Shown in pieces: positions 1-63,533 of a stretch of DNA of 63,533 nt. This DNA comes from a virus. Lineage: Duplodnaviria; Caudoviricetes. The stretch lies in the IMG/VR virus record IMGVR_UViG_3300020430_000014, positions 1 to 63,533 of that record; one strand, 5' to 3'. How positions within the stretch are numbered: the stretch's first letter is position 1; each line of letters starts with the position of its first letter. The translations under genes and the position numbers were made by a program. Under the pieces are notes generated by a model. It was not told the origin of the DNA. It ran no database searches and worked only from the letters and a program-made list of their open reading frames with translations.

Positions 1-2
1 AT

Positions 3-527
3 AAATGCTCATTCTCTGGTTTGAGTCAATCATCTTCGTTCTCTCCACAAGCTTCTGACAATAACTTCTCAATGAAAGGTATTTTGAAGTTGTCGGGTTA
101 TCAACAACTTATACATAATTGGACGATCACTAATTATTCTTACGATAGAGTTTTGGATGAGTCTTCTGATCGATCCGATGCATTTGTTTATCTTGATCCT
201 CCATATGATATCAAGGATAATCTTTATGGTAAAAAAGGTGAAATGCATAAGGGGTTTGATCACGATAAATTTGCAGAGGACTGCAATAACTCCTCTACAG
301 ATATGATGATCAGTTACAACTCCGATCAACTTGTAAAAGATCGCTTTACTGATACTAAATGGAGAACAGGAGAGTTTGATCTTACATATACTATGAGATC
401 TGTTGGCGATTACATGAGTGATCAAAAAGCACGTAAAGAACTACTTTTAATGAACTATGAAAATACAAGTCTCACTGTACAAAGCGGGCAAACTCTGGAC
501 GGAGGAGTATCACTCTTCGGACTTTGA
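3..527 (+). CDS. dam: DNA adenine methyltransferase (Dam-like), 5' partial
   Basis: Frame open from window start (KCSFSGL...); catalytic motif FVYLDPPY and C-terminal ELLLMNY. Confidence 0.88.
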   Translation, partial: KCSFSGLSQSSSFSPQASDNNFSMKGILKLSGYQQLIHNWTITNYSYDRVLDESSDRSDAFVYLDPPYDIKDNLYGKKGEMHKGFDHDKFAEDCNNSSTDMMISYNSDQLVKDRFTDTKWRTGEFDLTYTMRSVGDYMSDQKARKELLLMNYENTSLTVQSGQTLDGGVSLFGL

Positions 528-639
528 AGATGCTAGAAAAATTGCTTTGGCAAGAAATCCTGGAGCAACTATCACTGGTGTCAGTGCTAATTTAACTGCT
601 GACCAAATAAAGGACGTACCTGATTATTTTAAAAACTGA
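457..639 (+). CDS. hypothetical protein
   Basis: 60 aa ORF; stop overlaps gp62 start. Confidence 0.6.
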   Translation: MKIQVSLYKAGKLWTEEYHSSDFEDARKIALARNPGATITGVSANLTADQIKDVPDYFKN

Positions 640-1004
640 TGGAACTGAAGGATTGGTTGAACTCTATTAACCACACAAAAGAGGATTTGTCGGAAGAGAT
701 CAAATCATATCCTCCATTTATTGTTAATCGTTGCTTATCTGGGCACTTAGATTGCGTTTTATTTGCCAATGAGATGAATAAAAACTCTCAAATTGACAAA
801 GACATGCAATATTCTTTTTATCTAAATAGTTTGAGGAAGCGTAAAAGGTTTTCTCCTTGGCTCCGAAAGGATAAGATTACTGATCTTGATATTGTCAAGC
901 AATACTATGGTTATAGTAATGAGAAGGCAATGCAGGCATTGAAGATCTTGTCACAAGATCAAATAGATTTTATTAAGCAAAGACTTGACATTGGTGGAAC
1001 ATGA
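639..1004 (+). CDS. gp62: clamp loader small subunit (T4 gp62)
   Basis: YPPFIVNRCLS, ANEMN, YYGYS motifs; directly upstream of regA. Confidence 0.92.
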   Translation: MELKDWLNSINHTKEDLSEEIKSYPPFIVNRCLSGHLDCVLFANEMNKNSQIDKDMQYSFYLNSLRKRKRFSPWLRKDKITDLDIVKQYYGYSNEKAMQALKILSQDQIDFIKQRLDIGGT

Positions 1005-1438
1005 CAAATAGTATTGAACCTCAGGTAAACTGGACACCTGAGATGATGGTTGAAGTGATGTTGAATGAACCTGATGATTTCCTTAAGGTTCGTGAAACTT
1101 TAACTCGTATCGGAGTTGCTTCGCGCAAAGAGAAAAAACTTTACCAATCTTGCCACATTCTCCACAAGCAGGGCAGATACTACATTACACATTTCAAGGA
1201 GTTGTTTGCTTTAGATGGCAAGCATGCAAACCTTACCGTAAATGATGTTCAGAGAAGGAATAGAATCGCGAGACTTCTCTCTGATTGGGGTTTAATTAGC
1301 GTAGTAGATGGCGATTCCATTATGGATATCGCACCTTTAAACCAAATTAAGGTTTTATCCTACAAAGATAAAAACGACTGGATCCTAGAACAAAAATATA
1401 ATATTGGATCTAAAAAGAAAGTAGAAGTTGCTGAGTGA
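1001..1438 (+). CDS. regA: translational repressor RegA
   Basis: DDFLKVRETLTRIG and LYQSCHILHKQGRYYITHFKELFALDG. Confidence 0.97.
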   Translation: MTNSIEPQVNWTPEMMVEVMLNEPDDFLKVRETLTRIGVASRKEKKLYQSCHILHKQGRYYITHFKELFALDGKHANLTVNDVQRRNRIARLLSDWGLISVVDGDSIMDIAPLNQIKVLSYKDKNDWILEQKYNIGSKKKVEVAE

Positions 1439-1641
1439 TGGAAGAAAACGATCTAGAACAAGACGGATATCAACTATTCTTATCAATAGAAGATGTCCGT
1501 ATGTTCTATGATCATACGTGCTATTCTATCAAGATGTGGCCAGGAGCACCTGCTAGACCATATGAGGAACAAGAGTTTTTGATGCATCTGAAGTCTCAAC
1601 TATTTGCTATGCTTGCTGACCATACGTTTAATAACGGTTAA
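1435..1641 (+). CDS. hypothetical protein
   Basis: ORF coupled to regA stop. Confidence 0.55.
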   Translation: MMEENDLEQDGYQLFLSIEDVRMFYDHTCYSIKMWPGAPARPYEEQEFLMHLKSQLFAMLADHTFNNG

Positions 1642-1703
1642 CCCAACAATCATATTCGGTTATCGCGGTTACTCTTTTTTGTAGTTTGTGTTTAAATAGT
1701 ATT

Positions 1704-1760
1704 GGATGCCGCAAGGGTCCACACAACATAAACTCGCTTAGTAAAGGAGCTAACACCATG
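1704..1760 (+). promoter_or_regulatory. structured 5' UTR of hsp20, ROSE-like RNA thermometer candidate
   Basis: GCAA-loop hairpin 1704-1720, then CUCGCU (1733-1738) able to pair with SD AGGAG (1745-1749); TAAATA just upstream. Confidence 0.5.
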
Positions 1761-2192
1761 GGTAACCTCATGAGATATAATGCTGCAGATATTCCGCAGC
1801 TTCTGGATAGAATCAATCGTAACAGTATTGGAATGGACGAGTATTTTGATCGTCTATTCAACGTACATGAATCATCTACTAACTATCCTCCCTATAATTT
1901 GATCCAGGTTAGCAATGTAGAATCGCGTTTAGAACTCGCGCTTGCTGGATTTAAAAAGGAAGAGGTAAATGTCTACACCGAATACGGAAAACTTTTTGTT
2001 GAAGGGCAAAAAGAGAATAAAGAGACCGATGCGTCATATGTCCACAGAGGAATGGCTCAACGATCTTTCACCAGAGCATGGACGCTCAGTGATGATACGG
2101 AAATTAGATCAGTTACTTTTGAGGATGGGTTACTGAGTATCGCACTCGGTAAGGTAGTTCCAGAACATCATGCTCGTAAAGACTACCTATAA
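1758..2192 (+). CDS. hsp20: small heat shock protein Hsp20
   Basis: NYPPYN, ELALAGF, HRGMAQRSFTR, EDGLL alpha-crystallin motifs; start moved to ATG 1758 after AGGAG. Confidence 0.95.
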   Translation: MGNLMRYNAADIPQLLDRINRNSIGMDEYFDRLFNVHESSTNYPPYNLIQVSNVESRLELALAGFKKEEVNVYTEYGKLFVEGQKENKETDASYVHRGMAQRSFTRAWTLSDDTEIRSVTFEDGLLSIALGKVVPEHHARKDYL

Positions 2193-2195
2193 ATA
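2188..2195 (+). promoter_or_regulatory. T4-type late promoter
   Basis: TATAAATA overlapping hsp20 stop. Confidence 0.65.
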
Positions 2196-2228
2196 ATAGC
2201 GGCTACCTTCCAAATATCGTCGCCGCAC

Positions 2229-2271
2229 GGGCGGGGTTGGTCAGAATCAACCCTTGCCCCCTTTTCTTTTT
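2229..2271 (+). terminator. rho-independent terminator overlapping a sigma70-like promoter
   Basis: gggcggggttgg/tcaacccttgccc stem plus T-rich tail; TTGCCC(2254)-17-TAATAT(2277) overlaps it. Confidence 0.65.
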
Positions 2272-2303
2272 CGTGCTAATATAACAGTAAACTTCATTTA
2301 GTT

Positions 2304-2648
2304 ATGGCAATTAAACTAGCTGTCGTGAAGACAGGAGAACAAATAATTACTGATGTTGAAGAGATGCTTCTTGAAGACAAAGTAGTTGGTTATTTTTTCA
2401 ATAAACCTTGTGTAGTAAAAACGGGTGATCCCCAGATTGGTGAAGAAGGAGCATCCTTTGAAATCAAACTGAGTCCTTGGATTGCTCTGGGTAAAGGATA
2501 TAAGTTCCCAGTTCCTCTCGATTGGATTGTGACATTTGTCGATCCTGTAGATGAATTGAACAGAATGTATATGACTGACATCCTCCGCCAAGATGTGGAT
2601 GAGCAAAGTCAATCTATGGTAGTAACTGATAACTGTAAGGATTGTTGA
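2304..2648 (+). CDS. conserved cyanophage hypothetical protein
   Basis: MAIKLAVVKTGEQII-type ORF typical between hsp20 and gp43. Confidence 0.75.
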   Translation: MAIKLAVVKTGEQIITDVEEMLLEDKVVGYFFNKPCVVKTGDPQIGEEGASFEIKLSPWIALGKGYKFPVPLDWIVTFVDPVDELNRMYMTDILRQDVDEQSQSMVVTDNCKDC

Positions 2649-2649
2649 T

Positions 2650-2904
2650 ATGGAACCTAAAGTAATTATCTTTCAAACTGGTGGAACTCTAATTGCTAAA
2701 TTAGAAGAAGCACCTTCTGCTGACCTTGGCGAACCAGATTGCATTCTGGTACAACCATTTAACATTATGCCTGATGGAACCCTTCAAAATTGGTTGGGCG
2801 ACATTACCGCAGATACCAAGTTCAAGATTCATTCCGATAAGATCTTGACCATTGCAGAACCAACTGGTAGAATCAAAGAACTGTACAGCAGTTTGACTAA
2901 GTGA
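2650..2904 (+). CDS. conserved cyanophage hypothetical protein
   Basis: LGEPDC motif; overlaps gp43 start. Confidence 0.75.
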   Translation: MEPKVIIFQTGGTLIAKLEEAPSADLGEPDCILVQPFNIMPDGTLQNWLGDITADTKFKIHSDKILTIAEPTGRIKELYSSLTK

Positions 2905-5396
2905 GATTTTATACGAACGTCCAGATGGTCGGGAACCAGTTCCTCGTCAGAGGTTATGAAGATGGTAAACGCTTCACTACCCGCGAGAAGTGGAACCCGA
3001 CCCTTTTTGTACCATCTCAAAAGAAGACGTTCTATAAAACTCTTAGTGGAGAACAGGTTGAGGCAATCAAACCAGGCACTGTACATGAGTGCCGTGAGTT
3101 CATCAAAAAATATGATGGCGTAGAAGGATTTAAAATCTACGGTAACGAGCGGTTCATCTATCAATATATCTCTGAGAAGTATTCTGAGCAAGAGATCAAG
3201 TTTGACATTGGTAAGATTATGCTATCTACCATTGACATTGAGGTTGCTTCTGAGAATGGATTCCCAGACGTAGAGTCTGCTGCTGAAGAAGTTCTTCTTA
3301 TTACCCTTCAGGATTATGCAACCAAGGAGATCATTACTTGGGGTCAGGGTCCATTCAAACTTAAGCAAGGGAATCATTACTACAAGCAATTCAATAATGA
3401 AGAAGATCTTCTTCATGACTTTATCAGTTGGTGGATTGACAACACTCCCGAAGTTGTCACTGGATGGAATAGCAAACTGTATGATATTCCGTATCTAGTC
3501 CGTCGTATTGATAGGATTCTTGGTGAGAAGTTGATGAAGAGACTCTCTCCGTGGGGTCTTGTAACTGAGCAAGAGGTTTATATTCAAGGCAGAAAGCAAT
3601 TGTCCTATGACATTGGTGGAGTCTCTCAGTTAGATTATCTGGACCTGTATAAGAAGTTTACTTACACAAACCAAGAATCTTACCGACTGGATCATATTGC
3701 AACTGTAGAGTTGGGACAGAAGAAACTAGACCACTCTGAGTTTGATACATTCAAAGACTTCTATACAAACGGTTGGCAAAAGTTTGTAGAATATAACATT
3801 ATTGACGTGGAACTTGTTGACCGATTGGAAGACAAGATGAAGTTGATTGAACTTGCATTGACTATGGCATACGATGCCAAGGTCAATTATGAAGATGTGT
3901 TCTATCAGGTGAGGATGTGGGACACGATCATTTATAACTACTTAAAGGGAAGAGGAATTGTTATTCCTCCTAAAGAGAAGTCCGACAAGAACGAAAAGTA
4001 CGCAGGTGCTTATGTTAAGGAACCGAAACCTGGAAAGTATGATTGGGTTGTGTCTTTTGACCTTAATTCTCTGTACCCTCATCTTATTATGCAATACAAC
4101 ATCTCACCAGAGACGTTACGAGATACTAGACACCCATCGGCTACGGTTGATCGAATCCTTAATGAAGAGATAGACTTTGAGGATTATAAAGATAGTGCGG
4201 TGTGTGCTAACGGGTCCATGTACCGTAAGAATACTCGTGGGTTTTTGCCAGAACTCATGGATAAGATGTATAGTGAGCGAGTGATCTTCAAAAAGAAGAT
4301 GCTCAAAGCAAAGCAAGCATATGAGAAGACACCTACTAAAGATTTGGAGAAGGAAATTGCACGCTGTAACAATATTCAGATGGCTAAGAAGATCGCCCTT
4401 AACTCTGCCTATGGTGCTATTGGCAATCAATATTTTCGTTACTATAAACTTGCTAACGCCGAAGCAATCACCCTATCTGGACAAGTCTCCATCCGCTGGA
4501 TTGAGAACCGAATGAATGCTTATCTAAATAGGATTCTAAAGACGGAAGACAAAGATTATGTTATTGCGTCTGATACTGATTCTATCTACCTACACCTTGG
4601 TCCGCTTGTTGATCGTGTGTTTACTGAGGGATCTGATAATAAAGAAAAGGTAGTTGAGTTCCTTGACAAAGCATGTCAAGATCAAATTGAACCCTTTATT
4701 GATAAGAGTTATCAGCAGTTAGCAGAGTATGTTAACGCTTATGATCAGAAGATGTTCATGAAGCGTGAGAACATTGCTGACCGTGGGATTTGGACGGCTA
4801 AGAAGCGATATATCTTGAATGTATGGAACAGTGAAGGTGTTGCTTATGCTGAACCTAAACTGAAGATCATGGGCATTGAAGCGGTCAAGTCATCAACTCC
4901 TGCCCCTTGTCGAACTATGATTAAGGGTGCTCTAAAACTTATGATGACTGGCACTGAGGAAGATGTGATTGAATTTATTGACAAGAGTAGACAAGAGTTT
5001 AGGCAATTGCCTCCTGAACAGATCTCATTTCCTAGGTCTGTATCCAACGTCAAGAAGTATGAGTGTAGAACTTCCATCTACTCAAAGGGAACACCCATTC
5101 ATGTCAGGGGTGCCCTCCTATTCAACCATCATGTAAAGGACAAAAAACTGACCAATAAATATTCACTCATCAATAATGGTGAGAAGATCAAGTTCTGCTA
5201 TTTGAAGGAACCAAATCCATTACGAGAGAACGTTATCTCGTTTATTCAAGAATTTCCTAAGGAGTTGAACCTTGACAAGTATATTGACTATAACCTACAA
5301 TTCGACAAGAGTTTTGTCGAACCTGTAAAAACCATTCTTGACGCCATCGGATGGAACGTTGAGAAGACTGTAAACCTTGAACTATTTTTTGGATAA
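2901..5396 (+). CDS. gp43: DNA polymerase, family B (T4 gp43)
   Basis: DIEV exonuclease motif, SFDLNSLYP, KIALNSAYG, ASDTDS. Confidence 0.98.
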   Translation: MRFYTNVQMVGNQFLVRGYEDGKRFTTREKWNPTLFVPSQKKTFYKTLSGEQVEAIKPGTVHECREFIKKYDGVEGFKIYGNERFIYQYISEKYSEQEIKFDIGKIMLSTIDIEVASENGFPDVESAAEEVLLITLQDYATKEIITWGQGPFKLKQGNHYYKQFNNEEDLLHDFISWWIDNTPEVVTGWNSKLYDIPYLVRRIDRILGEKLMKRLSPWGLVTEQEVYIQGRKQLSYDIGGVSQLDYLDLYKKFTYTNQESYRLDHIATVELGQKKLDHSEFDTFKDFYTNGWQKFVEYNIIDVELVDRLEDKMKLIELALTMAYDAKVNYEDVFYQVRMWDTIIYNYLKGRGIVIPPKEKSDKNEKYAGAYVKEPKPGKYDWVVSFDLNSLYPHLIMQYNISPETLRDTRHPSATVDRILNEEIDFEDYKDSAVCANGSMYRKNTRGFLPELMDKMYSERVIFKKKMLKAKQAYEKTPTKDLEKEIARCNNIQMAKKIALNSAYGAIGNQYFRYYKLANAEAITLSGQVSIRWIENRMNAYLNRILKTEDKDYVIASDTDSIYLHLGPLVDRVFTEGSDNKEKVVEFLDKACQDQIEPFIDKSYQQLAEYVNAYDQKMFMKRENIADRGIWTAKKRYILNVWNSEGVAYAEPKLKIMGIEAVKSSTPAPCRTMIKGALKLMMTGTEEDVIEFIDKSRQEFRQLPPEQISFPRSVSNVKKYECRTSIYSKGTPIHVRGALLFNHHVKDKKLTNKYSLINNGEKIKFCYLKEPNPLRENVISFIQEFPKELNLDKYIDYNLQFDKSFVEPVKTILDAIGWNVEKTVNLELFFG

Positions 5397-5566
5397 TGGA
5401 ACTGCCTATCAACGATAAAGAACTTGCTACTATTGTAAGCGCATTGCGACTGGGCGGTGATGCAGCACTTTATCAAAAACTGAATATTATTAAAGAGATC
5501 CGTGATGCTAACCCAGGCGGACCTTATAAGAAAATTGCTCGTGAACAGTTTGGTTTTGCACTGTAA
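5396..5566 (+). CDS. small hypothetical protein (56 aa, not in ORF track)
   Basis: MELPINDKELATIVSAL...FGFAL; TAATG coupling at both ends. Confidence 0.65.
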   Translation: MELPINDKELATIVSALRLGGDAALYQKLNIIKEIRDANPGGPYKKIAREQFGFAL

Positions 5567-6195
5567 TGGAGATCGTTACATTATTCCCCACAACAGTTTA
5601 TAAAAACAATATAATCAACGATTTTACTGAAGATTGTATTGACAATTTAAAGGGTGAGGAATATATAAGAACGCCTCTAGATAATGGATGGATAACTAAA
5701 AAGTTAGATCTTCATAAAGATGATAAGTATAATGATCTTTTTGGTGCCATTGATTACCATGTAAATTATTTTGCAAAAGAAATTTTAAAAATAAAAGATG
5801 ACATTGATTTGGTCTGCATGTCTTCTTGGGTAACTATGAATATTGGATCTGATTATGCTCAAGATCATATTCACGCATCGTCTATGATCAGCGGTGTTCT
5901 TTATCTGGATGCTCCACCAGGTTCTGCTCCAATAAATTTTCATGGAGATATTAATAAAAATAATACCTTTGGAACTTTCTTTCCAATACAATATTCTGAA
6001 TTTAATCAGTTAAACTCAAACACCTACCGAGTTGACGTAGAGAGTGGTATAATGGTGTTGTTTCCATCAAGCCTCAGACACTCTGTGAGACCCAATTCAG
6101 ATTCAAGTATAAAGAGGTATGTACTATCTTTTGACTACATACCCGTAGGAGTTTTGAATGCGGGACCAACTAAAATTTCATTAAATGTTTTGTGA
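5566..6195 (+). CDS. 2OG-Fe(II) oxygenase (TIGR02466-like)
   Basis: HxH...ISGVLYL, LFPSSLRHSV, RYVLSF. Confidence 0.85.
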   Translation: MEIVTLFPTTVYKNNIINDFTEDCIDNLKGEEYIRTPLDNGWITKKLDLHKDDKYNDLFGAIDYHVNYFAKEILKIKDDIDLVCMSSWVTMNIGSDYAQDHIHASSMISGVLYLDAPPGSAPINFHGDINKNNTFGTFFPIQYSEFNQLNSNTYRVDVESGIMVLFPSSLRHSVRPNSDSSIKRYVLSFDYIPVGVLNAGPTKISLNVL

Positions 6196-6197
6196 CT

Positions 6198-6317
6198 ATG
6201 ATTAAAGTAAAGTATCAACTTAAAGAACATCCAAACACAACGCTTTTTAAGTTCTTTAAAACTGAAGAACATGTAGAGATGTTTAAATCTCAAAACCCAC
6301 ATTATATTTTTGAGTGA
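6198..6317 (+). CDS. small hypothetical protein (39 aa)
   Basis: MIKVKYQLKEHP...HYIFE fills the gap before uvsX. Confidence 0.5.
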   Translation: MIKVKYQLKEHPNTTLFKFFKTEEHVEMFKSQNPHYIFE

Positions 6318-6320
6318 CCT

Positions 6321-7337
6321 ATGGATTTTTTGAAGGACATTGTAAAAGAGATTGGCGATGAATACACACAACTCGCCGCAGATATTGACGACTCTGAGAC
6401 TTATGTGGACACGGGTTCGTACATCTTTAACGGACTTTGCTCAGGTAGTATATTTGGTGGTGTATCTGGGAATAAGATTACTGCCATTGCTGGCGAGTCT
6501 AGCACTGGTAAAACTTTCTTCTCACTTGCTATGGTTAAGAATTTCCTCGATTCTAACCCTGACAGTTACTGCCTCTATTTTGACACTGAAGCCGCAGTTA
6601 ATAAATCACTCCTCACAAGCCGTGGTATTGACCTTGCTAGGGTTGTCGTTGTTAATGTCGTTACCATCGAAGACTTCCGTAGTAAAGCACTGAAGGCAGT
6701 GGATATGTACCTCAAAGCGCCTGAGGGTGAGCGCAAACCATGTATGTTTGTGCTAGACTCTCTTGGAATGCTATCCACAGAGAAGGAGATTACTGACGCT
6801 CTCAACGAGAAGCAGGTTAGAGACATGACCAAATCTCAACTTGTCAAAGGTGCGTTCAGGATGCTCACACTTAAGTTGGGTCAAGCAAACATCCCCATGA
6901 TCGTAACTAATCACACTTATGACGTTATCGGTGCCTATGTTCCCACAAAGGAAATGGGTGGTGGTTCTGGTCTTAAGTACGCTGCTTCCACTATCATCTA
7001 TCTTAGTAAAAAGAAAGAGAAGGATGGAACAGAGATCGTTGGAAATCTTATCAAGGCAAAGACCGCTAAGTCACGTTTGAGCAAGGAGAACAAAGATGTT
7101 ACGGTGCGTCTTTATTACGATGAGCGTGGTCTTGATCGATATTACGGTCTTCTTGAACTTGGTGAACTCGGTGGACTTTGGAAGAACGTTGCAGGTCGTT
7201 ATGAGATGACTGTTGATGGTGAGACTAAAAAGGTCTATGCCAAGGCAATCCTTAAAGACCCTGAAACCTATTTTACTCCTGAAGTGATGGAGAAGTTGGA
7301 TTCCATTGCTAGAGAGGAGTTTAGTTATGGGAATTGA
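6321..7337 (+). CDS. uvsX: RecA-like recombinase UvsX
   Basis: Walker A GESSTGKT, FVLDSLG, MGGGSGLKY. Confidence 0.96.
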   Translation: MDFLKDIVKEIGDEYTQLAADIDDSETYVDTGSYIFNGLCSGSIFGGVSGNKITAIAGESSTGKTFFSLAMVKNFLDSNPDSYCLYFDTEAAVNKSLLTSRGIDLARVVVVNVVTIEDFRSKALKAVDMYLKAPEGERKPCMFVLDSLGMLSTEKEITDALNEKQVRDMTKSQLVKGAFRMLTLKLGQANIPMIVTNHTYDVIGAYVPTKEMGGGSGLKYAASTIIYLSKKKEKDGTEIVGNLIKAKTAKSRLSKENKDVTVRLYYDERGLDRYYGLLELGELGGLWKNVAGRYEMTVDGETKKVYAKAILKDPETYFTPEVMEKLDSIAREEFSYGN

Positions 7338-7992
7338 CAAACTCTTCCCATGTTTTCCAATTCCAATTGAAGTGCATAACTTTCAAAAGGAAACTCATGA
7401 TTTGAACGTTCAGTTAATGAATGACATCTATTATGAGTTGGAGAATAGTGGAGGAGTTGTTGCAAGCAACGTTGGTGGGTGGCATAGTGAGAGTGATTTG
7501 CACACAAGATTTCCTTCCTTTCAATCTTTAATGAATATTATCAACAATGCTTTAAACCAGTATTGTGATAAGCATGGATATGAAAGTGGACTTGTGTGTA
7601 AAAGGATCTGGGCAAATTTGAATCGTGAGAACGAATACAATATGCCACATCATCACGGTAACAATGCGATGACTGGGGTTTACTATCCAGTAAAGCAAGT
7701 TATTGGAGATCTGTATGAGTTTAATTACAGTGAAAATGTTTCTCTTCAATTAGGAACTTATGATGGTGAACAGGGTGGATGTCTAACAATTCAAGATCCT
7801 TCTTACGGTTTGAAGACAAAGTTGAGGAAGAAAAAACAATATAAAGCTTTTACAGCAGATCACTATCATTACTATCCTGTTGCGGGCACTCTAGTATTAA
7901 TGCCCTCATATTTGGTACATAGCGTTTTGCCTTTTCAGGGCGAAGGTGAACGAGTAAGTATTTCTTTTTCTTGTGATTATGGAGACTATTGA
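7327..7992 (+). CDS. 2OG-Fe(II) oxygenase (TIGR02466-like)
   Basis: SNVGGWHS, PHHH..MTGVYY, MPSYLVHSV, RVSISF. Confidence 0.85.
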   Translation: MGIDKLFPCFPIPIEVHNFQKETHDLNVQLMNDIYYELENSGGVVASNVGGWHSESDLHTRFPSFQSLMNIINNALNQYCDKHGYESGLVCKRIWANLNRENEYNMPHHHGNNAMTGVYYPVKQVIGDLYEFNYSENVSLQLGTYDGEQGGCLTIQDPSYGLKTKLRKKKQYKAFTADHYHYYPVAGTLVLMPSYLVHSVLPFQGEGERVSISFSCDYGDY

Positions 7993-9364
7993 GCACACGA
8001 TTCTAAAGAATCTTTTATATAATGAAGAATACTCCCGTAAGGTAATTCCCTTCATAAAACCTGAATACTTCCAAGAAGTATCTCAGAAGATTATGTTTGA
8101 AGAGATTGTTTCCTTCATCACAAAATACAATACACAGGTTACTGTCGAAGCACTTCTAATTGAGATTTCTGATAGGAAGGATCTCAATGAAGGCATGCTT
8201 AAAGAATTGCAGATCCTGGTTACTAATTTGCAAGATAGTCCTGCAGATCTTCAGTGGTTGTATGATACCACTGAGAAGTGGTGTCGTGATAGAGCAATCT
8301 ATCTTGCTCTAATGGACTCCATCAATATTGCTGATGGCAATGATGAGAAAAAGAATAGGGATGCTATTCCATCTATCCTTAGTGAAGCACTAGCAGTCTC
8401 TTTTGACAATAACATTGGTCACGATTACTTTGCAAATGCCGACGAACGATTCGACTACTATCATCAGAAGCAGGACAAGATCCCCTTCGACTTGGAATAC
8501 TTTAACAAGATTACAAAGGGAGGTCTTGTTAATAAGAGTCTTAATGTCGCTCTTGCTGGTACAGGCGTCGGTAAGTCTTTGTTCATGTGCCATATGGCTA
8601 GCTCCTGTTTGCTTAACGGACATAGCGTCCTATACATTACAATGGAGATGGCAGAAGAGAAAATTGCTGAGCGTATTGATGCAAACTTACTCAATGTTCC
8701 CATACAGGAGATTAGTGAACTTCCTAAGGTGATGTTTGACAGCAAAGTCACAAAATTGTCGCAAAAAACTCAAGGTTCTCTTATAATTAAGGAGTATCCC
8801 ACCGCAAGCGCACATAGTGGACATTTTAAAGCACTTCTTAATGAGCTTGCACTTAAGAAGTCATTTAGACCTGATATTATTTTCATTGATTACCTTAATA
8901 TATGCGCTTCCTCAAGATATCGCGCAAATGGCAATGTCAATTCATATTCGTATATTAAGTCTATTGCAGAGGAGCTTAGAGGATTGGCTGTTGAAGCAAA
9001 CGTCCCTATCGTATCTGCCACGCAGACCACTCGTTCTGGTTACGGTAGCTCTGATGTTGACCTTACTGACACTTCTGAGTCCTTTGGTCTCCCTGCTACT
9101 GCTGATCTTATGTTTGCCCTTATTAGCACAGATGAATTGGAGGAACTCGGGCAGATTATGGTGAAGCAGTTGAAGAATAGATACAATGATTTGTCTGTCA
9201 ATAAGAGATTTATTGTTGGTATTGATCGTGCTAAAATGAGACTGTATGATTGTGAGCAATCAGCACAGAATGATGTTCTTGACAGTGGTCAAGACGAAGA
9301 GTATGAGAATGAAGATAGAAAATCTTCCCGCAAAGAAAAGTTTGGAACCTTCAAGTTTGATTGA
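7979..9364 (+). CDS. gp41: replicative DNA helicase (T4 gp41)
   Basis: AGTGVGKS, IFIDYLNIC, SATQTTRSG, KQLKNRY. Confidence 0.97.
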   Translation: METIEHTILKNLLYNEEYSRKVIPFIKPEYFQEVSQKIMFEEIVSFITKYNTQVTVEALLIEISDRKDLNEGMLKELQILVTNLQDSPADLQWLYDTTEKWCRDRAIYLALMDSINIADGNDEKKNRDAIPSILSEALAVSFDNNIGHDYFANADERFDYYHQKQDKIPFDLEYFNKITKGGLVNKSLNVALAGTGVGKSLFMCHMASSCLLNGHSVLYITMEMAEEKIAERIDANLLNVPIQEISELPKVMFDSKVTKLSQKTQGSLIIKEYPTASAHSGHFKALLNELALKKSFRPDIIFIDYLNICASSRYRANGNVNSYSYIKSIAEELRGLAVEANVPIVSATQTTRSGYGSSDVDLTDTSESFGLPATADLMFALISTDELEELGQIMVKQLKNRYNDLSVNKRFIVGIDRAKMRLYDCEQSAQNDVLDSGQDEEYENEDRKSSRKEKFGTFKFD

Positions 9365-9366
9365 TT

Positions 9367-9897
9367 ATGAAAAGCATTAACCCTGAATTGATTGGTGATT
9401 TTAAATCCATTGAGTATCCTGCAAGGAGGCAGTTCCCTAGTGATGAGATCGTAGAGCGTTGGAAGAGTCGTGGACATCTTTATGTCAATTACACTGGACT
9501 TCTTCGTGAAGAGTATCGTGGAGTTCCTGAATGGACACATGATATTGTAGACTCGCTTAAGAAAAAATATATTACTGTTGATGATAAGTGGTACTTCATG
9601 AAAGAGACTTCTCTATCTCTTTATAATATGCCACCAGGAACTATCATGCCTGAGCATGAAGATACTTATCCTAGGTTTAGAGAGATCTATAATGAACCTG
9701 ATATTAACAAGATTTGTAGGGTTTTGATCTTCCTTGAAGATTGGAAGACAGGACATTATTTTGAGTTAGATCAACAACCATATGTCAAATGGAAGAAAGG
9801 TGATTATCTCTGGTGGACTGGAGATACTACACACTTGGCAGCAAACCTTGGACTTGAGAATAGATATACTATGCAAATTACAGCGACTTTGGCATGA
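9367..9897 (+). CDS. 2OG-Fe(II) oxygenase / cupin-fold hydroxylase
   Basis: MPEHED (HxD), THLAAN, RYTMQIT. Confidence 0.75.
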   Translation: MKSINPELIGDFKSIEYPARRQFPSDEIVERWKSRGHLYVNYTGLLREEYRGVPEWTHDIVDSLKKKYITVDDKWYFMKETSLSLYNMPPGTIMPEHEDTYPRFREIYNEPDINKICRVLIFLEDWKTGHYFELDQQPYVKWKKGDYLWWTGDTTHLAANLGLENRYTMQITATLA

Positions 9898-10607
9898 GGA
9901 AGAGGAGAGCAGTAATAGATGATCTTGTAGAGCAGTATGGTGATTACTGCTCTACTTTTACTTTTAAGTTGAGGTCTGGATTAGAAGGACAAATTCACAA
10001 AGAGGGATTTATTAATTGCTTCTGGAATAAGACTAGTAAATTAGTTTACATGCACATTGATAAGTGTGGAAGTACATCTGTATCCTCTGCACTAAAACTG
10101 CATTGTCCTAGGTTTATATCTCTTGATCTATTAAAGACGGATAAAGATCCAGATTATCTTGCAAAATATTTTGTTGAAAGTGGTCATACATTTTTTGCTG
10201 TAACAAGAGATCCTGCACAAAGATGGATCTCTGGACTCAATGAGTTTATGTGTAGATATAAACCACCTCTTGAATGGGTTGTTGGTCAGGTTGAGAAGGG
10301 CAAGTTTATTTTTGATGAACACACTGGTCCTCAAACAACATTCCTAAGATTGTGTCTTGAGAATCAAGGTAAAATTAAACTGATTAGGATGGAAGGGGAT
10401 CTCTCTGTAAAAGTAAACTTGTTTATGAAAAATAATACAGAAGATTATAAACCATTTCCAGTTCCTCACCTTAGGGATTCTAAGTATTTTACTCCCAATT
10501 ACAAACCGTTGTGTGCTAAGATATATAATGAGTATGTAGAACCAAACAACAAAGAGTTTTTGGATCTTTATGAATCGGATTATGAATTGTACGCAAAAGG
10601 TATCTGA
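9894..10607 (+). CDS. sulfotransferase (Sulfotransfer_2-like)
   Basis: PAPS-binding motifs YMHIDKCGSTS and RDPAQRWISG. Confidence 0.75.
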   Translation: MRKRRAVIDDLVEQYGDYCSTFTFKLRSGLEGQIHKEGFINCFWNKTSKLVYMHIDKCGSTSVSSALKLHCPRFISLDLLKTDKDPDYLAKYFVESGHTFFAVTRDPAQRWISGLNEFMCRYKPPLEWVVGQVEKGKFIFDEHTGPQTTFLRLCLENQGKIKLIRMEGDLSVKVNLFMKNNTEDYKPFPVPHLRDSKYFTPNYKPLCAKIYNEYVEPNNKEFLDLYESDYELYAKGI

Positions 10608-11196
10608 CCCCTTCCATTCTGTCGAGAGGTTTGAAGATACGATAGCGAATTTTTATGGTGCCAAGTATGGTATTGCCACTGACTGCTGTACTCATGCAAT
10701 TGAATTGTGTTTAAGATATGAAGGATACGACAGAATAACATTACCAGAGCATACTTATATTTCTATTCCAATGACCTGCAAGAAACTTGGTCTTGATTGG
10801 AGATTTGATAATATTCAGTGGTATGATCAATACCATCTTGGCGGTACTAATATTATTGACGGTGCAGTTTTGTGGAGACCAAATTCATATGTCTCTGGAA
10901 CTTATTTGTGTTTGAGTTTTCAATATAGGAAGCATCTATCTTTGGGTAGAGGTGGAATGATTCTGACAGATGATGATTATGCTGCGGAACAGTTGCGGAT
11001 GATGACCTATGATGGACGTAAGAAGTATGTTCCTTGGGGTGATCAAAATATTAGTGTTATGGGGTATCACTACTATATGACTCCAGAGACTGCAGAGAGA
11101 GGACTTGAGGCATTTGACGAAGTAAAAGATTCATTCCCTCTTGCAATGAGTTATAAAGATTATCCATATCTTCCTGACATGAGTATTTTTAAATGA
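10582..11196 (+). CDS. DegT/DnrJ/StrS-family PLP aminotransferase, short form
   Basis: FEDTIANFYGAKYGIA, LSFQYRKHLSLGRGGMILTDD (PLP lysine), GYHYYM. Confidence 0.85.
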   Translation: MNCTQKVSDPFHSVERFEDTIANFYGAKYGIATDCCTHAIELCLRYEGYDRITLPEHTYISIPMTCKKLGLDWRFDNIQWYDQYHLGGTNIIDGAVLWRPNSYVSGTYLCLSFQYRKHLSLGRGGMILTDDDYAAEQLRMMTYDGRKKYVPWGDQNISVMGYHYYMTPETAERGLEAFDEVKDSFPLAMSYKDYPYLPDMSIFK

Positions 11197-12056
11197 ATAA
11201 ACTGAAGGGACTTCCTCCCATCATGTACTTGAATTTGGATCATAGGACTGATAGGAAGGAACACATTGAAGGTCAATTTAAAAAGTGGGGCATTACTGAT
11301 TTTACTCGGTGGTCTGCTTCCAGATTTTCCACTAAAAAAATTGATGAGTGGGGTCATAAGTTAGACTTGATGCTCCTTGCTCCATCTGACGCATCAATTG
11401 TAATGAATGAATTTACAATGATGATTGAGTGGTATGAATCTGGTATATCTGAGAACCTGCTCATCATTCAGGATGATTTGTGTTTTGATCTTGTTGAGTA
11501 TTGGCCATTTGACTGGGAGACAATAATGAAGAGTCTTCCATACAATTGGGAGATTGTTCAGTTTTACCACTGCCATGATTATCAAATCAAGATGCATCTT
11601 CATCCTAGACAGTGGCATAGTTCTTCCGCTGCTATCTTTATGGTCAACAGATCTTTTGTTGAGAAGTTGATGAAGATACACCTTCAACCTGATGGATCTT
11701 TTAAGTTGGATCAAAGTCTTAGAGATCTTCAGGTTCCTAGAGAGTCTTATAGTAGTGATGACTTTTTGATTTATCAGGTCGGTAAATCTTATTCTCTTCC
11801 TCTTTTAACTTTGGATCCTAAGTTAGCAGTAGCACAAGACAATAAACAACAGTCAGATTCAGATTACGATCCGATCATTGCTGTTTATCATAATAAAATA
11901 TATGATATTCTTGCCACTTCTTGTATTAAAAAATGGTGGGAAGAAAAGAGTTCTGGATATTCGGCGGAAGATATTTTATCTTGGGGTGATGCAATTCACG
12001 AAACTATGTTGATTCAATTACCTCGATATGATTACGTAGATCAGAACCATGAGTAA
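11193..12056 (+). CDS. glycosyltransferase family 25-like, paralog 1
   Basis: YLNLDHRTDRK, IIQDD, LPYNWEIVQF. Confidence 0.8.
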   Translation: MNKLKGLPPIMYLNLDHRTDRKEHIEGQFKKWGITDFTRWSASRFSTKKIDEWGHKLDLMLLAPSDASIVMNEFTMMIEWYESGISENLLIIQDDLCFDLVEYWPFDWETIMKSLPYNWEIVQFYHCHDYQIKMHLHPRQWHSSSAAIFMVNRSFVEKLMKIHLQPDGSFKLDQSLRDLQVPRESYSSDDFLIYQVGKSYSLPLLTLDPKLAVAQDNKQQSDSDYDPIIAVYHNKIYDILATSCIKKWWEEKSSGYSAEDILSWGDAIHETMLIQLPRYDYVDQNHE

Positions 12057-12909
12057 TAATTCTAATACAGATGCCTCTTTAAAACTGAGGGGAATTCCTA
12101 AGATCATCTACAGGAATCATGACAGTGATGTAGAGAATAAAAAAGAAATTGAGAGTCAGTTCTTATCTAGGAATATTGTCGATTATCAGAGACACTCCAA
12201 TAAATATCATGAAGTCGATTATGCCGATTGGTCTGGCATGATTCTTGATAAGGGTTTGGTTAGAACTCCTGATGAGTATGCAGAGTCTCTCAATATTATT
12301 GACGCTATTGTTCAGTGGTATGATTCCGAATCCTCTGAGGTTTGTATATTTACAGATGATTATATAGACTTATCTTTATGTGATTCGTGGATGTTTGATT
12401 GGCAGTTTTTATATCATCATCTTCCATACAATTGGGATTGTATTCAGTTAGGAGTCTCATCCACTAGATTTATTAAGATGCATCTCCATCCTTGGATTCC
12501 AAGTAATAAGTCCATGCATTGTTTTATGATCAGTAGAACTTTTGCAAAGAGGTTGAAGAAGTTTCATTTTATTGATGGTAAATATAGATTATCGTATCCC
12601 TCACCAAATCGATCCTTACTGTTTACTGATTATGGATTGCTAGATGCATTTTTTTATGATATTGGGATAACTTACACACTTCCTGTATTTGCTCCTAGAG
12701 TGGTGGATAAGCATAGTCTTGCATATCAAATATCATCTGATGCAATAAAATATTGGTGGAAGCATAAATCTGCTAAGTTTTCTAATTTTGAATTCTTCCA
12801 TTATAATAAAGGTGATAAAGAATGGAAGATGGAAGTTTTATTTGATACTCAAGGTAGTAGACCAGAAGTATACATGGATCCTATGGAGGGGGTATTGTTA
12901 TGGATTTAG
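12049..12909 (+). CDS. GT25-like paralog 2 (divergent)
   Basis: IFTDDYID, LPYNWDCIQLG, KYWW; N-terminal NLD motif lost. Confidence 0.72.
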   Translation: MSNNSNTDASLKLRGIPKIIYRNHDSDVENKKEIESQFLSRNIVDYQRHSNKYHEVDYADWSGMILDKGLVRTPDEYAESLNIIDAIVQWYDSESSEVCIFTDDYIDLSLCDSWMFDWQFLYHHLPYNWDCIQLGVSSTRFIKMHLHPWIPSNKSMHCFMISRTFAKRLKKFHFIDGKYRLSYPSPNRSLLFTDYGLLDAFFYDIGITYTLPVFAPRVVDKHSLAYQISSDAIKYWWKHKSAKFSNFEFFHYNKGDKEWKMEVLFDTQGSRPEVYMDPMEGVLLWI

Positions 12910-13805
12910 ATAACAAACTAAAGGGATTTCCAAAAGTTCATTTCTTCAATCTTGATAATAGAACTGATCGAAGGGACTGGATGGTGGGTCAATTTGAACA
13001 CTATGGTATTGAATATGAACGTGTATCAGGAACAAAGTTTCTTGCTTCGGAGAGTAAGAAGTGGAAGCATCTTATAAAAGATATTGCAGATTACAAACTC
13101 CTAGTTCCCATAGCTGCAAATGCAGTAAGTCATCTTGACTTTCTAAAGAATTGGTATGCTACTTCTAAAGATCCATATGTTCTTCTAATGGAAGATGATT
13201 ATGATATTAGATTAATTGACTACTGGCATTTTGATTGGCAAACTCTATTGGATAGATTGCCTTATGACTGGGACTGTCTTCAAATGGGATTTGAGAACCC
13301 AGATGGAATGAGATTTCATTTACATCCTATTGAATCTGCACATGATTTTGGACCAGTTCTTTTAAAGCGTTCTTTTGTTGAGAAGTTGCTCGATCTTCAT
13401 TGTGTTGGAGATAAGTACAAATTAGTAAATACTGTTGCTAATGCTGCGTGGAATAGACAAACAGACGTTGCTGGTTCTGGAACCGTTGATTACTTTATGG
13501 TTCATACTGGTAGAACGTATTGTCTACCTTTAATTACCATCAATGCTAACTTTGGTAGTTTTGAAAACAATAGTATCATTCAAAAATTCTATAGAAGTGA
13601 AGGTGATATTCTTGCTAGGAATACTCAGTATTATTGGTGGCAGCATGAGAGAGATCGATATACTCTGGATGAGTTCTTTACCTATGGAACTTTTAGACAC
13701 GAATCGATGCGTTTAATGCCCAACGGATTCCGCACATATGACATCACTGGAAAGTCATATAAATTATATGGGGAATCATACCTTGAATTTTTTAGAGGAT
13801 CATGA
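12900..13805 (+). CDS. GT25-like paralog 3
   Basis: FNLDNRTDRR, SHLDFLK, LMEDDYD, LPYDWDCLQMG. Confidence 0.82.
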   Translation: MDLDNKLKGFPKVHFFNLDNRTDRRDWMVGQFEHYGIEYERVSGTKFLASESKKWKHLIKDIADYKLLVPIAANAVSHLDFLKNWYATSKDPYVLLMEDDYDIRLIDYWHFDWQTLLDRLPYDWDCLQMGFENPDGMRFHLHPIESAHDFGPVLLKRSFVEKLLDLHCVGDKYKLVNTVANAAWNRQTDVAGSGTVDYFMVHTGRTYCLPLITINANFGSFENNSIIQKFYRSEGDILARNTQYYWWQHERDRYTLDEFFTYGTFRHESMRLMPNGFRTYDITGKSYKLYGESYLEFFRGS

Positions 13806-14608
13806 ATTTACACGATAAGTTTGCTGGGGTTCCTACCTTTTATTATTTTAATTCCGATACAAGTGCTCCATTGCATAAGCACATGGAACGGAATTTGATC
13901 AATTTGAAGGTAAAGAATTATCAGAGGGTATCTACTTCCAAGTATACCAATTCCAATGTCAATGATTGGAAGGATTTGCTTGTTAATAGACCTAAGTATA
14001 AACTTCCAATTGCCACAGCAGGGTATTCAATATCAATTCTTGAATTCTTAAAAGATTGGTTCGATAATACTGAAGAGGATACATTAATCATTAGTAGAGA
14101 TACTATAGATTTTGGAATTGTAGAGCACCTGCATTTTGATTGGAGTTATTTAATGAGTAGACTCCCATATGATTGGGACTGTCTCATGCTGGGATTTGAG
14201 AATTTAAATTATATTCCATTCTATCTTCATCAAATTTTGCCAGCACATACATTTGGCACGGCACTTCTTAATCGGAGGTATGTAAAGAAGTTAATTAAAA
14301 TACATTGTGAGGGAGACAAATATAATCTGTCAAACTTCAGCGCCAATAAAAACTTTGGACTAGCTTCGGGAACACCAGATTATTTTATTGGACATTGTGG
14401 CAAAACTTACTGTGTACCAATATTTCCAAACCACACAGATTTCTTTGCTAAAGAGACTAAAAAATATCAACTTGTCAAAGCTTGTAGATTAGCTTACTAT
14501 GACTGGTGGAGGGGAGATAAAAAGAGATATCAGATAGATGAATTCTTTACTTACGGTAAGGCAAATGATAAGGGAATGTTGAAAAAACTCTCAACGTATG
14601 CACGATGA
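13802..14608 (+). CDS. GT25-like paralog 4 (acidic motif degenerate)
   Basis: LPYDWDCLMLG, GKTYC, YYDWW; ISRDTID in place of MEDDYD. Confidence 0.72.
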   Translation: MNLHDKFAGVPTFYYFNSDTSAPLHKHMERNLINLKVKNYQRVSTSKYTNSNVNDWKDLLVNRPKYKLPIATAGYSISILEFLKDWFDNTEEDTLIISRDTIDFGIVEHLHFDWSYLMSRLPYDWDCLMLGFENLNYIPFYLHQILPAHTFGTALLNRRYVKKLIKIHCEGDKYNLSNFSANKNFGLASGTPDYFIGHCGKTYCVPIFPNHTDFFAKETKKYQLVKACRLAYYDWWRGDKKRYQIDEFFTYGKANDKGMLKKLSTYAR

Positions 14609-15405
14609 ATTTTAATAATAGATTGAAGGGATTCCCTCATGTTCATTATGTAAATCTTGATAATCGAACTGACCGTAGAGATTACATGGAAGAGCAGTTT
14701 GATTATTGGAAGTTACCATCAACAAGAATATCAGGATCAAAATTCTTAGCATCAAATATTACGGACTGGATATCTGATTATATTGTTGGAACTGTAACTG
14801 GAGTGCCTGCATATGCGATTGGTAATGCAGTAACTCATCTTGAGTTTATGAAGAAGTGGATCAATACTAGTGATGATGAGTATCTTCTTTTGATGGAAGA
14901 TGATTATGATCTTAATTTATTTGAGTATTGGAACTTTGATTGGGAATATTTAATGTCTCGACTCCCATATGATTGGGACTGTGTGCAGTTGGGATTTGAA
15001 TCTACAGAATTCATACCATTTTTTCTACATCCAAAATTGAGACATTCGTACTTTGGTCCTGTTCTTTTACAGAGACATTATGTTGAAAAAATATTATCCT
15101 TGCATTGTTACAAAGATAAGTATAGACTGAATTGTCAGACTTCAATTCAGGGATTCAGTGGTAATGCAACTACTGTAGATTATTTTGTGGGTCACACTGG
15201 TAAGACATATTGTATTCCATTGATAACAACAAATACAAAACTACCTAGTGCAGAAAATAGTATTCAGATAAACAGACCACACCATGACAATTCTAGATAT
15301 GCTTACTATTATTGGTGGATGAAGAAGCATCTGAAATTCTCTCTAGATGAATTTTTTACGTTTGGAAAACCAAACGATCATAAAATGGTAATTTTAACAA
15401 CATGA
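14605..15405 (+). CDS. GT25-like paralog 5
   Basis: YVNLDNRTDRR, THLEFMK, LMEDDYD, LPYDWDCVQLG. Confidence 0.82.
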   Translation: MNFNNRLKGFPHVHYVNLDNRTDRRDYMEEQFDYWKLPSTRISGSKFLASNITDWISDYIVGTVTGVPAYAIGNAVTHLEFMKKWINTSDDEYLLLMEDDYDLNLFEYWNFDWEYLMSRLPYDWDCVQLGFESTEFIPFFLHPKLRHSYFGPVLLQRHYVEKILSLHCYKDKYRLNCQTSIQGFSGNATTVDYFVGHTGKTYCIPLITTNTKLPSAENSIQINRPHHDNSRYAYYYWWMKKHLKFSLDEFFTFGKPNDHKMVILTT

Positions 15406-16367
15406 CTTCAACAAATGAATGGGATCAACTTAAAAAAGTAATTGTTGGTGTCGCTGACTTTGCAAGAATACCTGAGATGGATAAAAGTCTTAGGACAATT
15501 AACTATGCTGATAGAGATCAAGTTGATTCAGTAAAAACTGGACCATATCCTCAGAAAGTTATCGATGAAGCTAATGAAGACCTTGAGACCTTCTGTGAAT
15601 TCTTGCGTGGGGAGAGTGTAGAAGTCCTGAGACCAAATAGAGAACCAACTGATTACTATAATTATTGTCCTAGGGATTCAGTATTCATTCATGGAGATCT
15701 TGTTGTAGCAACTCCACAACCATTAAGATCGAGAGTAGGTAATTGGAGGTCATTCAAGCACCATCTCAAAAATGTTGTGGAGATGCCATGCTCATATCAT
15801 GATGGATTATATAATGAACGATGTATTGGTAATCCAGATATACTTGCTCTTACTGAACTGACACCTGCATTTGATGCAGCTAATGCAATTAGGGCAAATG
15901 AAGATGTTCTGTATTTACAGTCTAATAGTGGTAACGCTGCAGGAGCACATCTACTTCAAAGTCTTTTGAATTCTGATGCACATGTATCTATAGTTAAAGA
16001 TATCTATACATATGTTCACATAGATACTACCATTGCATTCTTGAGAGAGGGATTGATGATGGTTAATCCCACTAGAGTTACTGATCCTAGGAAGCAGTTA
16101 CCTCATCCTTTTAATATGTGGGAGATTATTGCAGCACCTGATCCAATTGACATAGGATATTATCCTGGGTATAATAATGCTTCGGAGTGGTGCAACATGA
16201 ATTTATTCAGCGTGTCACCTAATCTGGTTGCTCTTGAAGAACATCAGCATCCAACTAGACGAATATTGGAAACATATGGAATTGAGTGTGCTATGCTGCC
16301 TATGAGGCATCAAAGAACTCTTAGTGGAGGATTCCACTGCGTAACATTAGACTTGGAGAGAGAATGA
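15402..16367 (+). CDS. amidinotransferase (StrB1 / glycine amidinotransferase family)
   Basis: NEWDQLKKVIVG, CPRD, FDAAN, HIDTT, GGFHCVTLD (catalytic Cys). Confidence 0.9.
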   Translation: MTSTNEWDQLKKVIVGVADFARIPEMDKSLRTINYADRDQVDSVKTGPYPQKVIDEANEDLETFCEFLRGESVEVLRPNREPTDYYNYCPRDSVFIHGDLVVATPQPLRSRVGNWRSFKHHLKNVVEMPCSYHDGLYNERCIGNPDILALTELTPAFDAANAIRANEDVLYLQSNSGNAAGAHLLQSLLNSDAHVSIVKDIYTYVHIDTTIAFLREGLMMVNPTRVTDPRKQLPHPFNMWEIIAAPDPIDIGYYPGYNNASEWCNMNLFSVSPNLVALEEHQHPTRRILETYGIECAMLPMRHQRTLSGGFHCVTLDLERE

Positions 16368-17725
16368 ACATAGGATTTATTGGCACAGGGAAACTTGGGG
16401 GACCAGTATCAGAAGCAATGGCCGAATCTGGCAATCAAATATATGCTTATGATCCTGCTGGTGGAGAGAATCTTACTGCAACTAAACTCAAAAGTGGTGG
16501 ATCTAGAAAGTATTACAAATCCATCAAGAGTGTTGTTCAAAAGTCTACTATAGTTTTTGTTGCCGTTCCTACACCTCATAGTGAAGAGTATGATGGTAGT
16601 CTTCCATGCATGGATTTAGAACCAAAGGATTTTGATTACACTATACTCAAAGAAGTTCTTACCGAAGTTAACAAATATGCGTCATTACAGCAGCAGGTAG
16701 TTTTGATCTCTACTGTTCTTCCTGGAACTATTAGAGAACAACTTCTTCCCTTGGTGCCAAATTGTACTCTCATTTACAATCCATATCTTATTGCTATGGG
16801 TACAGTAAAGGATGACTTTAAAAATCCAGAGATGATAATGATTGGAACTGAGAATGGTTTATCTACAGATAACATTTTGTTCAGGTCATTACTTAAATTG
16901 TATTTGGGTTGCACAGAAATTATACCTAGAGGTAAAGCAAGAATAGAGGATTGCGAGAGAAATGTAACGGAAAAAGACCCAGAGTTTTTAAGTAAGTTTG
17001 TTACAGGAACTTATGAAGAGATGGAATGCGTTAAAGTCTTTTATAACACATTCATTAGTAGTAAAATCTCTTTTGTAAATATGATTCAAGACGTTGCAGA
17101 ACGTCAAGGGAACATTGATGTTGATGTTGTAACTAACGCTCTCACTAGTGCATCTACTAGGATTATTAGTCCTGCATATATGAAGGCGGGAATGGGTGAT
17201 GGTGGAGCATGTCACCCTAGAGATAATATTGCCCTAAGGTATCTGTCTCAAAAATTAGATTTGGGATATGATATTTTTGAGTCTGTAATGCGATCTAGAG
17301 AACAACAGGCAAAAAATCTTGCCGAGTTCCTGGTCAAACTTGCAGAGACTTGTAGAAGTCCCATTGTCATTCATGGTAAAGCATACAAACCAAAAGTGCC
17401 TTATGTTGATGGTAGTTACAGTCTCTTGGTTGGACATTACATTGAACAGCTTGGTGAGAGGGTTCGATATGTTGATCCATATACTGGCGACAAGTGGAGT
17501 GGTCCAGCAGTCTTCTTACTTGCTCATAGCGTGAGTACAACTTATAGGTATTGGGATAAACAGAATACTGGAGATGAAGTCTATTGTGACTTCCCATTTG
17601 GTAGTGTTATTGTTGATCCTTGGAGGAAGTTCAAGGCACCAGATGATGAACCATTGGAAGTAATTTATTACGGGAATACTAGAGGTAAAGCAGATCATGA
17701 CTCTCAGCAAAATAACACTATTTGA
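16364..17725 (+). CDS. UDP-glucose/GDP-mannose dehydrogenase family protein
   Basis: GxGxxG (IGTGKLG), VAVPTP, KVFYNTF, GDGGACHPRD. Confidence 0.9.
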   Translation: MNIGFIGTGKLGGPVSEAMAESGNQIYAYDPAGGENLTATKLKSGGSRKYYKSIKSVVQKSTIVFVAVPTPHSEEYDGSLPCMDLEPKDFDYTILKEVLTEVNKYASLQQQVVLISTVLPGTIREQLLPLVPNCTLIYNPYLIAMGTVKDDFKNPEMIMIGTENGLSTDNILFRSLLKLYLGCTEIIPRGKARIEDCERNVTEKDPEFLSKFVTGTYEEMECVKVFYNTFISSKISFVNMIQDVAERQGNIDVDVVTNALTSASTRIISPAYMKAGMGDGGACHPRDNIALRYLSQKLDLGYDIFESVMRSREQQAKNLAEFLVKLAETCRSPIVIHGKAYKPKVPYVDGSYSLLVGHYIEQLGERVRYVDPYTGDKWSGPAVFLLAHSVSTTYRYWDKQNTGDEVYCDFPFGSVIVDPWRKFKAPDDEPLEVIYYGNTRGKADHDSQQNNTI

Positions 17726-18251
17726 GATATCTTCATTTAGATATTCTATTCCAAATTGGGAAGAGAAGAAAGCAAAACTGGTAAAAATGTTGGATAGTGT
17801 GGAGTATGAATGGCATATGTGCTCCACAGATTTTTATACATCTGATGGTAGAGCACCCTATTTTGATGAGTGGTATTCAATCATGAAAAATGATCTGGAT
17901 AATGTTCTTCCGCACCTTGGACTACATTATCATCCAAAAGAATTTTGGCATTTGTGGTCACAAGAGTATAGAGGAAATGAATTCCATGGTCCTCACAATC
18001 ATGGAAATGCTGTCTTGTCTGCAGTTTTATACTTGGATCTTCATCCAATGGAACATGGTGGAACAACATTCTATGCTCCTTTTGTGGAACCACTTATTGG
18101 AACAGTTGCTGACGTAACAGCACAAGTTAATGAAGGAGATATTTTGTTCTTCCCTGGAACCCTTCTTCATGAAGCTAGAGCAACCCTCTCTGAAAAAAAG
18201 AGGAAGATTATATCTTTTAATATTCCAATTAAACTGTTTAACCCATGCTAG
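17697..18251 (+). CDS. 2OG-Fe(II) oxygenase
   Basis: PHNHG..LSAVLYL, FFPGTLLHE, RKIISFN. Confidence 0.82.
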   Translation: MTLSKITLFEISSFRYSIPNWEEKKAKLVKMLDSVEYEWHMCSTDFYTSDGRAPYFDEWYSIMKNDLDNVLPHLGLHYHPKEFWHLWSQEYRGNEFHGPHNHGNAVLSAVLYLDLHPMEHGGTTFYAPFVEPLIGTVADVTAQVNEGDILFFPGTLLHEARATLSEKKRKIISFNIPIKLFNPC

Positions 18252-18784
18252 GAGTCAAAGATTTATTTTCGATTAAGATTATAAAGTATTCTATATTAGA
18301 TTGGGAAAGTAAAAAACCAAAACTTCTTGAGATGATTGATAAATCTCATAGTGCATGGAATGAATGTGATACAGATTACTTTACTAGTAATGGAAGAGCA
18401 CCTTACTTTGATGAGTGGTACTCTCTTTTAGAGGAAGATTTAAATGAAATAAGATCTAAAGTTCCATTACCATTTAAAGGACCAGAAGAGTGGCAACTTT
18501 GGTCACAGACATATAATAAAGGTGATTATCACTCTCTTCATAATCATGGATTGGGTAATATGTCCGCTGTGCTACATGTTGAATTTGATCCAGAGGAACA
18601 TATGTCAACGACTTTTTGTTCTCCATTCCCAGATCCATTTTTTGGTAGAATAGAGACTTTGGGTTTGACTGATGTTCAGGAAGGTGATATTGTACTGTTC
18701 CCTGCGATGCTTGGTCATGAGTGTAGGGTTCAGCAATCCAGCAAACCAAGAAAAATAATGTCATTCAATATTCCTATTGGATAG
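18245..18784 (+). CDS. 2OG-Fe(II) oxygenase, tandem paralog of the previous gene
   Basis: LHNHG, LFPAMLGHE, RKIMSFN; shares GRAPYFDEWYS with 17697. Confidence 0.82.
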   Translation: MLGVKDLFSIKIIKYSILDWESKKPKLLEMIDKSHSAWNECDTDYFTSNGRAPYFDEWYSLLEEDLNEIRSKVPLPFKGPEEWQLWSQTYNKGDYHSLHNHGLGNMSAVLHVEFDPEEHMSTTFCSPFPDPFFGRIETLGLTDVQEGDIVLFPAMLGHECRVQQSSKPRKIMSFNIPIG

Positions 18785-18832
18785 ACAATTTGTCAGTTTT
18801 AGAGTAAACTACTAGTAAATTAAATTAAAATT

Positions 18833-19237
18833 ATGACTGTTGATACTGAAAAGTATGTCGAGTTCGTCAAGCAAACCACCAGTGCTCCTAGTCTGGACTA
18901 TCCTGTAATGTCTGCTCGTCTTAGTGAACTTGAGGCGAATGGTGCTAATGTGACTCAAATGATGACCGCTGCTTTTGGTCTGTCTGCTGAAGCAGGTGAG
19001 TTTACTGAAGTTGTCAAGAAAATTGTCTTCCAGGGCAAACCTTACAATGAAGAAAATGTATTTCACATGAAGCGTGAACTTGGAGATATTATGTGGTATG
19101 TGTCTCAGGCATGTATGGCACTAGATATCAGTATCGAAGAGGTCATTCAAATGAACTTTGAAAAACTTAGTGCTCGTTATCCTGAGGGTGCGTTCAGTAT
19201 TGATCGCTCTGAGAATCGTGTGGAGGGAGATCTATGA
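18833..19237 (+). CDS. mazG: MazG nucleotide pyrophosphohydrolase
   Basis: GLSAEAGEFTEVVKK, RELGDIMWY, KLSARYP. Confidence 0.93.
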   Translation: MTVDTEKYVEFVKQTTSAPSLDYPVMSARLSELEANGANVTQMMTAAFGLSAEAGEFTEVVKKIVFQGKPYNEENVFHMKRELGDIMWYVSQACMALDISIEEVIQMNFEKLSARYPEGAFSIDRSENRVEGDL

Positions 19238-19473
19238 AGGATCTTAAAATTCCATTCGCCATTGTATCCTTCCTGTTGGTTCAGGGAGCGGGTGCAGTAT
19301 GGTGGGCATCTCAAGTTGACGGAAGAGTCAGAACTCTTGAATCTGAGAGTTTAAATATTGCTAGAGAAAACCGTAGGTACATCGAACAAGTAATTCAACC
19401 ATCCTACGGGATCAGTAAAAATTGGAACAATCAATACCACAATGAGTGGGTACTAAAAGGAGGATGGAAATGA
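19234..19473 (+). CDS. hypothetical membrane-anchored protein
   Basis: N-terminal hydrophobic segment; ATGA coupling. Confidence 0.6.
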   Translation: MKDLKIPFAIVSFLLVQGAGAVWWASQVDGRVRTLESESLNIARENRRYIEQVIQPSYGISKNWNNQYHNEWVLKGGWK

Positions 19474-19640
19474 TTAACATTGAATTGGATGTAGTTACAG
19501 CAGCAACAGTTCGGGATGCTTTGTTCCGTTCTACGGCACAAGATAGTTATGAGTTCCCCTCTCAGAGAACTGCTGCAATTCGTGAGGCAATCGTGGCTTT
19601 GGATAAGGAAATTGAAAAGGTAGTTAGTGCTGAATCATAA
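19470..19640 (+). CDS. hypothetical protein
   Basis: ATG after GGAGG, coupled to the previous stop. Confidence 0.6.
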   Translation: MINIELDVVTAATVRDALFRSTAQDSYEFPSQRTAAIREAIVALDKEIEKVVSAES

Positions 19641-19664
19641 ATATAGAGAGTCTGGCATATTGTA

Positions 19665-19805
19665 ATGGCAAAAGAGTATAAAGTTAGTGTATCTCTTCCA
19701 CTATCAAAAGACTTGGTAACTAGAGTTCTTAAGAGAACTAAGTTCAAAAATCTTGATGAGTATCTAAATGCAAAACTCCAGGAAGATCTGGAAAGATTAA
19801 CTTGA
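19665..19805 (+). CDS. small protein, possible ribbon-helix-helix fold (46 aa, not in track)
   Basis: MAKEYKVSVSLPLSKDLVTRVLKRTKFKNLDEYLNAKLQEDLERLT; ATAAATA upstream. Confidence 0.45.
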   Translation: MAKEYKVSVSLPLSKDLVTRVLKRTKFKNLDEYLNAKLQEDLERLT

Positions 19806-19811
19806 TACACT

Positions 19812-19819
19812 TATAAATA
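19812..19819 (+). promoter_or_regulatory. T4-type late promoter
   Basis: TATAAATA 20 nt before ATG 19839. Confidence 0.7.
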
Positions 19820-19838
19820 TTATTATATCCTGACAGAT

Positions 19839-20453
19839 ATGAAAAAGTTTTCGCAATTTATTGACGAAGCAAAGTCTCTTGCCTCAATTCAAGGTAAGAG
19901 ACTTGGTTTGGTGCCTGATGGGCATGGGTCTTTTCATGACAAAAAAACTGGTGAATTTATTGCGAAAAACGTTGGCGGTAAATTAAAGTTTTATAACCAA
20001 AACCAAGTTCTTGGTGCAACCGATCCACCACAAAAAAGAACTTCAAACAATCAAAGACCAGTAGCAGCACAAACTTCTAAAATTAAGAAGACAAAAAACA
20101 GTGTAACTACTGAAGTTCCCGAACAACTTACTCGCGAACAAGAGCAAGAACTTAGAGAAAAGTATATTGCTGGTGAGATTTTTTGTGAAGGATCTTTTGT
20201 CCATAACATCAAGACAGACCAGATTGGAAAGATTGTCCGTAGAGGTACAAATCATCTCATCTGTGTAACATCTGAAGATGATATGTTCAAGTCTTGGATT
20301 AGAGATGTTCGTGAATGGACTGAAGTATCGGGGGTTCCTGCCGATCAAAGGTTAGTCGGAACGGATGCTCATAGAGAGTATGCCATGATGATGACGGGCA
20401 CCAAGAAAATTAAGAATTTCATAAATAAATACAAGGCAAAAAAGAAGCACTAG
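19839..20453 (+). CDS. candidate head-internal protein resembling the termini of the cyanophage cytidyltransferase
   Basis: MKKFSQFIDEA N-terminus, GDGHG-like segment, GKIVRRGTNHLICVT...FKSWIRDV; no HxGH motif. Confidence 0.55.
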   Translation: MKKFSQFIDEAKSLASIQGKRLGLVPDGHGSFHDKKTGEFIAKNVGGKLKFYNQNQVLGATDPPQKRTSNNQRPVAAQTSKIKKTKNSVTTEVPEQLTREQEQELREKYIAGEIFCEGSFVHNIKTDQIGKIVRRGTNHLICVTSEDDMFKSWIRDVREWTEVSGVPADQRLVGTDAHREYAMMMTGTKKIKNFINKYKAKKKH

Positions 20454-20457
20454 AGTA

Positions 20458-21810
20458 ATGGCAAACCTTAAGCATGTTGTCTCTGATCTTCATCAGGTAT
20501 ATCTGGCGGAGATGGAAGCAAAGATTAAACCTCAGTTAGATAAGTCTTCTGCATCTTCCAGCGGATCAGATGGCGGTGAGAAGAAAGATAATTCTGCTGG
20601 TGGTGGCGGGGACAATGTTCAGAAGGCAGCAAGACAACTTGCCTATGACACCAGATATAAAGCAAGAAGAGAAGGTATTCCTCTAGAGAGAGCATTTACT
20701 CAATCTGTTCAAAACTCTAGCGCACCTGCTCCTGTTAAGGATGCGGCAAAGAGTCTTCTTTTTTCAGGCGAGAAGAAGGAGTCTGTTGAGATTGATGGAT
20801 CTATTGAAGAAGCAAGAAAGGGTGATAAAGAAAAGGTTCGTGTTACTCCTAAGAAAGGATATGGCGATACCAAAGGATATGTAAGATTTGCTGATGCTAA
20901 GAAGAAGCATGAACTGAGATCAAATCCCCAGATTCAGTCTGTAACTCCTACGGATCATGGCGATGCTTATGAGGGTGAAGGTGATAAAGGTAAGAAGGAC
21001 GATAAGAAAACGTCTGGCAAACTTGATCCTGTCGGCAAGGAAGACGGTGATGTCAACAACGACGGTAAGAAGGATAAGACCGATAAGTATCTGATGAAGC
21101 GCCGTAAGGCAATTGGTAAGGCAATCTCTAAGACCAAAAAAGAAGAGTTCTCTAACTGGAAGGCAGATCTTGGTATCGAAGAAGAGACCATGGTCGAAGT
21201 TGCTGGAGAAGAGAAGCCAAAAAAGATCACTGGTAAAGGTGTAAAGAACAAGATTGAGATTCATCCTGATCTCAAAGAAGGCATCGGTAAACTCGGTGGC
21301 GAAGTTCTTGAGGTTGAAGAAGTTGAAGTAGATGAGGTCTACAAGGGCAAGCACGGTCAGTCCGATAAAGAGTATGCTGCTTCTCGTTCTCAGGGCGGTA
21401 AAATGATCTCTGGCGATGACAAGAGATCTGGTGCTGAATACACCCATGGACGCAGAGTCAAGGCAGCAAACCCTGGTATGCAACCTGATGTGGGTGGCAA
21501 GACCAAACCCAAGTCCCAAGGTAAAATGGACAAGGGCACCAGGGCAGACCTGATGTATCGCAAGGCAAACCTCAAGAAGGAAGAGACTATTCATGAGGAG
21601 AAGCCTTATGAGAGACTTGATCGCTTGAATAAGGAGAGAATCGCTAAGCAGAAGGCAGCAAAAGATGCTGAGACTGCAAAGAGAGACAAGCGTATTTCTG
21701 ACTTCAAAAAGTTCAGAGAAGGTGAGCGTGCTGCGGGAACTCGTCATGATAAGATTCTTGACAAGTGGCAACAGAAAAAAATTGCTGCTGATAAAGCAAA
21801 AAAGCAGTAG
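20458..21810 (+). CDS. Lys/Glu-rich candidate virion-internal protein (short form)
   Basis: 450 aa; charged modules separated by xEE sites; DGDVNNDGKKD Ca-loop; ATAAATA upstream. Confidence 0.7.
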   Translation: MANLKHVVSDLHQVYLAEMEAKIKPQLDKSSASSSGSDGGEKKDNSAGGGGDNVQKAARQLAYDTRYKARREGIPLERAFTQSVQNSSAPAPVKDAAKSLLFSGEKKESVEIDGSIEEARKGDKEKVRVTPKKGYGDTKGYVRFADAKKKHELRSNPQIQSVTPTDHGDAYEGEGDKGKKDDKKTSGKLDPVGKEDGDVNNDGKKDKTDKYLMKRRKAIGKAISKTKKEEFSNWKADLGIEEETMVEVAGEEKPKKITGKGVKNKIEIHPDLKEGIGKLGGEVLEVEEVEVDEVYKGKHGQSDKEYAASRSQGGKMISGDDKRSGAEYTHGRRVKAANPGMQPDVGGKTKPKSQGKMDKGTRADLMYRKANLKKEETIHEEKPYERLDRLNKERIAKQKAAKDAETAKRDKRISDFKKFREGERAAGTRHDKILDKWQQKKIAADKAKKQ

Positions 21811-21840
21811 GCGAGGCAGCACAACCTAGTGCTTCCTCGC
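21798..21840 (+). other. programmed -1 ribosomal frameshift signal (candidate)
   Basis: In-frame A AAA AAG (21798-21804), 6-nt spacer, hairpin gcgagg-c-agcac/aaccta/gtgct-t-cctcgc (21811-21840); -1 frame open to 22310. Confidence 0.7.
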
Positions 21841-22310
21841 TCAGAGCAAAGCAGCAAGACACTGAGCGTCAGCAAATGCAGAATGCGAGAGCTGAGATGG
21901 AGAAATCCAGATCAGCTGCAGGTCAATCTAAGATCAAAGCAAGAAAAGATGCTGAAGATCTTAATGCCAGAATTCGTTCTGTTGCTAGTGAAGAGGCTGG
22001 TTTAGATGAGCGTACTCGTTACGCTAAAGAAACTGGTAAAGACTTCAAGACTGGTAATCCTTCTGAGAAGGGTGGAACCCGTGACGGCAAGAGTGCGTTT
22101 GATAAGGTCTCTCGTGAGATGAGAAAGACTGGTGGCATGATGTCTTCTAGAAAGAATGCCATTCAACCACAAGGTAAGAAGAAGGAAAAGGGTAAGAAGG
22201 GTTATCAAGGTGTAACACCTGTTGATAGAATCAAGAACAAACTTGCCCAAAAGAGAAAGCCTAAACCAGATCCATATGGATATGGTCAAGGTCGCTATCA
22301 GGGTGACTGA
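21804..22310 (+). CDS. -1 frame extension of the 20458 protein (track ORF 21876-22310)
   Basis: Frame open from the slippery site; same Lys-rich composition with ASEE/LDE sites. Confidence 0.65.
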   Translation, partial: AVGEAAQPSASSLRAKQQDTERQQMQNARAEMEKSRSAAGQSKIKARKDAEDLNARIRSVASEEAGLDERTRYAKETGKDFKTGNPSEKGGTRDGKSAFDKVSREMRKTGGMMSSRKNAIQPQGKKKEKGKKGYQGVTPVDRIKNKLAQKRKPKPDPYGYGQGRYQGD

Positions 22311-22363
22311 TTAAAAAATCATTAAGTCTGCTATATAGTCTGTATAGTAGACTGAGGTTCATC

Positions 22364-22576
22364 ATGTTAGCATTCTTGCTCCCATTAGCATCAAAAATTA
22401 TTACTGATGCTGTATCAAAGATTCCTGAGAACGAGGAATTGGGCGAAAAATTAATCGAAATTTGTCTGATGATTCTTGGCAAAGCAGTCAAGTTGACCAA
22501 AACAGACATGGATGATCAACTGCTTGAGGCGGTATCGGCAGCGATCAGAGCACGTTCAGAAGAATCCGCTGAGTGA
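22364..22576 (+). CDS. conserved cyanophage hypothetical protein
   Basis: GAGG SD; AVKLTKTDMDDQLL motif. Confidence 0.7.
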   Translation: MLAFLLPLASKIITDAVSKIPENEELGEKLIEICLMILGKAVKLTKTDMDDQLLEAVSAAIRARSEESAE

Positions 22577-22581
22577 TCCCA

Positions 22582-22604
22582 GGGGAGCATTGCTCCCCTC
22601 TTTT
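22582..22604 (+). terminator. rho-independent terminator
   Basis: ggggagc-att-gctcccc then tctttt. Confidence 0.65.
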
Positions 22605-22619
22605 GTACGGGATGGTTTT

Positions 22620-22627
22620 TATAAATA
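22620..22627 (+). promoter_or_regulatory. T4-type late promoter
   Basis: TATAAATA upstream of 22662. Confidence 0.7.
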
Positions 22628-22661
22628 AAAAAAGGTAACTGAATTTTACGGACAGTAAGAC

Positions 22662-23189
22662 ATGGCACTCTGGGGAAATAGTGATAACGTAACCTCTGCA
22701 GGAACAGTAACCCTGAACTACGCGACTGGTATTTGCACTGGAGGCGGTACAGCCTTTGGCGCAGCGGGTAGTGCTCAGGAAGGTGATGTGATCAGATTCG
22801 GTGATCGCAGCGGTACTTATTTTGGTGATGCTGTAATTGTCAGCATTGCAAGCGCAACTCAATTAACAATTGGTTCTACTGCAGGACTTAGTGGTGCAGC
22901 GATTGCTGCTACCTCGTTCACCGTCTCGCAGTGCCCTGTCAGTTCTATTGGTGATGTCACCTATAGTGAAGGTGCTTCTGGTACAGAAGACAAAGCAATC
23001 TATGGCGTTGCTGCTGCAGGTTTGACTAATACCGCAGGTTCCAAGTATGAACTTGATCATGGTGGTTGGGTTGGTGTTACAACCTATGTTGACCAGCATG
23101 GAGAGTTGAGAGTCAAGAAGGAAGTTCTTGTTGCGATGTCTGGCATCACAACTGGTAACGCTCCTGTATATGACACCAACCCATTCTGA
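22662..23189 (+). CDS. putative virion structural protein
   Basis: MALWG start, Gly/Ala/Thr-rich, HGGWVG...RVKKEVLVAMS; late promoter. Confidence 0.65.
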   Translation: MALWGNSDNVTSAGTVTLNYATGICTGGGTAFGAAGSAQEGDVIRFGDRSGTYFGDAVIVSIASATQLTIGSTAGLSGAAIAATSFTVSQCPVSSIGDVTYSEGASGTEDKAIYGVAAAGLTNTAGSKYELDHGGWVGVTTYVDQHGELRVKKEVLVAMSGITTGNAPVYDTNPF

Positions 23190-23208
23190 TAGTTAGATAT
23201 AATATGGT

Positions 23209-23598
23209 ATGCAGTTTAATGAGTTGAATGAAGATAACTTCCTTCTTTTTGCAATAAAAAATTATGAGAATCCTCAGGCGGTAACAAAAGAGGACTTTGA
23301 TAAAGACTTAAATCACTTTAAGTACATAAAGAGATTGCTAAAGAGATATAGGAATACTGGTCAGTTGAAGACCCATCTTCTAATAAATCATTTTATAGTT
23401 CTTTATAATATTTTTGGAGAAGCAGCAACCCCAATGCTCTTCTACAAAATTGAGAGAGACCTATGGGATGTTATGAAGACATTTATTATTTTTTTAAATC
23501 GTCTTCCAGAGTACCCTAAGACATATATTCATGACATCCCAGTTGACATTTCTTGTCTGTCCGAATTAAGGAAGGTTTATAAAAATGAATCCTCTTGA
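23209..23598 (+). CDS. conserved T4-like hypothetical protein
   Basis: FAIKNYENP, FKYIKRLL, LINHFIVLYNIFG. Confidence 0.8.
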   Translation: MQFNELNEDNFLLFAIKNYENPQAVTKEDFDKDLNHFKYIKRLLKRYRNTGQLKTHLLINHFIVLYNIFGEAATPMLFYKIERDLWDVMKTFIIFLNRLPEYPKTYIHDIPVDISCLSELRKVYKNESS

Positions 23599-23776
23599 TA
23601 AGATAATTGGAATTGTTAGAACCCTAAAGGAAGAGGGTGGACCTACCATGGCAATGGGCAACGGTCAGATTGCTGGATCTTCTGAAGCAGGTGATAATCC
23701 TCCTGTAAGAAAGAAAAAAAGATATATCTTCCAAAGAAATACTCGAAAGAACTGGACACCTAAAAAAGGGCAGTAG
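23585..23776 (+). CDS. hypothetical protein
   Basis: Coupled ORF; LKEE followed by a basic tail. Confidence 0.6.
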   Translation: MNPLDKIIGIVRTLKEEGGPTMAMGNGQIAGSSEAGDNPPVRKKKRYIFQRNTRKNWTPKKGQ

Positions 23777-23777
23777 G

Positions 23778-24185
23778 ATGGCATTTGGACTTGGCAAGTT
23801 AGCAGTTCTGGAGTCAAAATTAGATATCTATGAAGACTTATCCAAAGAGATGCTGGATAAGTTAGAACGTGCTGTAGGTACAATCTCAGAGAATAGTAAT
23901 AAGATTGCTGTTATTTTAGAACGTCATGAGAATAGATTGGATGAAGGCGATAAGTCCAATCAATTGATTGTCAAAATGATTGAAGAGATGAAGGAAACTC
24001 ATGACAAGAGTAATGGCATCCTTCATGACAGAATATCTCAATTGCAGAAGAAGGTAGATCAGAATGCCAAGTTTGTTGTGGGAGCAGCAGCAGTAATTGC
24101 AACCTTTGTGACAGTTCTGCAAGTGGTTCCACCAGTGATAGAAGTATTAACATCAGCTCCAACTCAAGTTAGCGTTCAAAAATAA
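23778..24185 (+). CDS. coiled-coil protein with C-terminal TM helix
   Basis: Heptad pattern then FVVGAAAVIATFVTVL. Confidence 0.7.
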   Translation: MAFGLGKLAVLESKLDIYEDLSKEMLDKLERAVGTISENSNKIAVILERHENRLDEGDKSNQLIVKMIEEMKETHDKSNGILHDRISQLQKKVDQNAKFVVGAAAVIATFVTVLQVVPPVIEVLTSAPTQVSVQK

Positions 24186-24309
24186 ATAATCATGGTTTAA
24201 CCACGAACCATGAAACGAAATAAGAACTCGCTGTACTACTTCCAAAAACTATCAAACTCTGTCTATATGTGGACAAGCATTATGACGGTTTGCTTACTGG
24301 ATTTGGATG

Positions 24310-24338
24310 TTGACAGTAGGTTTTGGGAGTGTTAAGAT
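24310..24338 (+). promoter_or_regulatory. sigma70-like promoter for primase/nrd
   Basis: TTGACA-17-TAAGAT with TG extension. Confidence 0.6.
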
Positions 24339-24359
24339 CCCCACATAGACACCTAAAAT

Positions 24360-25334
24360 ATGGACTTTGTTGACGTTAGGTTCATCAACCTGATATCTAG
24401 TCGCCTGTCAAAATTTAAGAGAGTCAAACCCGACCTCTACAATTTCAGGTGCCCTATCTGTGGTGACTCTGAGAAGACTAAGAATAAAGCTCGTGGTTAT
24501 CTTTATAGGATAAAAAATAATACCAACTACAAGTGTCACAACTGTGGTATTAGTTTGTCCTTCAATAATTTTTTAAAGCAAGTCGAACCTGCTCTTCACA
24601 AGGAATATACACTTGAGAAGTTTAAGGAGGGACACGCTGGTAAAAGTTTTGTCACTAAGGAACCTAAGTTTGAATTTGAGAAACCAAAATTTAAGAAGAA
24701 ATCTAAGATAGGTTTACCAAAAGCATCTGCAAATGTGGATGCCAAGAAATATCTTGAAGATAGAAAACTCGATCCAGATAAATTTTATTATACTGATAGA
24801 TTCAAAGCGTGGACCAATACAAAGGTCAAGACTTTTGATGACGTTACTTATGATGAACCTAGGATTATTATTCCTTTAATTTATCAGGATGAATTGATTG
24901 GATACCAAGGAAGATCACTTGGTCCCAGCAAGGTTAAATACATTACCGTGATGCTTGATGATGACGCACCAAAGATCTACGGATTGGATAACATCAGAAG
25001 AGATGCTCCAGTCTATGTTACAGAAGGACCATTCGACAGCACGTTTATTCGCAACGCGATTGCTATGTGCGGAGCTGATGCTAATATCGATAGTATCGGG
25101 ATTGGCAGTTGCGTGTGGGTTTATGATAACGAACCCCGTAATAGAGAAATCGTCAATCGAATATCCAAGGCAATCGATTCTGGTAAGTCGGTAGTCATTT
25201 GGCCAGATAGCGTAGATGTCAAGGACATAAATGACATGGTAATGTCTGGACTTGACGTTCAAAATCTGGTAGAATCAAACACATACAGTGGCTTACAAGC
25301 AAAGTTAAAGTTTACAAACTGGAAAAAAATATGA
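24360..25334 (+). CDS. gp61: DNA primase (T4 gp61)
   Basis: Zn finger CPICGDS...CHNC; TOPRIM EGPFDS, DNEPRN, KDIND. Confidence 0.96.
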   Translation: MDFVDVRFINLISSRLSKFKRVKPDLYNFRCPICGDSEKTKNKARGYLYRIKNNTNYKCHNCGISLSFNNFLKQVEPALHKEYTLEKFKEGHAGKSFVTKEPKFEFEKPKFKKKSKIGLPKASANVDAKKYLEDRKLDPDKFYYTDRFKAWTNTKVKTFDDVTYDEPRIIIPLIYQDELIGYQGRSLGPSKVKYITVMLDDDAPKIYGLDNIRRDAPVYVTEGPFDSTFIRNAIAMCGADANIDSIGIGSCVWVYDNEPRNREIVNRISKAIDSGKSVVIWPDSVDVKDINDMVMSGLDVQNLVESNTYSGLQAKLKFTNWKKI

Positions 25335-27628
25335 GCAACGGCATTAAGGTAGTTAAGCGTTCAGGGCAAATTGAACCCATTGACCTAGAGAAGATGCACA
25401 AGATGGTTGACGCCGCTTGTGAGGGTCTTGCAGGTGTCTCTGCGAGTCAGGTTGAGATCCAGTCTGGTATTCAGTTTTATGATGGCATCACAACGGGTGA
25501 GATCCAAGAGATTTTGATTCGCTCTGCAAGTGATCTCATTGATTTGGATCATCCCAATTATCAGTTTGTAGCAGCACGTCTCCTGCTCTTTTCTGTAAGG
25601 AAATCTGTCTATGGGAAGATGCGAGATCTCCCAGATCTTCTTTCCCACATCAAAGAGTGTGTAAAGAGGGGTATCTACGATCCAGAAGTGCTAGATAGGT
25701 ATAGTTGCGATGAACTTGAAAAAGTTAATAGTTATATTGATCATCACCGTGACTTCTTGTTCACTTATGCGGGTTTACGTCAGGTCGTTGACAAGTACCT
25801 TGTGCAAGATAGAAGCACTGGAAAAGTTTACGAGTCACCACAGTTTATGTACGTGATGATCGCTCTAACAATCTTTCAAGATTACCCTAAAGAGACGAGA
25901 CTCAACTATGTACGAAGATACTACGACGCAATCAGCAAGCACAAAATCAACATTCCCACACCTATCATGGCGGGAGTGCGAACTCCACTTCGACAATTTG
26001 CTAGCTGTGTTCTTGTTGATGTTGATGACACCCTCGATAGCATCTTTAGTTCTGATATGGCTATCGGCAGATATGTTGCACAAAGGGCGGGAATCGGTAT
26101 CAACGCGGGCAGAATCCGTGGGATCAACGCTAAGATCCGAGGCGGAGAAGTTCAACACACAGGTGTTGTACCATTCCTCAAAAAATTTGAGAGCACTGTC
26201 AGATGCTGCACTCAAAATGGCATTCGAGGTGGAAGCGCGACTGTCCACTTCCCAATCTGGCACCAAGAAATCGAAGACATCATAGTCCTAAAAAATAACA
26301 AAGGAACAGAAGATAACCGAGTTCGCAAACTAGACTACAGTATTCAAATTAGCAAACTGTTCTATGAGCGGTTCATCAAAGATGGAGACATCTCCCTATT
26401 CTCACCTCACGATGTGCCAGGTCTTTACGATGCTTTTGGCACTGACGAGTTTGATGATCTCTATACAAGTTATGAATCTGATGGATCTATTCCGCGCAAA
26501 ACTATCGGCGCTCAAAAACTTGTTATGGATCTCCTGAAGGAGAGAGCAGAGACAGGTCGCATCTACATCATGAATATCGACCACTGCAACACTCACTCCT
26601 CCTTCAAAGACAAGGTGAACATGAGTAACCTGTGTCAAGAGATTACTCTTCCTACAGATCCACTTCAGCATATTGATGGTCAAGGTGAGATTGCTTTGTG
26701 CATCTTGTCCGCAGTTAATGTTGGCAAGGTCAAGTCCGATCATGAACTTGAAGAACTTTGTGATCTGTCTGTCCGTGGACTTGAGGAATTGATTGACTAT
26801 CAGAAGTATCCTATCCTTGCGGCAGAACTCGCTACAAAGGCGCGTAGATCCCTTGGAGTAGGTTTTATCGGTCTTGCTCACTACCTTGCTAAGCTGGGAT
26901 TTAATTATGCAGATCAAGCGGCATGGGATGCGGTCCATGGTCTTTCAGAATCCTTCCAGTATTACTTGCTGAAGTCTTCTAATCAGATTGCAAAAGAGAA
27001 GGGTGCGTGTAGTGCATTCCCACGAACAAAATATGCTGATGGAATTCTTCCCATTGATACATACAAGAGTGATGTAGACGAAATCTCTAGTCAGGAGTAC
27101 GAACGTGATTGGGAATCTCTTAGGGTATCTATCTTGGAGCACGGACTCAGACACAGCACACTGTCCGCACAAATGCCTTCAGAGAGCAGTTCCGTTGTGT
27201 CAAACGCAACCAATGGAATCGAACCGCCTAGAGGATACTTGTCCATTAAAAAATCGAAGAAAGGACCCCTTAAGCAGATTGTTCCACAATACACCACACT
27301 AAAGAATAACTATACCCTTCTTTGGGATATGCCAGACAACACTGGTTATATCAATGTTGTATCAGTGATGCAGAAATTCTTCGACCAAGCAATTAGTGGT
27401 AATTGGAGTTATAATCCAGAGCATTATACCGATAGTGAGATTCCAGTCTCTGTAATGGCAGGAGATCTTCTCAAGACTTACAAGTATGGTTGGAAGACAT
27501 CTTACTATCAAAATACTTATGATTTGAAGACAGATGAGGTCTCTGATGATAAGATGGATAAGTTGGAGTCACTGCTATCTGAACTAGACACTGCTGACGA
27601 AGAGGACTGCGAGTCCTGTAAAATTTAA
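25331..27628 (+). CDS. nrdA: ribonucleotide reductase class Ia alpha subunit
   Basis: ATP cone VVKRSG, FASCVL, SNLCQEI, C-terminal CESCKI. Confidence 0.98.
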   Translation: MSNGIKVVKRSGQIEPIDLEKMHKMVDAACEGLAGVSASQVEIQSGIQFYDGITTGEIQEILIRSASDLIDLDHPNYQFVAARLLLFSVRKSVYGKMRDLPDLLSHIKECVKRGIYDPEVLDRYSCDELEKVNSYIDHHRDFLFTYAGLRQVVDKYLVQDRSTGKVYESPQFMYVMIALTIFQDYPKETRLNYVRRYYDAISKHKINIPTPIMAGVRTPLRQFASCVLVDVDDTLDSIFSSDMAIGRYVAQRAGIGINAGRIRGINAKIRGGEVQHTGVVPFLKKFESTVRCCTQNGIRGGSATVHFPIWHQEIEDIIVLKNNKGTEDNRVRKLDYSIQISKLFYERFIKDGDISLFSPHDVPGLYDAFGTDEFDDLYTSYESDGSIPRKTIGAQKLVMDLLKERAETGRIYIMNIDHCNTHSSFKDKVNMSNLCQEITLPTDPLQHIDGQGEIALCILSAVNVGKVKSDHELEELCDLSVRGLEELIDYQKYPILAAELATKARRSLGVGFIGLAHYLAKLGFNYADQAAWDAVHGLSESFQYYLLKSSNQIAKEKGACSAFPRTKYADGILPIDTYKSDVDEISSQEYERDWESLRVSILEHGLRHSTLSAQMPSESSSVVSNATNGIEPPRGYLSIKKSKKGPLKQIVPQYTTLKNNYTLLWDMPDNTGYINVVSVMQKFFDQAISGNWSYNPEHYTDSEIPVSVMAGDLLKTYKYGWKTSYYQNTYDLKTDEVSDDKMDKLESLLSELDTADEEDCESCKI

Positions 27629-27662
27629 AACTTATAAATTACTTTACTGGAGCGCGAACGAA

Positions 27663-28862
27663 ATGCATCAATACGACTTTGTTGAATCTAAATCAATGAA
27701 CTCTTCAACTACACCAAAACAACTTGAAGGCATGACAGTCTTCAATACTGAACAAGTTAATATTAAAAAGCAACCGATGTTCTTCGGTAAACCACTGGGG
27801 GTTCAAAGATACGATTCATACAAATATCCCGTATTTGACAAACTGACAACTCAACAACTTGGATACTTCTGGAGACCAGAAGAAGTTTCTTTGCAGAAAG
27901 ACCGTGGAGATTATCAAACACTTCGCCCAGAACAAAAGCATATCTATACCTCTAACCTCAAGTACCAGATTATGCTTGACTCCATTCAAGGGCGTGGTCC
28001 TGGGATGGCTTTTATACCTTACTGCAGTCTACCCGAACTAGAAGCATGCATGGAGGTTTGGGGATTCATGGAGATGATTCATAGTCGCTCCTATACATAT
28101 ATCATCAAGAATGTCTATGCAGACCCTTCAGAGGTCTTTGATAAGATTGTTACCGATAAGCGTATCTTAGAACGTGCTAGTAGCGTTACTCAGTCTTATG
28201 ATGACTTCATTAATTGTGCTCATCAGTACGATACTGGTAACATGTGGAAGGGTGACTTTAAAGATTCTCCTACCGCCCAGTGGGAGCGTCGTGAATTGAA
28301 GCGTAAACTTTATAGAGCAGTTGCTAATGTCAATATCCTGGAAGGAATACGGTTTTATGTTTCTTTTGCTTGCAGCTTTGCTTTTGGTGAACTTAAACTC
28401 ATGGAAGGTTCAGCAAAAATTATCTCCCTTATTGCTAGAGATGAAAATCAACATCTCGCCATCACCCAAAACATTCTGAACAAGTGGAAGCAAGGTGACG
28501 ATAAAGAAATGCAAGAGATTGCAAGGGAAGAACAGGAATACGTTTATGCAATGTTTGACCGTGCTGTCAATGAAGAGAAGCGTTGGGCAGACTATCTGTT
28601 TAAGGATGGATCTATGATTGGTCTCAACGACAAACTTCTTCAACAGTATGTTGAGTGGGTTGCTAATCGTCGCATGAAGGCACTTGGCATGAAACCAGTT
28701 TATGATATTGCTGCTAAGAACAATCCTCTCCCCTGGACACAGCACTGGATCTCCTCTAAGGGTCTGCAGGTCGCTCCTCAGGAGACTGAAGTAGAATCTT
28801 ATGTTGTAAGTGGAATTAAGCAAGATGTCAAAAAAGATACATTCTCAGGATTCCAACTCTAA
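27663..28862 (+). CDS. nrdB: ribonucleotide reductase class Ia beta subunit
   Basis: FWRPEEV, EMIHSRSY, EGIRFYVSF, RDENQH. Confidence 0.98.
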   Translation: MHQYDFVESKSMNSSTTPKQLEGMTVFNTEQVNIKKQPMFFGKPLGVQRYDSYKYPVFDKLTTQQLGYFWRPEEVSLQKDRGDYQTLRPEQKHIYTSNLKYQIMLDSIQGRGPGMAFIPYCSLPELEACMEVWGFMEMIHSRSYTYIIKNVYADPSEVFDKIVTDKRILERASSVTQSYDDFINCAHQYDTGNMWKGDFKDSPTAQWERRELKRKLYRAVANVNILEGIRFYVSFACSFAFGELKLMEGSAKIISLIARDENQHLAITQNILNKWKQGDDKEMQEIAREEQEYVYAMFDRAVNEEKRWADYLFKDGSMIGLNDKLLQQYVEWVANRRMKALGMKPVYDIAAKNNPLPWTQHWISSKGLQVAPQETEVESYVVSGIKQDVKKDTFSGFQL

Positions 28863-29001
28863 TTGGAGGGAAGAGTATAAGAATACTCATCGTGTCACTA
28901 AGAGGCAGTTAGAACTACTGGAGAATGGTCCAGATAGTCTAGCTGCCTCTTGGGCTTTGAATGCCATGTATCAGCAGTGGAGACGGGAAAACAATAAATA
29001 A
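28825..29001 (+). CDS. hypothetical protein
   Basis: LLENGPDSLAASW-type small ORF overlapping the nrdB end. Confidence 0.55.
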   Translation: MSKKIHSQDSNSNWREEYKNTHRVTKRQLELLENGPDSLAASWALNAMYQQWRRENNK

Positions 29002-29027
29002 TACTATCAAAGTAAGTATTTCCCGTC

Positions 29028-30110
29028 ATGGATTTTAGAACGATCAAAGAGGAATATAAAAGCATCTATACCTCTGCACCTCAGAACCTGTCTGAAGAGA
29101 CCGAGGTTGTTGAGCAAGAGATTGTTGAAGACTACTCTGCTGATTTTGAAGAGTTGACTGAAGAAGTCATCGATGAGATCGTCGTTGATATGTTGGACGA
29201 AGGTTATACTGGTGAAGAGATCCTTGATGGATTTGATGATCTTCTTGAGGCAATGACTCCTAAGCAAAAGGAGATGCGTGCTAAATTTAAGGCACAGCAA
29301 GCAAAAGATGATGCTGCCACTAGTCAGAGCAAGAGAGCAAACCTTCGCGCTAAGGCAGTCTCTGATGCCAAGGCAAAGGTAAAAGGTACTGTCAAGAAGG
29401 GTATTGAGAAGGCAGGTGCTGCTGCTAAGAAGGCAGGTGATGACGCTAAGACTGCTGCATCTAATAAAATCAATAAGGCAAAGTCTAAGATCGCTATGGG
29501 CGCTCTGAAGGCGACTGGAACCAAACTGAAGGGTAAGAAGGGTCAAGACCTGTCATACTCTCAGACCATGACTGGTCACAAGTCCGTAAGAGACAAGGCG
29601 AAGGCAGCAATTAAAGCAAAGGCAAAAGCAAAGGCAGCAGAAGCAGGTGACAAGGCAAAGGCAGCTGCTAAGAAGGCAGGTGGTGCTGCTAAGACCGCAG
29701 GATATGCTGCTGTAGGTGCTGGTATGGCAGCAGGAAAGGCAGCAAAGGATGCTGCAAGTTCTGCTAAGAAAGCAGTCAAGAAGAAGGCAGCATCTGCTGC
29801 AGTCTCTGGATACGCTGCTGCCAAGGCTGTTAAGGATAAGGCAACTGATGCCAAGAACAGAGTGAAGCAGGGCATCAAGAACAGAATCGCTCAAGCGAAG
29901 CGTAATGTTAAGGGTGCAGTCGGTAAGGCAGCACGTAAGGTTGCTGACAAGGCAGGCGGAGTCGCTTCTAGAATGGGTGAAGAGACCAACTATGATCTCG
30001 TTCTTAAGTACCTCTACGTGGAGGGTCATGTAGAGACACTAGAAGAAGCAGAAGTACTGATGGTCAACCTCACTACTGAGGATGTCCAGGCGATCCTAGA
30101 AGACTGCTGA
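29028..30110 (+). CDS. Lys/Ala-rich (histone H1-like) candidate internal protein
   Basis: Acidic N- and C-termini flanking ~240 aa of AK-rich sequence; TAAATA upstream. Confidence 0.7.
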   Translation: MDFRTIKEEYKSIYTSAPQNLSEETEVVEQEIVEDYSADFEELTEEVIDEIVVDMLDEGYTGEEILDGFDDLLEAMTPKQKEMRAKFKAQQAKDDAATSQSKRANLRAKAVSDAKAKVKGTVKKGIEKAGAAAKKAGDDAKTAASNKINKAKSKIAMGALKATGTKLKGKKGQDLSYSQTMTGHKSVRDKAKAAIKAKAKAKAAEAGDKAKAAAKKAGGAAKTAGYAAVGAGMAAGKAAKDAASSAKKAVKKKAASAAVSGYAAAKAVKDKATDAKNRVKQGIKNRIAQAKRNVKGAVGKAARKVADKAGGVASRMGEETNYDLVLKYLYVEGHVETLEEAEVLMVNLTTEDVQAILEDC

Positions 30111-30126
30111 ACTGAATAGAATGTTA

Positions 30127-30154
30127 AGAGACCTCCGCAAGGGGGTCTTTTTTT
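30127..30154 (+). terminator. rho-independent terminator
   Basis: agacctcc-gcaa-gggggtct then T run. Confidence 0.8.
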
Positions 30155-30183
30155 ATCTAAATACGGTAAACTAGGATATATGA

Positions 30184-30621
30184 ATGGTCGATTATGAAAA
30201 TCCTTGGATTTACATGGAACGAGCTTTTGATAGTTGCGATGTTGGCGACTACTTTGGTTTTGTTTATGAAATTACCAATCTCACCAACGGCAGACGCTAC
30301 ATTGGAAGAAAGTATTTTTGGTCGTTTAGAACACCAAAAGGAAAAAAACGCAAAGTAAAACAAGAATCTGATTGGAAAAAGTATTATGGGTCCTGTCCTG
30401 AACTTAAGGAAGACATTATCAAATTGGGTAAGCAGAATTTTAGCAGAGCTATTATCAGCCTTCATAAGACGAAGGGCAAAACTAATTTTGAAGAAACCAG
30501 ACAATTATTTGGGCACAACGTCCTCACCGAAGCCCTTGACGACGGGACTCCACTCTTCTACAATAGCAACATTCTCAGCAGGTACTACCGAAAAGATTAT
30601 TATGGCAGAGAAGACGACTGA
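30184..30621 (+). CDS. GIY-YIG-like endonuclease
   Basis: GFVYEITN...RRYIGRK, YYGS. Confidence 0.7.
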   Translation: MVDYENPWIYMERAFDSCDVGDYFGFVYEITNLTNGRRYIGRKYFWSFRTPKGKKRKVKQESDWKKYYGSCPELKEDIIKLGKQNFSRAIISLHKTKGKTNFEETRQLFGHNVLTEALDDGTPLFYNSNILSRYYRKDYYGREDD

Positions 30622-30799
30622 AGAACTTGTGAAGATGATTAACGATTGGGCAGTTGATCGTATCGAAGGCATGGTTAAGAGTAGTGATACTACTCAACGT
30701 CAGGTTCAAGATGCTCTTGCTCTTGCCGATGAGTTCAAAGAATGGTTTGAAGATGATGGGTCACCTGACATTGAAATTATGTCCATAGAGGAGTATTGA
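30602..30799 (+). CDS. hypothetical protein
   Basis: ATG 30602 preferred to the track start, which lies inside the nuclease gene. Confidence 0.6.
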   Translation: MAEKTTEELVKMINDWAVDRIEGMVKSSDTTQRQVQDALALADEFKEWFEDDGSPDIEIMSIEEY

Positions 30800-30895
30800 C
30801 ACCTAAATAATAAAATCCACCCAAGAGCAACCCTTGACAGTTTTACTTACTGCTATTAATATTCTGGTTTGCTTGTTGGATACCTAGCATTTTAA

Positions 30896-31087
30896 ATGAC
30901 TAACTTAACTAGGGACGCTTTAATCAAAGCAGTTGTCGCAGATGAAATGAGAAGCGTCAACGGCAATGTTTATACGGAGCAACTCAAAACCACATATCAC
31001 AAGTGGGAACACGCTTCAAGTCATGATCTCTGCATTAAGTACAATCAAATCAACAAAACAAGTGTCACTGTTGATGCGTTGAAGTAA
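30896..31087 (+). CDS. hypothetical protein
   Basis: Downstream of TTGACA(30834)-17-TAATAT. Confidence 0.6.
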   Translation: MTNLTRDALIKAVVADEMRSVNGNVYTEQLKTTYHKWEHASSHDLCIKYNQINKTSVTVDALK

Positions 31088-31114
31088 TAAATATAATTAC
31101 CTTGCAATCTACCT

Positions 31115-31426
31115 ATGGCAGATACAAAGCCCAAAGTAGATGAGAAGGAACAGGATGAAGATAAAAGTGAAGTTCTTGGTAATCTGGTGAAAGTTGTAGT
31201 CCTTATTTGGTCTGCATCCCTTCTCACATTCTCATACGTTAGACTTCCCAACGGTCAAAAGATTTTAGATTTCGATCCCACGTTCATCGCCTCGGTGTTT
31301 TCTGGATCGTTAGCTGCCTTCGGACTCTCTCCTGCTAAATCGGGTGGTAGTAACGGAACGGTTAAGAAAAAGAGAGATGAGGAACCACCAGTAGTCTCAG
31401 CTATTGACAAACCCAGGCAATCTTGA
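31115..31426 (+). CDS. two-TM membrane protein (holin-like position)
   Basis: Two hydrophobic segments, DFDPTFIASVFSG; next to a lysozyme-like gene. Confidence 0.65.
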   Translation: MADTKPKVDEKEQDEDKSEVLGNLVKVVVLIWSASLLTFSYVRLPNGQKILDFDPTFIASVFSGSLAAFGLSPAKSGGSNGTVKKKRDEEPPVVSAIDKPRQS

Positions 31427-31444
31427 TACACTCGTGGGGTCGTT

Positions 31445-32026
31445 TTGAATAACGCTATGAAATTCTTTGCCATTGCTGCACTAACTGCAATTGCGGGAAG
31501 CTCCGCGCTGAGTTCTGCCCCTCCTAAGGAAGAGGTCATTATTCCTGTAGTTGAATTTGAACCTGTTTCTTGGAAGTGTCCCGACTGCACTCCTGAAGAG
31601 AAGTATGTCTTGGAGGAACTCCAAGAACACACAAGAATTACTGATCGTAATGCCCTTGCAACTATCATGGGCAACATCAAACAGGAATCAAAGTTCATTC
31701 CTAACATCTGTGAAGGTGGTGCTCGCGTAAAATATGAAGACTGCCATGCGGGTGGTTATGGTTTGATTCAGTGGACTTCAATAAACCGCTACAATAATCT
31801 CGGTAAGTTTTGTAATAAATACGGATGTGACCCCAGCAGTTTGGAAGGACAGACTCGTTACATGATTAACGAGAACGTCTTCCAACGTAATCTTCCCATG
31901 TTTGAAGGCAGTGGTCAAACTGTCCATCAATATATGGTTCCTGCTTTTTATTGGTTAGGATGGGGCATCAAAGGTCATAGAGAGACCTATTCCTACGAAT
32001 ACACTAAGAAACTGGTTTTGTCATGA
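31445..32026 (+). CDS. phage lysozyme-like cell wall hydrolase with signal peptide
   Basis: ATIMGNIKQES and GYGLIQWT (Phage_lysozyme2-type); promoter TTGACA(31404)-17-TACACT. Confidence 0.75.
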   Translation: MNNAMKFFAIAALTAIAGSSALSSAPPKEEVIIPVVEFEPVSWKCPDCTPEEKYVLEELQEHTRITDRNALATIMGNIKQESKFIPNICEGGARVKYEDCHAGGYGLIQWTSINRYNNLGKFCNKYGCDPSSLEGQTRYMINENVFQRNLPMFEGSGQTVHQYMVPAFYWLGWGIKGHRETYSYEYTKKLVLS

Positions 32027-32466
32027 TTAAAAAAGCACTCAAGTCTATTAAAGATATCTTCATCCCAGTGAGGTCAATCGCTGCTGATATTACACTGGGT
32101 ACAGAGGTTGAGTGTGACATTGACGGGGAAAAAATTCCCTGTCAAGAATTGCAAGAACCAGAGTATTCGTACACGGGTGTTCCTGCTCCCGCATACCTTA
32201 CAGATGACCCTTGGTTTGGTCCTGCACCAGATCTCTCTGATAAGCAGAAGGATTATATGGCAATTGAAGCAGAATACAAAATGCAGGAAGCATCATCTCC
32301 TAGTGTAGAGTCTGAGGACATTCATGAGTTGATGTATCAAATTGCCACACAAACTGGAAGTCCAACAACTGTTCAATTGGATCCTCCTGGTGGTTCTGAG
32401 AACTTTCATGAGGGACCTGGCGGATGGAATTCTGGTATCGGTTATAATCAATTTAGGAGCAATTAA
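32023..32466 (+). CDS. hypothetical protein
   Basis: ATGA-coupled ORF. Confidence 0.65.
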   Translation: MIKKALKSIKDIFIPVRSIAADITLGTEVECDIDGEKIPCQELQEPEYSYTGVPAPAYLTDDPWFGPAPDLSDKQKDYMAIEAEYKMQEASSPSVESEDIHELMYQIATQTGSPTTVQLDPPGGSENFHEGPGGWNSGIGYNQFRSN

Positions 32467-32468
32467 AA

Positions 32469-32642
32469 ATGAGTGGAGTACCTACAGACGCACTTAATGA
32501 CTGGGGTCATAACGACCTTGAGGGATTCGCTAACTATATCGGATCCCCTGTACAGCACGTTAAGGAAATTGCCAAAAGGAATCAAAAAGAAATTGATAAG
32601 GCATCTGGCAAAGAAGTAGTTGACGAGAAAGAAGAGGACTGA
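32469..32642 (+). CDS. small hypothetical protein (57 aa, not in track)
   Basis: AGGAG SD; MSGVPTDALNDWG...EKEED. Confidence 0.55.
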   Translation: MSGVPTDALNDWGHNDLEGFANYIGSPVQHVKEIAKRNQKEIDKASGKEVVDEKEED

Positions 32643-32648
32643 TATAAT
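32620..32648 (+). promoter_or_regulatory. sigma70-like promoter for tRNA-Arg/Ala
   Basis: TTGACG-17-TATAAT. Confidence 0.75.
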
Positions 32649-32657
32649 AAAAACATT

Positions 32658-32731
<74 letters not shown>

Positions 32732-32733
32732 CT

Positions 32734-32806
32734 GGGGAATTAGCTCATTTGGTAGAGCGCCTGCTTTGCAAGCAGGAGGCGAGCGGTTCGATCCCGCTAT
32801 TCTCCA
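32734..32806 (+). tRNA. tRNA-Ala(UGC)
   Basis: Cloverleaf; G3:U70; cctgc-tttgcaa-gcagg. Confidence 0.95.
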
Positions 32807-32808
32807 TT

Positions 32809-33462
32809 ATGTACTACTTCCCAGATATTGATTCCATTTACTCAAGTCTTATGGGTGGATTTTTTACAAAGGATGAGATAAACCCTAATCTTAATTTACT
32901 CAATATCAACTACGAAAAATGTAGGGATGAGTATGAATCTGCTAGGCATCGACTAGTATTCAATGAGGGTAAAGAAGCATACCAAGATTGCAAGATTGCA
33001 ACACTGTTTGGTAGGTATCATCCTTCTATGGATCTTGCAGAACTCGAAAGGGTTTATGATCAGGGTGTTTATGTTGATCCAGAGCGGGAGATCTTCTACA
33101 CGCAGAATACAGTGTACGTGCCAACTCTGTTTAATCTCTGCTTAGAAGTGGGTATTCGCCAACGATGTTCAATTAATCTTCTGGAACCTGGTAAAGTAAT
33201 TGATTGGCATACTGACCTCGATCCTCAGGGAGACGATGACCTTATTATCAGAGGACTGTGGGGTCTCAGTGTCAACCCTCAAAATCAAGAAACCTGTCAA
33301 CTTCTAGTTGATAGTAAGGAAGGAGTTCAAAACCAAATATTGTCGAACAATAGTATGCACTTCTTCTGGGGAAGGACCAAGCATCATGTGTTCAATAATT
33401 TAACTACTCCTAGAGCATGCCTATCATTTGGTAATGTTGTTCCTCAGGAAAGAATACTCTAA
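32809..33462 (+). CDS. Asp/Asn beta-hydroxylase-like 2OG-Fe(II) oxygenase
   Basis: LEPGKVIDWHTD (HxD), HHVFN..TPR; start moved past the tRNA. Confidence 0.7.
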   Translation: MYYFPDIDSIYSSLMGGFFTKDEINPNLNLLNINYEKCRDEYESARHRLVFNEGKEAYQDCKIATLFGRYHPSMDLAELERVYDQGVYVDPEREIFYTQNTVYVPTLFNLCLEVGIRQRCSINLLEPGKVIDWHTDLDPQGDDDLIIRGLWGLSVNPQNQETCQLLVDSKEGVQNQILSNNSMHFFWGRTKHHVFNNLTTPRACLSFGNVVPQERIL

Positions 33463-33480
33463 ATAGTAAAAAAGTAAAAG

Positions 33481-33699
33481 GTGTATATGAGACAGTCACT
33501 AGTATTAGCGGCATGTTTAGCACCACTTGGATTAATTTTTATCATAATGAAGCTTGCTGTTTGGGTGTCTGCTGTAAAATCTGAATCTTCTTATGTCGGA
33601 AAAGAACCCTTTAGAAAACGAGGACCGTATGTGGCAGACGCATATGCAGACGTTGACGAGGAGGAAGAGGAGTATGGAGATCGCACAGATTATCGATAA
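33481..33699 (+). CDS. small membrane protein
   Basis: N-terminal TM, acidic tail. Confidence 0.55.
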   Translation: MYMRQSLVLAACLAPLGLIFIIMKLAVWVSAVKSESSYVGKEPFRKRGPYVADAYADVDEEEEEYGDRTDYR

Positions 33700-33820
33700 T
33701 GCTTTAGAAGAGTACTACTCAGAAAAGGGTCTTCCTGTCCCTAATTGGAAGTGTAAGAAGGATCCCGACTGGTGGATTGACTATCTAAAGGAATTGGGAA
33801 TTGACAAGGATAATCCCTAG
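33674..33820 (+). CDS. small hypothetical protein
   Basis: GAGGAG SD before ATG (MEIAQIID...). Confidence 0.55.
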   Translation: MEIAQIIDNALEEYYSEKGLPVPNWKCKKDPDWWIDYLKELGIDKDNP

Positions 33821-33829
33821 TGGTATAAT
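33801..33829 (+). promoter_or_regulatory. consensus sigma70 promoter
   Basis: TTGACA-17-TATAAT with extended -10 TG. Confidence 0.85.
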
Positions 33830-33835
33830 TTATCC

Positions 33836-34010
33836 AGAGAGGACTTGAGACGTTCCGACCAAAGGTGCCAAGCGGCGCGGATATACCGTTGCCCTGTAGT
33901 TTGGAATCAACCCCCTTTGGATGTTAGCGGTGGTACTGCTTCCTACTCCGTTACAAACTGTCAGTATTCTGGGTGTAGCGCCCACATAGCATACGGATAA
34001 GTGTAATGTT
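33836..34010 (+). ncRNA. structured ncRNA with pseudoknot, possibly manA RNA motif
   Basis: GC-enriched non-coding 175 nt between promoter and tRNA-Val; stems ccaaagg/cctttgg, tgggtg/cgccca, tccgt/acgga and crossing tagtttg/caaactg. Confidence 0.65.
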
Positions 34011-34012
34011 AC

Positions 34013-34084
34013 GCTTGATTAGCTCAGCGGTAGAGCATCTCGTTTACACCGAGGCGGTCGGCGGTTCGATCCCGTCATCAAGCA
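34013..34084 (+). tRNA. tRNA-Val(UAC)
   Basis: Cloverleaf; tctcg-tttacac-cgagg. Confidence 0.95.
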
Positions 34085-34101
34085 TTCTAAGTTACCAGGT
34101 T

Positions 34102-34347
34102 ATGTTAGTAAGATGTAAAGAGTGCAACAGAGAGTTGCATAGTACCAATAAAGTGCAGTGTTGTGGATGTCCAAACATGATGAAAGTCGTGGATGACACT
34201 GTAGGTGCTATGGACTTATCCCAAGTTGTTATTGTGGAGGGAGTTGCAGACAATAAAAAATCAGATACTCTCTCAAGAGAAGATAGAGCTTGGCAAGAGA
34301 ACCGACGCAAACGTAAGGTTCGTAGGTTAGATTTTGAAATTAAGTAA
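34102..34347 (+). CDS. small Zn-finger-like hypothetical protein
   Basis: CKEC...CCGC; start moved past the tRNA. Confidence 0.7.
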   Translation: MLVRCKECNRELHSTNKVQCCGCPNMMKVVDDTVGAMDLSQVVIVEGVADNKKSDTLSREDRAWQENRRKRKVRRLDFEIK

Positions 34348-34465
34348 TTAATTTAATAATTTTTACTGATTGTTGCCAAACTTAGTATAGAATTGAACAC
34401 ATAACTTGTTGACATAGTACAATTCCATATATAGAATTTATAAGTAAACGTAGCACTGTGCCTTT

Positions 34466-34717
34466 ATGGATCCATCTACTTCATATTCAGCATCTCTTGT
34501 TGGAGTTTATACACTCCTGGTTATCGTTCTGTTAATGATTGCCTATAGTGGAGTAGAGGGAACTCTGAGAGTATTTGCATATTTAGATTTAACTTTTAGA
34601 TATGCAATAATTAGATCTCGTATGTTCTTCATTGAACGTAAATTGAGGAAAAGATTACTCAAGGATACGGAAGTCTACACTAAACTCATCAAGGAGATTC
34701 AAGATGACCAACGATAG
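34466..34717 (+). CDS. membrane hypothetical protein
   Basis: TM segment; promoter TTGACA(34409)-17-TAGAAT. Confidence 0.6.
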   Translation: MDPSTSYSASLVGVYTLLVIVLLMIAYSGVEGTLRVFAYLDLTFRYAIIRSRMFFIERKLRKRLLKDTEVYTKLIKEIQDDQR

Positions 34718-34964
34718 GGAATTCTCCGACCTCAAACTTGAGAGGAAGGAATGTCCTAAATGTGGTGCAATTTGGATGAATGGTAATCACACCTGGGCAA
34801 CAGGTGCAAAAGGAAATGAAAGAGACCTTGCAGGATTGGTCTGTAACAAGTTAGGGGATAGTCGTTGTATAAATCCCCAAAGAGGATTTGAGGGTGGAGA
34901 TACTTGGGAAAAACGCTTAGACGATTTATCAAAAATGAGTGATGAGAAAGATGTCAATTTTTAA
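34704..34964 (+). CDS. Cys-rich hypothetical protein
   Basis: CPKCG...DLAGLVCN...CINP; AAGGAG SD. Confidence 0.7.
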   Translation: MTNDREFSDLKLERKECPKCGAIWMNGNHTWATGAKGNERDLAGLVCNKLGDSRCINPQRGFEGGDTWEKRLDDLSKMSDEKDVNF

Positions 34965-35166
34965 AAAACCACCACCGCCAGCACATCATCCTACCAAACA
35001 AGAAGTTCAGGAGATGATAGACGATGCAATACGCCAACATAATCGTAACGCTGGAATTATCAGTATGTTTGTTGGTTTTTTTGTTCTTGCACTTTTTAGT
35101 GAGGGTCTTCTTAGACTCATTGGAGTAGTACCTCCATTATTCCCCTGGCTCAAGATCACTTTATAG
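34951..35166 (+). CDS. small membrane protein
   Basis: DAIRQHNRNA plus TM. Confidence 0.6.
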   Translation: MSIFKKPPPPAHHPTKQEVQEMIDDAIRQHNRNAGIISMFVGFFVLALFSEGLLRLIGVVPPLFPWLKITL

Positions 35167-35181
35167 ACAAAAAAGTAGAAA

Positions 35182-35349
35182 ATGAATCCAAACGAGAAGA
35201 GAGAATTTTATAAAGGACTAAGAGAGCGTATCAATCAACTTAGAATGGGGCATTTGTTTGAAGAACCTTGCCCCTTGTATGAACCAGAATGGGAAGAGGA
35301 TCATGCGTGGGACTGTAGATTGACTTACGACCACGACGAAGAAGACTAA
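35182..35349 (+). CDS. small acidic hypothetical protein (55 aa, not in track)
   Basis: MNPNEKREFYKGLRERINQLRMGHLFEEPCPLYE... Confidence 0.55.
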   Translation: MNPNEKREFYKGLRERINQLRMGHLFEEPCPLYEPEWEEDHAWDCRLTYDHDEED

Positions 35350-35391
35350 ATAATTGACAAAATTAGGTTGATTCGATAGAATGTGCAATGT

Positions 35392-35465
35392 CGGGATGTA
35401 GCGCAGTTTGGTAGCGCATTCGCTTTGGGAGCGAAGGGCCGCAGGTTCAAATCCTGTCATCCCGA
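35392..35465 (+). tRNA. tRNA-Pro(UGG)
   Basis: Cloverleaf; ttcgc-tttggga-gcgaa; promoter TTGACA(35354)-17-TAGAAT. Confidence 0.95.
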
Positions 35466-35488
35466 TTCCATATAATTTTTTTAACAGC

Positions 35489-36121
35489 ATGTACGTAAGT
35501 AAATCTATAAATCAAACTGAAGAACCTGTTGTTCAAGGAACACATAGAATCGCTCAAAACCCTCTTGTTTACTATAGAGAAGTAATTCCTGAAAAAATTG
35601 TCAATGTGATGGCAGAAGAACTCACTGAAATGGAGGAGTTCGGTTCAACTAGATGGCATGACGCTGAAGTAGGTGGTGAAGCATCGGGTAGATTAGATAC
35701 TTCTGTCAGAAATTCAAAGTTGACCTGGTGGTATGAAGAACACTGGGCATGTAGTATTATCTCTCATTACATTGGTCTTGCTAATCGTAAGTATTGGGAA
35801 TATGACTTAAATGTTCTTGAAAGTATTCAAGTATCTTTGTATGGGAAGAGTGGTCACTATGGTTGGCACAGTGATTATGGAACTTCTGAAGATGGAAAGT
35901 TTACTAGAAAGTTAAGTGCTAGTGTGCTAATTACTGACCCTACAGAATACATGGGCGGTGACTTAGAATTTATTGATTATCATGGGAATGTTGTAAAGGC
36001 ACCCAAAGAAAAAGGATCTGTTATTGTTTTTGATTCTAGAATTCCTCATAGAGTTACTCCAGTAACACATGGAAAAAGAATCTCTCTCGTAACCTGGATG
36101 TACGGACCAAAATTAAGATGA
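35489..36121 (+). CDS. 2OG-Fe(II) oxygenase (prolyl hydroxylase / PKHD-type)
   Basis: YGWHSD, RKLS, YMGGDL, PHRVTPVTHGKRISLVTW. Confidence 0.88.
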   Translation: MYVSKSINQTEEPVVQGTHRIAQNPLVYYREVIPEKIVNVMAEELTEMEEFGSTRWHDAEVGGEASGRLDTSVRNSKLTWWYEEHWACSIISHYIGLANRKYWEYDLNVLESIQVSLYGKSGHYGWHSDYGTSEDGKFTRKLSASVLITDPTEYMGGDLEFIDYHGNVVKAPKEKGSVIVFDSRIPHRVTPVTHGKRISLVTWMYGPKLR

Positions 36122-36768
36122 GTATTACCAATCCTTGGCCAAGATTTACAAAGGAAGGATTTAAAAAAGAAAGGATCCCTGATGATCTTTACTTTGATAT
36201 GATGCTTGAATATAATAAGGCAAGATTTACGGACATACAACAAGATCCTTATTTTGAGCCACATTATGATCAGGTAGTTTCTGGTGGTGCAATAGCAATG
36301 CTGGACACTGATGAACCATTCTACCTAAGAGCAAATATTTCGGATCAAGCATTTGATCGTTGGGCAAAAAAACTTCAACCTCTTATGGAAAAGTGGTGTG
36401 GAGAAAAACTTAATTTTATTCAAGGGTATGGGATAAGATCTTATCACAAAGATTCAATGCTATGTGTACATAGAGATGAGATATCAACACATATTATTAG
36501 TCTCATTGTTCATGTGGATGAACATCCAGAAGTAAAGTGGCCTTTAGAGTTCATCGATCATGATGGAAAACTTCATAAAGTTACTTTTGATAAAGGAGAC
36601 ATGTTAATGTATGAAAGTCTCTGTGTTCATGCAAGAGAGACTCCATTTACTGGTGAGTATTATAGAAATATGTACTTCCATTGGTGCCCAGTAGACTGGG
36701 ATCCAACTCCATATCAAAACAACTGGGTAAGGTATCGTAGTATTCAGGAGGCATTAAATGAAGATTGA
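36118..36768 (+). CDS. 2OG-Fe(II) oxygenase
   Basis: GIRSY..VHRD, WPL, YES..VHAR. Confidence 0.75.
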   Translation: MSITNPWPRFTKEGFKKERIPDDLYFDMMLEYNKARFTDIQQDPYFEPHYDQVVSGGAIAMLDTDEPFYLRANISDQAFDRWAKKLQPLMEKWCGEKLNFIQGYGIRSYHKDSMLCVHRDEISTHIISLIVHVDEHPEVKWPLEFIDHDGKLHKVTFDKGDMLMYESLCVHARETPFTGEYYRNMYFHWCPVDWDPTPYQNNWVRYRSIQEALNED

Positions 36769-36934
36769 AATGTTTACTGTGAAAGAGTGGCAAGATAATT
36801 GGGAAACTCTTTTTGAAAGAGTGGAGAACGGGGAGACTATAGGTGTTGTCGCTGAGGACGGTCAGACAGCTGTCATGACCCCAGCGGATGATGAACTCAT
36901 ACGCATGTATACTGAACACAATGAGGCACCTTAA
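36758..36934 (+). CDS. Phd/YefM antitoxin-like small protein (58 aa, not in track)
   Basis: AGGAGG SD; FTVKEWQDNWETLFERVENGETIGV..DGQTAVMTP. Confidence 0.55.
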   Translation: MKIEMFTVKEWQDNWETLFERVENGETIGVVAEDGQTAVMTPADDELIRMYTEHNEAP

Positions 36935-37009
36935 GGGACTGTCGCATATTGGTTAATGCGCTCTGCTTATAACGGAGTCAATCGGGTTCAATTCCCGACA
37001 GTCCTACCA
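36935..37009 (+). tRNA. tRNA-Ile(UAU)
   Basis: Cloverleaf; ctctg-cttataa-cggag; encoded CCA. Confidence 0.88.
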
Positions 37010-37082
37010 GGGGGATTAGCAATCTGGTGAATGCAGCGAACTCATAATTCGCCTAAGGCGAGTTCGATCCTCGCATCCCCCA
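37010..37082 (+). tRNA. tRNA with CAU anticodon (elongator Met, or Ile2 if lysidinylated)
   Basis: Cloverleaf; gcgaa-ctcataa-ttcgc; paired 1:72, so not an initiator. Confidence 0.88.
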
Positions 37083-37136
37083 CTTGACGTTTTTACGTCA
37101 TCCTTGTAAAATACTATTGTCAACACTCACAGGACA

Positions 37137-37346
37137 ATGACAATCACCGTTAAGTTCAAGAAGGACATTCAGACTCTTAAGTCTGCTGCCAATGGAGATC
37201 TCTTTTTGGACGTAAAAAATCCAAAACTCTTCAAAAAAGTCCGTCGTTACTATGAGAACACTGGTGTTGTATTCTCTGGCGATCCTCTAGATGACTATGA
37301 TATCCTTATGGAATCTCTGTCAGCTGATCTTGAATCCGTTGTATAA
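37137..37346 (+). CDS. conserved cyanophage hypothetical protein
   Basis: LDVKNPKLFKKVRRYYE; promoter TTGACG(37084)-17-TAAAAT. Confidence 0.7.
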   Translation: MTITVKFKKDIQTLKSAANGDLFLDVKNPKLFKKVRRYYENTGVVFSGDPLDDYDILMESLSADLESVV

Positions 37347-37390
37347 GTTTCCTAGTTCTTAAAACTAGGTGGTGGAGTCACATACCCTTT
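37347..37390 (+). ncRNA. cis-element, possibly a partial wcaG-type RNA motif
   Basis: Hairpin cctagtt/aactagg followed by UGGUG in a 5' UTR. Confidence 0.35.
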
Positions 37391-37395
37391 TAAAA

Positions 37396-38019
37396 ATGCC
37401 AGACCAAGAATTCGTAGATCCTAAAGAACAAATCCAATCTAAAGTTGCAATGCATCAAGACTTTATTATGGTCTGGGATGATGTTGTAGAGCAGGGATTT
37501 TGTGATTGGTTGATCGAATACTTGGAACAAACTGAATATCTCTCACCTCGACGCCAAAATTATCTCTCTGATAAACAAGTCGAGATGCACAACTTCTCTC
37601 CTGGTGAGGCAGACTACCTGTCCTCACTCGTTGGGCAGTGTGCTTTGAATTACATTGATAACTACCCATACCTTAGGTCTTTTCCTTACATGAGCAGTTG
37701 TGTAATGTTGCAAAAGACTGGTCCAAAAGAAGGATATCATGCTTTTCATGCAGAAGATTCTACTTGGAATGCTCAAATGAGAGTTCTAACTTGGATGGTC
37801 TATCTTAATGATGTTGATGAAGGTGGTGAAACAGAATACCTGTATCAACAACTTAAAGTTAAACCTAAAAGAGGTAGAGTAGTTATTTGGCCAGGATCAT
37901 TTACTCATATTCATAGAGGTAATCCTCCTATGAGTGATAAGTATATCGCTACTGGTTGGTTTGCTGGATGCGTAGGACATGAGCAAAAAATATTCTCTCC
38001 TCTCGGTTCCCCATCTTGA
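37396..38019 (+). CDS. 2OG-Fe(II) oxygenase (prolyl 4-hydroxylase-like)
   Basis: GYHAFHAE, YLNDVDEGGET, FTHIHRGNPP, KYIATGW. Confidence 0.88.
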   Translation: MPDQEFVDPKEQIQSKVAMHQDFIMVWDDVVEQGFCDWLIEYLEQTEYLSPRRQNYLSDKQVEMHNFSPGEADYLSSLVGQCALNYIDNYPYLRSFPYMSSCVMLQKTGPKEGYHAFHAEDSTWNAQMRVLTWMVYLNDVDEGGETEYLYQQLKVKPKRGRVVIWPGSFTHIHRGNPPMSDKYIATGWFAGCVGHEQKIFSPLGSPS

Positions 38020-38794
38020 GTGGCATGTGACACACTCATGCAATTTTATGTGTGATGGGTGTGGTCACTATGCTAATGATAGATACAAACAAAATATAAC
38101 TCTAGAAACTCTCAGAGAATGGTATCTCCTTTGGAACAGGAGAATTCGTCCTCGGGAGTTATGCTTATTGGGAGGAGAACCATTTCTCAACAAAGAGATT
38201 ATAGATATAATCTATATGACAAAAGAGGTTTGGGATATACAGGATGATCAAGAATATGAGTTAGTATCTAATGGACTCCTTTTTGATAGAATACCTGGAG
38301 TTGCTAAAGCTTTATTAGATACAAATTGTGTTCTCACTATTACAAAGCACTCTGAAGATGAGAGTTATTTGAAATTATTTGACAAAGCAATAGATAAGAT
38401 AACTTCTTCTGGGGTAAATTTTAGAATTCATGATGCAACTTCTAATTGGTTAAGGTTTTACCATGGATATGGTAGTTCTATAGAACCAATAGATAGTATC
38501 TCATATCAAGACTCATGGGACAATTGTCCAACAGGACAAGAAAACTTTCAATTATTGGACGGTAAAATATATAAATGTGCTCCTTTAGCATATTTACCCT
38601 TACAAAAGCAAAAGTATGGGGATCTTTTATCAGAGAAGTGGGATCCATATTTAAAATATAGACCATTACTACCAACAGATTCTGATCTAGAAGTCTTAGA
38701 GTTTTTTACCAGATCTGCGGAACCTGTTTGCTCTCTCTGCCCCAATAAAAAAATAGAATTCAAAAAAAGCAATCCACTGCATCCACCAAGATGA
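37979..38794 (+). CDS. radical SAM protein with C-terminal Cys cluster
   Basis: CNFMCDGC (CxxxCxxC), LLGGEP, VSNG, C-terminal CSLC. Confidence 0.88.
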   Translation: MSKKYSLLSVPHLEWHVTHSCNFMCDGCGHYANDRYKQNITLETLREWYLLWNRRIRPRELCLLGGEPFLNKEIIDIIYMTKEVWDIQDDQEYELVSNGLLFDRIPGVAKALLDTNCVLTITKHSEDESYLKLFDKAIDKITSSGVNFRIHDATSNWLRFYHGYGSSIEPIDSISYQDSWDNCPTGQENFQLLDGKIYKCAPLAYLPLQKQKYGDLLSEKWDPYLKYRPLLPTDSDLEVLEFFTRSAEPVCSLCPNKKIEFKKSNPLHPPR

Positions 38795-39372
38795 AAATTA
38801 TTGATAACTTATTTGAGAGTAAGACTATAAATGATCTGTCTAAAAGTGTGGATGAGCATGTCAAGAATAATTTATTGTTTGATGATCAGATTAAAGTAAC
38901 CAAATCTATAATTGATTGTCATGGACTTGCTTTATCTAGATCAAAATATTTTCCATACTCTCAAAACTGTTGGAACATATTTTGTTTAAAGGTAAAAAAG
39001 CATGTTGTTGATTATTGCATGGAATATGATGTTGATCCTTTCAATGTAATACCGTACTCATGTTGGTCTGAGAGATCTGTATACAGTCCTGGGGATAATA
39101 CTGTTATGGATGATCCTGACTATGCATATGATTACGATGGTCAAGTTAAAAAGACTTTTATCCGTTCTGTGTATAAATTAAAAGGATCTTTGGGTGTCAA
39201 AGTTGGTGAAGAATGTATACAGTTGAAGCAGAATTCTTTACTTGTTTATAATGGCACTGAAAATAAAAGCTCTAACATATATCCACGCAAAGATGGGGAG
39301 GATAATTTGATATTTGATTGGTATATAAATGATCCTTTTGACGTACCTGATTGGATACTTCCGCTCACGTAA
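38791..39372 (+). CDS. degenerate 2OG oxygenase-like protein
   Basis: Resembles the convergent neighbour (W..F...V..H...YC, NSL/NSM); no metal-binding His motif seen. Confidence 0.5.
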   Translation: MKIIDNLFESKTINDLSKSVDEHVKNNLLFDDQIKVTKSIIDCHGLALSRSKYFPYSQNCWNIFCLKVKKHVVDYCMEYDVDPFNVIPYSCWSERSVYSPGDNTVMDDPDYAYDYDGQVKKTFIRSVYKLKGSLGVKVGEECIQLKQNSLLVYNGTENKSSNIYPRKDGEDNLIFDWYINDPFDVPDWILPLT

Positions 39373-39991
39373 AGCAGCAATCAACTACGATAGTTATTCT
39401 TGGATAAGTTTCTACTATATCTAAAGTCGGATATAGTGCAGTATGATATAGTTCTGGATTGAATATCATCATACTGTTCTCTTCACCATTATTATTAAAA
39501 ACTTTTTTATCTGTCAACTGTACGATTGTTCCATACTTTGGATCTGGATTTTTTAAGTAATACACAACTCCGATTGGATTATCGGTATGTGAGTGCATAT
39601 TGCCAAAGGTACTGTGGTTGTTTAATCTTGCCCTTAATTGGTTTTTAGTATGAGTTCCTTCAAACTCTATGTCTGCAACTCTTGTGATCCAAGTCGAATG
39701 TAATTTTATTGTCTCTGGGTCCATACCCACAACTTGACAATATTTTGCAATGTGCCTTCTGACTTCAGAATAGAACATTTTCCATAGACTATCCGAAGTA
39801 AACTCTTCATACGAGAAGAGAGAACTTGTTGATTCTGGTGGATATACCTCTTGCGTAACTGGTTTTCTAGTTTTCTCTAACCATCTTACGGCAGAAGAAT
39901 ATAGTTCTGGAAGAGCCGCGTCAGGAACTACATCAAATGCTTTATAGAAATAATGATCCTCGTGCTTTTTGACTTGAATCTTCCTATTCAT
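39365..39991 (-). CDS. 2OG-Fe(II) oxygenase-like protein
   Basis: MHSH..IGVVYYL, FNPELYH, RITI. Confidence 0.7.
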   Translation of the reverse strand: MNRKIQVKKHEDHYFYKAFDVVPDAALPELYSSAVRWLEKTRKPVTQEVYPPESTSSLFSYEEFTSDSLWKMFYSEVRRHIAKYCQVVGMDPETIKLHSTWITRVADIEFEGTHTKNQLRARLNNHSTFGNMHSHTDNPIGVVYYLKNPDPKYGTIVQLTDKKVFNNNGEENSMMIFNPELYHTALYPTLDIVETYPRITIVVDCCFT

Positions 39992-40063
39992 TTCACTGGT
40001 TGCATGCTGTGGTAGTATTTATTAGGTGTTCGTGCTATACTGAAAACCTATAATACCCAACTT

Positions 40064-41071
40064 ATGAAGACCGCACTTATAACGGGCATTACTGGACAAG
40101 ATGGATCGTATCTTGCAGAACTGCTCATCGAGAAAGGATATATGGTACATGGGATTGTCCGACGATCATCCCTAATTAATACCCATCGTATTGATCATAT
40201 TTTTGATCACCCTCAGATGAAACTTCATTATGGTGATCTCACTGATGCTGGCAATCTGATTCATGTAATTCAGAAATGTAAACCAGATGAGATCTATAAC
40301 CTTGCTGCTCAGAGTCATGTGAAGGTGTCGTTTGAACTTCCTGAGTACACTGGTAATGTTGATGGACTGGGAACTCTCCGCATTCTTGAAGCAGTTCGTA
40401 TCTTGGAGATGGAAGACAAGGTTCGTATCTATCAGGCATCTACTTCAGAACTATACGGACTTGTTCAAGAAGTCCCTCAGAAGGAGACTACTCCCTTCTA
40501 TCCACGCTCTCCTTACGGTGTAGCAAAACTCTATGCATACTGGATCACAAAAAACTATCGTGAATCCTATGGTATGTTTGCTTGTACAGGTATCCTGTTT
40601 AACCATGAATCTCCTCGTAGAGGGGAGACTTTTGTGACCAGGAAGATTACTAGGGGTCTATCTAAGATTAGTTGTGGTCTTCAGGATGTTTTGTATCTGG
40701 GCAACTTGAATGCAAAACGTGATTGGGGTCATGCTAAAGACTATGCTGAAGCGATGTGGTTGATGCTTCAGCAAGAAACTCCAGAGGACTATGTTATTGC
40801 AACGGGTCAACAGTATTCTGTCAGAGCTTTTGTAGAGAAGTCTGCTCAATACTTTGGTATGGATATCGAATGGCAAGGAGAGGGATTAGAAGAGGTTGGA
40901 ATTGATAAGAATACTGGAAGGGTGGTCATTAGGGTGAGTGATAAATACTTCCGCCCAGCAGAAGTTGAGTCTCTTTTGGGAGATGCAACAAAAGCAAAAG
41001 AGCAACTAGGTTGGGAACCTAAAATTTCGTTTGATGAACTCGTTGAGGACATGTGTATCTATGGACAGTGA
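40064..41071 (+). CDS. gmd: GDP-mannose 4,6-dehydratase
   Basis: [36 protein letters not shown]. Confidence 0.97.
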
Positions 41072-41996
41072 TTCTAGAATCTTGGTTGCTGGTGCCAACG
41101 GTTTAGTTGGATCAGCAATAGTGAGGTGTCTGAAGGATAAAGGACACTCATTTGTTATTGAAGCAACTCGTAGACAAGTTGATTTTACAGATCAAGTTCA
41201 AACTGAATCGTATTTTGGTTCTGTAAGACCTGAATATGTTTTTGTTGCAGCTGCCAAAGTTGGCGGCATTATGGCAAACAAAACATTACCAGCAGATTTT
41301 ATTTACAAGAACTTGATGATTCAAACCAACATCATCAATTGTGCTCATGGATATGGAACTAAAAAATTAGTATTCCTTGGGTCTTCTTGCATTTATCCAA
41401 AGCACGCTAACATTCCTATTACGGAAGATCAGTTGATGACTGGTCCATTAGAACCCACTAATGATGCGTATGCCGTTGCAAAGATTGCTGGCATCAAGAT
41501 GTGTCAAGCATATCGCCATCAACATGGGTTTGATGCTATCTCTCTTCAACCAACTAATCTGTATGGTGTTGGAGATAACTTTGATCCTCTGTCGAGTCAT
41601 GTTATTCCTGGAATTATGCGTAGGATGCATGAAGCAAAACTAAATGGTGATGAACAGTTCTGGTGTTGGGGTGATGGATCTCCTTTGAGAGAGTTCCTTT
41701 ACATTGATGATATGGCAGAAGCGTGCTATGCTTGTATGCAGAATTATAGTGATTCTGAAATCATTAACATTGGCACTGGATATGACATCTCAATTAAAGA
41801 GTTGACAGAAGTTATTGCTGAGGTTATTGGATATAGTGGTGAAATTTATTGGGATACTTCCAAACCAAATGGAACCCCTAGGAAGGTTATGAATGTAGAT
41901 AAACTACTTGGTCTTGGGTGGAAACCTAAAGTTGATATTGTAGAGGGATTGACTAAAACTTACGAATGGTTTAAAGAGAATTATGATCGGATTTAA
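41061..41996 (+). CDS. fcl: GDP-L-fucose synthase
   Basis: [33 protein letters not shown]. Confidence 0.95.
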
Positions 41997-42786
41997 TGCG
42001 TTAGGGCAACTAGGTAGACTTGGTAATCAAATGTTCCAGTATGCATCTCTTCGTGGGATTGCTGCAAAGAATGGATACAACTTTATGATTCCTCCTCCAG
42101 CAGAGTCATACGAGAAGATGGATGAGTGGAGAGACCACCAAATCTTCTATCCCTTTACTATGGAGACAATTAACAATCTGAATGTTCAACATACTGATGG
42201 TGAACGCCCAGTTGTAAGTGAGAAGAGTTTTGGATTCGATGAAGATCTGTATAATAATTGCCCTAAGTGGGTAGATGTTAGGGGTTATCTTCAATCAGAG
42301 AAGTACTTCAAAGAAATTGAAGATGTCATTCGTAAAGACTTTACATTTAAACCACAGTTCCTTAGACCTAGTAGATCCATGATTGGATCTTTTGAAGATC
42401 CTGTATCCCTTCATATTAGACGGACAGATTATCTCACTCTGTCACACCATCACAATAATCTTGGATTGGATTACTATGAGGAGGCACTGACTCACTTTGA
42501 TGAAGATAGAAATGTTGTCATCTTTAGTGATGATCCTGAGTGGTGTAAAGAGCAGAGTCTGTTTGAGAGTGATAGATTCTTGGTTGCTGAAGGTAATATA
42601 AATTATACTGATCTGTGCTTGATGAGTCTCTGTAAAGCACATATCATTGCTAACTCTTCATTCTCTTGGTGGGGTGCATGGTTAGCAGAGAGCGAGAAGG
42701 TTATCGCTCCTAGTAAGTGGTTTGGTCCAGATAATAAGCATCTGGATACTACTGATCTTTATTGTGAAGGATGGATTGTGATCTGA
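41983..42786 (+). CDS. alpha-1,2-fucosyltransferase (GT11)
   Basis: GRLGNQMFQYA, SLHIRRTDY, IIANSSFSWWGAWL. Confidence 0.92.
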   Translation: MIGFNALGQLGRLGNQMFQYASLRGIAAKNGYNFMIPPPAESYEKMDEWRDHQIFYPFTMETINNLNVQHTDGERPVVSEKSFGFDEDLYNNCPKWVDVRGYLQSEKYFKEIEDVIRKDFTFKPQFLRPSRSMIGSFEDPVSLHIRRTDYLTLSHHHNNLGLDYYEEALTHFDEDRNVVIFSDDPEWCKEQSLFESDRFLVAEGNINYTDLCLMSLCKAHIIANSSFSWWGAWLAESEKVIAPSKWFGPDNKHLDTTDLYCEGWIVI

Positions 42787-43505
42787 TGAAAGTTGCTGTA
42801 ATTTTTATTGGCACTGAGAAGTACCTAAACTTCCTGCCAAGTTGGTATGAGAGTTGTGAGAAGTTCCTTCTTCCTGGAGTTGAGAAGAAGTATGCCATCT
42901 TTACTGATGGTGAGATTCCTGAAGCACCTGACAATGCTGTCATCTATAAGCAAGAGCATCTGGAATGGCCATACATTACTTTGTATCGCTTCAAGATGAT
43001 TCGTAGATGCTTTGAAGATATTAAAGATTGTGATTGGTTACTCTTCCTTGACGCTGATATGCGTGTGGTTGATACAGTAATTCCAGAAGATCTGTTTGAT
43101 GATACTAAGAAGTACATTGGTGTTCATCATCCATGTCATTATCTTGACTTCCCTCCTCATAATAATGTTCCAGGTGCGTTTGATGTCACACCTCTCTCTA
43201 GAGCATGTGTAGCAGAAGATGATGATCTGTCTATTTACGTGCAGGGTTGCCTTTGGGGTGGTAAAATGCCATATGTTATGGAGATGATTGAAGAACTCGA
43301 TAACAGAACCACTGAAGATGAATCAAACAATGTCATTGCTACCTGGCATGACGAGAGTCATCTCAATAAGTTCTACTTGGAGCGTAGAGATGAAGTATTC
43401 GTTGCTTCTCCTTCTCTTGCGTTCCCTGAATTGTTTGAACAGCAGTGTACGTTCGACGCAAAAATTGTTCACCTAGCAAAGGATAATAGTAAGTATCATG
43501 TCTAA
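42786..43505 (+). CDS. glycosyltransferase family 6
   Basis: FIGTEKY, WPYITLYRF, DAD, WHDESHLNK. Confidence 0.9.
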   Translation: MKVAVIFIGTEKYLNFLPSWYESCEKFLLPGVEKKYAIFTDGEIPEAPDNAVIYKQEHLEWPYITLYRFKMIRRCFEDIKDCDWLLFLDADMRVVDTVIPEDLFDDTKKYIGVHHPCHYLDFPPHNNVPGAFDVTPLSRACVAEDDDLSIYVQGCLWGGKMPYVMEMIEELDNRTTEDESNNVIATWHDESHLNKFYLERRDEVFVASPSLAFPELFEQQCTFDAKIVHLAKDNSKYHV

Positions 43506-44202
43506 GGTCGCTATGATCTATTCAGGTCAACCCAGGCACCTGAAAGAATGTTTTGAGAATCATCGGTCCATGTTTTGGGATGCAAATCCTGATACAGAGA
43601 TCGATGTATTCGCACATATATGGTATGATGAAGCATGGGTAGGATCATACTTTTGGGATCAGTATAAAGATCGTGGACGCTGGGAAGCAGATCTTAAAGA
43701 CTTTATGGTCGATAAGTGGCAACCTAAGGGTCTTGTTTTTGAAGAACCCAAACAGTTTGATGCTGAGGATATTCATCCTGATCCTAGATTCCCTCATCCT
43801 GTGAACAATATTATCTCTATGTTCTACAGTGTGAGTGAAGCAAACAACCTCAAGAAAAAATACGAGGAAGAAAATGGTTTTAAGTATGATTGTGTTGTTC
43901 GACTACGAACTGATGAATACTTTTATACACCAATTGGGTCACTTGACAACTACGATTTAAACACCGTAAATGTCCTTAATGAGTGGGCGCATGTAGAGCA
44001 TGGTATTAATGACCACTTTGCATTCGGGTCCTCTGAACTTATGGATAAATATCTCGACGTATTTGAAAACTTCGTTGAGATTTGTGAGATGGGTGCAGAG
44101 ATTAACCCTGAGTGTATCATTGGGTTCAATGCTCAAAAGAGACACAAACTTCCCATCACTAAGAATCCCTGGCACTATGTTCTTTGGAGAGACAAAAAAT
44201 AA
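43498..44202 (+). CDS. glycan-cluster hypothetical protein (GT-like)
   Basis: KVAMIYSGQPR, YDCVVRLRTD, NDHFAFG. Confidence 0.7.
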   Translation: MSKVAMIYSGQPRHLKECFENHRSMFWDANPDTEIDVFAHIWYDEAWVGSYFWDQYKDRGRWEADLKDFMVDKWQPKGLVFEEPKQFDAEDIHPDPRFPHPVNNIISMFYSVSEANNLKKKYEEENGFKYDCVVRLRTDEYFYTPIGSLDNYDLNTVNVLNEWAHVEHGINDHFAFGSSELMDKYLDVFENFVEICEMGAEINPECIIGFNAQKRHKLPITKNPWHYVLWRDKK

Positions 44203-45578
44203 TGACAACTAAACTTGTTATCTTTGATTTGGATGGCGTCCTTATCGACAGTAAAGATTATCATTACGATGCCCTGAACCAAGCACTTGGTTCTGAATAT
44301 GCAATCAGTAGGGAGGATCATGTCAGTATCTATGATGGTCTTCCTACCAAAGCTAAGTTAGAACTTCTCACTAAGAATAAAGGTCTTCCTGTAGATCAGT
44401 ACGAAAAGATCTGGAGAGACAAGCAAGAAGCAACCCTCAAGATCTTTAATGAGTGTGTTGCTAAGGATTATGAACTGATGGGATACTTCCAACAGTTGGT
44501 AGACAGTGGATATAAGATTGCTGTTGCTTCAAACAGTATTCGTAACACGGTCAAGATCATTCTTCTTCGTCTGGGACTTCTTGAGTTTGTGGACATGTAC
44601 GTCTCTAATGAAGACGTTGTTCGCAACAAACCCTTCCCAGCAATGTATTGGAAGTGTATGACTGCACTAGGTGCTCTTCCTAATGATACTGTCATCATTG
44701 AAGATAGTCATATTGGTCGTCAGGGTGCCCTGGACAGCAAATGTCATCTTGTTCCTGTAGAGGATCGTAAGGATCTTAATCAGAGTAAGATTGATCGAAT
44801 TAAAAAAATTCTAAATGGAGTTAAGAAAAAAGTGGCGTGGGAGAGCAAGACTATGAATGTACTTATTCCTATGGCAGGTCGCGGTAGTCGATTTGCAACT
44901 CAAGGATATACCTTCCCCAAACCTCTGATTGAGGTTAAGGGTAAACCAATGATTCAAGTGGTTACTGAGAATCTGAATATTAAAGCTAACTATACTTTTA
45001 TTGTACAGAAGGAGCACTATGAGCAGTATAATCTTAATTACCTACTTCCTCTTATTGCTCCTGGATGTAACATTGTTCAGGTGGACGGAATCACTGAGGG
45101 TGCCTGCTGTACAACCCTCCTTGCAAAGGAGTTCATCAACAACGATGAACCGCTCGTGATGGCAAACTCTGACCAGTTTGTTGAGTGGGACTCTAACGAG
45201 ACTCTTTATGCCTTCCAGAATGGCGATGCTGATGGTGGTATTGTTACCTTCCCTGCAACTCACCCTAAGTGGTCTTATGCCAAACTGGGAGAGGATGGAT
45301 ACGTTGCTGAGGTTGCTGAGAAGAAACCTATCTCTGAGCACGCTACTGTTGGTATCTACTACTGGAAGAAGGGATCTGACTATGTGAAGTATGCAGAGCA
45401 GATGATTGAGAAAGATATTCGTGTCAATAACGAATACTATGTCTGCCCTGTATTCAATGAAGCAATTGGTGATGGTAAAAAAATCCGTATCAAAGAGATT
45501 GACAAAGCAGGTATGTGGGGTATCGGAACTCCTGAGGACCTGAACTACTTCCTTGAGCATTACGAAGGTGAGGTCTGA
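44202..45578 (+). CDS. HAD phosphatase / nucleotidyltransferase fusion
   Basis: FDLDGVL, KPFP, IEDS; then IPMAGRGSRF...PKPL, GIGTPEDL. Confidence 0.88.
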   Translation: MTTKLVIFDLDGVLIDSKDYHYDALNQALGSEYAISREDHVSIYDGLPTKAKLELLTKNKGLPVDQYEKIWRDKQEATLKIFNECVAKDYELMGYFQQLVDSGYKIAVASNSIRNTVKIILLRLGLLEFVDMYVSNEDVVRNKPFPAMYWKCMTALGALPNDTVIIEDSHIGRQGALDSKCHLVPVEDRKDLNQSKIDRIKKILNGVKKKVAWESKTMNVLIPMAGRGSRFATQGYTFPKPLIEVKGKPMIQVVTENLNIKANYTFIVQKEHYEQYNLNYLLPLIAPGCNIVQVDGITEGACCTTLLAKEFINNDEPLVMANSDQFVEWDSNETLYAFQNGDADGGIVTFPATHPKWSYAKLGEDGYVAEVAEKKPISEHATVGIYYWKKGSDYVKYAEQMIEKDIRVNNEYYVCPVFNEAIGDGKKIRIKEIDKAGMWGIGTPEDLNYFLEHYEGEV

Positions 45579-46306
45579 TGAAAGTAGCACTAGCATTTTT
45601 TGGTCAACCTAGATTTGTTGACAATCAACAGATCATTGACACTTATAAGCAAGTCATCCTTGATAGGTATGACACTGATGTCTTCGGGCATATGTGGTGG
45701 CAAGAAGAGACAGAAGGGGAGTATGATTACTCTTCTTGGTCAAAGATTGCAAAGTGTCCTATTCCAAAGGATGCTCCTAAGATCATTGCGGATAACTATT
45801 CCCCAATCATTATGGGTATAGAAGATCCAAAAACTTTTGAATTACCTCCCAACGCACTTAAGTACGTTGACGAGAGATACACTGGTAAGCATCCTGATGG
45901 TCCACATTGGAATCACAAGAATTACAGTAATGTGATGTCCCAGTTGTTTTCTATCAAGTCTGTTGCTAATATTGTAAAGTCTTATGCGGAAGAGACTAAT
46001 ACTAGTTACGACTTTATTGTCCTTGCTAGGTATGATACTGTCCTGATGAGATTCCCTGATCTCAATACTTGTGACAAGTATAAGTTCTATCTCCCTGGAC
46101 ATCACCCCAGATTCCCTGATACTATTCAGTTCTTTGGACCTAAGTATCTCACATGGGCACTAAATGCCTTTGATGATGTTGATCATGTCTACGAGGGGAT
46201 CTGGGAACCTTCCCCAGAAGCATTCAAAATGGGTGCATTCTTGCGTAGGTTTAGTCAATCTGACCTCGCCCCCTGTCCTATGGATGCCGCTTGCATCAGA
46301 AGCTAA
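45578..46306 (+). CDS. glycan-cluster hypothetical protein, paralog of 43498
   Basis: KVALAFFGQPR, YDFIVLARYD. Confidence 0.7.
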   Translation: MKVALAFFGQPRFVDNQQIIDTYKQVILDRYDTDVFGHMWWQEETEGEYDYSSWSKIAKCPIPKDAPKIIADNYSPIIMGIEDPKTFELPPNALKYVDERYTGKHPDGPHWNHKNYSNVMSQLFSIKSVANIVKSYAEETNTSYDFIVLARYDTVLMRFPDLNTCDKYKFYLPGHHPRFPDTIQFFGPKYLTWALNAFDDVDHVYEGIWEPSPEAFKMGAFLRRFSQSDLAPCPMDAACIRS

Positions 46307-46764
46307 TGAAACTAATCGCACATCGTGCCAATATTGACGGTCCAGATGAATCTACCGCAAACGAACCAAAACAAATTGACAAATGTATCGAAGAAGGGTA
46401 TGATGTCGAAATTGATGTTCGTTATGATCCAAAAACAGAACGTCTTTGGTTAGGTCATGATGAACCTAAGCACGCTGTAACCTGGTGGTGGTTAGCAGGT
46501 AGAGCTCCTCACCTGTGGATTCATTGTAAAGATATCACTACCATGTTCGCTTTTTCTGATGGAACAAGTGGATATAATTATTTTTGGCATCAAGAGGATG
46601 ATTTTACTTTAACCAGTAAGCATTTTATCTGGACGTATCCAGGTAAACCATATACAAGTAAGAGTGTTATTGTTATGCCAGAGTGGAACAAACCAAACTG
46701 GGATGAACTTAGAGTCACTAATTGTTATGGTATTTGTACAGATTTCCCAGCAAAATTAAAATGA
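46306..46764 (+). CDS. glycerophosphodiester phosphodiesterase-like protein
   Basis: IAHRAN, VEIDV, LGHD, GICTD. Confidence 0.78.
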   Translation: MKLIAHRANIDGPDESTANEPKQIDKCIEEGYDVEIDVRYDPKTERLWLGHDEPKHAVTWWWLAGRAPHLWIHCKDITTMFAFSDGTSGYNYFWHQEDDFTLTSKHFIWTYPGKPYTSKSVIVMPEWNKPNWDELRVTNCYGICTDFPAKLK

Positions 46765-47711
46765 AGATTACATTAGTAGGACCTGGAATCATGCCGATTC
46801 CCCCAACTGCATGGGGTGCTGTAGAGATTCTTGTATGGGACACGAAGAATGCTCTCGAAGAGTTGGGACATGAAGTCCAGATCATTAACACCAAAGATTA
46901 TCGTAGGATAATCAATGGCATTAATGCTTTTGTCCCTGACTTTGTGCATGTGCATTATGATGAGTTTATTCCCATCATGCCATTCATTCAGTATCCAGCA
47001 GCGATTACAAGTCACTTTGGATATTTGGAACGCAGAGAGATGTTCAATGGTTATATTAATGTTGCCAATGAATTTCAAAAACTGAAACCAAATGTCTTCT
47101 GTTTATCTGAAGGTATTCAAAAAGTTTATAACGTCATGTTTGACGTTCCTAGAGAGAATACTTATGTCACTCCTAATGGGGTGAATCTAGATCGCTTTAG
47201 GAGATCTATGGATCCTGAACATCCAGATCGTAGCCTGTATCTTGCAAAGATTGATTATCGTAAGCGTCAGCATTTGTTCCAAAGCATTGATAGTCTTTGG
47301 TATGCTGGTAACCTTGCAGATAATAGATTCGATACTGATAAGAACTATCTCGGTGAGTGGTCTAAGGAGACTCTCTACGAGGAGTTAACTGACTATGGTA
47401 ACCTTGTTCTCTTGTCTGATGGTGAGGCACATCCTCTGGTTTGTATGGAGGCACTAGCAGCGGGTCTGGGTGTAGTTGTTTGCCAGTGGGGAGCAGCAAA
47501 CCTTGATCTAGATAAAGATTTTATTACTGTCATTCCTGAAGATAAGATCAATGATCTTGAGTTTGTAGAGAATGCTATAATTAAGAACAGAGAATACTCT
47601 GTTAAAAATAGAGAAGAAATCATTCAATATTCCAAGCAGTTTGAATGGAAGGAAGTTATCCGCAATCATTACATCCCTAGCGTAGAGAAGGTAATTGAAC
47701 GTCATGCATAG
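46761..47711 (+). CDS. GT-B glycosyltransferase (GT4-like)
   Basis: PIPPTAWGAVE, PNGV, EAHPLVCMEALAAG. Confidence 0.85.
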   Translation: MKITLVGPGIMPIPPTAWGAVEILVWDTKNALEELGHEVQIINTKDYRRIINGINAFVPDFVHVHYDEFIPIMPFIQYPAAITSHFGYLERREMFNGYINVANEFQKLKPNVFCLSEGIQKVYNVMFDVPRENTYVTPNGVNLDRFRRSMDPEHPDRSLYLAKIDYRKRQHLFQSIDSLWYAGNLADNRFDTDKNYLGEWSKETLYEELTDYGNLVLLSDGEAHPLVCMEALAAGLGVVVCQWGAANLDLDKDFITVIPEDKINDLEFVENAIIKNREYSVKNREEIIQYSKQFEWKEVIRNHYIPSVEKVIERHA

Positions 47712-48513
47712 TCCTGCTGTAGTAGATAAAAACAAGTCTGCATATAAACTGGCTAACTTTGGACCAGTTTATTATCTGAACATGGATGCAGATGAGAATC
47801 GTAAGGGTTACATGGAAGAGCAGTTTGCTCATTGGGGTGTAACCAATTATGAACGTGTGTCTGCTTATGATGGTCGTGACGATGATCTGAGTGACATTCT
47901 TAAGGGACGCTATCCTGATCAGATGTCTTCTGGTGAAGTGGGATGTATCACGTCCCATCTAAAAGCAATCAAGCACTGGTACGAGACATCTGATAGTCCC
48001 TATGCTATAATCATGGAAGATGATTGCAATCTAGACACTGCTCACTTCTGGAACTTCTCTTGGAGTGACTTTGTTGCTCATCTCCCATATGACTGGGATG
48101 TTGTACAGGTTGCTATTATCCAAACTGGCGATGTACATATCAAGTTGCATCGTAGGTTTGTAAATGACTTCTCAACCGCCTGCTATATGATTACCAGGCA
48201 TCATGCTGAGAAGTTGATCAAACACCATGTCAAAGGTCCAGACAAATATCGTTTGGATAATGGTGTCAAACCTCGCCCTGTTGCAGATGATCTCATCTAC
48301 AATTCGGGTAACACTTATTCTATCCCTCTGCTTCTTTATCGACTTCAACTGGGATCTTCTATTCATCCCGAACACGTTGATGCCTTCCATAAAGTCAATC
48401 ATGATGGTATAATGAACTGGTGGACTCAGATGGGTGCCTCGATGGATGTCAAAGCATTGACAGACTTCGATCCTTATCTGGGTAAGGTAAGTAACCCTTC
48501 TCAACCGCAGTAG
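47704..48513 (+). CDS. glycosyltransferase family 25
   Basis: YLNMD, GEVGCITSHL, IMEDD, LPYDWDVVQ. Confidence 0.88.
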   Translation: MHSPAVVDKNKSAYKLANFGPVYYLNMDADENRKGYMEEQFAHWGVTNYERVSAYDGRDDDLSDILKGRYPDQMSSGEVGCITSHLKAIKHWYETSDSPYAIIMEDDCNLDTAHFWNFSWSDFVAHLPYDWDVVQVAIIQTGDVHIKLHRRFVNDFSTACYMITRHHAEKLIKHHVKGPDKYRLDNGVKPRPVADDLIYNSGNTYSIPLLLYRLQLGSSIHPEHVDAFHKVNHDGIMNWWTQMGASMDVKALTDFDPYLGKVSNPSQPQ

Positions 48514-48529
48514 GGTTTACCCCACATAC

Positions 48530-48563
48530 TTGACAAACTCCTAAGAGTCGAGTAGTATAAATA
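48530..48563 (+). promoter_or_regulatory. overlapping sigma70-like and T4 late promoters
   Basis: TTGACA(48530)-17-TAGTAT, with TATAAATA at 48556-48563. Confidence 0.65.
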
Positions 48564-48658
48564 CTTAACCTTTTTATTACAAAAGGTAACGGGATATGTC
48601 GAATCCCTACACATCTGCGGGTAACCATTCCGCAAGCAACTCAAAGGTATTAAACAAA

Positions 48659-49030
48659 ATGATCAAATCTGTATTCGCAGCAACTGCTGCTCTGTCTGTC
48701 TCCGCTGGTGCTGCTGTTGCAGGACCCTACGTGAACGTGGAAACCAATGCTGGTTTCGTTGGCTCAAATTACAGCGGAGCGACGACAGATCTCCACGTAG
48801 GCTACGAGGGTGCTCTGGGTGATGCTGCATCCTACTACGTCCAGGCGGGTGCTTCGGTTGTCTCTCCTGATGGCGCTGCAAGCGATACTGTTCCCTCTGG
48901 CAAAGCAGGTCTTGGACTTGCTGTGACTGATGATCTGGGGGCATATGGTGAGGTCTCCTTCATCGGATCTGGTGACGACTCCATCGACCGTGGATATGGA
49001 GCTAAGCTGGGTCTGAAGTACAACTTCTGA
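48659..49030 (+). CDS. small outer-membrane beta-barrel protein
   Basis: Signal peptide MIKSVFAATAALSVSAGAAVA; alternating strands; C-terminal GLKYNF. Confidence 0.8.
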   Translation: MIKSVFAATAALSVSAGAAVAGPYVNVETNAGFVGSNYSGATTDLHVGYEGALGDAASYYVQAGASVVSPDGAASDTVPSGKAGLGLAVTDDLGAYGEVSFIGSGDDSIDRGYGAKLGLKYNF

Positions 49031-49050
49031 TCTAATTCTCTGCTATACTG

Positions 49051-49077
49051 GAGGGGTCTTGAGACCCCTCTTTTTTT
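49051..49077 (+). terminator. rho-independent terminator
   Basis: gaggggtc-ttga-gacccctc then T7. Confidence 0.85.
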
Positions 49078-49257
49078 ATGCGCTTCCTTTGGCATCCACT
49101 CACACTATTCAATCTGGCGCTTGTAGGAACATTGGGATTCATTGAACTCCTCCATATCCAGGCTCACCGTACTTATGAACTAGATGTTCATGGTCATGCT
49201 CGTCAGTTTTGCAGAGCAAACCCAGATGAATGTAAGAGTTTCCTGTCAGACTATTGA
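49078..49257 (+). CDS. small membrane protein (59 aa, not in track)
   Basis: MRFLWHPLTLFNLALVG...DVHGH..FC..C. Confidence 0.55.
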   Translation: MRFLWHPLTLFNLALVGTLGFIELLHIQAHRTYELDVHGHARQFCRANPDECKSFLSDY

Positions 49258-49279
49258 TCTAAGTATAATTCACTACATG

Positions 49280-49315
49280 GGACCTCTTGACGGAGGTCCT
49301 TTTTTACTATATAAT
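49280..49315 (+). terminator. terminator with embedded sigma70 promoter
   Basis: ggacctc/gaggtcc stem plus T run; loop is TTGACG, 17 nt to TATAAT. Confidence 0.75.
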
Positions 49316-49342
49316 ATATGAAGATTTGTTACTGGAGGTAAC

Positions 49343-49579
49343 ATGACTGTAACACGCTCAAGCACCATCACAACTGAAGAAGGTGGACGCACAAATCTGT
49401 GGGCTACTGAACCACGTATGTATGTTGATAAAACCTCAGCAGAACGCTATGGTTACGAGACCTATGCAGAACGTGCAGAAAAACTGAATAGTCGCGTTGC
49501 GATGCTTGGTTTTGTTGCTGCTGTTATCTCTTATGCAACAACTGGTAGTCTCTTCTTCTTCGGAGCATTCGGTATCTGA
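49343..49579 (+). CDS. hli: high-light-inducible protein
   Basis: AEKLNSRVAMLGF chlorophyll-binding motif; GGAGG SD. Confidence 0.9.
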   Translation: MTVTRSSTITTEEGGRTNLWATEPRMYVDKTSAERYGYETYAERAEKLNSRVAMLGFVAAVISYATTGSLFFFGAFGI

Positions 49580-49581
49580 TC

Positions 49582-49812
49582 ATGATTGAACTTTTGACGC
49601 AGACTGAGTTTTCTTGGGCTGCCAACCACACTATTGCAGAATTCCTTGCGGGTTATGTGTTTGGTGCGGCACTTATTATTGGAGCACCTGGTGTGTTTTT
49701 CTTTATTGCCTTCATGGCAGCACTGCAAAACACTAAGGGTCGCATGGTTGGTTATAAAGACCACAAGACCTATGGCGATTCCACTATCTACGAAGTAAAT
49801 CGAACAACTTGA
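49582..49812 (+). CDS. membrane hypothetical protein
   Basis: WAANHTIAEFLAGY plus TM. Confidence 0.65.
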   Translation: MIELLTQTEFSWAANHTIAEFLAGYVFGAALIIGAPGVFFFIAFMAALQNTKGRMVGYKDHKTYGDSTIYEVNRTT

Positions 49813-49897
49813 TTCAGACCGATACACCTTATAAATTAGCGGAGATAATCCGCAATACTTGGCCACAACTATTTTATTTAAAAAGGAGCAAAGAACA

Positions 49898-50005
49898 ATG
49901 TCAGAACGCGCAGAAAGAATCAACGGATGGGCAGCAATGCTCGGAGTGATTGCAGCGATTGGTAGCTACGCAACCACAGGACAAATTATCCCAGGTATCT
50001 GGTGA
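49898..50005 (+). CDS. hli: high-light-inducible protein (35 aa, not in track)
   Basis: MSERAERINGWAAMLGVIAAIGSYATTGQIIPGIW; AAGGAG SD. Confidence 0.93.
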   Translation: MSERAERINGWAAMLGVIAAIGSYATTGQIIPGIW

Positions 50006-50142
50006 TATATAATTGGACGCTACTACAAACGTTGATCTTCATCATCACCCCATTCTTCTTAATGCTTGCATTGACTAGTGGGGAAGATGATGATGACAAT
50101 GGACCAGATAGTGGTATAATGACACCAGTATTTGACTACTAA
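50002..50142 (+). CDS. small membrane protein
   Basis: GTG start overlapping hli stop; TM then EDDDDNGPDSGIMTPV. Confidence 0.45.
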   Translation: MIYNWTLLQTLIFIITPFFLMLALTSGEDDDDNGPDSGIMTPVFDY

Positions 50143-50143
50143 T

Positions 50144-50689
50144 ATGCAAATGGAATTGAGAGTTCCACAAGTTAATATAACCTTCCGTAAAGAAGGACCT
50201 TGCTTGACTTGCGGAGAGTTTGAAACTGTTAACACTGTTGACTTGTTCCAGGGCAAAAGAGTTCTTGCATTTGCTCTTCCTGGAGCATTCACTCCTACGT
50301 GTACAACTCAACAACTTCCTGGATATGAATCCTTCTATGATCAATTCCAGGAATTGGGTATTGATGAAATTTACTGCATCTCTGTAAACGATGCCTTTGT
50401 CATGAATGCCTGGGCAAAAGAGTTGGGAATTCAAAAAGTAAAAATGATTCCTGACGGAAATGCAGACTTTACCCGTAACATGGGCATGCTTGTCTCAAAG
50501 GGAAATCTTGGTTTTGGTAATCGCTCTTGGCGATATGCAATGGTTGTTGATGATGGACTGGTTGAATGGATGACTGTTGAACCAGGACAAAAATCCAATT
50601 CAAAAGAAGATCCTTATGGCATGACAACACCAGAAGAACTTCTTAAATATCTTGAAAGGTATGCACAGAAGCGACCAGTTAATTTCTAA
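50144..50689 (+). CDS. peroxiredoxin (Prx5 / type II)
   Basis: FALPGAFTPTC, ISVNDAFVMNAW, PDGNADFT, RSWRY. Confidence 0.92.
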   Translation: MQMELRVPQVNITFRKEGPCLTCGEFETVNTVDLFQGKRVLAFALPGAFTPTCTTQQLPGYESFYDQFQELGIDEIYCISVNDAFVMNAWAKELGIQKVKMIPDGNADFTRNMGMLVSKGNLGFGNRSWRYAMVVDDGLVEWMTVEPGQKSNSKEDPYGMTTPEELLKYLERYAQKRPVNF

Positions 50690-50734
50690 AATTACTAAAT
50701 AAATACATCTAGTAAAGATATTCGGACAACAACA

Positions 50735-50929
50735 ATGGCTCTTAACGAACCCACATTAGCACGACTGAGAAAAATTGCCGCTGCTGTTAAGGCGGGCGAT
50801 ACCGTGTCCGAGATGAATCTCACATGGGCACAGAAGAACGCACTTCATGACGAGACTGCAGCAGCAGATCTCAAGTCAGCAGGCAAGTATATCGAAGCAA
50901 AAGAACAGGAAGACACAACAGAAGTCTGA
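50735..50929 (+). CDS. hypothetical protein
   Basis: CTAAATAAATA upstream; terminator downstream. Confidence 0.6.
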   Translation: MALNEPTLARLRKIAAAVKAGDTVSEMNLTWAQKNALHDETAAADLKSAGKYIEAKEQEDTTEV

Positions 50930-50964
50930 TTCTTAATTAAAAACTTTATAACTAATACATCATC

Positions 50965-50990
50965 TAAGTCCCTCTATAGGGACTTTTTTT
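50965..50990 (+). terminator. rho-independent terminator
   Basis: aagtccct/agggactt then T run. Confidence 0.7.
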
Positions 50991-51281
50991 ATGAATTTAT
51001 TTTTAAGACCATTGGAAGATCCTAATGGTGTAACGTGGAGCATCATCTGGAGTATAGTCCTTCTCCTTATTGGAGTTGTATATGTTATTGCATATATACT
51101 AAGAATTGATGAGATGGAGGCACAAGAGCATGGGAGCCATGACACCGCCGAGCAGGAAGAGTTGCTACAACTTCAGAGTGATCGAGATCAACAGAGTAGT
51201 GGACGGGGACACGATAGATGTGACGATAGATCTGGGATTCGATCTTCACAAGAAGGAGAGAGTGAGGATAGCGGGAGTTGA
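50991..51281 (+). CDS. small membrane protein overlapping the nuclease gene
   Basis: Single TM; 3' half overlaps the next gene. Confidence 0.5.
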   Translation: MNLFLRPLEDPNGVTWSIIWSIVLLLIGVVYVIAYILRIDEMEAQEHGSHDTAEQEELLQLQSDRDQQSSGRGHDRCDDRSGIRSSQEGESEDSGS

Positions 51282-51588
51282 TACTCCAGAGAAGAGGACC
51301 AGAGACCTTGATGAGAAGGAACTGGGTATCGATGCTACCAACTGGATGAAGGAGAAACTAGAAGGTGCTATTCATGGGGATGATGATCTCGTCATTAGAA
51401 CTGAACTGGTTGGTGGTATGGGTAAGTACGGTCGCCTTCTTGGTTGGTTATATATTGGAGATTCAGAAGTATCGTTAAATGAGCAAATGATTGACGAAGG
51501 GTACGCTTGGGAGTATGATGGAGGAACCAAGCAAAAAAACTTTGAAGAACTTCGGGAGATCCGCAGGGCACATGGGACACTTGTTTAG
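51130..51588 (+). CDS. thermonuclease (SNase-like)
   Basis: RVVDGDTIDV, RIAGVDTPE, GKYGRLLG. Confidence 0.88.
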   Translation: MGAMTPPSRKSCYNFRVIEINRVVDGDTIDVTIDLGFDLHKKERVRIAGVDTPEKRTRDLDEKELGIDATNWMKEKLEGAIHGDDDLVIRTELVGGMGKYGRLLGWLYIGDSEVSLNEQMIDEGYAWEYDGGTKQKNFEELREIRRAHGTLV

Positions 51589-51838
51589 TATTTTATTTGC
51601 AGTAACTCTGTGGGTACAAGTCCCTCAGTGGTCTGATAATTGGTCTACTTGTGCTGTTGATGTTCCCGATACCTCTTGCCATTGGTATATCGTAAATGCT
51701 GATAATACCTTTGGTGAAGGATTTGACTGGGAAACCGCACCTTGGTTTGATGTAAATGGTTTGCAGGACATTGCCAATCTTCATGATGAGGTTGTTAGTG
51801 ATGGTAAACAGTATACTGTTGAACATCTGCAAGGTTAA
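51572..51838 (+). CDS. exported hypothetical protein
   Basis: Hydrophobic N-terminus; VPQWSDNWSTCAVDVPD. Confidence 0.6.
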   Translation: MGHLFSILFAVTLWVQVPQWSDNWSTCAVDVPDTSCHWYIVNADNTFGEGFDWETAPWFDVNGLQDIANLHDEVVSDGKQYTVEHLQG

Positions 51839-51888
51839 AAAATAATGAAGTCTACTAAATAAAACACAAGCAATTTTTATGGAGGGAC

Positions 51889-52383
51889 ATGAAGAAACTT
51901 CTTCCCTTGGTAATGTTATTGATGACCGCCTCTGCAGCAAATGCTGGCGGATTAGTTCATAAGATGTCTTCCAGTGTTCAATTGACTGTTGATACTGCTA
52001 GATCTACCGCAACAAGGTTAGGATCCCAGTACAGCATTTCTGGATCAAATGTTGGTACTACAGACGGTAGTACAGCAAATACCATTTCTGCTGGAACTAT
52101 TGCTTCTGGTGTTTACTCCCCAGGAACTATCTCTGCAACTCAAGCAACTGCTGGAGAAGCATTCTCCTTTAGCACCTCTTACTTACAAGGAGATGCCGTT
52201 CCTACTTCAGCTCCTTCTGTAGGTGCTGTTGGCAACTTCGGTTCAATTACAAGTTATGCATCAGGAACTGCTGGTGACCTGGCAGGTACAATTGCAACAG
52301 ATGGTGGTATTACTTTGACGGCTGGTGGAGCTGGAACAAGTGCTGTAGGCCAATTTGTTTCTGAAATCACTGTGATCGACTAA
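51889..52383 (+). CDS. exported Ser/Thr/Gly-rich protein
   Basis: Signal peptide MKKLLPLVMLLMTASAANA; CTAAATA upstream. Confidence 0.75.
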   Translation: MKKLLPLVMLLMTASAANAGGLVHKMSSSVQLTVDTARSTATRLGSQYSISGSNVGTTDGSTANTISAGTIASGVYSPGTISATQATAGEAFSFSTSYLQGDAVPTSAPSVGAVGNFGSITSYASGTAGDLAGTIATDGGITLTAGGAGTSAVGQFVSEITVID

Positions 52384-52398
52384 TAATGGAGAATCCTC

Positions 52399-52875
52399 GT
52401 GAACATCCGTTTTGGAAAGACAATCACATCTATTGTGACAAGTGCGGCGGTAGTCTTGAGTACTGCTGCCGCTGTCCAGGCGGTCCCCGTGGTCCCGAAC
52501 TTCACTCAGGGCTCGATGACCAGCCACACAGAAACGACCAGTAAGGTCACTGAAACGATAAACTCTATAGATTATTCAACAGGATGGCAATACTCAGTAA
52601 GTGGCACCAACGTGTCAAACAATGGGGCGGCACTTCTACCTCCCACAACGAACAACAGCGTCGTGGTAAATCCTCTGGGAGGAACAGAAGGAACAGTAAC
52701 AAGTTCCGCAACTGGATTGAACTTCAACAACTCCAATTTTACAATCACAAATCCTGGAGCAGCGTTCCAGTTCACCAGCACCTACCAGGGTCCTGGCGTA
52801 ACGAATCAGACTGTGATTCAAAGAGTCACAGAGGTCCAAAGCGTGACCGACACAACAAGTATCTTTACCCAATAA
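52399..52875 (+). CDS. exported Thr/Asn-rich protein
   Basis: Signal peptide then VPVVPNFTQGSMTS. Confidence 0.75.
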   Translation: MNIRFGKTITSIVTSAAVVLSTAAAVQAVPVVPNFTQGSMTSHTETTSKVTETINSIDYSTGWQYSVSGTNVSNNGAALLPPTTNNSVVVNPLGGTEGTVTSSATGLNFNNSNFTITNPGAAFQFTSTYQGPGVTNQTVIQRVTEVQSVTDTTSIFTQ

Positions 52876-53888
52876 GAATATGTCTATCTGCTCTGACTGT
52901 GGTTGCGAGTGTCCCTGCAAATGCAGCGGATGTTGGGGGTGTGAGTGCAACGGCAAATCCAATTGCAAATAGCTCAGGCTCGGTGACCAACCAGGCAATC
53001 CAGGTTTTACAAGGCCCATATATTACTAATACTTATGGGGGTGGGATCAGTTGCCAAGGTCCCACTATGAATTTTACCCCCTATGTCACTCATGCTAGAA
53101 ATAACAAGGATCCCTTTGAGACGTATTATTTTGAACCTCAATATGACAATAGGGACTTTGAGGGTCGCATGGTGGAAGTTCAAAAGAATGTAAAAAACTT
53201 TCCTTGGGAAACTTGGTATGATGATAGAACTTATACCAACTCAGAAGGTGAGACAGTAAGAGCATATGAAGATGGTGCAGATATGACCATCACAGTTATG
53301 GAGATGCAAGGAGATGGAGTGCCTGATAATCCAGGTAGCAAACTCTGGGATAAACCGATAAGGACTGGTCAGACTAGGAACTACAGCACTAATATTGGAT
53401 TCTCTGCAACGATGTCCTTCCCACTTGATGGTGGGTTGCAGGAGCGTTGTAAGCAAGCAGCAGAGACTCAGATTGCATTGCAAACACAATTAGTTGCTAA
53501 CAAGCGCCTCGACTTTGAGCTAGCCAGACTCAAGAATTGTGGAGATTTGATGAAGCAAGGGATACGATTCCATCCTAGAAGTCCTTATGCAAAAATATGT
53601 GCGGATGTTATGGTTCAAAATGTAACTTACATTAAACCCCATGTTCATTCTATTCCACCTACTTCTTCAAAGGGCGAACAGAGCGCATTGCCTTCACAGC
53701 CTGGTTCCTCTGACGCTGCTCAGCAATCCTCTCAGCAGAGGACTGTGGCGGGATCTTCTTACCCCGTAAGGTCGCAATCTTCTTCATTACCTTCTTCACA
53801 GTCGGCTTCACCACTTTTAACAGAAGGTCAGCAAGAGGTTTTGCGAGCAGTGCCGAGGTCGTTGCCACCACGGCGATTGATGCCGTAG
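52584..53888 (+). CDS. exported hypothetical protein, start uncertain
   Basis: Signal-like segment at ~52850-52925, then ANPIANSSGSVTNQAIQ, RLDFELARLKNC. Confidence 0.65.
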   Translation: MAILSKWHQRVKQWGGTSTSHNEQQRRGKSSGRNRRNSNKFRNWIELQQLQFYNHKSWSSVPVHQHLPGSWRNESDCDSKSHRGPKRDRHNKYLYPIRICLSALTVVASVPANAADVGGVSATANPIANSSGSVTNQAIQVLQGPYITNTYGGGISCQGPTMNFTPYVTHARNNKDPFETYYFEPQYDNRDFEGRMVEVQKNVKNFPWETWYDDRTYTNSEGETVRAYEDGADMTITVMEMQGDGVPDNPGSKLWDKPIRTGQTRNYSTNIGFSATMSFPLDGGLQERCKQAAETQIALQTQLVANKRLDFELARLKNCGDLMKQGIRFHPRSPYAKICADVMVQNVTYIKPHVHSIPPTSSKGEQSALPSQPGSSDAAQQSSQQRTVAGSSYPVRSQSSSLPSSQSASPLLTEGQQEVLRAVPRSLPPRRLMP

Positions 53889-54453
53889 TTGTTACAGCAC
53901 CAGCGTTAGGAATGTTTCCAATAATCTGATCAGGAATACTAAGTTGTTCTGTAACCATCAAACATTCCTTACCAACCATCTCATAACCAGTAATTTTTTT
54001 ATTACCCTCTAGGATTTTTCCTACGGGGTTTTTTAATTGCTGTTCTCTAGTAGGACACTCTGGTTTTGGTGCTGTTGATTTTGGAACTTCTGGTGTTGCT
54101 GGTGGTTTGGGTTCGGGAGGTTCTGGTGATTTTACTGGTGGAGGTTTTGGTGCCTCTTGATTATTTGTGTATTCTAATTTATTTCTGTCGTAATCTATAG
54201 GATAAAAACTTGGTGTTCCTGCATCACAAAGGGTCATCACTCCATCAGGATCTTCATCCTTGAGTGTTGTATTCTTTCTACTTTCTTTATGTGCTTCCAC
54301 ACATCCAGGAATATTGACAATCGGCGTACCCACCTGAGTTGTTACAGGTGGGTATATTGGTATTGCCATTGGGGGATTTGTTGTCGCCCAATCGGGTGCA
54401 TAAGTTTGGATATCAATATTATTAATACCAATAGGTCTAATTTCCATTAGCAA
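53659..54453 (-). CDS. Pro-rich hypothetical protein
   Basis: GTPIVNIPGCVEAH; hydrophobic segment near the C-terminus; likely start 54447. Confidence 0.7.
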   Translation of the reverse strand: MLMEIRPIGINNIDIQTYAPDWATTNPPMAIPIYPPVTTQVGTPIVNIPGCVEAHKESRKNTTLKDEDPDGVMTLCDAGTPSFYPIDYDRNKLEYTNNQEAPKPPPVKSPEPPEPKPPATPEVPKSTAPKPECPTREQQLKNPVGKILEGNKKITGYEMVGKECLMVTEQLSIPDQIIGNIPNAGAVTTTASIAVVATTSALLAKPLADLLLKVVKPTVKKVMKKIATLRGKKIPPQSSAERIAEQRQRNQAVKAMRSVRPLKK

Positions 54454-55070
54454 TCATTAAATACACTACCAACTTGTGATCCTAATTCGGATCCTGCTTT
54501 CTGTCCTAGAAGCAATGCCCAACCACCTGCTAACCAACCCACGTAGGGGATGCTAGCAACGGCAGGAACGGCGACTCCAGCAGCGATAGCACTACCTGCC
54601 ATCGCACCTTGTGATCGTGCTCCAGCGTCCGCCGCGATACACTCTGCGCTGGCACCTCCTGTCTTTCCCAACTCTCCTACATCACCTCCCATGTTCCTTA
54701 CACCTTCCATAGTATATTGATCACGACGATACTCAGTTCGCTGCTCAGATCCTCCGCCAAAGAGTCCTCTCTTATCTTTGTCAAGATCTAGAGATCTTTC
54801 GGACTCTAAAATTTTAGGATCATTTGCACGATACTCAATCGTGTATCCATCCTTACCTGCCTGAATTTTGTAAGACGAGTAAGGACCACGGGGAAGATTG
54901 ACTATAGGAGCTGATGGAGGTTCTGCCTTCCTATCAATCAAGTATCCCAGAAGACCTAGGTGTGAGATAGCAAATAAAGCACCAGCAGTGGTGATAATTA
55001 TTTTCCATCCAGATGGTTTCTTTGATTCTGAAGTTGGTGTAGCGTTGCCTTCTTGTTCTTGTGTGCTCAT
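54447..55070 (-). CDS. membrane protein with glycine-zipper-like C-terminus
   Basis: TM, YRANDPK, SIPYVGWLAGGW. Confidence 0.7.
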   Translation of the reverse strand: MSTQEQEGNATPTSESKKPSGWKIIITTAGALFAISHLGLLGYLIDRKAEPPSAPIVNLPRGPYSSYKIQAGKDGYTIEYRANDPKILESERSLDLDKDKRGLFGGGSEQRTEYRRDQYTMEGVRNMGGDVGELGKTGGASAECIAADAGARSQGAMAGSAIAAGVAVPAVASIPYVGWLAGGWALLLGQKAGSELGSQVGSVFNDC

Positions 55071-55297
55071 GGTAATTGTGGGATAGCAGGACCAGTTGTG
55101 CTTGGCAGTTCAGGCATTGAACTATCCATCATTGATGGAAGTGCCCCTGCAATTGCTTCAGTCGCTGCTTTAGTTATATTTTCCCTGGCATTCTCTACTA
55201 GAACATCTTTGTTAAGATAGAGATAACCAGCACCAGCAACAACGGAGAGAGATACAAGACCAGACGCAAGCGCGATGACATTGATTATTTTTTGCAT
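55067..55297 (-). CDS. small membrane-anchored protein
   Basis: MQKIINVIALASGLVS; CTAAATAAAT on - strand upstream. Confidence 0.7.
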   Translation of the reverse strand: MQKIINVIALASGLVSLSVVAGAGYLYLNKDVLVENARENITKAATEAIAGALPSMMDSSMPELPSTTGPAIPQLP

Positions 55298-55388
55298 GGT
55301 ACGAACATAGTATACGCATTTATTTAGATGACATAGTTACGAAATTACGGTATAATAAATATTACCATAGACGTAATTTGAGATATTA

Positions 55389-58300
55389 ATGGGCACCTTC
55401 AGGAAGTCTCTTAAATTGGGGAAGAAATCCAGACAAATTGAAGAGAATTTAAAGAAGCTGGATAAGGAATTAGAAAAGACAGGTGCTCTCAACGAGACTG
55501 CCAAGACTCCTGCTGCGCCTGTAGAGGAGCAGAATCGGAAGTTTGATTGGCGCAGGGAATTTTTCCCTGAGAAAGATCAGTATGAAATGGTTAATCTTCT
55601 TTATGAAGAGCGCCAGCAGAAGCTGAAAGAAGCAATTGGTGAAGAGAAGATTAAAATTGCAGAAGAAGTTGAGAGTCTTAGAGAGGCAGTAGAGAAGAAG
55701 AGAGAACTTAAGCAACTTCAAAAGGTAGATCAGCACCTTGCAAACATTGATGTCGAGTTCTATAAACTGCGTGACGATCTTGTTGAGAATATCAACGAGA
55801 GCATGTTCCCCAACATCCCTGCTATTGAGGAGAAGTTGGATGAAATCCTCACGGTATATGGCAAGTTAAGTGATAGAATCTCTGAGGGATTCCTTAACGA
55901 ACCAAGTGGATCTGCTCAAGGTGGAGACCCACTTGCCAAAACTGATTTTGTAACTTTTGATCAGTTAAAGCAACACTATTCTCTGTACCTGGATAGGATC
56001 TCTACACAACTTGCTACTCTTGGTGGCGGTGGTGAAGTAGAACTGAAGTATCTTGATGACGTTGTTGGTATTGCAACTAATGCTGCTGCCTATGATGGTA
56101 AGTATCTGAAGTACAACCACGCATCTAAGAAATTTGAGTTCTCTGATGTTGGTCCTATTGGTATCACAACAGAACTTCAGACTCTGAACAATGTAATGGG
56201 TCTGGGTAATACTTCTAACCTCGGAATGAGTGTTGGTGTATCTACCTTCGCTGATAGTGTTACTGTTGGTGGTGCAACCACTGCTCTGGTAGTTGAAGGT
56301 GATGTAAGAGTAGTTGGTGTATTAACTGTTGGTTCTGGTTCTATCACTATCGATGGTGATAATGACACCATTGGGATGGGTACACATGCCCTGACTGTTG
56401 CTAAAGTTGCTCTTCTGGATGATCTGGATGGAGATACTGCAGATTTTGCTGGGGACGTAAAAGTTGTTGGTGTTCTCACAGCACTGTCCTTAGACTCTTC
56501 TAATGTATCTGTTGCAGGTTCTGTCACAGGCACAACCTTCTATGGCACAACATACTATGGTGATGGATCTAATTTAACTGGTATTAATGCTGTTGGTGTT
56601 GGTACAACTACAATTAGCACCGAGTCTATTACAGTAACTGGTGTTGTAACTGCTGGACAATTTAAGAGACCTGATGGTCTTGCTACACAGTTCCTTAAAG
56701 CAGATGGATCTGTTGATGCTAATACTTATCTGACTGCTGAAGCGCAGAATCTTGATGGTATCCTTGCACTTGGTAATACCACAACTCGTGGTATGAGTGT
56801 GGGTGTTCTGACCGCATCATCCTTCGTTGGTGATGGTTCTGGTCTGACTAATCTTGTATTTACTGGTGGTGATATTGTATTCACGGGTATTACTACCTTT
56901 AATACAAATGCTCTCTTTGGTGATAACAGAAAAGCGGTCTTTGGTGCAGGAAATGATCTGCAAATCTTCCATGATGGTGCAGACTCTTACATCTCTGAAC
57001 TTGGAACAGGTAAGTTAATCCTGAATACCAATGGTCCAAATATTGAACTTAAGTACAACAACGCAGAGTTTGCTGCTAAGTTCAATCAAGACGCTGGTGC
57101 TCTGTTCTATTACAACAATCTCAATAAGTTAGAGGTTCTTGGTACAGGTGCAACCACATACGGAACTCATTATGCGACTTCCTTTGTTGGTGGTGGTTCT
57201 GGTATCACAGGTATTACTACTGCACAGATTGTAGACTTTGGTAATGTTGTCTTTGGTATTGGCAGTAGCACAAACGTCAATACTACAGGATCGATTACTG
57301 CTGGTGAATTCTATGGTAATGGTGCAAACTTAGCAGGTATTGCAACTCCTGCATATGTTGATGCTGCTGTCGCTGGCATCGTCTCGTCGGCACCAGAAAC
57401 TTTAAATACACTCAATGAGTTAGCTCAGGCACTCGGGGATGACCCTAATTTTGCAACTACAACCACCAATCTGATTGGAACAAAGGCATCTCTTGCTGGT
57501 GCTGCTTTTACTGGATCTGTTACGGTATCTAATGGATATCTCAGCGTTGGTTCTACAATGCTGTCTCAGTCCAGATTGTATGCAAAAGAGAGAGTTTATA
57601 TTGGTGCGAATGAGAATATTCAACTGTATCAAGTAGAAACTGGTAATCCAGTATTCGCAACTTCTAGTTATCTTGATCTTGCTGCTGGTGGTAGTGCAGG
57701 ATCTAGTGGATTTATCAGGCATGGTAATAGAGATGGGTTTTATGGCGGCGAACTTACAATCTCCAACGCTGGTAATTTAAAGTCTGCTGTATTCAATAGT
57801 GGATGGGGAGGAGTAGATCTTTATCATTGCATTTCTGGTAACTCCCCAACCCTTAGATTCTCTACCACTGCAACTGGTGCTGGTGTTGTTGGTATTCTGA
57901 CAGCAGATCGTATGGTAGGTGCTGCTACAAGCAACCTAATTCCATTCCTTTATGCTGATCCAAGTGCTCTTCCCAATCCTGGGGACTACCATGGTGCATT
58001 TGCTCATGTTCATTCTACTGGTGGAGCATACTTTGCACATGCAGGAGCTTGGATAAGACTTGTTCAATATGATACTACTGAGGGTAATGTCTCTATTGGC
58101 ACTGCTAACTTTACTACTAGTGGTAACATCGGAGCAGGTATTGTAACTGGTACTAGTGCTGAGTTCCGTAATCTTAGAATTGGAACTTTTGGTACGAATA
58201 ATATTTACGGTGTCAGTGGTCCTCTGTACCTTGACTCTGAGCATGGTGAAGTTGATGTTGTAAATAACTTCCATGTCAATGGTGTCAGTACATTCTCTGG

Positions 58301-61025
58301 AAGAGTAATCGCTAATGACATTGTTGGATTGTCTAGTGCAAACTTTACTGGAATCGTAACTGCTCAAACCTTCTATGGTGATGGTTCTAATCTCACCAAC
58401 GTTGCTGCTGGAGCAACTGTTCTTAGTGCTCTTGCTGATGTCAATGCACCAACTCCTTCTCCTGGTCAGGTTCTGAAGTGGTCTGGTAGTGAGTGGCAAG
58501 CAGCAGCAGACCTTACTGGTGCTGGTGGTACTGGTATTGGACTATCTGATCTGTCTGTAACTACTGCATCTGTTGGTGTTGCATCGCTGTCTTACAACAA
58601 CCAGTCTGGTGTATTCACATACACACCACCTGACTTCTCTAGCTACCTCAGTAGCAATATTACAACAAACGTATCTATGAGTAATGGATACGTCTTTACC
58701 TATGATTCCTCTGCTACTGCAAGATTTGGAACTATTGGTAATAATGATTATGGTGATATCTTCTGGGGTACTGACAATAGTGCAACTGGATTCCACATTA
58801 AAAATAGTGACTTTGATGGTGCTCTCTATCTGACCAACACTGGAACAGACGGTGTATACATCAGATCAACTGCAACTGAAGTTGGTGCATCCTTTAAAGC
58901 AAATGCGGAAGTAAATCTATATCATAATAATGTACCTAAGTTCTCTACTTCTGGTTTAGGTGCTAGTGTTTATGGTTATCTTCAGGTTGATAGTGGTCTG
59001 AATGTTAGTGGTGTTGTAACTGCAACAGAATTTAAAGGTACATTTACTGGTACTGTCAACTATGCAACTCTCGCTGGTGTTGCAAGTACTGCATCTTATG
59101 CAAATGAATCCGTAACTGCTGGTTTTGCAAATGTTGCTGGCATTGCTTCTGGAATCTCTGGAACACCAAACATCACTGTTGGTGAACTTACCACTACTGG
59201 TGCATTTGTAGTTGGTGCAGGTCAGACTTCTACCTTCGGTGATCGAGTCACTGTAAGAGATGATCTTGGAATTGAAGGATCTACACCTACACTTAGAATT
59301 CAGGATTCTGATCAAGCTGAGAACTATGCATACCTGCAGTATGACAGTTCTGCTGGTCCTGCTCTGAAGTTTAGAACCAGATGCTTCGCAAATACTCCAC
59401 ACTTCATCTGGCAATCTGAAGCAGGTGGTGGAATTAATGCTAGTCAGTACCTCATGTATATGCAGGGCGGTGCGCCTGGTGCATACAATCATGGATATGT
59501 ATCCTTCGGTAGCACCACTGCTGATGAGAGACTGCATGTTGGTGGTTCTCTGAAGGTTACTGAGAACATCAATGCTGCTGGTATTATCACTGGTAATATC
59601 ATTAAGGCAACTCAAGGCATTGATGCTCCCATCTACATTACTGAATCCTTAGATGATGATAATGACTATAACTTAGTCATGCTCAATGCAACTGGTGCGG
59701 GCGGTAACGCTTATCGCGTCAGCATGGTTGACAATGGTGGAATTACCTTCAACCCATTCCAGAACAGACTGAAGACTAATAATATAGAGGCAGATCAGTT
59801 TGGATTCTTCGGTAATGGTTCAAACCTTACTGGAATTCCAACAGCAATTGTCGCTGGTAGTGGAATCTCTATCGGATCTTCTACTGGTACGGTTGTTATC
59901 AGTGCAACTGGTGGAGGAGGTGTCTCTAGTACTGCAACATATGCAGAAGTCGCAGGCATTGCAACACTTGCAACATTTGCAACTACCGCTGGTTATGCAA
60001 ACACAGCTGGTATTGCAACAATCGCAGCAGTTGCTCAGGGATTGACGGGAACTCCTAACATCATCGCTGGATTTACTACCACCAATGATCTTTATATTCA
60101 GGGTGGAAATCTTGGTATTGGATTAGATCCGAATCCATCATACTCCATTGATGCCCTCGACAACATTAGAATGTTTGGTGGTGAGTTTTGGATGCCAAGA
60201 GGATCCAATGGATCACTTCTCCTTAAAAATGGTGGCAATAATCTCCGAGAAATCAATAGTACTGGATCTGGATCACATATTATTATTCAGCATCCTTCTT
60301 ACAATGGTGGAGTTGGTATTGGTACAACCGTTCTGGATGGTTACAAATTTAGAGTTGATGGCAACACTCAATTTGCTGGTATCATAACTGCTACTTCGGT
60401 CATTGCTGATTCATTTGCTGGTGATGGTTCTCTCCTGACTGGCATTGTTGCTTCTGGAACTGGAATTACTATTCAAGAGGAAGGATCTACCGTTGGTACT
60501 GCAAGTACAATTAACTTTGTTGGTGCTGCTGTAACGGCGACCATAAATTCTGGAACAGCGACAGTCAATATTAGTCCTGCAGTATCCACTGGAAGTGGTG
60601 GTAAATTTGTTGATAATATTGCTGGAATTCATACCACAGATTCTGTTGGTGTTAAGACTGATCAACCTAAGTCTGCCTTCCAGGTTGAGTCATTTGGTAT
60701 AGAGGCAGGAATCGGAACATTTGTTGCGGTTGTTGGCACACCAGTTAACATTGATCAATTCAATGTAAGCACAACTCCATTCAAAACTGCGGAGTACACA
60801 CTTCATATTCATCATGCAAATGGTATGCAATCTCAGAAAGTCTTGGTTATGCAGGATGGATCTAATGCATACTCTAATGAGTTTGCAATCATGCATTCTT
60901 CTGCAGACCCTCTTGTATCCTTCGCATCTACTGTGAGTGGTGGAACATGTAAACTGCAGGCAACACCTCTCACAGGGGTAACTGGTATAACTACATATAG
61001 ATTCTCTAGAGGAACTCTGCTCTGA
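55389..61025 (+). CDS. large fibre-like structural protein
   Basis: 1878 aa; recurring GIVTA/F.GDGS.LT repeats; APETLNTLNELAQALGDDPNFATT tail-fibre motif. Confidence 0.85.
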   Translation: MGTFRKSLKLGKKSRQIEENLKKLDKELEKTGALNETAKTPAAPVEEQNRKFDWRREFFPEKDQYEMVNLLYEERQQKLKEAIGEEKIKIAEEVESLREAVEKKRELKQLQKVDQHLANIDVEFYKLRDDLVENINESMFPNIPAIEEKLDEILTVYGKLSDRISEGFLNEPSGSAQGGDPLAKTDFVTFDQLKQHYSLYLDRISTQLATLGGGGEVELKYLDDVVGIATNAAAYDGKYLKYNHASKKFEFSDVGPIGITTELQTLNNVMGLGNTSNLGMSVGVSTFADSVTVGGATTALVVEGDVRVVGVLTVGSGSITIDGDNDTIGMGTHALTVAKVALLDDLDGDTADFAGDVKVVGVLTALSLDSSNVSVAGSVTGTTFYGTTYYGDGSNLTGINAVGVGTTTISTESITVTGVVTAGQFKRPDGLATQFLKADGSVDANTYLTAEAQNLDGILALGNTTTRGMSVGVLTASSFVGDGSGLTNLVFTGGDIVFTGITTFNTNALFGDNRKAVFGAGNDLQIFHDGADSYISELGTGKLILNTNGPNIELKYNNAEFAAKFNQDAGALFYYNNLNKLEVLGTGATTYGTHYATSFVGGGSGITGITTAQIVDFGNVVFGIGSSTNVNTTGSITAGEFYGNGANLAGIATPAYVDAAVAGIVSSAPETLNTLNELAQALGDDPNFATTTTNLIGTKASLAGAAFTGSVTVSNGYLSVGSTMLSQSRLYAKERVYIGANENIQLYQVETGNPVFATSSYLDLAAGGSAGSSGFIRHGNRDGFYGGELTISNAGNLKSAVFNSGWGGVDLYHCISGNSPTLRFSTTATGAGVVGILTADRMVGAATSNLIPFLYADPSALPNPGDYHGAFAHVHSTGGAYFAHAGAWIRLVQYDTTEGNVSIGTANFTTSGNIGAGIVTGTSAEFRNLRIGTFGTNNIYGVSGPLYLDSEHGEVDVVNNFHVNGVSTFSGRVIANDIVGLSSANFTGIVTAQTFYGDGSNLTNVAAGATVLSALADVNAPTPSPGQVLKWSGSEWQAAADLTGAGGTGIGLSDLSVTTASVGVASLSYNNQSGVFTYTPPDFSSYLSSNITTNVSMSNGYVFTYDSSATARFGTIGNNDYGDIFWGTDNSATGFHIKNSDFDGALYLTNTGTDGVYIRSTATEVGASFKANAEVNLYHNNVPKFSTSGLGASVYGYLQVDSGLNVSGVVTATEFKGTFTGTVNYATLAGVASTASYANESVTAGFANVAGIASGISGTPNITVGELTTTGAFVVGAGQTSTFGDRVTVRDDLGIEGSTPTLRIQDSDQAENYAYLQYDSSAGPALKFRTRCFANTPHFIWQSEAGGGINASQYLMYMQGGAPGAYNHGYVSFGSTTADERLHVGGSLKVTENINAAGIITGNIIKATQGIDAPIYITESLDDDNDYNLVMLNATGAGGNAYRVSMVDNGGITFNPFQNRLKTNNIEADQFGFFGNGSNLTGIPTAIVAGSGISIGSSTGTVVISATGGGGVSSTATYAEVAGIATLATFATTAGYANTAGIATIAAVAQGLTGTPNIIAGFTTTNDLYIQGGNLGIGLDPNPSYSIDALDNIRMFGGEFWMPRGSNGSLLLKNGGNNLREINSTGSGSHIIIQHPSYNGGVGIGTTVLDGYKFRVDGNTQFAGIITATSVIADSFAGDGSLLTGIVASGTGITIQEEGSTVGTASTINFVGAAVTATINSGTATVNISPAVSTGSGGKFVDNIAGIHTTDSVGVKTDQPKSAFQVESFGIEAGIGTFVAVVGTPVNIDQFNVSTTPFKTAEYTLHIHHANGMQSQKVLVMQDGSNAYSNEFAIMHSSADPLVSFASTVSGGTCKLQATPLTGVTGITTYRFSRGTLL

Positions 61026-61031
61026 TAGGAT

Positions 61032-62276
61032 ATGCTTAGACTAAACGAAGAACATCAACGCTTTGGTAACGGACTGGGTTATCAGATGACTGCATATGCA
61101 ATTATGCGGACAATATGTGATAAAAAAGGACTTGAGTATTCAGCAAATCTTCATCCTTTGAGGAATACTTTTAGTGGTATCAATATTGAATCGATTGATC
61201 CTCCTGGTATACAGGGGGAAAAATCTGTCGAATTTTCTCTTGATGATTCTTTTGATAGTATTTGTGATAAAGCTGATGATAATGTAACTCTTTATGGGTA
61301 TCCCACACCAGCGATACTGAATACCATGGATTCTTCTGACTTTGATAAAGTCAAGAAACATTTTGAATTTAGGAAAGAAGTATATGATAGATGTTTAGCA
61401 TGGAAGAATGAAAATTTTGGAGACTGTGAAGTAATCTCCATGCATGTTCGTAGATTTGCCGAACCAGATATGGAACAAGACCTGAGTGGTCAGTTCTTTA
61501 TTGGCAATGATTACTATGAGAAGGCATTAGAGTTATTGCCTAAAGATCTCCCAGTTCTTATTTTTACTAATGATAAGAGTTATGTTTTAGAGCAACCAAA
61601 TTGGGATGGTAATAGATTCATTGTAGTGCCAGACATGATGACTGGTAGAGGATCTAATAAAACTGATTGGCATCATTTGAATAGGGTGTTGGGTGATAGA
61701 AAAATTGGTTTAAGTTTAGACTTATCTCCAGAGATCAATTCTTTATATTTGAATTACATGGTTGATCGCCATGGAGATAATGAGTTTGTGTATTCTCATG
61801 CTATTCAAGAGTTGAAGTCTCATGGTTACCCAAAACCTCCACAGTGTGGGCAAAAATGTTTTGAGACTAGGAAGGATTGCTACAGAGATAAACCAGATAG
61901 AGAATTTACAAAAGAAACTAGATATAAAATTGAACATAATTTATATGACTACTCATTTGAAATGTGTCTAATGAGTATGTGTGATTATCATATTGCTGCA
62001 AATAGTCTTTATGGTTTATGGGGAATAGAACTCTCAAATACTAAGAAGGTCATTTACCCTAAGTATTGGATGCAGGGATTGCATGATGATCCTGAAGCCA
62101 TTGTCTGTGATGATCCAGAATCTTGCCGTCCAGGGTTCAAATGCAATCAAGATAATTCTATTGTGAGAGACCTGAGTGGATTTGATCAAACCGCAGAATT
62201 TCTGGGATCTTGGATGGGTGATAATTGGGTTGGATTGGAAAATCCAGATCAACGTGTAAATACTGAGAGGTCTTGA
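61032..62276 (+). CDS. GT11-like fucosyltransferase with large insertion
   Basis: GNGLGYQM, SMHVRR, YYEKAL, MSMCDYHIAANSLYGLWG. Confidence 0.72.
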   Translation: MLRLNEEHQRFGNGLGYQMTAYAIMRTICDKKGLEYSANLHPLRNTFSGINIESIDPPGIQGEKSVEFSLDDSFDSICDKADDNVTLYGYPTPAILNTMDSSDFDKVKKHFEFRKEVYDRCLAWKNENFGDCEVISMHVRRFAEPDMEQDLSGQFFIGNDYYEKALELLPKDLPVLIFTNDKSYVLEQPNWDGNRFIVVPDMMTGRGSNKTDWHHLNRVLGDRKIGLSLDLSPEINSLYLNYMVDRHGDNEFVYSHAIQELKSHGYPKPPQCGQKCFETRKDCYRDKPDREFTKETRYKIEHNLYDYSFEMCLMSMCDYHIAANSLYGLWGIELSNTKKVIYPKYWMQGLHDDPEAIVCDDPESCRPGFKCNQDNSIVRDLSGFDQTAEFLGSWMGDNWVGLENPDQRVNTERS

Positions 62277-62279
62277 TAA

Positions 62280-63533
62280 ATGTCTGAGAAGAAGCGTTAC
62301 ATTGTTGGATGTACTGCCCCAGCAGACTGGGAGTACATTCACGAACTATTAACTCAGGATGGAACATTAGATGATAATATTCCAACTGAAGCGATCACTA
62401 GTGATGACTTAAAAGAGCATAGTCCAACTAGAGCATCTTATCTTTTAACAGATGAGGAAGCTGCACTTGTTGAGGCACATGAAAAAGTTCTTTATTGTCA
62501 CATAGCACAAGAAGACTTCTCACCACCTCAAGAAGAGTTACATGCAACTCCTCAAGAATTCCGTCAAGTAGGCATCTCATCACACTATCGTCGTTGGGAA
62601 AATTTTAATTTACTTACCACTACTGGTGGTAATACTCAAGATTATGATATGAGTCGTACTGGATTCCAGTTACTCAGACATACACAAGCACAAGATCTTT
62701 GGTATGATGGTACATCTAATGGTGGTAGACAGGTATTTGATAACAGAGTTGCTCGTTACGGTGGTGGCAAGAACGTTGATATAATTGTATGTGATGAAGG
62801 ATTTTGGTTGGGTCACATTGAATTTTATAACCCATCTGATGTAAGGGATATTAGTGATAGCACCACAGATGGTAATGGAGATCCATATGTCTTTGGTCCC
62901 TCTGATATGATTGAGGGTAATGTCCTCAACCGTAATGGAAGATGCTATGCTCTTGATCTGATTGTTGATGCTCCATACTATATTGATCCTGACTTCTTTA
63001 ATGCAAGTCCTGGAACTAGACTTGAAACAAGATGGGATGGAACAACTGTTCCTGTAAGTAGTGTTGCAGTAAACTGGTGGAGAAATAATACAACTACATA
63101 TCGCTCTGTTGGATTTACTACCTTTGGCACAGCGAATGTTAGCACCGCATATAATAGAACAGATTCCAACGGAACAAATACTTCAACCGCATACAATAGT
63201 ACTCATGGAACTCAGTGTGCTGCTGCAGCATTTGGTAGGACACAGGGTTGGGCATACAATGCAAATAAGTGGGTATTGAATCTGTATGGGTCTAGAAGTT
63301 CTGGTATTGAGGCAGGACATGATGCTCAGAAGTTGTTCCACATAATGAAACCTAACAATTCTGAACTCGGAACAAAAGATCCAACAATATCTTCTAATAG
63401 TTGGGGATATCGTGCTATTCCTGATGACACTGGATACTATTTCTATCGTGGCGCTGCTGGATCATCTTACTCATGCACCGCTTCAAGTGCTGGTCGTAGT
63501 CCATATAGTGGAACCAATAACAAACCAGGATTT
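62280..63533 (+). CDS. subtilisin-like (S8) peptidase, 3' partial (not in track)
   Basis: ATG 62280 in frame with IIVCDEG, THGTQCA (63204) and SNSWG; runs off the window. Confidence 0.75.
   Translation, partial: MSEKKRYIVGCTAPADWEYIHELLTQDGTLDDNIPTEAITSDDLKEHSPTRASYLLTDEEAALVEAHEKVLYCHIAQEDFSPPQEELHATPQEFRQVGISSHYRRWENFNLLTTTGGNTQDYDMSRTGFQLLRHTQAQDLWYDGTSNGGRQVFDNRVARYGGGKNVDIIVCDEGFWLGHIEFYNPSDVRDISDSTTDGNGDPYVFGPSDMIEGNVLNRNGRCYALDLIVDAPYYIDPDFFNASPGTRLETRWDGTTVPVSSVAVNWWRNNTTTYRSVGFTTFGTANVSTAYNRTDSNGTNTSTAYNSTHGTQCAAAAFGRTQGWAYNANKWVLNLYGSRSSGIEAGHDAQKLFHIMKPNNSELGTKDPTISSNSWGYRAIPDDTGYYFYRGAAGSSYSCTASSAGRSPYSGTNNKPGF

Follow-up and report, generated by a model that had tools for sequence, protein, structure and literature searches.

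Guanidino-sugar chemistry is known from streptomycin-type antibiotics, and in the phage described here it is predicted from genes alone. A related cluster is carried by the isolate S-SCSM2R, whose authors used the term "antibiotic synthesis genes" for three of its genes, considered their role unclear and also raised DNA glucosylation as a possibility. A previous sequence-only reading of our locus was correct in that no characterised phage system has this make-up, yet the related cluster has been annotated and discussed in print as antibiotic-synthesis genes. Our analysis of a window of 63,533 nt (the whole stretch of DNA analysed, IMG/VR record IMGVR_UViG_3300020430_000014) from a marine T4-like cyanophage leads us to suggest, with moderate confidence, that the island in question is a cytoplasmic sugar-tailoring and glycan-assembly pathway which is expressed from the phage replication-gene operon. 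If true, this would be a rare guanidino (arginine-like) sugar chemistry so far uncharacterised in any virus.

The island consists of twelve ORFs on the + strand (9361-18784 in the ORF listing of the window) that follow immediately after gp41. They are given here together with the island borders and one distal gene:

7973..9364, + strand: gp41 helicase, left island border (PF03796)
9361..9897, + strand: g1, small 2OG-Fe(II) oxygenase by invariant residues and predicted fold, 178 aa, invariant-core member
9894..10607, + strand: g2, sulfotransferase (Sulfotransfer_2; PF03567 E 1.1e-5, 26.1 bits, cut-off 22)
10570..11196, + strand: g3, half-size DegT-type PLP aminotransferase, 208 aa, invariant core (PF01041)
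11193..12056, + strand: g4, GT25-like glycosyltransferase, motifs intact (phrog_2835 E 1.6e-33)
12049..12909, + strand: g5, GT25-like paralogue, degenerate motifs (phrog_2835 E 5.3e-22)
12900..13805, + strand: g6, GT25-like glycosyltransferase, motifs intact (phrog_2835 E 3.1e-44)
13802..14608, + strand: g7, GT25-like paralogue, degenerate motifs (phrog_2835 E 2.4e-25)
14605..15405, + strand: g8, GT25-like glycosyltransferase, motifs intact (phrog_2835 E 1.7e-43)
15402..16367, + strand: g9, StrB1-like L-arginine amidinotransferase, 321 aa, invariant core (PDB 1bwd StrB1)
16364..17725, + strand: g10, NDP-sugar 6-dehydrogenase-like, UDP-glucose/GDP-mannose dehydrogenase family (PF00984, PF03721)
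17697..18251, + strand: g11, 2OG-Fe(II) oxygenase, variable accessory (PF13759 44.1 bits; phrog_81)
18245..18784, + strand: g12, 2OG-Fe(II) oxygenase, variable accessory (PF13759 42.6 bits)
18833..19237, + strand: mazG, right island border (PF03819)
37979..38794, + strand: distal radical SAM gene, 271 aa (PF04055)

The sequence-only reading had described twelve overlapping genes that run on from gp41 without gaps, and both the ORF list and the measured junctions agree with it. Overlap is found at all twelve junctions (range 4-38 nt), with 4 nt shared by gp41 and g1 and 4, 38, 4, 8, 10, 4, 4, 4, 4, 29 and 7 nt at the eleven junctions inside the island in the order g1 to g12, and a gap of 48 nt separates g12 from mazG (start 18833). 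The first ATG of g1, at 9367, from which the sequence-only reading had counted the island, lies two codons inside the TTG-started ORF (9361). The earlier gene calls were right as well, each of the named functions having been checked by profile, PDB or PHROG matches. No cluster protein contains a hydrophobic 19-residue segment above 1.24 (Kyte-Doolittle), and the enzymes are accordingly predicted to be soluble and cytoplasmic. Different from the window, S-SCSM1 lacks the island and has only one small ORF between gp41 and mazG.

DNA-protecting phage glycosyltransferases are well known, and the island lies inside the replication module, where it directly follows uvsX and gp41 and precedes mazG. 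This position, the several 2OG oxygenases of the island and the mention of DNA glucosylation by the S-SCSM2R authors would be in keeping with hydroxylation or activation of a phage base followed by its glycosylation with a guanidino sugar, which would block host nucleases. The sequence-only reading had kept such DNA hypermodification as a live option, but we find no support for it. A ThyA-type hydroxymethylase, a C5 DNA methylase and TGT/DpdA, the known entry enzymes, were not found in five related, cluster-bearing records, two complete genomes included, while the controls for these searches were positive in 10, 9 and 14 of 14 genomes, respectively. By Pfam the island oxygenases are PF13759 or AspH-like rather than TET/JBP, the control of a direct TET/JBP search being itself silent. 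Moreover, no DNA glycosylation system known to us matches a count of five to six transferases plus one sulfotransferase. We therefore regard DNA hypermodification as very improbable.

The amidinotransferase is encoded by 182 stretches in IMG/VR. Through it we fetched 80 loci, 67 of which had enough flank for co-occurrence counts, and its association with the partner genes, a check that the sequence-only reading had proposed, was borne out: the short DegT gene is present in 64 of the 67 loci, a g1-like ORF in 60 and at least one GT25-like gene in 55, with none in the other 12. Thirty-five of the 80 loci (class A) share the gene order of the window at protein identities down to 34-60%, with gp41 upstream in 32 and mazG downstream in 30 of them. 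Pairwise dN/dS values of all ten island genes tested lie at 0.04-0.18 (gp41, 0.09-0.10). Chance does not explain this block. The trio of g1, g3 and g9 persists across three different gene contexts (classes A, B and C). Class B clusters begin with prolyl-hydroxylase-type oxygenases and add a NodU/CmcH-type carbamoyltransferase, radical SAM enzymes, twitch-domain ones among them, occur in classes B and C, and in class C loci the trio is retained while GT25-like genes are absent, so that GT25 glycan assembly is not obligatory.

Within the trio, g9 matches StrB1 (PDB 1bwd) over residues 4-320 with an E value of 2e-56, followed by HsvA (4.7e-35), AGAT (about 1e-29) and SxtG (4.8e-29). Its residues D92, D158, H206 and C313 align to D108, D179, H227 and C332 of StrB1 and are conserved in 100, 100, 100 and 98% of 60 distinct sequences, respectively; PF02274 was not reached at E<=0.01 in the Pfam scan. 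At the sequence level this establishes the amidinotransferase family and the catalytic triad, whereas the acceptor is not readable from it. Might the g9 module then act independently of the glycosyltransferases and yield some small guanidino compound (guanidinoacetate, homoarginine and amidino-polyamines are examples), the island being at least two unrelated auxiliary functions side by side? Relatives of g9 are labelled 'glycine amidinotransferase' in source annotations, its second-best solved relative HsvA is a polyamine amidinotransferase, and the trio without GT25-like genes in class C would fit too. However, glycine, spermidine and other ready-made amines need no aminotransferase, and the near-constant pairing with a sugar-type aminotransferase (64/67 loci) therefore counts against a small guanidino compound, as do the far better match to StrB1 than to AGAT and the conservation of gene order and overlapping junctions across 35 loci. 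We think this alternative quite unlikely.

For g3, the DegT family assignment of the sequence-only reading holds (PF01041 62.8 bits, cut-off 19.8), but a standard DegT enzyme it is not. It is a conserved half-size form, which aligns to the 360-position profile only from about position 40 to 250 and whose relatives measure 194-227 aa in 71 of 72 matches. Fifty-four columns are invariant in 27 sequences, D97 and S116-F-Q-x-x-K121 among them. The AF2 model (pLDDT 91.5) retrieves in Foldseek GDP-perosamine synthase first (1e-9), then ArnB, AHBA synthase, BtrR and WbpE, every listed row being of the DegT family or annotated as a PLP-dependent aminotransferase, with TMq of 0.6-0.7 and a target coverage of about 40%. 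The model thus folds confidently as the PLP domain of sugar aminotransferases. The C-terminal domain that all characterised DegT enzymes possess is missing from g3, which is therefore only assumed to be active.

The first gene, g1, which had been left unnamed, is a further 2OG oxygenase. Searches of Pfam, PHROG and NCBIfam gave no match, but H99-x-D101...H158...R168 is invariant in 20 sequences, and the AF2 model (pLDDT 88.9) finds the 2OG dioxygenases AsqJ, TlxIJ and AndA in the top-ranked Foldseek rows (E about 7e-6) and FtmOx1 and P4H further down amid small cupins. VIA Z scores are 13.6 with PiuC, 12.7-13.1 with prolyl hydroxylases and 10-11 with EvdO2, AviO1 and HygX, which act on sugars. 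Its Atlas clusters are viral, with PF05118 on about 20%. We infer that g1 forms a keto or hydroxyl position on a sugar. Its structural neighbours mix protein hydroxylases and sugar-acting oxygenases at tied scores, an observation that counts against our best reading.

Which kind of sugar would be tailored is suggested by the variants. Locus L048 has the amidinotransferase downstream of a GDP-mannose-4,6-dehydratase-like gene, a WbuC-family cupin and a gene that weakly resembles a 'sporadic carbohydrate cluster' 2OG oxygenase, to which no relation of g1 was detectable. In Flavobacterium phage immuto the neighbours of the short DegT gene include glycosyltransferases, an NDP-sugar epimerase and also WecE at full length, and variant loci carry O-antigen-type proteins. 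The amidinotransferase beside the 4,6-dehydratase, the O-antigen-type proteins and the lack of a cyclitol synthase or kinase in Pfam scans of the window make an NDP-sugar likelier than a streptidine-type cyclitol. The same evidence bears on a free aminoglycoside-like guanidino pseudo-oligosaccharide, a small molecule directed against translation, competing phages or other microbes. Such a product would agree with StrB1 as closest solved relative of g9, with BtrR, which is cyclitol-acting, and an enzyme annotated glutamine--scyllo-inositol transaminase among the short DegT relatives, with distant amidinotransferase relatives fused to the secondary-metabolite domains TauD, HalD and NRPS A-T, and with a set of soluble proteins in which no lipid-carrier, flippase or polymerase gene was found. 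BtrN, the radical SAM dehydrogenase in the 2-deoxystreptamine pathway, belongs to the twitch type, and the radical SAM enzymes of classes B and C and the distant one of the window would fit as well, as would the antibiotic-synthesis label of S-SCSM2R. Then again, the Pfam scans of the window revealed neither an inositol dehydrogenase nor an exporter or self-resistance gene, and O-antigen-type proteins point elsewhere. GT25-like enzymes, moreover, are GT-A transferases, as in LOS and protein glycosylation, whereas aminoglycoside pathways usually employ GT-B enzymes. A free product is thus unlikely.

Five GT25 genes had been named in the sequence-only reading, and homology indeed extends to all five, but the Asp-Asp and N-terminal R-x-D-R motifs are present in only three. 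All match phrog_2835 (E 5e-22 to 3e-44) and are homologous to a bona fide GT25 copy at 47695-48513 of the window (PF01755 47.1 bits; g6, E 8e-27); g6 itself scores 17.3 bits with PF01755, under the cut-off of 24. Intact (g4, g6, g8) and degenerate (g5, g7) genes alternate, and the five positions form separate, supported clades. As commonest variants, g4 keeps (Q/E)DD and NLDHRTDR (53 orthologues), and g6 and g8 keep EDD and NLDNRTDR (54 and 55 orthologues). The g4 orthogroup is monophyletic (support 1.0; dN/dS about 0.04) and g8 forms its own clade (0.947). The commonest g5 variants (29 orthologues) have lost the second Asp as well as R-x-D-R at the N terminus, and the commonest g7 variants (31 orthologues) lack the N-terminal motif and show (R/K)-D-T instead of E-D-D. 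Both form their own clades (0.995 and 1.0), with dN/dS of 0.13-0.18 for g5, so that purifying selection persists, and 0.04-0.10 for g7. From its sequence, g5 is probably a non-catalytic or altered partner.

The pathway that we favour would then begin with g10, which may oxidise an NDP-hexose to a uronic acid. It scores 64.5 bits with PF00984, 54.2 with PF03721 and 126.6 with TIGR03026, under the cut-off of 189.8, matches UDP-glucose (4.7e-15) and GDP-mannose (2.6e-14) dehydrogenases in the PDB, and carries the motif G-D-G-G-A-C-H-P-R-D, which includes the catalytic Cys and shows 100% conservation across 29 distinct sequences. A keto position would be made by g1, possibly assisted by the radical SAM enzyme encoded at a distance, and some relatives may use a 4,6-dehydratase in place of g1. 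Transamination by g3, whose family and active site are established, would convert this position to an amine, and g9 would transfer the amidino group of L-arginine to it, yielding a guanidino sugar and ornithine. The three motif-intact transferases may build a short defined oligosaccharide, with the two degenerate paralogues probably acting as non-catalytic partners beside or between them. Finally, g2 would sulfate the oligosaccharide; its H-x-D-K-C-G-S-T-S and R-D-P-x-x-R-W-x-S, which we take to be putative PAPS-binding motifs, hardly vary among 26 distinct orthologues, the gene is found only in class A loci (35/80), and a PDB sequence search gave no match. The product would be a charged glycan with guanidino and sulfate groups, attached to a macromolecule within the infected cell. 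The guanidinylated, possibly sulfated or uronic sugar of the sequence-only reading fits this evidence. Each enzyme keeps its catalytic residues across relatives.

As to the acceptor, we tentatively favour a phage-encoded, probably virion, protein, ranked slightly above the host lipid A-core or other envelope glycoconjugate, which we hold possible but somewhat doubtful. The array order is kept across phages at 34-60% identity whereas host surface glycans vary, the leading genes of class B clusters encode oxygenases of the prolyl-hydroxylase type, and the best PDB sequence match of the GT25 copy, though weak (E 0.001), is mimivirus R655, all of which argue for a phage protein. On the other hand, those bacterial GT25 enzymes that have been characterised glycosylate LPS cores, which favours the host envelope, and a search of the five related records yielded neither a collagen nor a tail-collar domain, which removes the most obvious hydroxylated-protein acceptors.

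Of the remaining genes, g11 was detected in only two of the 80 loci and hence is not a fixed island member, and g12 occurs in a minority, in class A at about the same position before mazG. The distal radical SAM gene probably belongs to the same pathway, an assignment of low to moderate confidence. It shares 35-38% identity with the class B in-cluster radical SAM enzyme adjoining the short aminotransferase or amidinotransferase, its sole match in 50,697 phage records (E<=1e-20) is ORF306 within the S-SCSM2R cluster, and it is present in three of the five related records, both complete genomes included.

The phage DNA in the window is a 63.5-kb fragment of a T4-like cyanomyovirus, 33% complete by CheckV estimate, with nearly all of its genes on the + strand. 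Its left part carries the clamp-loader, regA, DNA polymerase, uvsX and gp41 genes, and its uvsX-gp41 DNA finds matches in 497 phage records, mostly from Synechococcus and Prochlorococcus phages, the best being S-SCSM1 (76% identity across 90% of the query). A single small ORF separates gp41 from mazG in S-SCSM1; in the window the distance between these two genes is 9.4 kb. This island and the outlying genes relevant to it are the following.

9361-18784, + strand: island of twelve ORFs, g1 to g12
9361-9897, + strand: g1, small oxygenase
10570-11196, + strand: g3, short DegT-like gene, preceded by the sulfotransferase gene g2 and followed by the GT25-like genes g4-g8
15402-16367, + strand: g9, StrB1-like amidinotransferase, followed by g10 (UGDH-like dehydrogenase) and g11 and g12 (oxygenases)
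37979-38794: radical SAM gene
40064-48513: second sugar cluster, with a GDP-mannose 4,6-dehydratase (GMD) gene at 40064-41071 and a sixth GT25 copy at 47695-48513

The sequence-only reading had seen twelve overlapping genes running on directly from gp41, and this is confirmed: neighbouring genes overlap by 4-38 nt at the gp41/g1 junction and at each of the eleven junctions inside the island, and mazG follows after a gap of 48 nt. Sigma-70-like promoters within the island do not exceed chance (58 sites against 56.7 +/- 7.6 in shuffled sequences), nor do terminator-like sites in the region (10 against 6.7 +/- 2.6). Because the junctions overlap and internal promoters and terminators are not in excess, the island reads as a single, presumably translationally coupled unit that is continuous with the replication genes. 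At 16147-16175, inside g9 and 190 nt before g10, lies a 12/12 sigma-70 consensus (TTGACA, 17 nt, TATAAT), which is largely kept in relatives, shifted by 3 nt; since the same bases encode the conserved D-I-G-Y-Y-P-G-Y-N, this site may be a coding by-product. A hairpin with an 11-bp stem followed by a T-rich run is found at 9927-9955, within the sulfotransferase gene and close to its 5' end.

The island gave no DNA match in a megablast against 50,697 phage records, and in four metatranscriptome contig sets it found seven short pieces, all matching poorly. Near-identical DNA is present in metagenomes from 7 studies, 2014 to 2025. None of the 12 island proteins matched the PADLOC defence-system models. 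When 7973-17725 of the window is paired with the related loci L012 and L011, the dS of the island genes mostly exceeds that of the adjacent gp41 in the same genomes (0.37-2.5 against 0.30-0.35; g3 paired with L011, at 0.37, about equals gp41), which suggests that the island carries older alleles or has undergone recombination.

The amidinotransferase is encoded by 182 IMG/VR stretches, and the best 80 of these, not all independent since they hold 59 distinct protein sequences, were compared with the window proteins by tblastn. A hand count of the tblastn table assigns 39 loci to class A, 27 to class B and 12 to class C, the cultured isolate S-SCSM2R being added to class B; the marker figures that follow come from a marker count. 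Among the class A loci 35 reach far enough to show the sulfotransferase and five or six GT25-like genes, and these have the order of the window: gp41, g1, sulfotransferase, short DegT, five to six glycosyltransferase genes, amidinotransferase, UGDH-like gene and mazG, with gp41 seen in 32, the UGDH gene in 32 and mazG in 30. Class B runs from three to five glycosyltransferase genes through the short DegT, a g1-like gene and often a radical SAM gene to the amidinotransferase and a further glycosyltransferase gene, and contains neither a sulfotransferase nor a UGDH gene; some of its loci open with a prolyl-hydroxylase-type oxygenase and close with a carbamoyltransferase, the latter being of NodU/CmcH type (L056, 11814-13310; also L090). 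Class C combines the short DegT, the amidinotransferase and a g1-like gene with no GT25-like gene, in surroundings of radical SAM genes, twitch-domain ones included, and mostly with a UGDH-like gene on the other strand.

Among the 67 well-flanked loci (at least 3 kb upstream and at least 1.5 kb downstream of the amidinotransferase gene) the short DegT is present in 64, g1 in 60, at least one GT25-like gene in 55 (12 have none), the UGDH gene in 39 and the sulfotransferase in 30, so that the predicted co-occurrence of amidinotransferase, DegT, UGDH and GT25 genes holds well beyond the window. Since the short DegT and g1 stand beside the amidinotransferase in 64 and 60 of the 67 loci, respectively, the invariant core is made up of oxygenase, short aminotransferase and amidinotransferase. 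The three loci without a short DegT are L010, which is cut by the contig end, L061, where nothing else is seen, and L048, which has in its place a GDP-mannose-4,6-dehydratase-like gene, a WbuC-family cupin and a weak match to a 'sporadic carbohydrate cluster' oxygenase. The island is a genuine phage pathway, old, under selection and abundant.

By homology g9 is a true amidinotransferase of the StrB1/AGAT branch of the guanidino-group-modifying enzyme superfamily. It matches StrB1 (PDB 1bwd) over its whole length (residues 4-320, E 2e-56), well ahead of the other solved matches HsvA (4.7e-35), AGAT (9.5e-30 to 4.3e-28) and SxtG (4.8e-29). It has about 27 residues fewer than StrB1 and two deletions relative to it. 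Its residues D92, D158, H206 and C313 align with D108, D179, H227 and C332 of StrB1 (numbers taken from the g9/1bwd alignment) and are 98-100% kept in 60 distinct sequences, the catalytic triad at 98% (C313), 100% (H206) and 100% (D158). Pfam PF02274 does not match g9 at E<=0.01, but this does not outweigh the PDB matches because the model is weak for this branch: the homologue in Campylobacter phage CP220 is annotated with it at 0.0045, and relatives match by C-terminal fragments only. In a protein collection 4,909 relatives fall within E<=0.001; a search of 1.84 billion representatives found 759, and the ten clusters looked up are metagenomic. A single-protein scan of genome contigs for cellular relatives returned no loci. 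Some distant relatives (P0143, P0146, P0156, P0183 and P0212; 32-40% identity) are fusion proteins, their partners being a class II aminoacyl-tRNA-synthetase-like domain, an FAD oxidase, a TauD-type 2OG oxygenase, a HalD halogenase and NRPS A-T.

The second core enzyme, g3, passes PF01041 (62.8 bits, cut-off 19.8) and keeps the putative Schiff-base lysine K121 and the pyridine-binding D97 invariant in 27 sequences. With 208 residues it matches only profile positions of about 40-250, the PLP-binding half, and it lacks the two-domain DegT architecture of about 360-400 residues with a C-terminal small domain. This half size is not the result of decay, since 71 of 72 homologues have 194-227 residues and 54 columns are invariant in the 27 sequences, which go down to 48% identity. 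Its AF2 model has a pLDDT of 91.5, and the Foldseek neighbours listed are all DegT-family or annotated PLP-dependent aminotransferases, about 40% of each being covered; both by sequence and by fold, WbpE and GDP-perosamine synthase rank among its best matches. As the C-terminal domain is absent and the homologues are uniformly short, we file g3, on its sequence, as a DegT-derived short family rather than as a standard DegT member. The longer relatives carry a fused methyltransferase instead of the rest of a DegT enzyme, and these as well as the Atlas clusters holding the short DegT are viral or metagenomic only. If active, this enzyme of about 200 residues would be the smallest known sugar aminotransferase. 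Two uncultured phage records of 595-642 kb (LR756502 and LR756511) contain the short DegT and no amidinotransferase match.

The third core protein, g1, found no match in any family library, and nothing was found when its profile was compared with the carbohydrate-cluster oxygenase of L048 and with g11. It does, though, have the iron triad and the 2OG-binding arginine (HxD...H...R, invariant) and, in a confident model, the double-stranded beta-helix fold of a 2OG-Fe(II) oxygenase, and its structural neighbours are 2OG oxygenases (Foldseek; VIA Z 13.6), with the LH3/ColGalT1 entry 8zgc among the fold matches. About one fifth of the members of its Atlas cluster carry the Asp/Asn beta-hydroxylase family. 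The oxygenases g11 and g12 match PF13759 (44.1 and 42.6 bits) and are shared by no more than a part of the relatives.

The radical SAM gene is a probable distal member of the island pathway. It is 35-38% identical to the in-cluster radical SAM genes of class B, its only match at E<=1e-20 in 50,697 phage records is ORF306 of S-SCSM2R, which lies inside the cluster of that phage, and it is present in 3 of 5 related cluster-bearing records, both complete genomes included. Searches did not bear out a BtrN-type identity: the best PDB match is an unnamed 4Fe-4S protein (E 8e-4), and NCBIfam gives weak viperin/MoaA matches only. The surrounding stretch, 35408-39372, encodes two oxygenases of the PF13640 (prolyl-hydroxylase) type on either side of unknown ORFs and the radical SAM gene; the 193-aa ORF that follows the latter (38791-39372) has no match in the phage collection at E<=1e-8.

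By its N-terminal NAD and central domains (PF03721, 54.2 bits; PF00984, 64.5 bits) and its catalytic cysteine, g10 can be assigned to the UDP-glucose/GDP-mannose 6-dehydrogenase family. The Rossmann and catalytic-cysteine motifs are kept in 29 of 29 distinct sequences, and the cysteine in G-G-A-C-H-P-R-D, 100% conserved, aligns with that in G-G-S-C-F-P-K-D of 4a7p. The C-terminal domain PF03720 scores 19.1 against a cut-off of 30, the curated subfamily TIGR03026 126.6 bits against 189.8, and no equivalog comes near its cut-off. The sulfotransferase g2 passes PF03567 (Sulfotransfer_2; 26.1 bits against 22), and its K-x-G-S-T and R-D-P-x-x-R-x-x-S, which we take to be PAPS-binding motifs, are near-invariant in 26 sequences.

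The five GT25s of the sequence-only reading stand only in part. All of g4-g8 match phrog_2835 (E 5e-22 to 3e-44), and g6 is related to the sixth GT25 copy of the window (E 8e-27, 32% identity), which passes Pfam PF01755 at 47.1 bits; g4-g8 are thus, by sequence, homologous to a bona fide GT25 member. They do not reach the PF01755 threshold themselves (gathering 24), only g6 matching at all, at 17.3 bits. The acidic (E/Q)-D-D, presumably the metal- and nucleotide-binding motif of GT25, and N-L-D-x-R-x-D-R are kept in the commonest variants of g4, g6 and g8 (53, 54 and 55 orthologues), whereas the second Asp and the N-terminal motif are lost in those of g5 and g7 (29 and 31 orthologues). Three copies are therefore likely to be catalytic and two non-catalytic, and intact and degenerate copies alternate along the array. 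In a FastTree of 54 sequences, drawn from 13 of the 80 loci and the window, each array position forms its own clade (support 0.947-1.0), and purifying selection acts on the degenerate copies (dN/dS 0.04-0.18, rough values because dS is often above 1). The alternating array is a natural test case for pseudo-enzyme partners. GT25 enzymes include the bacterial LOS galactosyltransferases Lic2A and LgtB, and COLGALT1, which works with a 2OG hydroxylase, combines an inactive with an active GT-A domain. The paralogues resemble these in their homology to the Pfam-passing copy but differ in scoring below PF01755, in the loss of Asp-Asp from two of them and in that no collagen-like protein was found in the related genomes.

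While the families and conserved catalytic residues of the island enzymes are established, the order of their steps is what we infer from them. The only chemistry that would require all three core enzymes is oxidation to C=O, amination and amidination. A C-H or C-OH group would be converted to C=O by an oxygenase, a radical SAM enzyme or a dehydratase, the carbonyl to C-NH2 by the short DegT as PLP enzyme, and the amine to C-NH-C(=NH)NH2 by the amidinotransferase with arginine as donor; assembly of a short chain would next fall to the three intact GT25-like enzymes, and its decoration to the sulfotransferase. This is the logic of the streptidine steps of streptomycin synthesis, in which a dehydrogenase is followed by the DegT-type aminotransferase StsC and then by StrB1. 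An NDP-sugar is a more likely substrate than a cyclitol because Pfam scans of the window show neither a cyclitol synthase nor a kinase, class A has the UGDH-like gene next to g9, L048 carries sugar-nucleotide and O-antigen-type genes, and the short DegT of Flavobacterium phage immuto sits in a sugar cluster. Candidate products are a guanidino-uronic sugar, by analogy with the WbpA-WbpB-WbpE route, and a 4-guanidino-4,6-dideoxyhexose made via the GMD of the window. Of the guanidinylated-sugar pathway proposed earlier, then, the enzyme families are well supported, and its product and target are predictions.

As to the target, the entry enzymes of DNA modification (PF00303, PF00145 and PF01702, covering hydroxymethylase, C5 methylase and DpdA) are absent from all 5 related records, two of which are complete genomes; positive controls accompanied these searches. 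Attachment of the product to DNA, which the sequence-only reading had kept as a live option, is therefore very improbable. Collagen (PF01391) and tail-collar (PF07484) domains are likewise absent from these 5 records, and the window contains no (G-x-x)5 run except a Gly-rich stretch of 15 residues at 54083-54127. This matters because, in the accessible part of Iyer et al. 2010 (PMC2938197), bacterial neighbourhoods of beta-hydroxylases and sulfotransferases are predicted to modify collagen-like or tail-collar proteins. With neither a DNA entry enzyme nor a collagen-like acceptor, three options are left: a protein of the phage or of the host, the lipid A-core of the host, and a free metabolite. 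We tentatively place a phage or host protein first, with the host lipid A-core only slightly behind. The twelve island proteins have no hydrophobic segments, and Pfam scans of the window found no flippase, polymerase or initiating transferase. A free metabolite is unlikely, as Pfam finds no cyclitol-forming enzyme, kinase/phosphatase, export or resistance gene among the 64 window ORFs. In its boldest form, a streptomycin-like guanidino pseudo-oligosaccharide, made in the course of infection with a minimal 200-residue aminotransferase and paired catalytic and pseudo GT25 subunits, would be a virus-encoded compound of aminoglycoside type and would stop host or competitor translation or exclude superinfecting phages. 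Such an aminotransferase and such subunits would be without a characterised counterpart; this form we regard as slightly less likely still.

Full-length similarity and catalytic residues of g9, and the sequence of oxidation, transamination by a DegT-family enzyme and amidination from arginine, link the island to the streptidine branch. However, Pfam scans find no cyclitol synthase, kinase or phosphatase in the window, the streptidine oxidant is an NAD dehydrogenase where that of the island would be a 2OG oxygenase, possibly with a radical SAM enzyme, and the island is viral, has a half-size aminotransferase and is joined to GT25-like transferases and a sulfotransferase. It parallels the streptidine steps without belonging to the streptidine/aminoglycoside clusters. 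To our knowledge, guanidino sugars are known almost only from aminoglycoside-type antibiotics. WbpA (UGDH family), WbpB and WbpE (DegT) lead to 3-amino uronic sugars, and GMD followed by Per to GDP-perosamine. These routes share with the island a UGDH-family enzyme, an oxidation step and a DegT-type transaminase, and the window has a GMD of its own, but their amine is N-acetylated or free, with no guanidino group, and their aminotransferases are full-length.

Virus-encoded virion glycosylation is known from mimivirus, chloroviruses and mycobacteriophages. Cyanomyovirus 'LPS' gene clusters are described for P-SSM2 and S-SCSM1 in the accessible part of PMC12801897. Like these systems, the island combines virus-encoded nucleotide-sugar enzymes and several glycosyltransferases with no carrier-lipid machinery, and the window holds a second cluster of this kind; unlike it, none of them is reported to include an amidinotransferase, a short DegT-type enzyme or any sulfotransferase. 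The island represents a variation on virus-encoded glycan biosynthesis rather than a system in a category of its own. That no phage system of this make-up has been characterised agrees with our literature search for island-type enzymes or guanidino sugars in phages, in which only the description of S-SCSM2R (PMC12801897, accessible part) was relevant. There AHBA_syn, inosamine amidinotransferase and radical SAM maturase are called 'antibiotic synthesis genes', new to cyanophage genomes and of unclear purpose; in the same part, transferases are listed separately as cell-wall genes, the genes are not described as one pathway, and no glycan, DNA-modification or metabolite data are given. S-SCSM2R (PQ898602, ORF301-310) has homologues of g9 (65%), the short DegT (60%), the radical SAM gene (38%) and g1 (hhalign E 5.9e-44), and GT25-like genes at five places in the record. 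It differs in that its cluster occupies a genomic site other than the gp41-mazG interval, lacks both the sulfotransferase and the UGDH-like gene and includes the radical SAM gene. Campylobacter phage CP220 (Firehammervirus; L089, 70690-80717), also T4-like, has a distant amidinotransferase homologue (25% identity, E 2e-15) whose surroundings comprise five radical SAM genes, two genes for transferases of GT-A type and one for a PAP2 phosphatase, a cluster resembling class C and class B loci, but its neighbours lack detectable homology to g1 or GT25-like proteins (g1 and g8 profiles), and there is no short DegT at E<=1e-8.

As a conserved and abundant module of ocean cyanophages, guanidino-sugar chemistry would be new to viruses and, if the product is confirmed, would be added to the repertoire of virus-encoded glycosylation. 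It would also explain part of the long puzzling '2OG oxygenase and LPS gene' load of cyanomyoviruses and give phages a new means of dressing particles or the host surface, with a bearing on adsorption, superinfection and grazing. As S-SCSM2R, which carries the core, is cultured on Synechococcus WH7803, direct testing is possible.

Elsewhere in the window, a 1,878-aa ORF at 55389-61025, rich in Gly (13.1%), Thr (10.8%) and Ala (9.7%) and with no Pfam match, is probably a large structural or fibre protein. In addition to GMD and the sixth GT25 copy, the second sugar cluster encodes a GDP-fucose-synthase-like epimerase/reductase, a DUF7796 protein, a HAD-nucleotidyltransferase fusion, a GT4, a GT6 and a GT11 of the fucosyltransferase family, and the pairing of GT11 with GT6 suggests a fucosylated, blood-group-like glycan.

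Follow-up and report, generated by a model that had tools for sequence, protein, structure and literature searches.

A T4-like marine cyanophage very probably makes both a short and a long version of a lysine-rich virion-associated protein, judging from its own DNA and that of its relatives. In the stretch of DNA that was analysed (63,533 nucleotides, hereafter the window), two consecutive open reading frames, ORF1 and ORF2, are with high probability joined by a programmed -1 ribosomal frameshift at an A_AAA_AAG heptamer that stands before a hairpin (Table 1). Ribosomes translating ORF1 would reach the heptamer with the hairpin at the mRNA entrance; some of them would move one base back at the pair of lysine codons and read on in the -1 frame as far as position 22310, yielding a long form of 617 aa, while those that do not slip would stop two codons further on at TAG, yielding a short form of 450 aa. 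The ORF1 product is thus the short form made when ribosomes do not shift, and ORF2 would in reality make up the C-terminal end of the long product, which alone would carry the conserved basic C-terminal domain. The ribosomal nature of the slippage, its efficiency, which could be low at 21798, and the use of both isoforms are what we infer from the evidence below.

Table 1. Features of the ORF1-ORF2 junction (positions are those of the window)
Feature	Position	Strand	Description
ORF1 (0 frame)	20458..21810	+	450 aa, 49.9 kDa, pI 9.5, 17% Lys
Slippery heptamer A_AAA_AAG	21798-21804	+	X_XXY_YYZ phase with ORF1
Spacer CAGTAG	21805..21810	+	5-6 nt; includes the 0-frame stop TAG 21808-21810
-1-frame coding stretch, slip site to first ATG	21804..21875	+	predicted to be read only after the shift
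Candidate stimulatory hairpin	21811..21840	+	6 bp, 1x1 C/U mismatch, 5 bp, 6-nt loop
ORF2 as called by ORF finder	21876..22310	+	144 aa, pI 10.2
Conserved C-terminal domain of the family	22008..22310	+	starts ERTRYAKETGKD; predicted in the long isoform only

ORF1 ends with GCA AAA AAG CAG TAG, and the heptamer is in the X_XXY_YYZ phase of this upstream frame. The -1 frame is free of stops from 21795 to the stop at 22308-22310 (171 codons), and joining the two frames gives a computed transframe product of 617 aa. A preliminary description of this DNA had put forward the same layout, and all of it was reproduced on the sequence: the in-phase heptamer, the length and last codons of ORF1, the -1 frame open to 22310 with its 617-aa product, an 11-bp hairpin 6 nt past the heptamer (found at 21811-21840 as 6 + 5 bp around a mismatch), and the lack of a good Shine-Dalgarno (SD) sequence for ATG 21876, the letters preceding it (gagcgtcagcaa) holding no GGAG-like motif. 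A second in-phase AAAAAAG is found within ORF1 at 21219; such heptamers are no rarity in genes so rich in lysine, the sampled ones having 24 internal sites. The slipperiness of AAG depends on the set of tRNA-Lys of the host, and no tRNA-Lys gene is encoded in the window.

The stem-loop is stable and begins within the 5-9 nt expected downstream of a slippery heptamer. Its 5' arm (21811-21822) and 3' arm (21829-21840) enclose a loop at 21823-21828, and the RNAfold structure has an extra closing pair, G21810-U21841, so that the spacer measures 5-6 nt. A folding energy of -20.6 kcal/mol (z = -5.14) was obtained for the 41-nt segment containing the hairpin, none of 200 dinucleotide shuffles being as stable; for a wider segment of 81 nt, the z-score is -2.38 and 4 of 200 shuffles are as good. 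Ranked by the stability of the 48 nt downstream, 21798 comes first of the 29 AAAAAAG sites that the two strands of the 63.5-kb window contain (-20.6 versus -13.0 at the next-best site), and an equally stable fold was seen in only 0.17% of 3000 random 48-nt windows. A frameshift signal beyond chance is therefore present at 21798. Five variants of the window-type stem could be compared: the six lower pairs are invariant, while in the upper stem (5 pairs x 5 variants) standard pairing is kept in 24 of 25 cells, with both-sided changes in four of the five pairs, and the stem covaries through compensatory pair changes. Since MAFFT misplaced the 3' arms of the hairpin alignment, and a covariance model that did align them also recruited reverse-strand matches and misaligned the fused relative L063 described below, pairs were counted by script on the forward rows only, excluding five reverse-strand rows and L063. 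The hairpin was also considered as a terminator and rejected, as no U-tract lies 3' of it and the terminator scan did not flag it.

The letters between the heptamer and ATG 21876 carry a further mark. Eight columns vary there among six window-type sequences, and all eight changes are synonymous in the -1 frame, as against none of the eight in either other frame. The ATG itself is not kept, the first ATG lying at codon 32 in L007, 61 in L064 and 103 in L210. The -1 frame, open from the slip site onwards, is thus under coding constraint, the stretch upstream of ATG 21876 included. These patterns are hard to reconcile with the idea that ORF1 and ORF2 are independent genes, with ORF2 read from ATG 21876 and the heptamer and hairpin incidental to the end of a lysine-rich gene: the start codon is unconserved in window-type relatives and yet the frame is open from the heptamer on, the eight substitutions before it are synonymous in that frame only, and a scan of the stretch between the two frames found no promoter-like site to go with the missing SD. 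The latter point is softened by the fact that cyanophage genes often lack a strong SD, and the in-phase AAAAAAG present elsewhere in these genes also speaks for coincidence, against which stand the heptamer at all split junctions, the strong stems at junction heptamers only, and the collinearity of L063 across the junction. Weighing these together with the gene arrangements described below, we consider independent genes very improbable.

The signal, its conservation, the coding of the -1 frame and the collinearity with single-ORF homologs are what sequence and comparison bring to light, and relatives with the same split were found in several collections: (i) among viral contigs, 10 of 57 loci have F2 in the -1 frame behind a long F1, and all 10 carry an in-phase AAAAAAG inside the short overlap, (ii) among metagenome contigs, 6 of 18 loci combine a -1 split with an in-phase AAAAAAG, (iii) the isolates S-BM3 and SynMITS9220M01 show the -1 split with the in-phase AAAAAAG at the junction, and (iv) a motif scan added three more -1-split loci with an in-phase heptamer. 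Every -1-split relative found therefore carries the heptamer in phase at the junction, and the check on homologs proposed in the preliminary description came out in its favour, each junction type having its own downstream stem. The junctions fall into at least three contexts that cannot be aligned with one another (the window type, the S-BM3 type and the SynMITS9220M01 type). In each, a G follows a run of exactly six A and the stem starts 5-7 nt past the heptamer, with z-scores from -2.9 to -7.5 and, for 11 of the 12 segments, none of 200 shuffles as stable. The mean downstream 48-nt MFE at junction heptamers is -19.4 (13 distinct junctions) compared with -7.66 at in-gene control positions (sd 3.46; 4209 positions; Mann-Whitney p = 3.9e-10), although loci within one junction type are related and the independent observations hence number about 3-5 rather than 13. 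No enrichment of structure was seen in the sampled genes at internal in-phase AAAAAAG (24 sites, mean -8.6) or at out-of-phase AAAAAAG (57 sites, mean -7.9), and the association of heptamer with structure is specific to the junction heptamers.

Two of the junction types also have a GGAG upstream of the heptamer, as AAGGAG 8 nt 5' of it in the S-BM3 type and as CAGGAG at 11 nt in the SynMITS9220M01 type; at this position the non-shifting homologs use synonymous codons without GGAG. The window and its window-type relatives lack this SD-like stimulator; such an element is auxiliary, not obligatory, for -1 frameshifting. The SynMITS9220M01 type has an ATG 4 codons past the heptamer, so that independent initiation of the second ORF may occur there. 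A blastn search with window:21640-21960 returned no match in the phage collection, so that, apart from this contig, only metagenomic contigs are known to carry the window-type junction. Scanning viral contigs for CAAAAAAG-N6-GCGAGG returned 80 fetched loci, 79 of which have no 3' arm and are unrelated, the only real match being a contig already in the set; a search with the C-terminal module of ORF1 gave 5 loci, 4 of them known before. Overall, several further cyanophage lineages have unrelated-looking versions of this signal at the corresponding gene junction.

In other relatives the two halves are not split in this way. The C-terminal domain lies within one ORF of at least 460 codons at 26 of the 57 loci in viral contigs and at 5 of the 18 in metagenome contigs. 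S-SCSM1 gp92 (SSCSM1_92) has both halves in one ORF and has modules of ORF1 as well as the domain of ORF2 in common with the window protein. P-TIM68 has a single ORF collinear with the SynMITS9220M01-type junction, in which AAG AAA encodes the lysine pair and synonymous codons do away with the stem. S-P4 and ACG-2014d have a free-standing gene for the C-terminal-domain protein; it adjoins the end of the upstream gene and has a start of its own. An unfused arrangement is thus viable, and this, together with the two CDS annotated in GenBank for both S-BM3 and SynMITS9220M01, speaks for independent genes. Heptamer and structure are conserved at the splits and lost in the fused P-TIM68, a distribution suggesting that the signal is kept where a shift is needed and lost where the halves are fused. 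The fused L063 is the exception. This close relative, on a metagenome contig, has both halves in one ORF, collinear across the window junction, and retains an in-phase heptamer and a 13-bp stem; it is 2 nt shorter than the window between the heptamer and the next conserved block, with the A run unchanged. Its polarity is reversed, the 0 frame leading to the long form and the -1 frame to a stop after about 5 codons. A scan for further junctions of this type gave one match, unrelated, and the case for a flip in polarity accordingly comes from a single metagenome contig. Possible dnaX-like truncation sites in the fused L015, L036-39, L025, L032 and L035 (in-phase heptamer, stem and early -1 stop) are not claimed, because their folds lie only in the 6-19% tail of the controls and internal heptamers are unenriched as a class.

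The A6 run is genuine: contigs of four studies (runs X3, X10, X15 and X18) span the site with 0 gaps and an identical A6, X3 being possibly the origin of this DNA; 18 DNA runs from 8 studies contain half or more of the words sampled from the stretch, and next to none of it is present in the RNA runs found. The run length, which the preliminary description wished to see verified, is thus A6 throughout the assembled contigs, with no indel listed, although contigs drop rare variants and minority A-run alleles could go unseen. Homopolymer runs are error-prone and single-ORF relatives exist, as would be expected if the split were a sequencing or assembly error, or a recent inactivation (pseudogene or DNA phase variation), of what is truly one ORF; the identical run in four studies, the 18 DNA runs, the recurrence of the split in diverged relatives with intact ORF2, and the fact that the fused L063 differs by 2 nt past the heptamer and not in the A run leave this explanation barely credible, the least probable of those considered. 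It is also very unlikely that RNA polymerase slips on the A6, some mRNAs with an extra A (or two fewer) encoding the fusion. The site is a homopolymer, and L018 and L019 have at a different split of the same gene family an A12 run that is a plausible slippage site; at the present junction, however, the run is exactly A6 then G in all types, a length below that at which transcriptional slippage is usually efficient, and the flanking elements, a stem that begins 5-7 nt past the heptamer and, in two junction types, a GGAG 8-11 nt before it, stimulate ribosomal rather than polymerase slippage. The programmed -1 shift of dnaX type, outside the tail-chaperone context, that had been proposed at the outset is therefore strongly supported by the conserved heptamer, the covarying stems, the -1-frame synonymy, the fused homologs and the A6.

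The protein is modular and lysine-rich and belongs to the S-SM2 gp186 / T4-GC_1222 family. ORF1 matches phrog_1418 (E 7.6e-24), phrog_3326 and phrog_4359, and ORF2 matches positions 551-681 of the 687 of phrog_11470 (E 2.6e-34); these PHROG matches have no assigned function, Pfam gave none above cut-off, a PDB sequence search gave none, and the ESM Atlas returned only unnamed viral clusters, below 0.9. The alignment of the C-terminal domain (18 sequences) has 32 invariant columns, and an AlphaFold2 model of ORF2 built on it is of low confidence (pLDDT 66.7, pTM 0.24). The neighbourhood comprises a gene resembling cytidylyltransferases, small genes of gp187-like and gp189-like kind, genes of phrog_402, phrog_3086 and phrog_407, and the primase region, and synteny with S-BM3 and S-SCSM1 extends to primase. 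The fused homolog SSCSM1_92 carries the label "virion protein", and the accessible text on S-SCSM1 describes 45 proteins identified by mass spectrometry of CsCl-purified virions (PMC9602691); as far as that text goes, the label suggests a place in the virion for the S-SCSM1 homolog, not specifically inside the head. The basic, low-complexity composition is compatible with a T4-type internal protein (IPI-III) and is not diagnostic.

T4-like cyanophages are among the most abundant viruses of the ocean, and the gene sits in a hypervariable, poorly understood region of virion-associated proteins. If the frameshift is true, the two hypothetical proteins annotated in S-BM3 and SynMITS9220M01 miss the long product, and genes of this kind will be broken up systematically by gene finders and in family databases. 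The proportion of forms with and without the conserved basic C-terminal domain would be under the control of the phage, and this ratio would offer a concrete handle on the function of a virion protein family; the stems, the presence or absence of GGAG, and the fused and split forms make a natural series for the evolution of recoding, in phages whose picocyanobacterial hosts have hardly been studied for frameshifting. We tentatively entertain, as the less probable side of the question, that dnaX-like cassettes before the C-terminal domain have arisen more than once, or persisted, in the gp186 family of cyanomyoviruses, and in both polarities. Under this reading the cassette (GGAG, A_AAA_AAG and stem) would have arisen repeatedly or been retained while its surroundings diverged; the shift would add the domain in the window and about 20 relatives and remove it in L063, where a small indel such as the 2 nt missing past the heptamer could invert the isoform ratio. 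Equally tentative is the accompanying idea, by analogy with dnaX tau/gamma, that selection might favour both isoforms at a set ratio.

Compared with known systems, the locus suggests a known kind, a dnaX-type signal serving the extension of a phage structural protein, in a case that appears undescribed: searches of the literature found no description of this cyanophage frameshift. In E. coli dnaX (tau/gamma), A_AAA_AAG with a stem-loop about 6 nt downstream gives two isoforms from one mRNA. The window has the identical heptamer, a stem at a similar distance and two predicted isoforms; the S-BM3 and SynMITS9220M01 types add a GGAG 8-11 nt upstream, like the SD-like stimulator of dnaX, and L063 has the same polarity, its 0 frame giving the long form. 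In contrast to dnaX, where the shift truncates, the shift in the window would extend the protein, there is no upstream SD-like element, and the product is, instead of a polymerase subunit, a probable virion-associated protein of a phage, without sequence homology to dnaX. The orfAB of IS911 and the IS3 family also uses A_AAA_AAG with downstream structure, the transframe transposase being the full-function product, whereas the window locus is not a mobile element and showed no transposase domains in the domain search. The G/GT-type frameshift of tail assembly chaperones is also reported, in a passage of PMC12846349, for TAC-N genes of T4-like phages, and resembles the present case in its conserved -1 shift, its morphogenesis-region gene and its short and long forms. 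The neighbours in the window, however, are not tail tube or tape measure genes, and the pair matched no chaperone family in Pfam or PHROG; identity with G/GT was ruled out on these two grounds. Frameshift-made C-terminal extensions are known from T7 gene 10A/10B and from capsid and tail proteins of Listeria and Bacillus phages. As in 10A/10B, a -1 shift near the end of a putative virion-protein ORF would extend a fraction of the molecules; unlike it, the protein family and the slippery sequence are others, and the extension, known here from sequence, is one of 167 aa with the most conserved domain of the family.

Reading from the 450-codon frame termed ORF1 into the -1 frame that contains ORF2 (144 aa, from ATG 21876) would yield a product of 617 aa, and the whole layout in the preliminary description (ORF1 end, in-phase heptamer, hairpin, open -1 frame and product length) matches the sequence; its remark that ATG 21876 has no good SD also holds, no GGAG-like motif being present 5' of this codon. 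The spacer between heptamer and hairpin is 5-6 nt, counting the closing G-U pair added by RNAfold. For the hairpin segment, the fold energy is -20.6 kcal/mol (z = -5.14; 0/200 as-good shuffles), a wider 81-nt segment being weaker (z = -2.38; 4/200). With the same value of -20.6, the 48 nt downstream of 21798 are the most stable among those of the 29 AAAAAAG sites of the window, both strands included (runner-up, -13.0), and among 3000 random windows of 48 nt, equal or better stability was reached by only 0.17%. The hairpin is devoid of a U-tract and was not flagged by the terminator scan, and no promoter-like site was found between ORF1 and ORF2. A second in-phase AAAAAAG inside ORF1, where the -1 frame stops after 5 codons, precedes no stable structure (-7.2, the control median) and is probably a mere Lys-Lys codon pair. 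The antisense ORF lying over most of ORF1 is Leu- and Phe-rich, a composition that the opposite strand of a Lys/Glu-rich gene should have, and is probably not a gene.

Features of the window discussed in the text
Feature	Position	Strand	Remark
Upstream ORF	19839-20453		204 aa
ORF1	20458..21810	+	450 aa, 3' end GCA AAA AAG CAG TAG
Antisense ORF	20920-21822	-	300 aa
Dockerin-like motif	21034-21135		ORF1 residues 193-226
Second in-phase AAAAAAG	21219-21225		inside ORF1
Open -1 frame	21795 to 22310	+	
Slippery heptamer A_AAA_AAG	21798-21804	+	X_XXY_YYZ phase
0-frame stop	21808-21810	+	
Hairpin	21811-21840	+	6+5 bp around C/U mismatch
Six tRNA genes	32658-37083	+	Arg-TCT, Ala-TGC, Val-TAC, Pro-TGG, Ile-TAT, Met-CAT

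Of the words sampled from the stretch, 50% or more were present in each of 18 DNA runs, which come from 8 studies. Contigs from four of these runs, belonging to four studies, were compared across the site, one (X3) being possibly the window's own source; they cover 21500-22100 (X3 and X10), 21576-22100 (X15) and 21576-22054 (X18). All four read through the site gap-free, no indel being listed, in a comparison that minority alleles could escape, as rare variants are dropped in contigs. The preliminary description had pointed to a miscounted A-run as the artefact to be feared, and these gap-free contigs from four studies speak strongly against it. Similarity of the X15 and X18 contigs to the window is limited to the stretch from 21576 to about 22054-22100. 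They diverge into other sequence at two points, 21576 and 22003-22007, and the second is where the conserved C-terminal domain begins (22008); these breakpoints suggest that a linker of ~430 nt carrying the frameshift signal is an exchangeable module between conserved modules.

Across the 78 nt separating the heptamer from ATG 21876, six window-type sequences display 8 variable columns. Read in the -1 frame, 8/8 are synonymous; read in either other frame, 0/8 are. Such variation upstream of ATG 21876 argues strongly, in the window lineage, against an independent start of ORF2 at its own ATG, as does the lack of conservation of this codon, the first -1-frame ATG lying at codon 32, 61 and 103 in three homologous loci (L007, L064 and L210, respectively). 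An independent start would find some support elsewhere, since the junction of the SynMITS9220M01 type has an ATG 4 codons 3' of the heptamer, and the C-terminal-domain protein of S-P4 and ACG-2014d has a gene and a start of its own, showing that the family does not require fusion. For the window, we favor expression of ORF2 by frameshifting from ORF1.

Searching viral contigs with ORF2 returned 57 loci, which were classed by script as follows: (i) 10 are split (L003-L007, L012-L014, L040, L045), a long upstream frame (348-483 codons, incomplete at the contig end in L014) preceding the ORF2 frame, which lies in -1, with an in-phase AAAAAAG in the short overlap in every case; (ii) 26 are fused, the domain lying within a single ORF of at least 460 codons, and include one locus (L046) whose upstream gene has a stemless heptamer at its end; (iii) the remaining 21 are loci truncated at a contig end, relatives that are shorter or more distant, and special cases. 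In L049, one of these special cases, a heptamer, again stemless, adjoins a 21-codon ORF. A metagenome scan gave 18 loci, some of which may duplicate IMG/VR contigs (e.g. L071 resembles L033): 6 split with the heptamer (L064-L067, L072, L073; upstream frame incomplete in L065 and L072), 5 fused and 7 other. The same split is found in the isolates S-BM3 and SynMITS9220M01, where it is annotated as two CDS, and a motif scan, biased in that the lower stem was required for a match, added L210, L212 and L214. Two related contigs, also special cases among the 21, split the same family at a 12-A run (L018:1396-1412 and L019:1405-1421), with a 210-codon upstream frame and a 628-codon -1 frame carrying the remaining protein; no strong stem follows (-11.2), and this split could be due to transcriptional slippage, ribosomal slippage or a homopolymer assembly error.

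In homologs, heptamer and hairpin recur together at split junctions, with several stem types. At least three junction contexts, mutually non-alignable at the DNA and protein level, were distinguished: (i) the window type (window, L003-6, L007, L064, L072, L210-214), in which a spacer precedes GCGAGG...CCTCGC with variable upper stems, (ii) the S-BM3 type (L001, L040, L045), in which a TAG stop directly 3' of the heptamer precedes GGAGGG...CCCTCC around a 9-bp inner hairpin, and (iii) the SynMITS9220M01 type (L012-14, L060, L065-67, L073), with the spacer ACTCAA and a 10-bp stem around a small hairpin. Junction segments gave z values from -2.9 to -7.5, with 0/200 as-good shuffles for 11 of 12. 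When the MFE of the 48 nt downstream was compared with that of in-phase control positions of the same genes (n = 4209; mean -7.66 kcal/mol, sd 3.46, 1st percentile -16.6), the junction heptamers from distinct contexts (n = 13) averaged -19.4 kcal/mol (P = 3.9e-10), kinship within types reducing these to ~3-5 independent observations; internal in-phase AAAAAAG (n = 24; mean -8.6 kcal/mol; P = 0.14) and out-of-phase AAAAAAG (n = 57; -7.9 kcal/mol; P = 0.34) resembled the controls. The heptamer alone is thus common in these lysine-rich genes, strong structure being confined to the heptamers at frame junctions. A covariance-model alignment retained 12 forward rows representing 5 distinct stem variants, leaving out 5 reverse-strand rows and a locus of different stem geometry (L063). 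The six lower pairs are invariant across the variants, and the five upper pairs show standard pairing in 24/25 cells, with both-sided changes in 4 of the 5 (e.g. C-G/U-A, A-U/G-C, C-G/G-C); an alignment fitted to the structure favors pairing, and individual RNAfold results agree with the covariation. Three fused loci (L025:2598, L032:2058, L035:1761) have an in-phase AAAAAAG at codon 86 and, 8 nt on, a 7-bp hairpin with one compensatory change, synonymous on both sides (GTCTGAG/CTCAGAC vs GTCCGAG/CTCGGAC), the -1 frame stopping after 4 codons; L015:1886 and L036-39 are similar. As the fold energies of the first three fall only in the 7-19% tail of controls, we make no claim of a shift there.

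Single-ORF homologs are collinear with junctions of the window and SynMITS9220M01 types. The 520-aa single ORF gp92 of S-SCSM1 comprises two ORF1 modules and the ORF2 domain, with the same C-terminal tail. In P-TIM68, a 1007-aa ORF is continuous through the equivalent of the SynMITS9220M01-type junction; its lysine pair is AAG AAA, and synonymous codons for the conserved D-A-P-Q abolish the stem. In the metagenome contig L063, the only one of its type found, with an ORF2 region 77% identical to the window's, a single 529-codon ORF contains in succession a module ending ...DKWQQKKIAA and the block AKQQDTER..., two elements that the window junction separates, and is 2 nt shorter than the window from the heptamer to the next conserved block. 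This contig carries (L063:2422-2471) an in-phase GCA AAA AAG and, after a spacer of 6 nt, a 13-bp hairpin of other sequence (-18.5 kcal/mol; z -2.9; 1/200 as-good shuffles; top 0.4% of in-gene controls). Its -1 frame stops after ~5 codons, so that a shift would truncate the protein, a polarity like that of dnaX, and this one relative gives a hint that the signal may also operate in the opposite polarity. A GGAG lies 11 nt upstream of the heptamer in the SynMITS9220M01 type (CAG GAG; L012:2561-2566), vs CAA GAG in P-TIM68, and 8 nt upstream in the S-BM3 type (GAG AAG GAG; L001:3540-3545), vs GAG AAA GAG in the non-shifting S-H35 homolog. The GGAG-less, non-shifting homologs compared (L061, L219) encode the same amino acids by synonymous codons, which suggests that the upstream GGAG may be a dnaX-like stimulator in these two types; the window type is devoid of it.

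Matches to the region were confined to cyanomyoviruses (Kyanoviridae; 225 records: 199 Synechococcus phages, 18 "Cyanophage", 6 Prochlorococcus phages and 2 "Marine"), 0 covering 80% or more of the query. No Pfam family scored above cut-off for ORF1 or ORF2. ORF2 matches positions 551-681 of the 687 of phrog_11470 (E 2.6e-34), and hence corresponds to the C-terminus of a long protein; database notes name the family gp186, after S-SM2 (T4-GC_1222). Its conserved part is the C-terminal ~100 residues from ERTRYAKETGKD (32 invariant columns, 18 sequences), for which AlphaFold2 gave a low-confidence model (pLDDT 66.7, pTM 0.24) of a long helix followed by short helices; PDB sequence searches and ESM Atlas returned nothing useful for the protein. 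Both parts are basic (ORF1: 17% Lys, pI 9.5; ORF2: 16% Lys, 9.7% Arg, pI 10.2). A weak dockerin-like/EF-hand-like calcium-binding loop motif in ORF1, DGDVNNDGKKD (Pfam Dockerin_1, E 0.017, under cut-off; PDB 4fl4, E 0.12), belongs to a module kept in the S-BM3 and S-SCSM1 homologs. S-SCSM1 gp92 is labeled "virion protein", and the S-P4 homolog is annotated as structural by transfer from T4-GC 1454. Mass spectrometry of CsCl-purified S-SCSM1 virions is described as yielding 45 phage proteins, including the neighboring NMNAT/cytidylyltransferase (PMC9602691). This functional evidence is all indirect, and "internal protein" is no more than a possible label for the window protein. The window, S-BM3, SynMITS9220M01 and S-SCSM1 share the gene order cytidylyltransferase-like gene, this gene, gp187-like small gene, virion structural gene and gp189-like gene, towards primase. 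The upstream ORF of the window matches only the C-terminal part of phrog_395 "cytidyltransferase" (profile positions 212-304 of 373); it resembles the S-BM3 cytidylyltransferase gene in its N- and C-terminal segments, and appears to lack the enzyme core. None of the tRNA genes of the window is for tRNA-Lys.

Overall, the signal, its conservation, the coding of the -1 frame and the collinearity are established at the level of sequence, and this comparative evidence supports the frameshift interpretation of the preliminary description, short of its "internal protein" label and its fixed isoform ratio; from it we infer that the slip is ribosomal, that it occurs with some efficiency and that both forms are used. 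In the proposed dnaX-type -1 frameshift at A_AAA_AAG, two tRNA-Lys would give up AAA-AAG and pair anew with AAA-AAA while the stem withstands unwinding; unshifted ribosomes would terminate two codons on, giving a 49.9-kDa short form, and shifted ribosomes would produce the 617-aa long form, sole carrier of the conserved basic C-terminal domain. In the titles and abstract openings of the literature on frameshifting in cyanophages and T4-like phages, subscription journals being mostly outside this scope, no description of this frameshift was found, and passages of one article mention -1 frameshifting for T4-like phages only in tail-assembly-chaperone genes (PMC12846349). Provisionally, the locus would thus be a textbook case of such a signal, in a virus group and gene family for which we found no published description, with unusually good comparative support. 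Comparison systems for -1 frameshifting are dnaX, T7 gene 10, the G/GT tail chaperone and IS3 elements. The window locus differs from G/GT in gene order, which rules out a tail-chaperone locus, and the upstream GGAG likens the S-BM3 and SynMITS9220M01 types, but not the window type, to dnaX.
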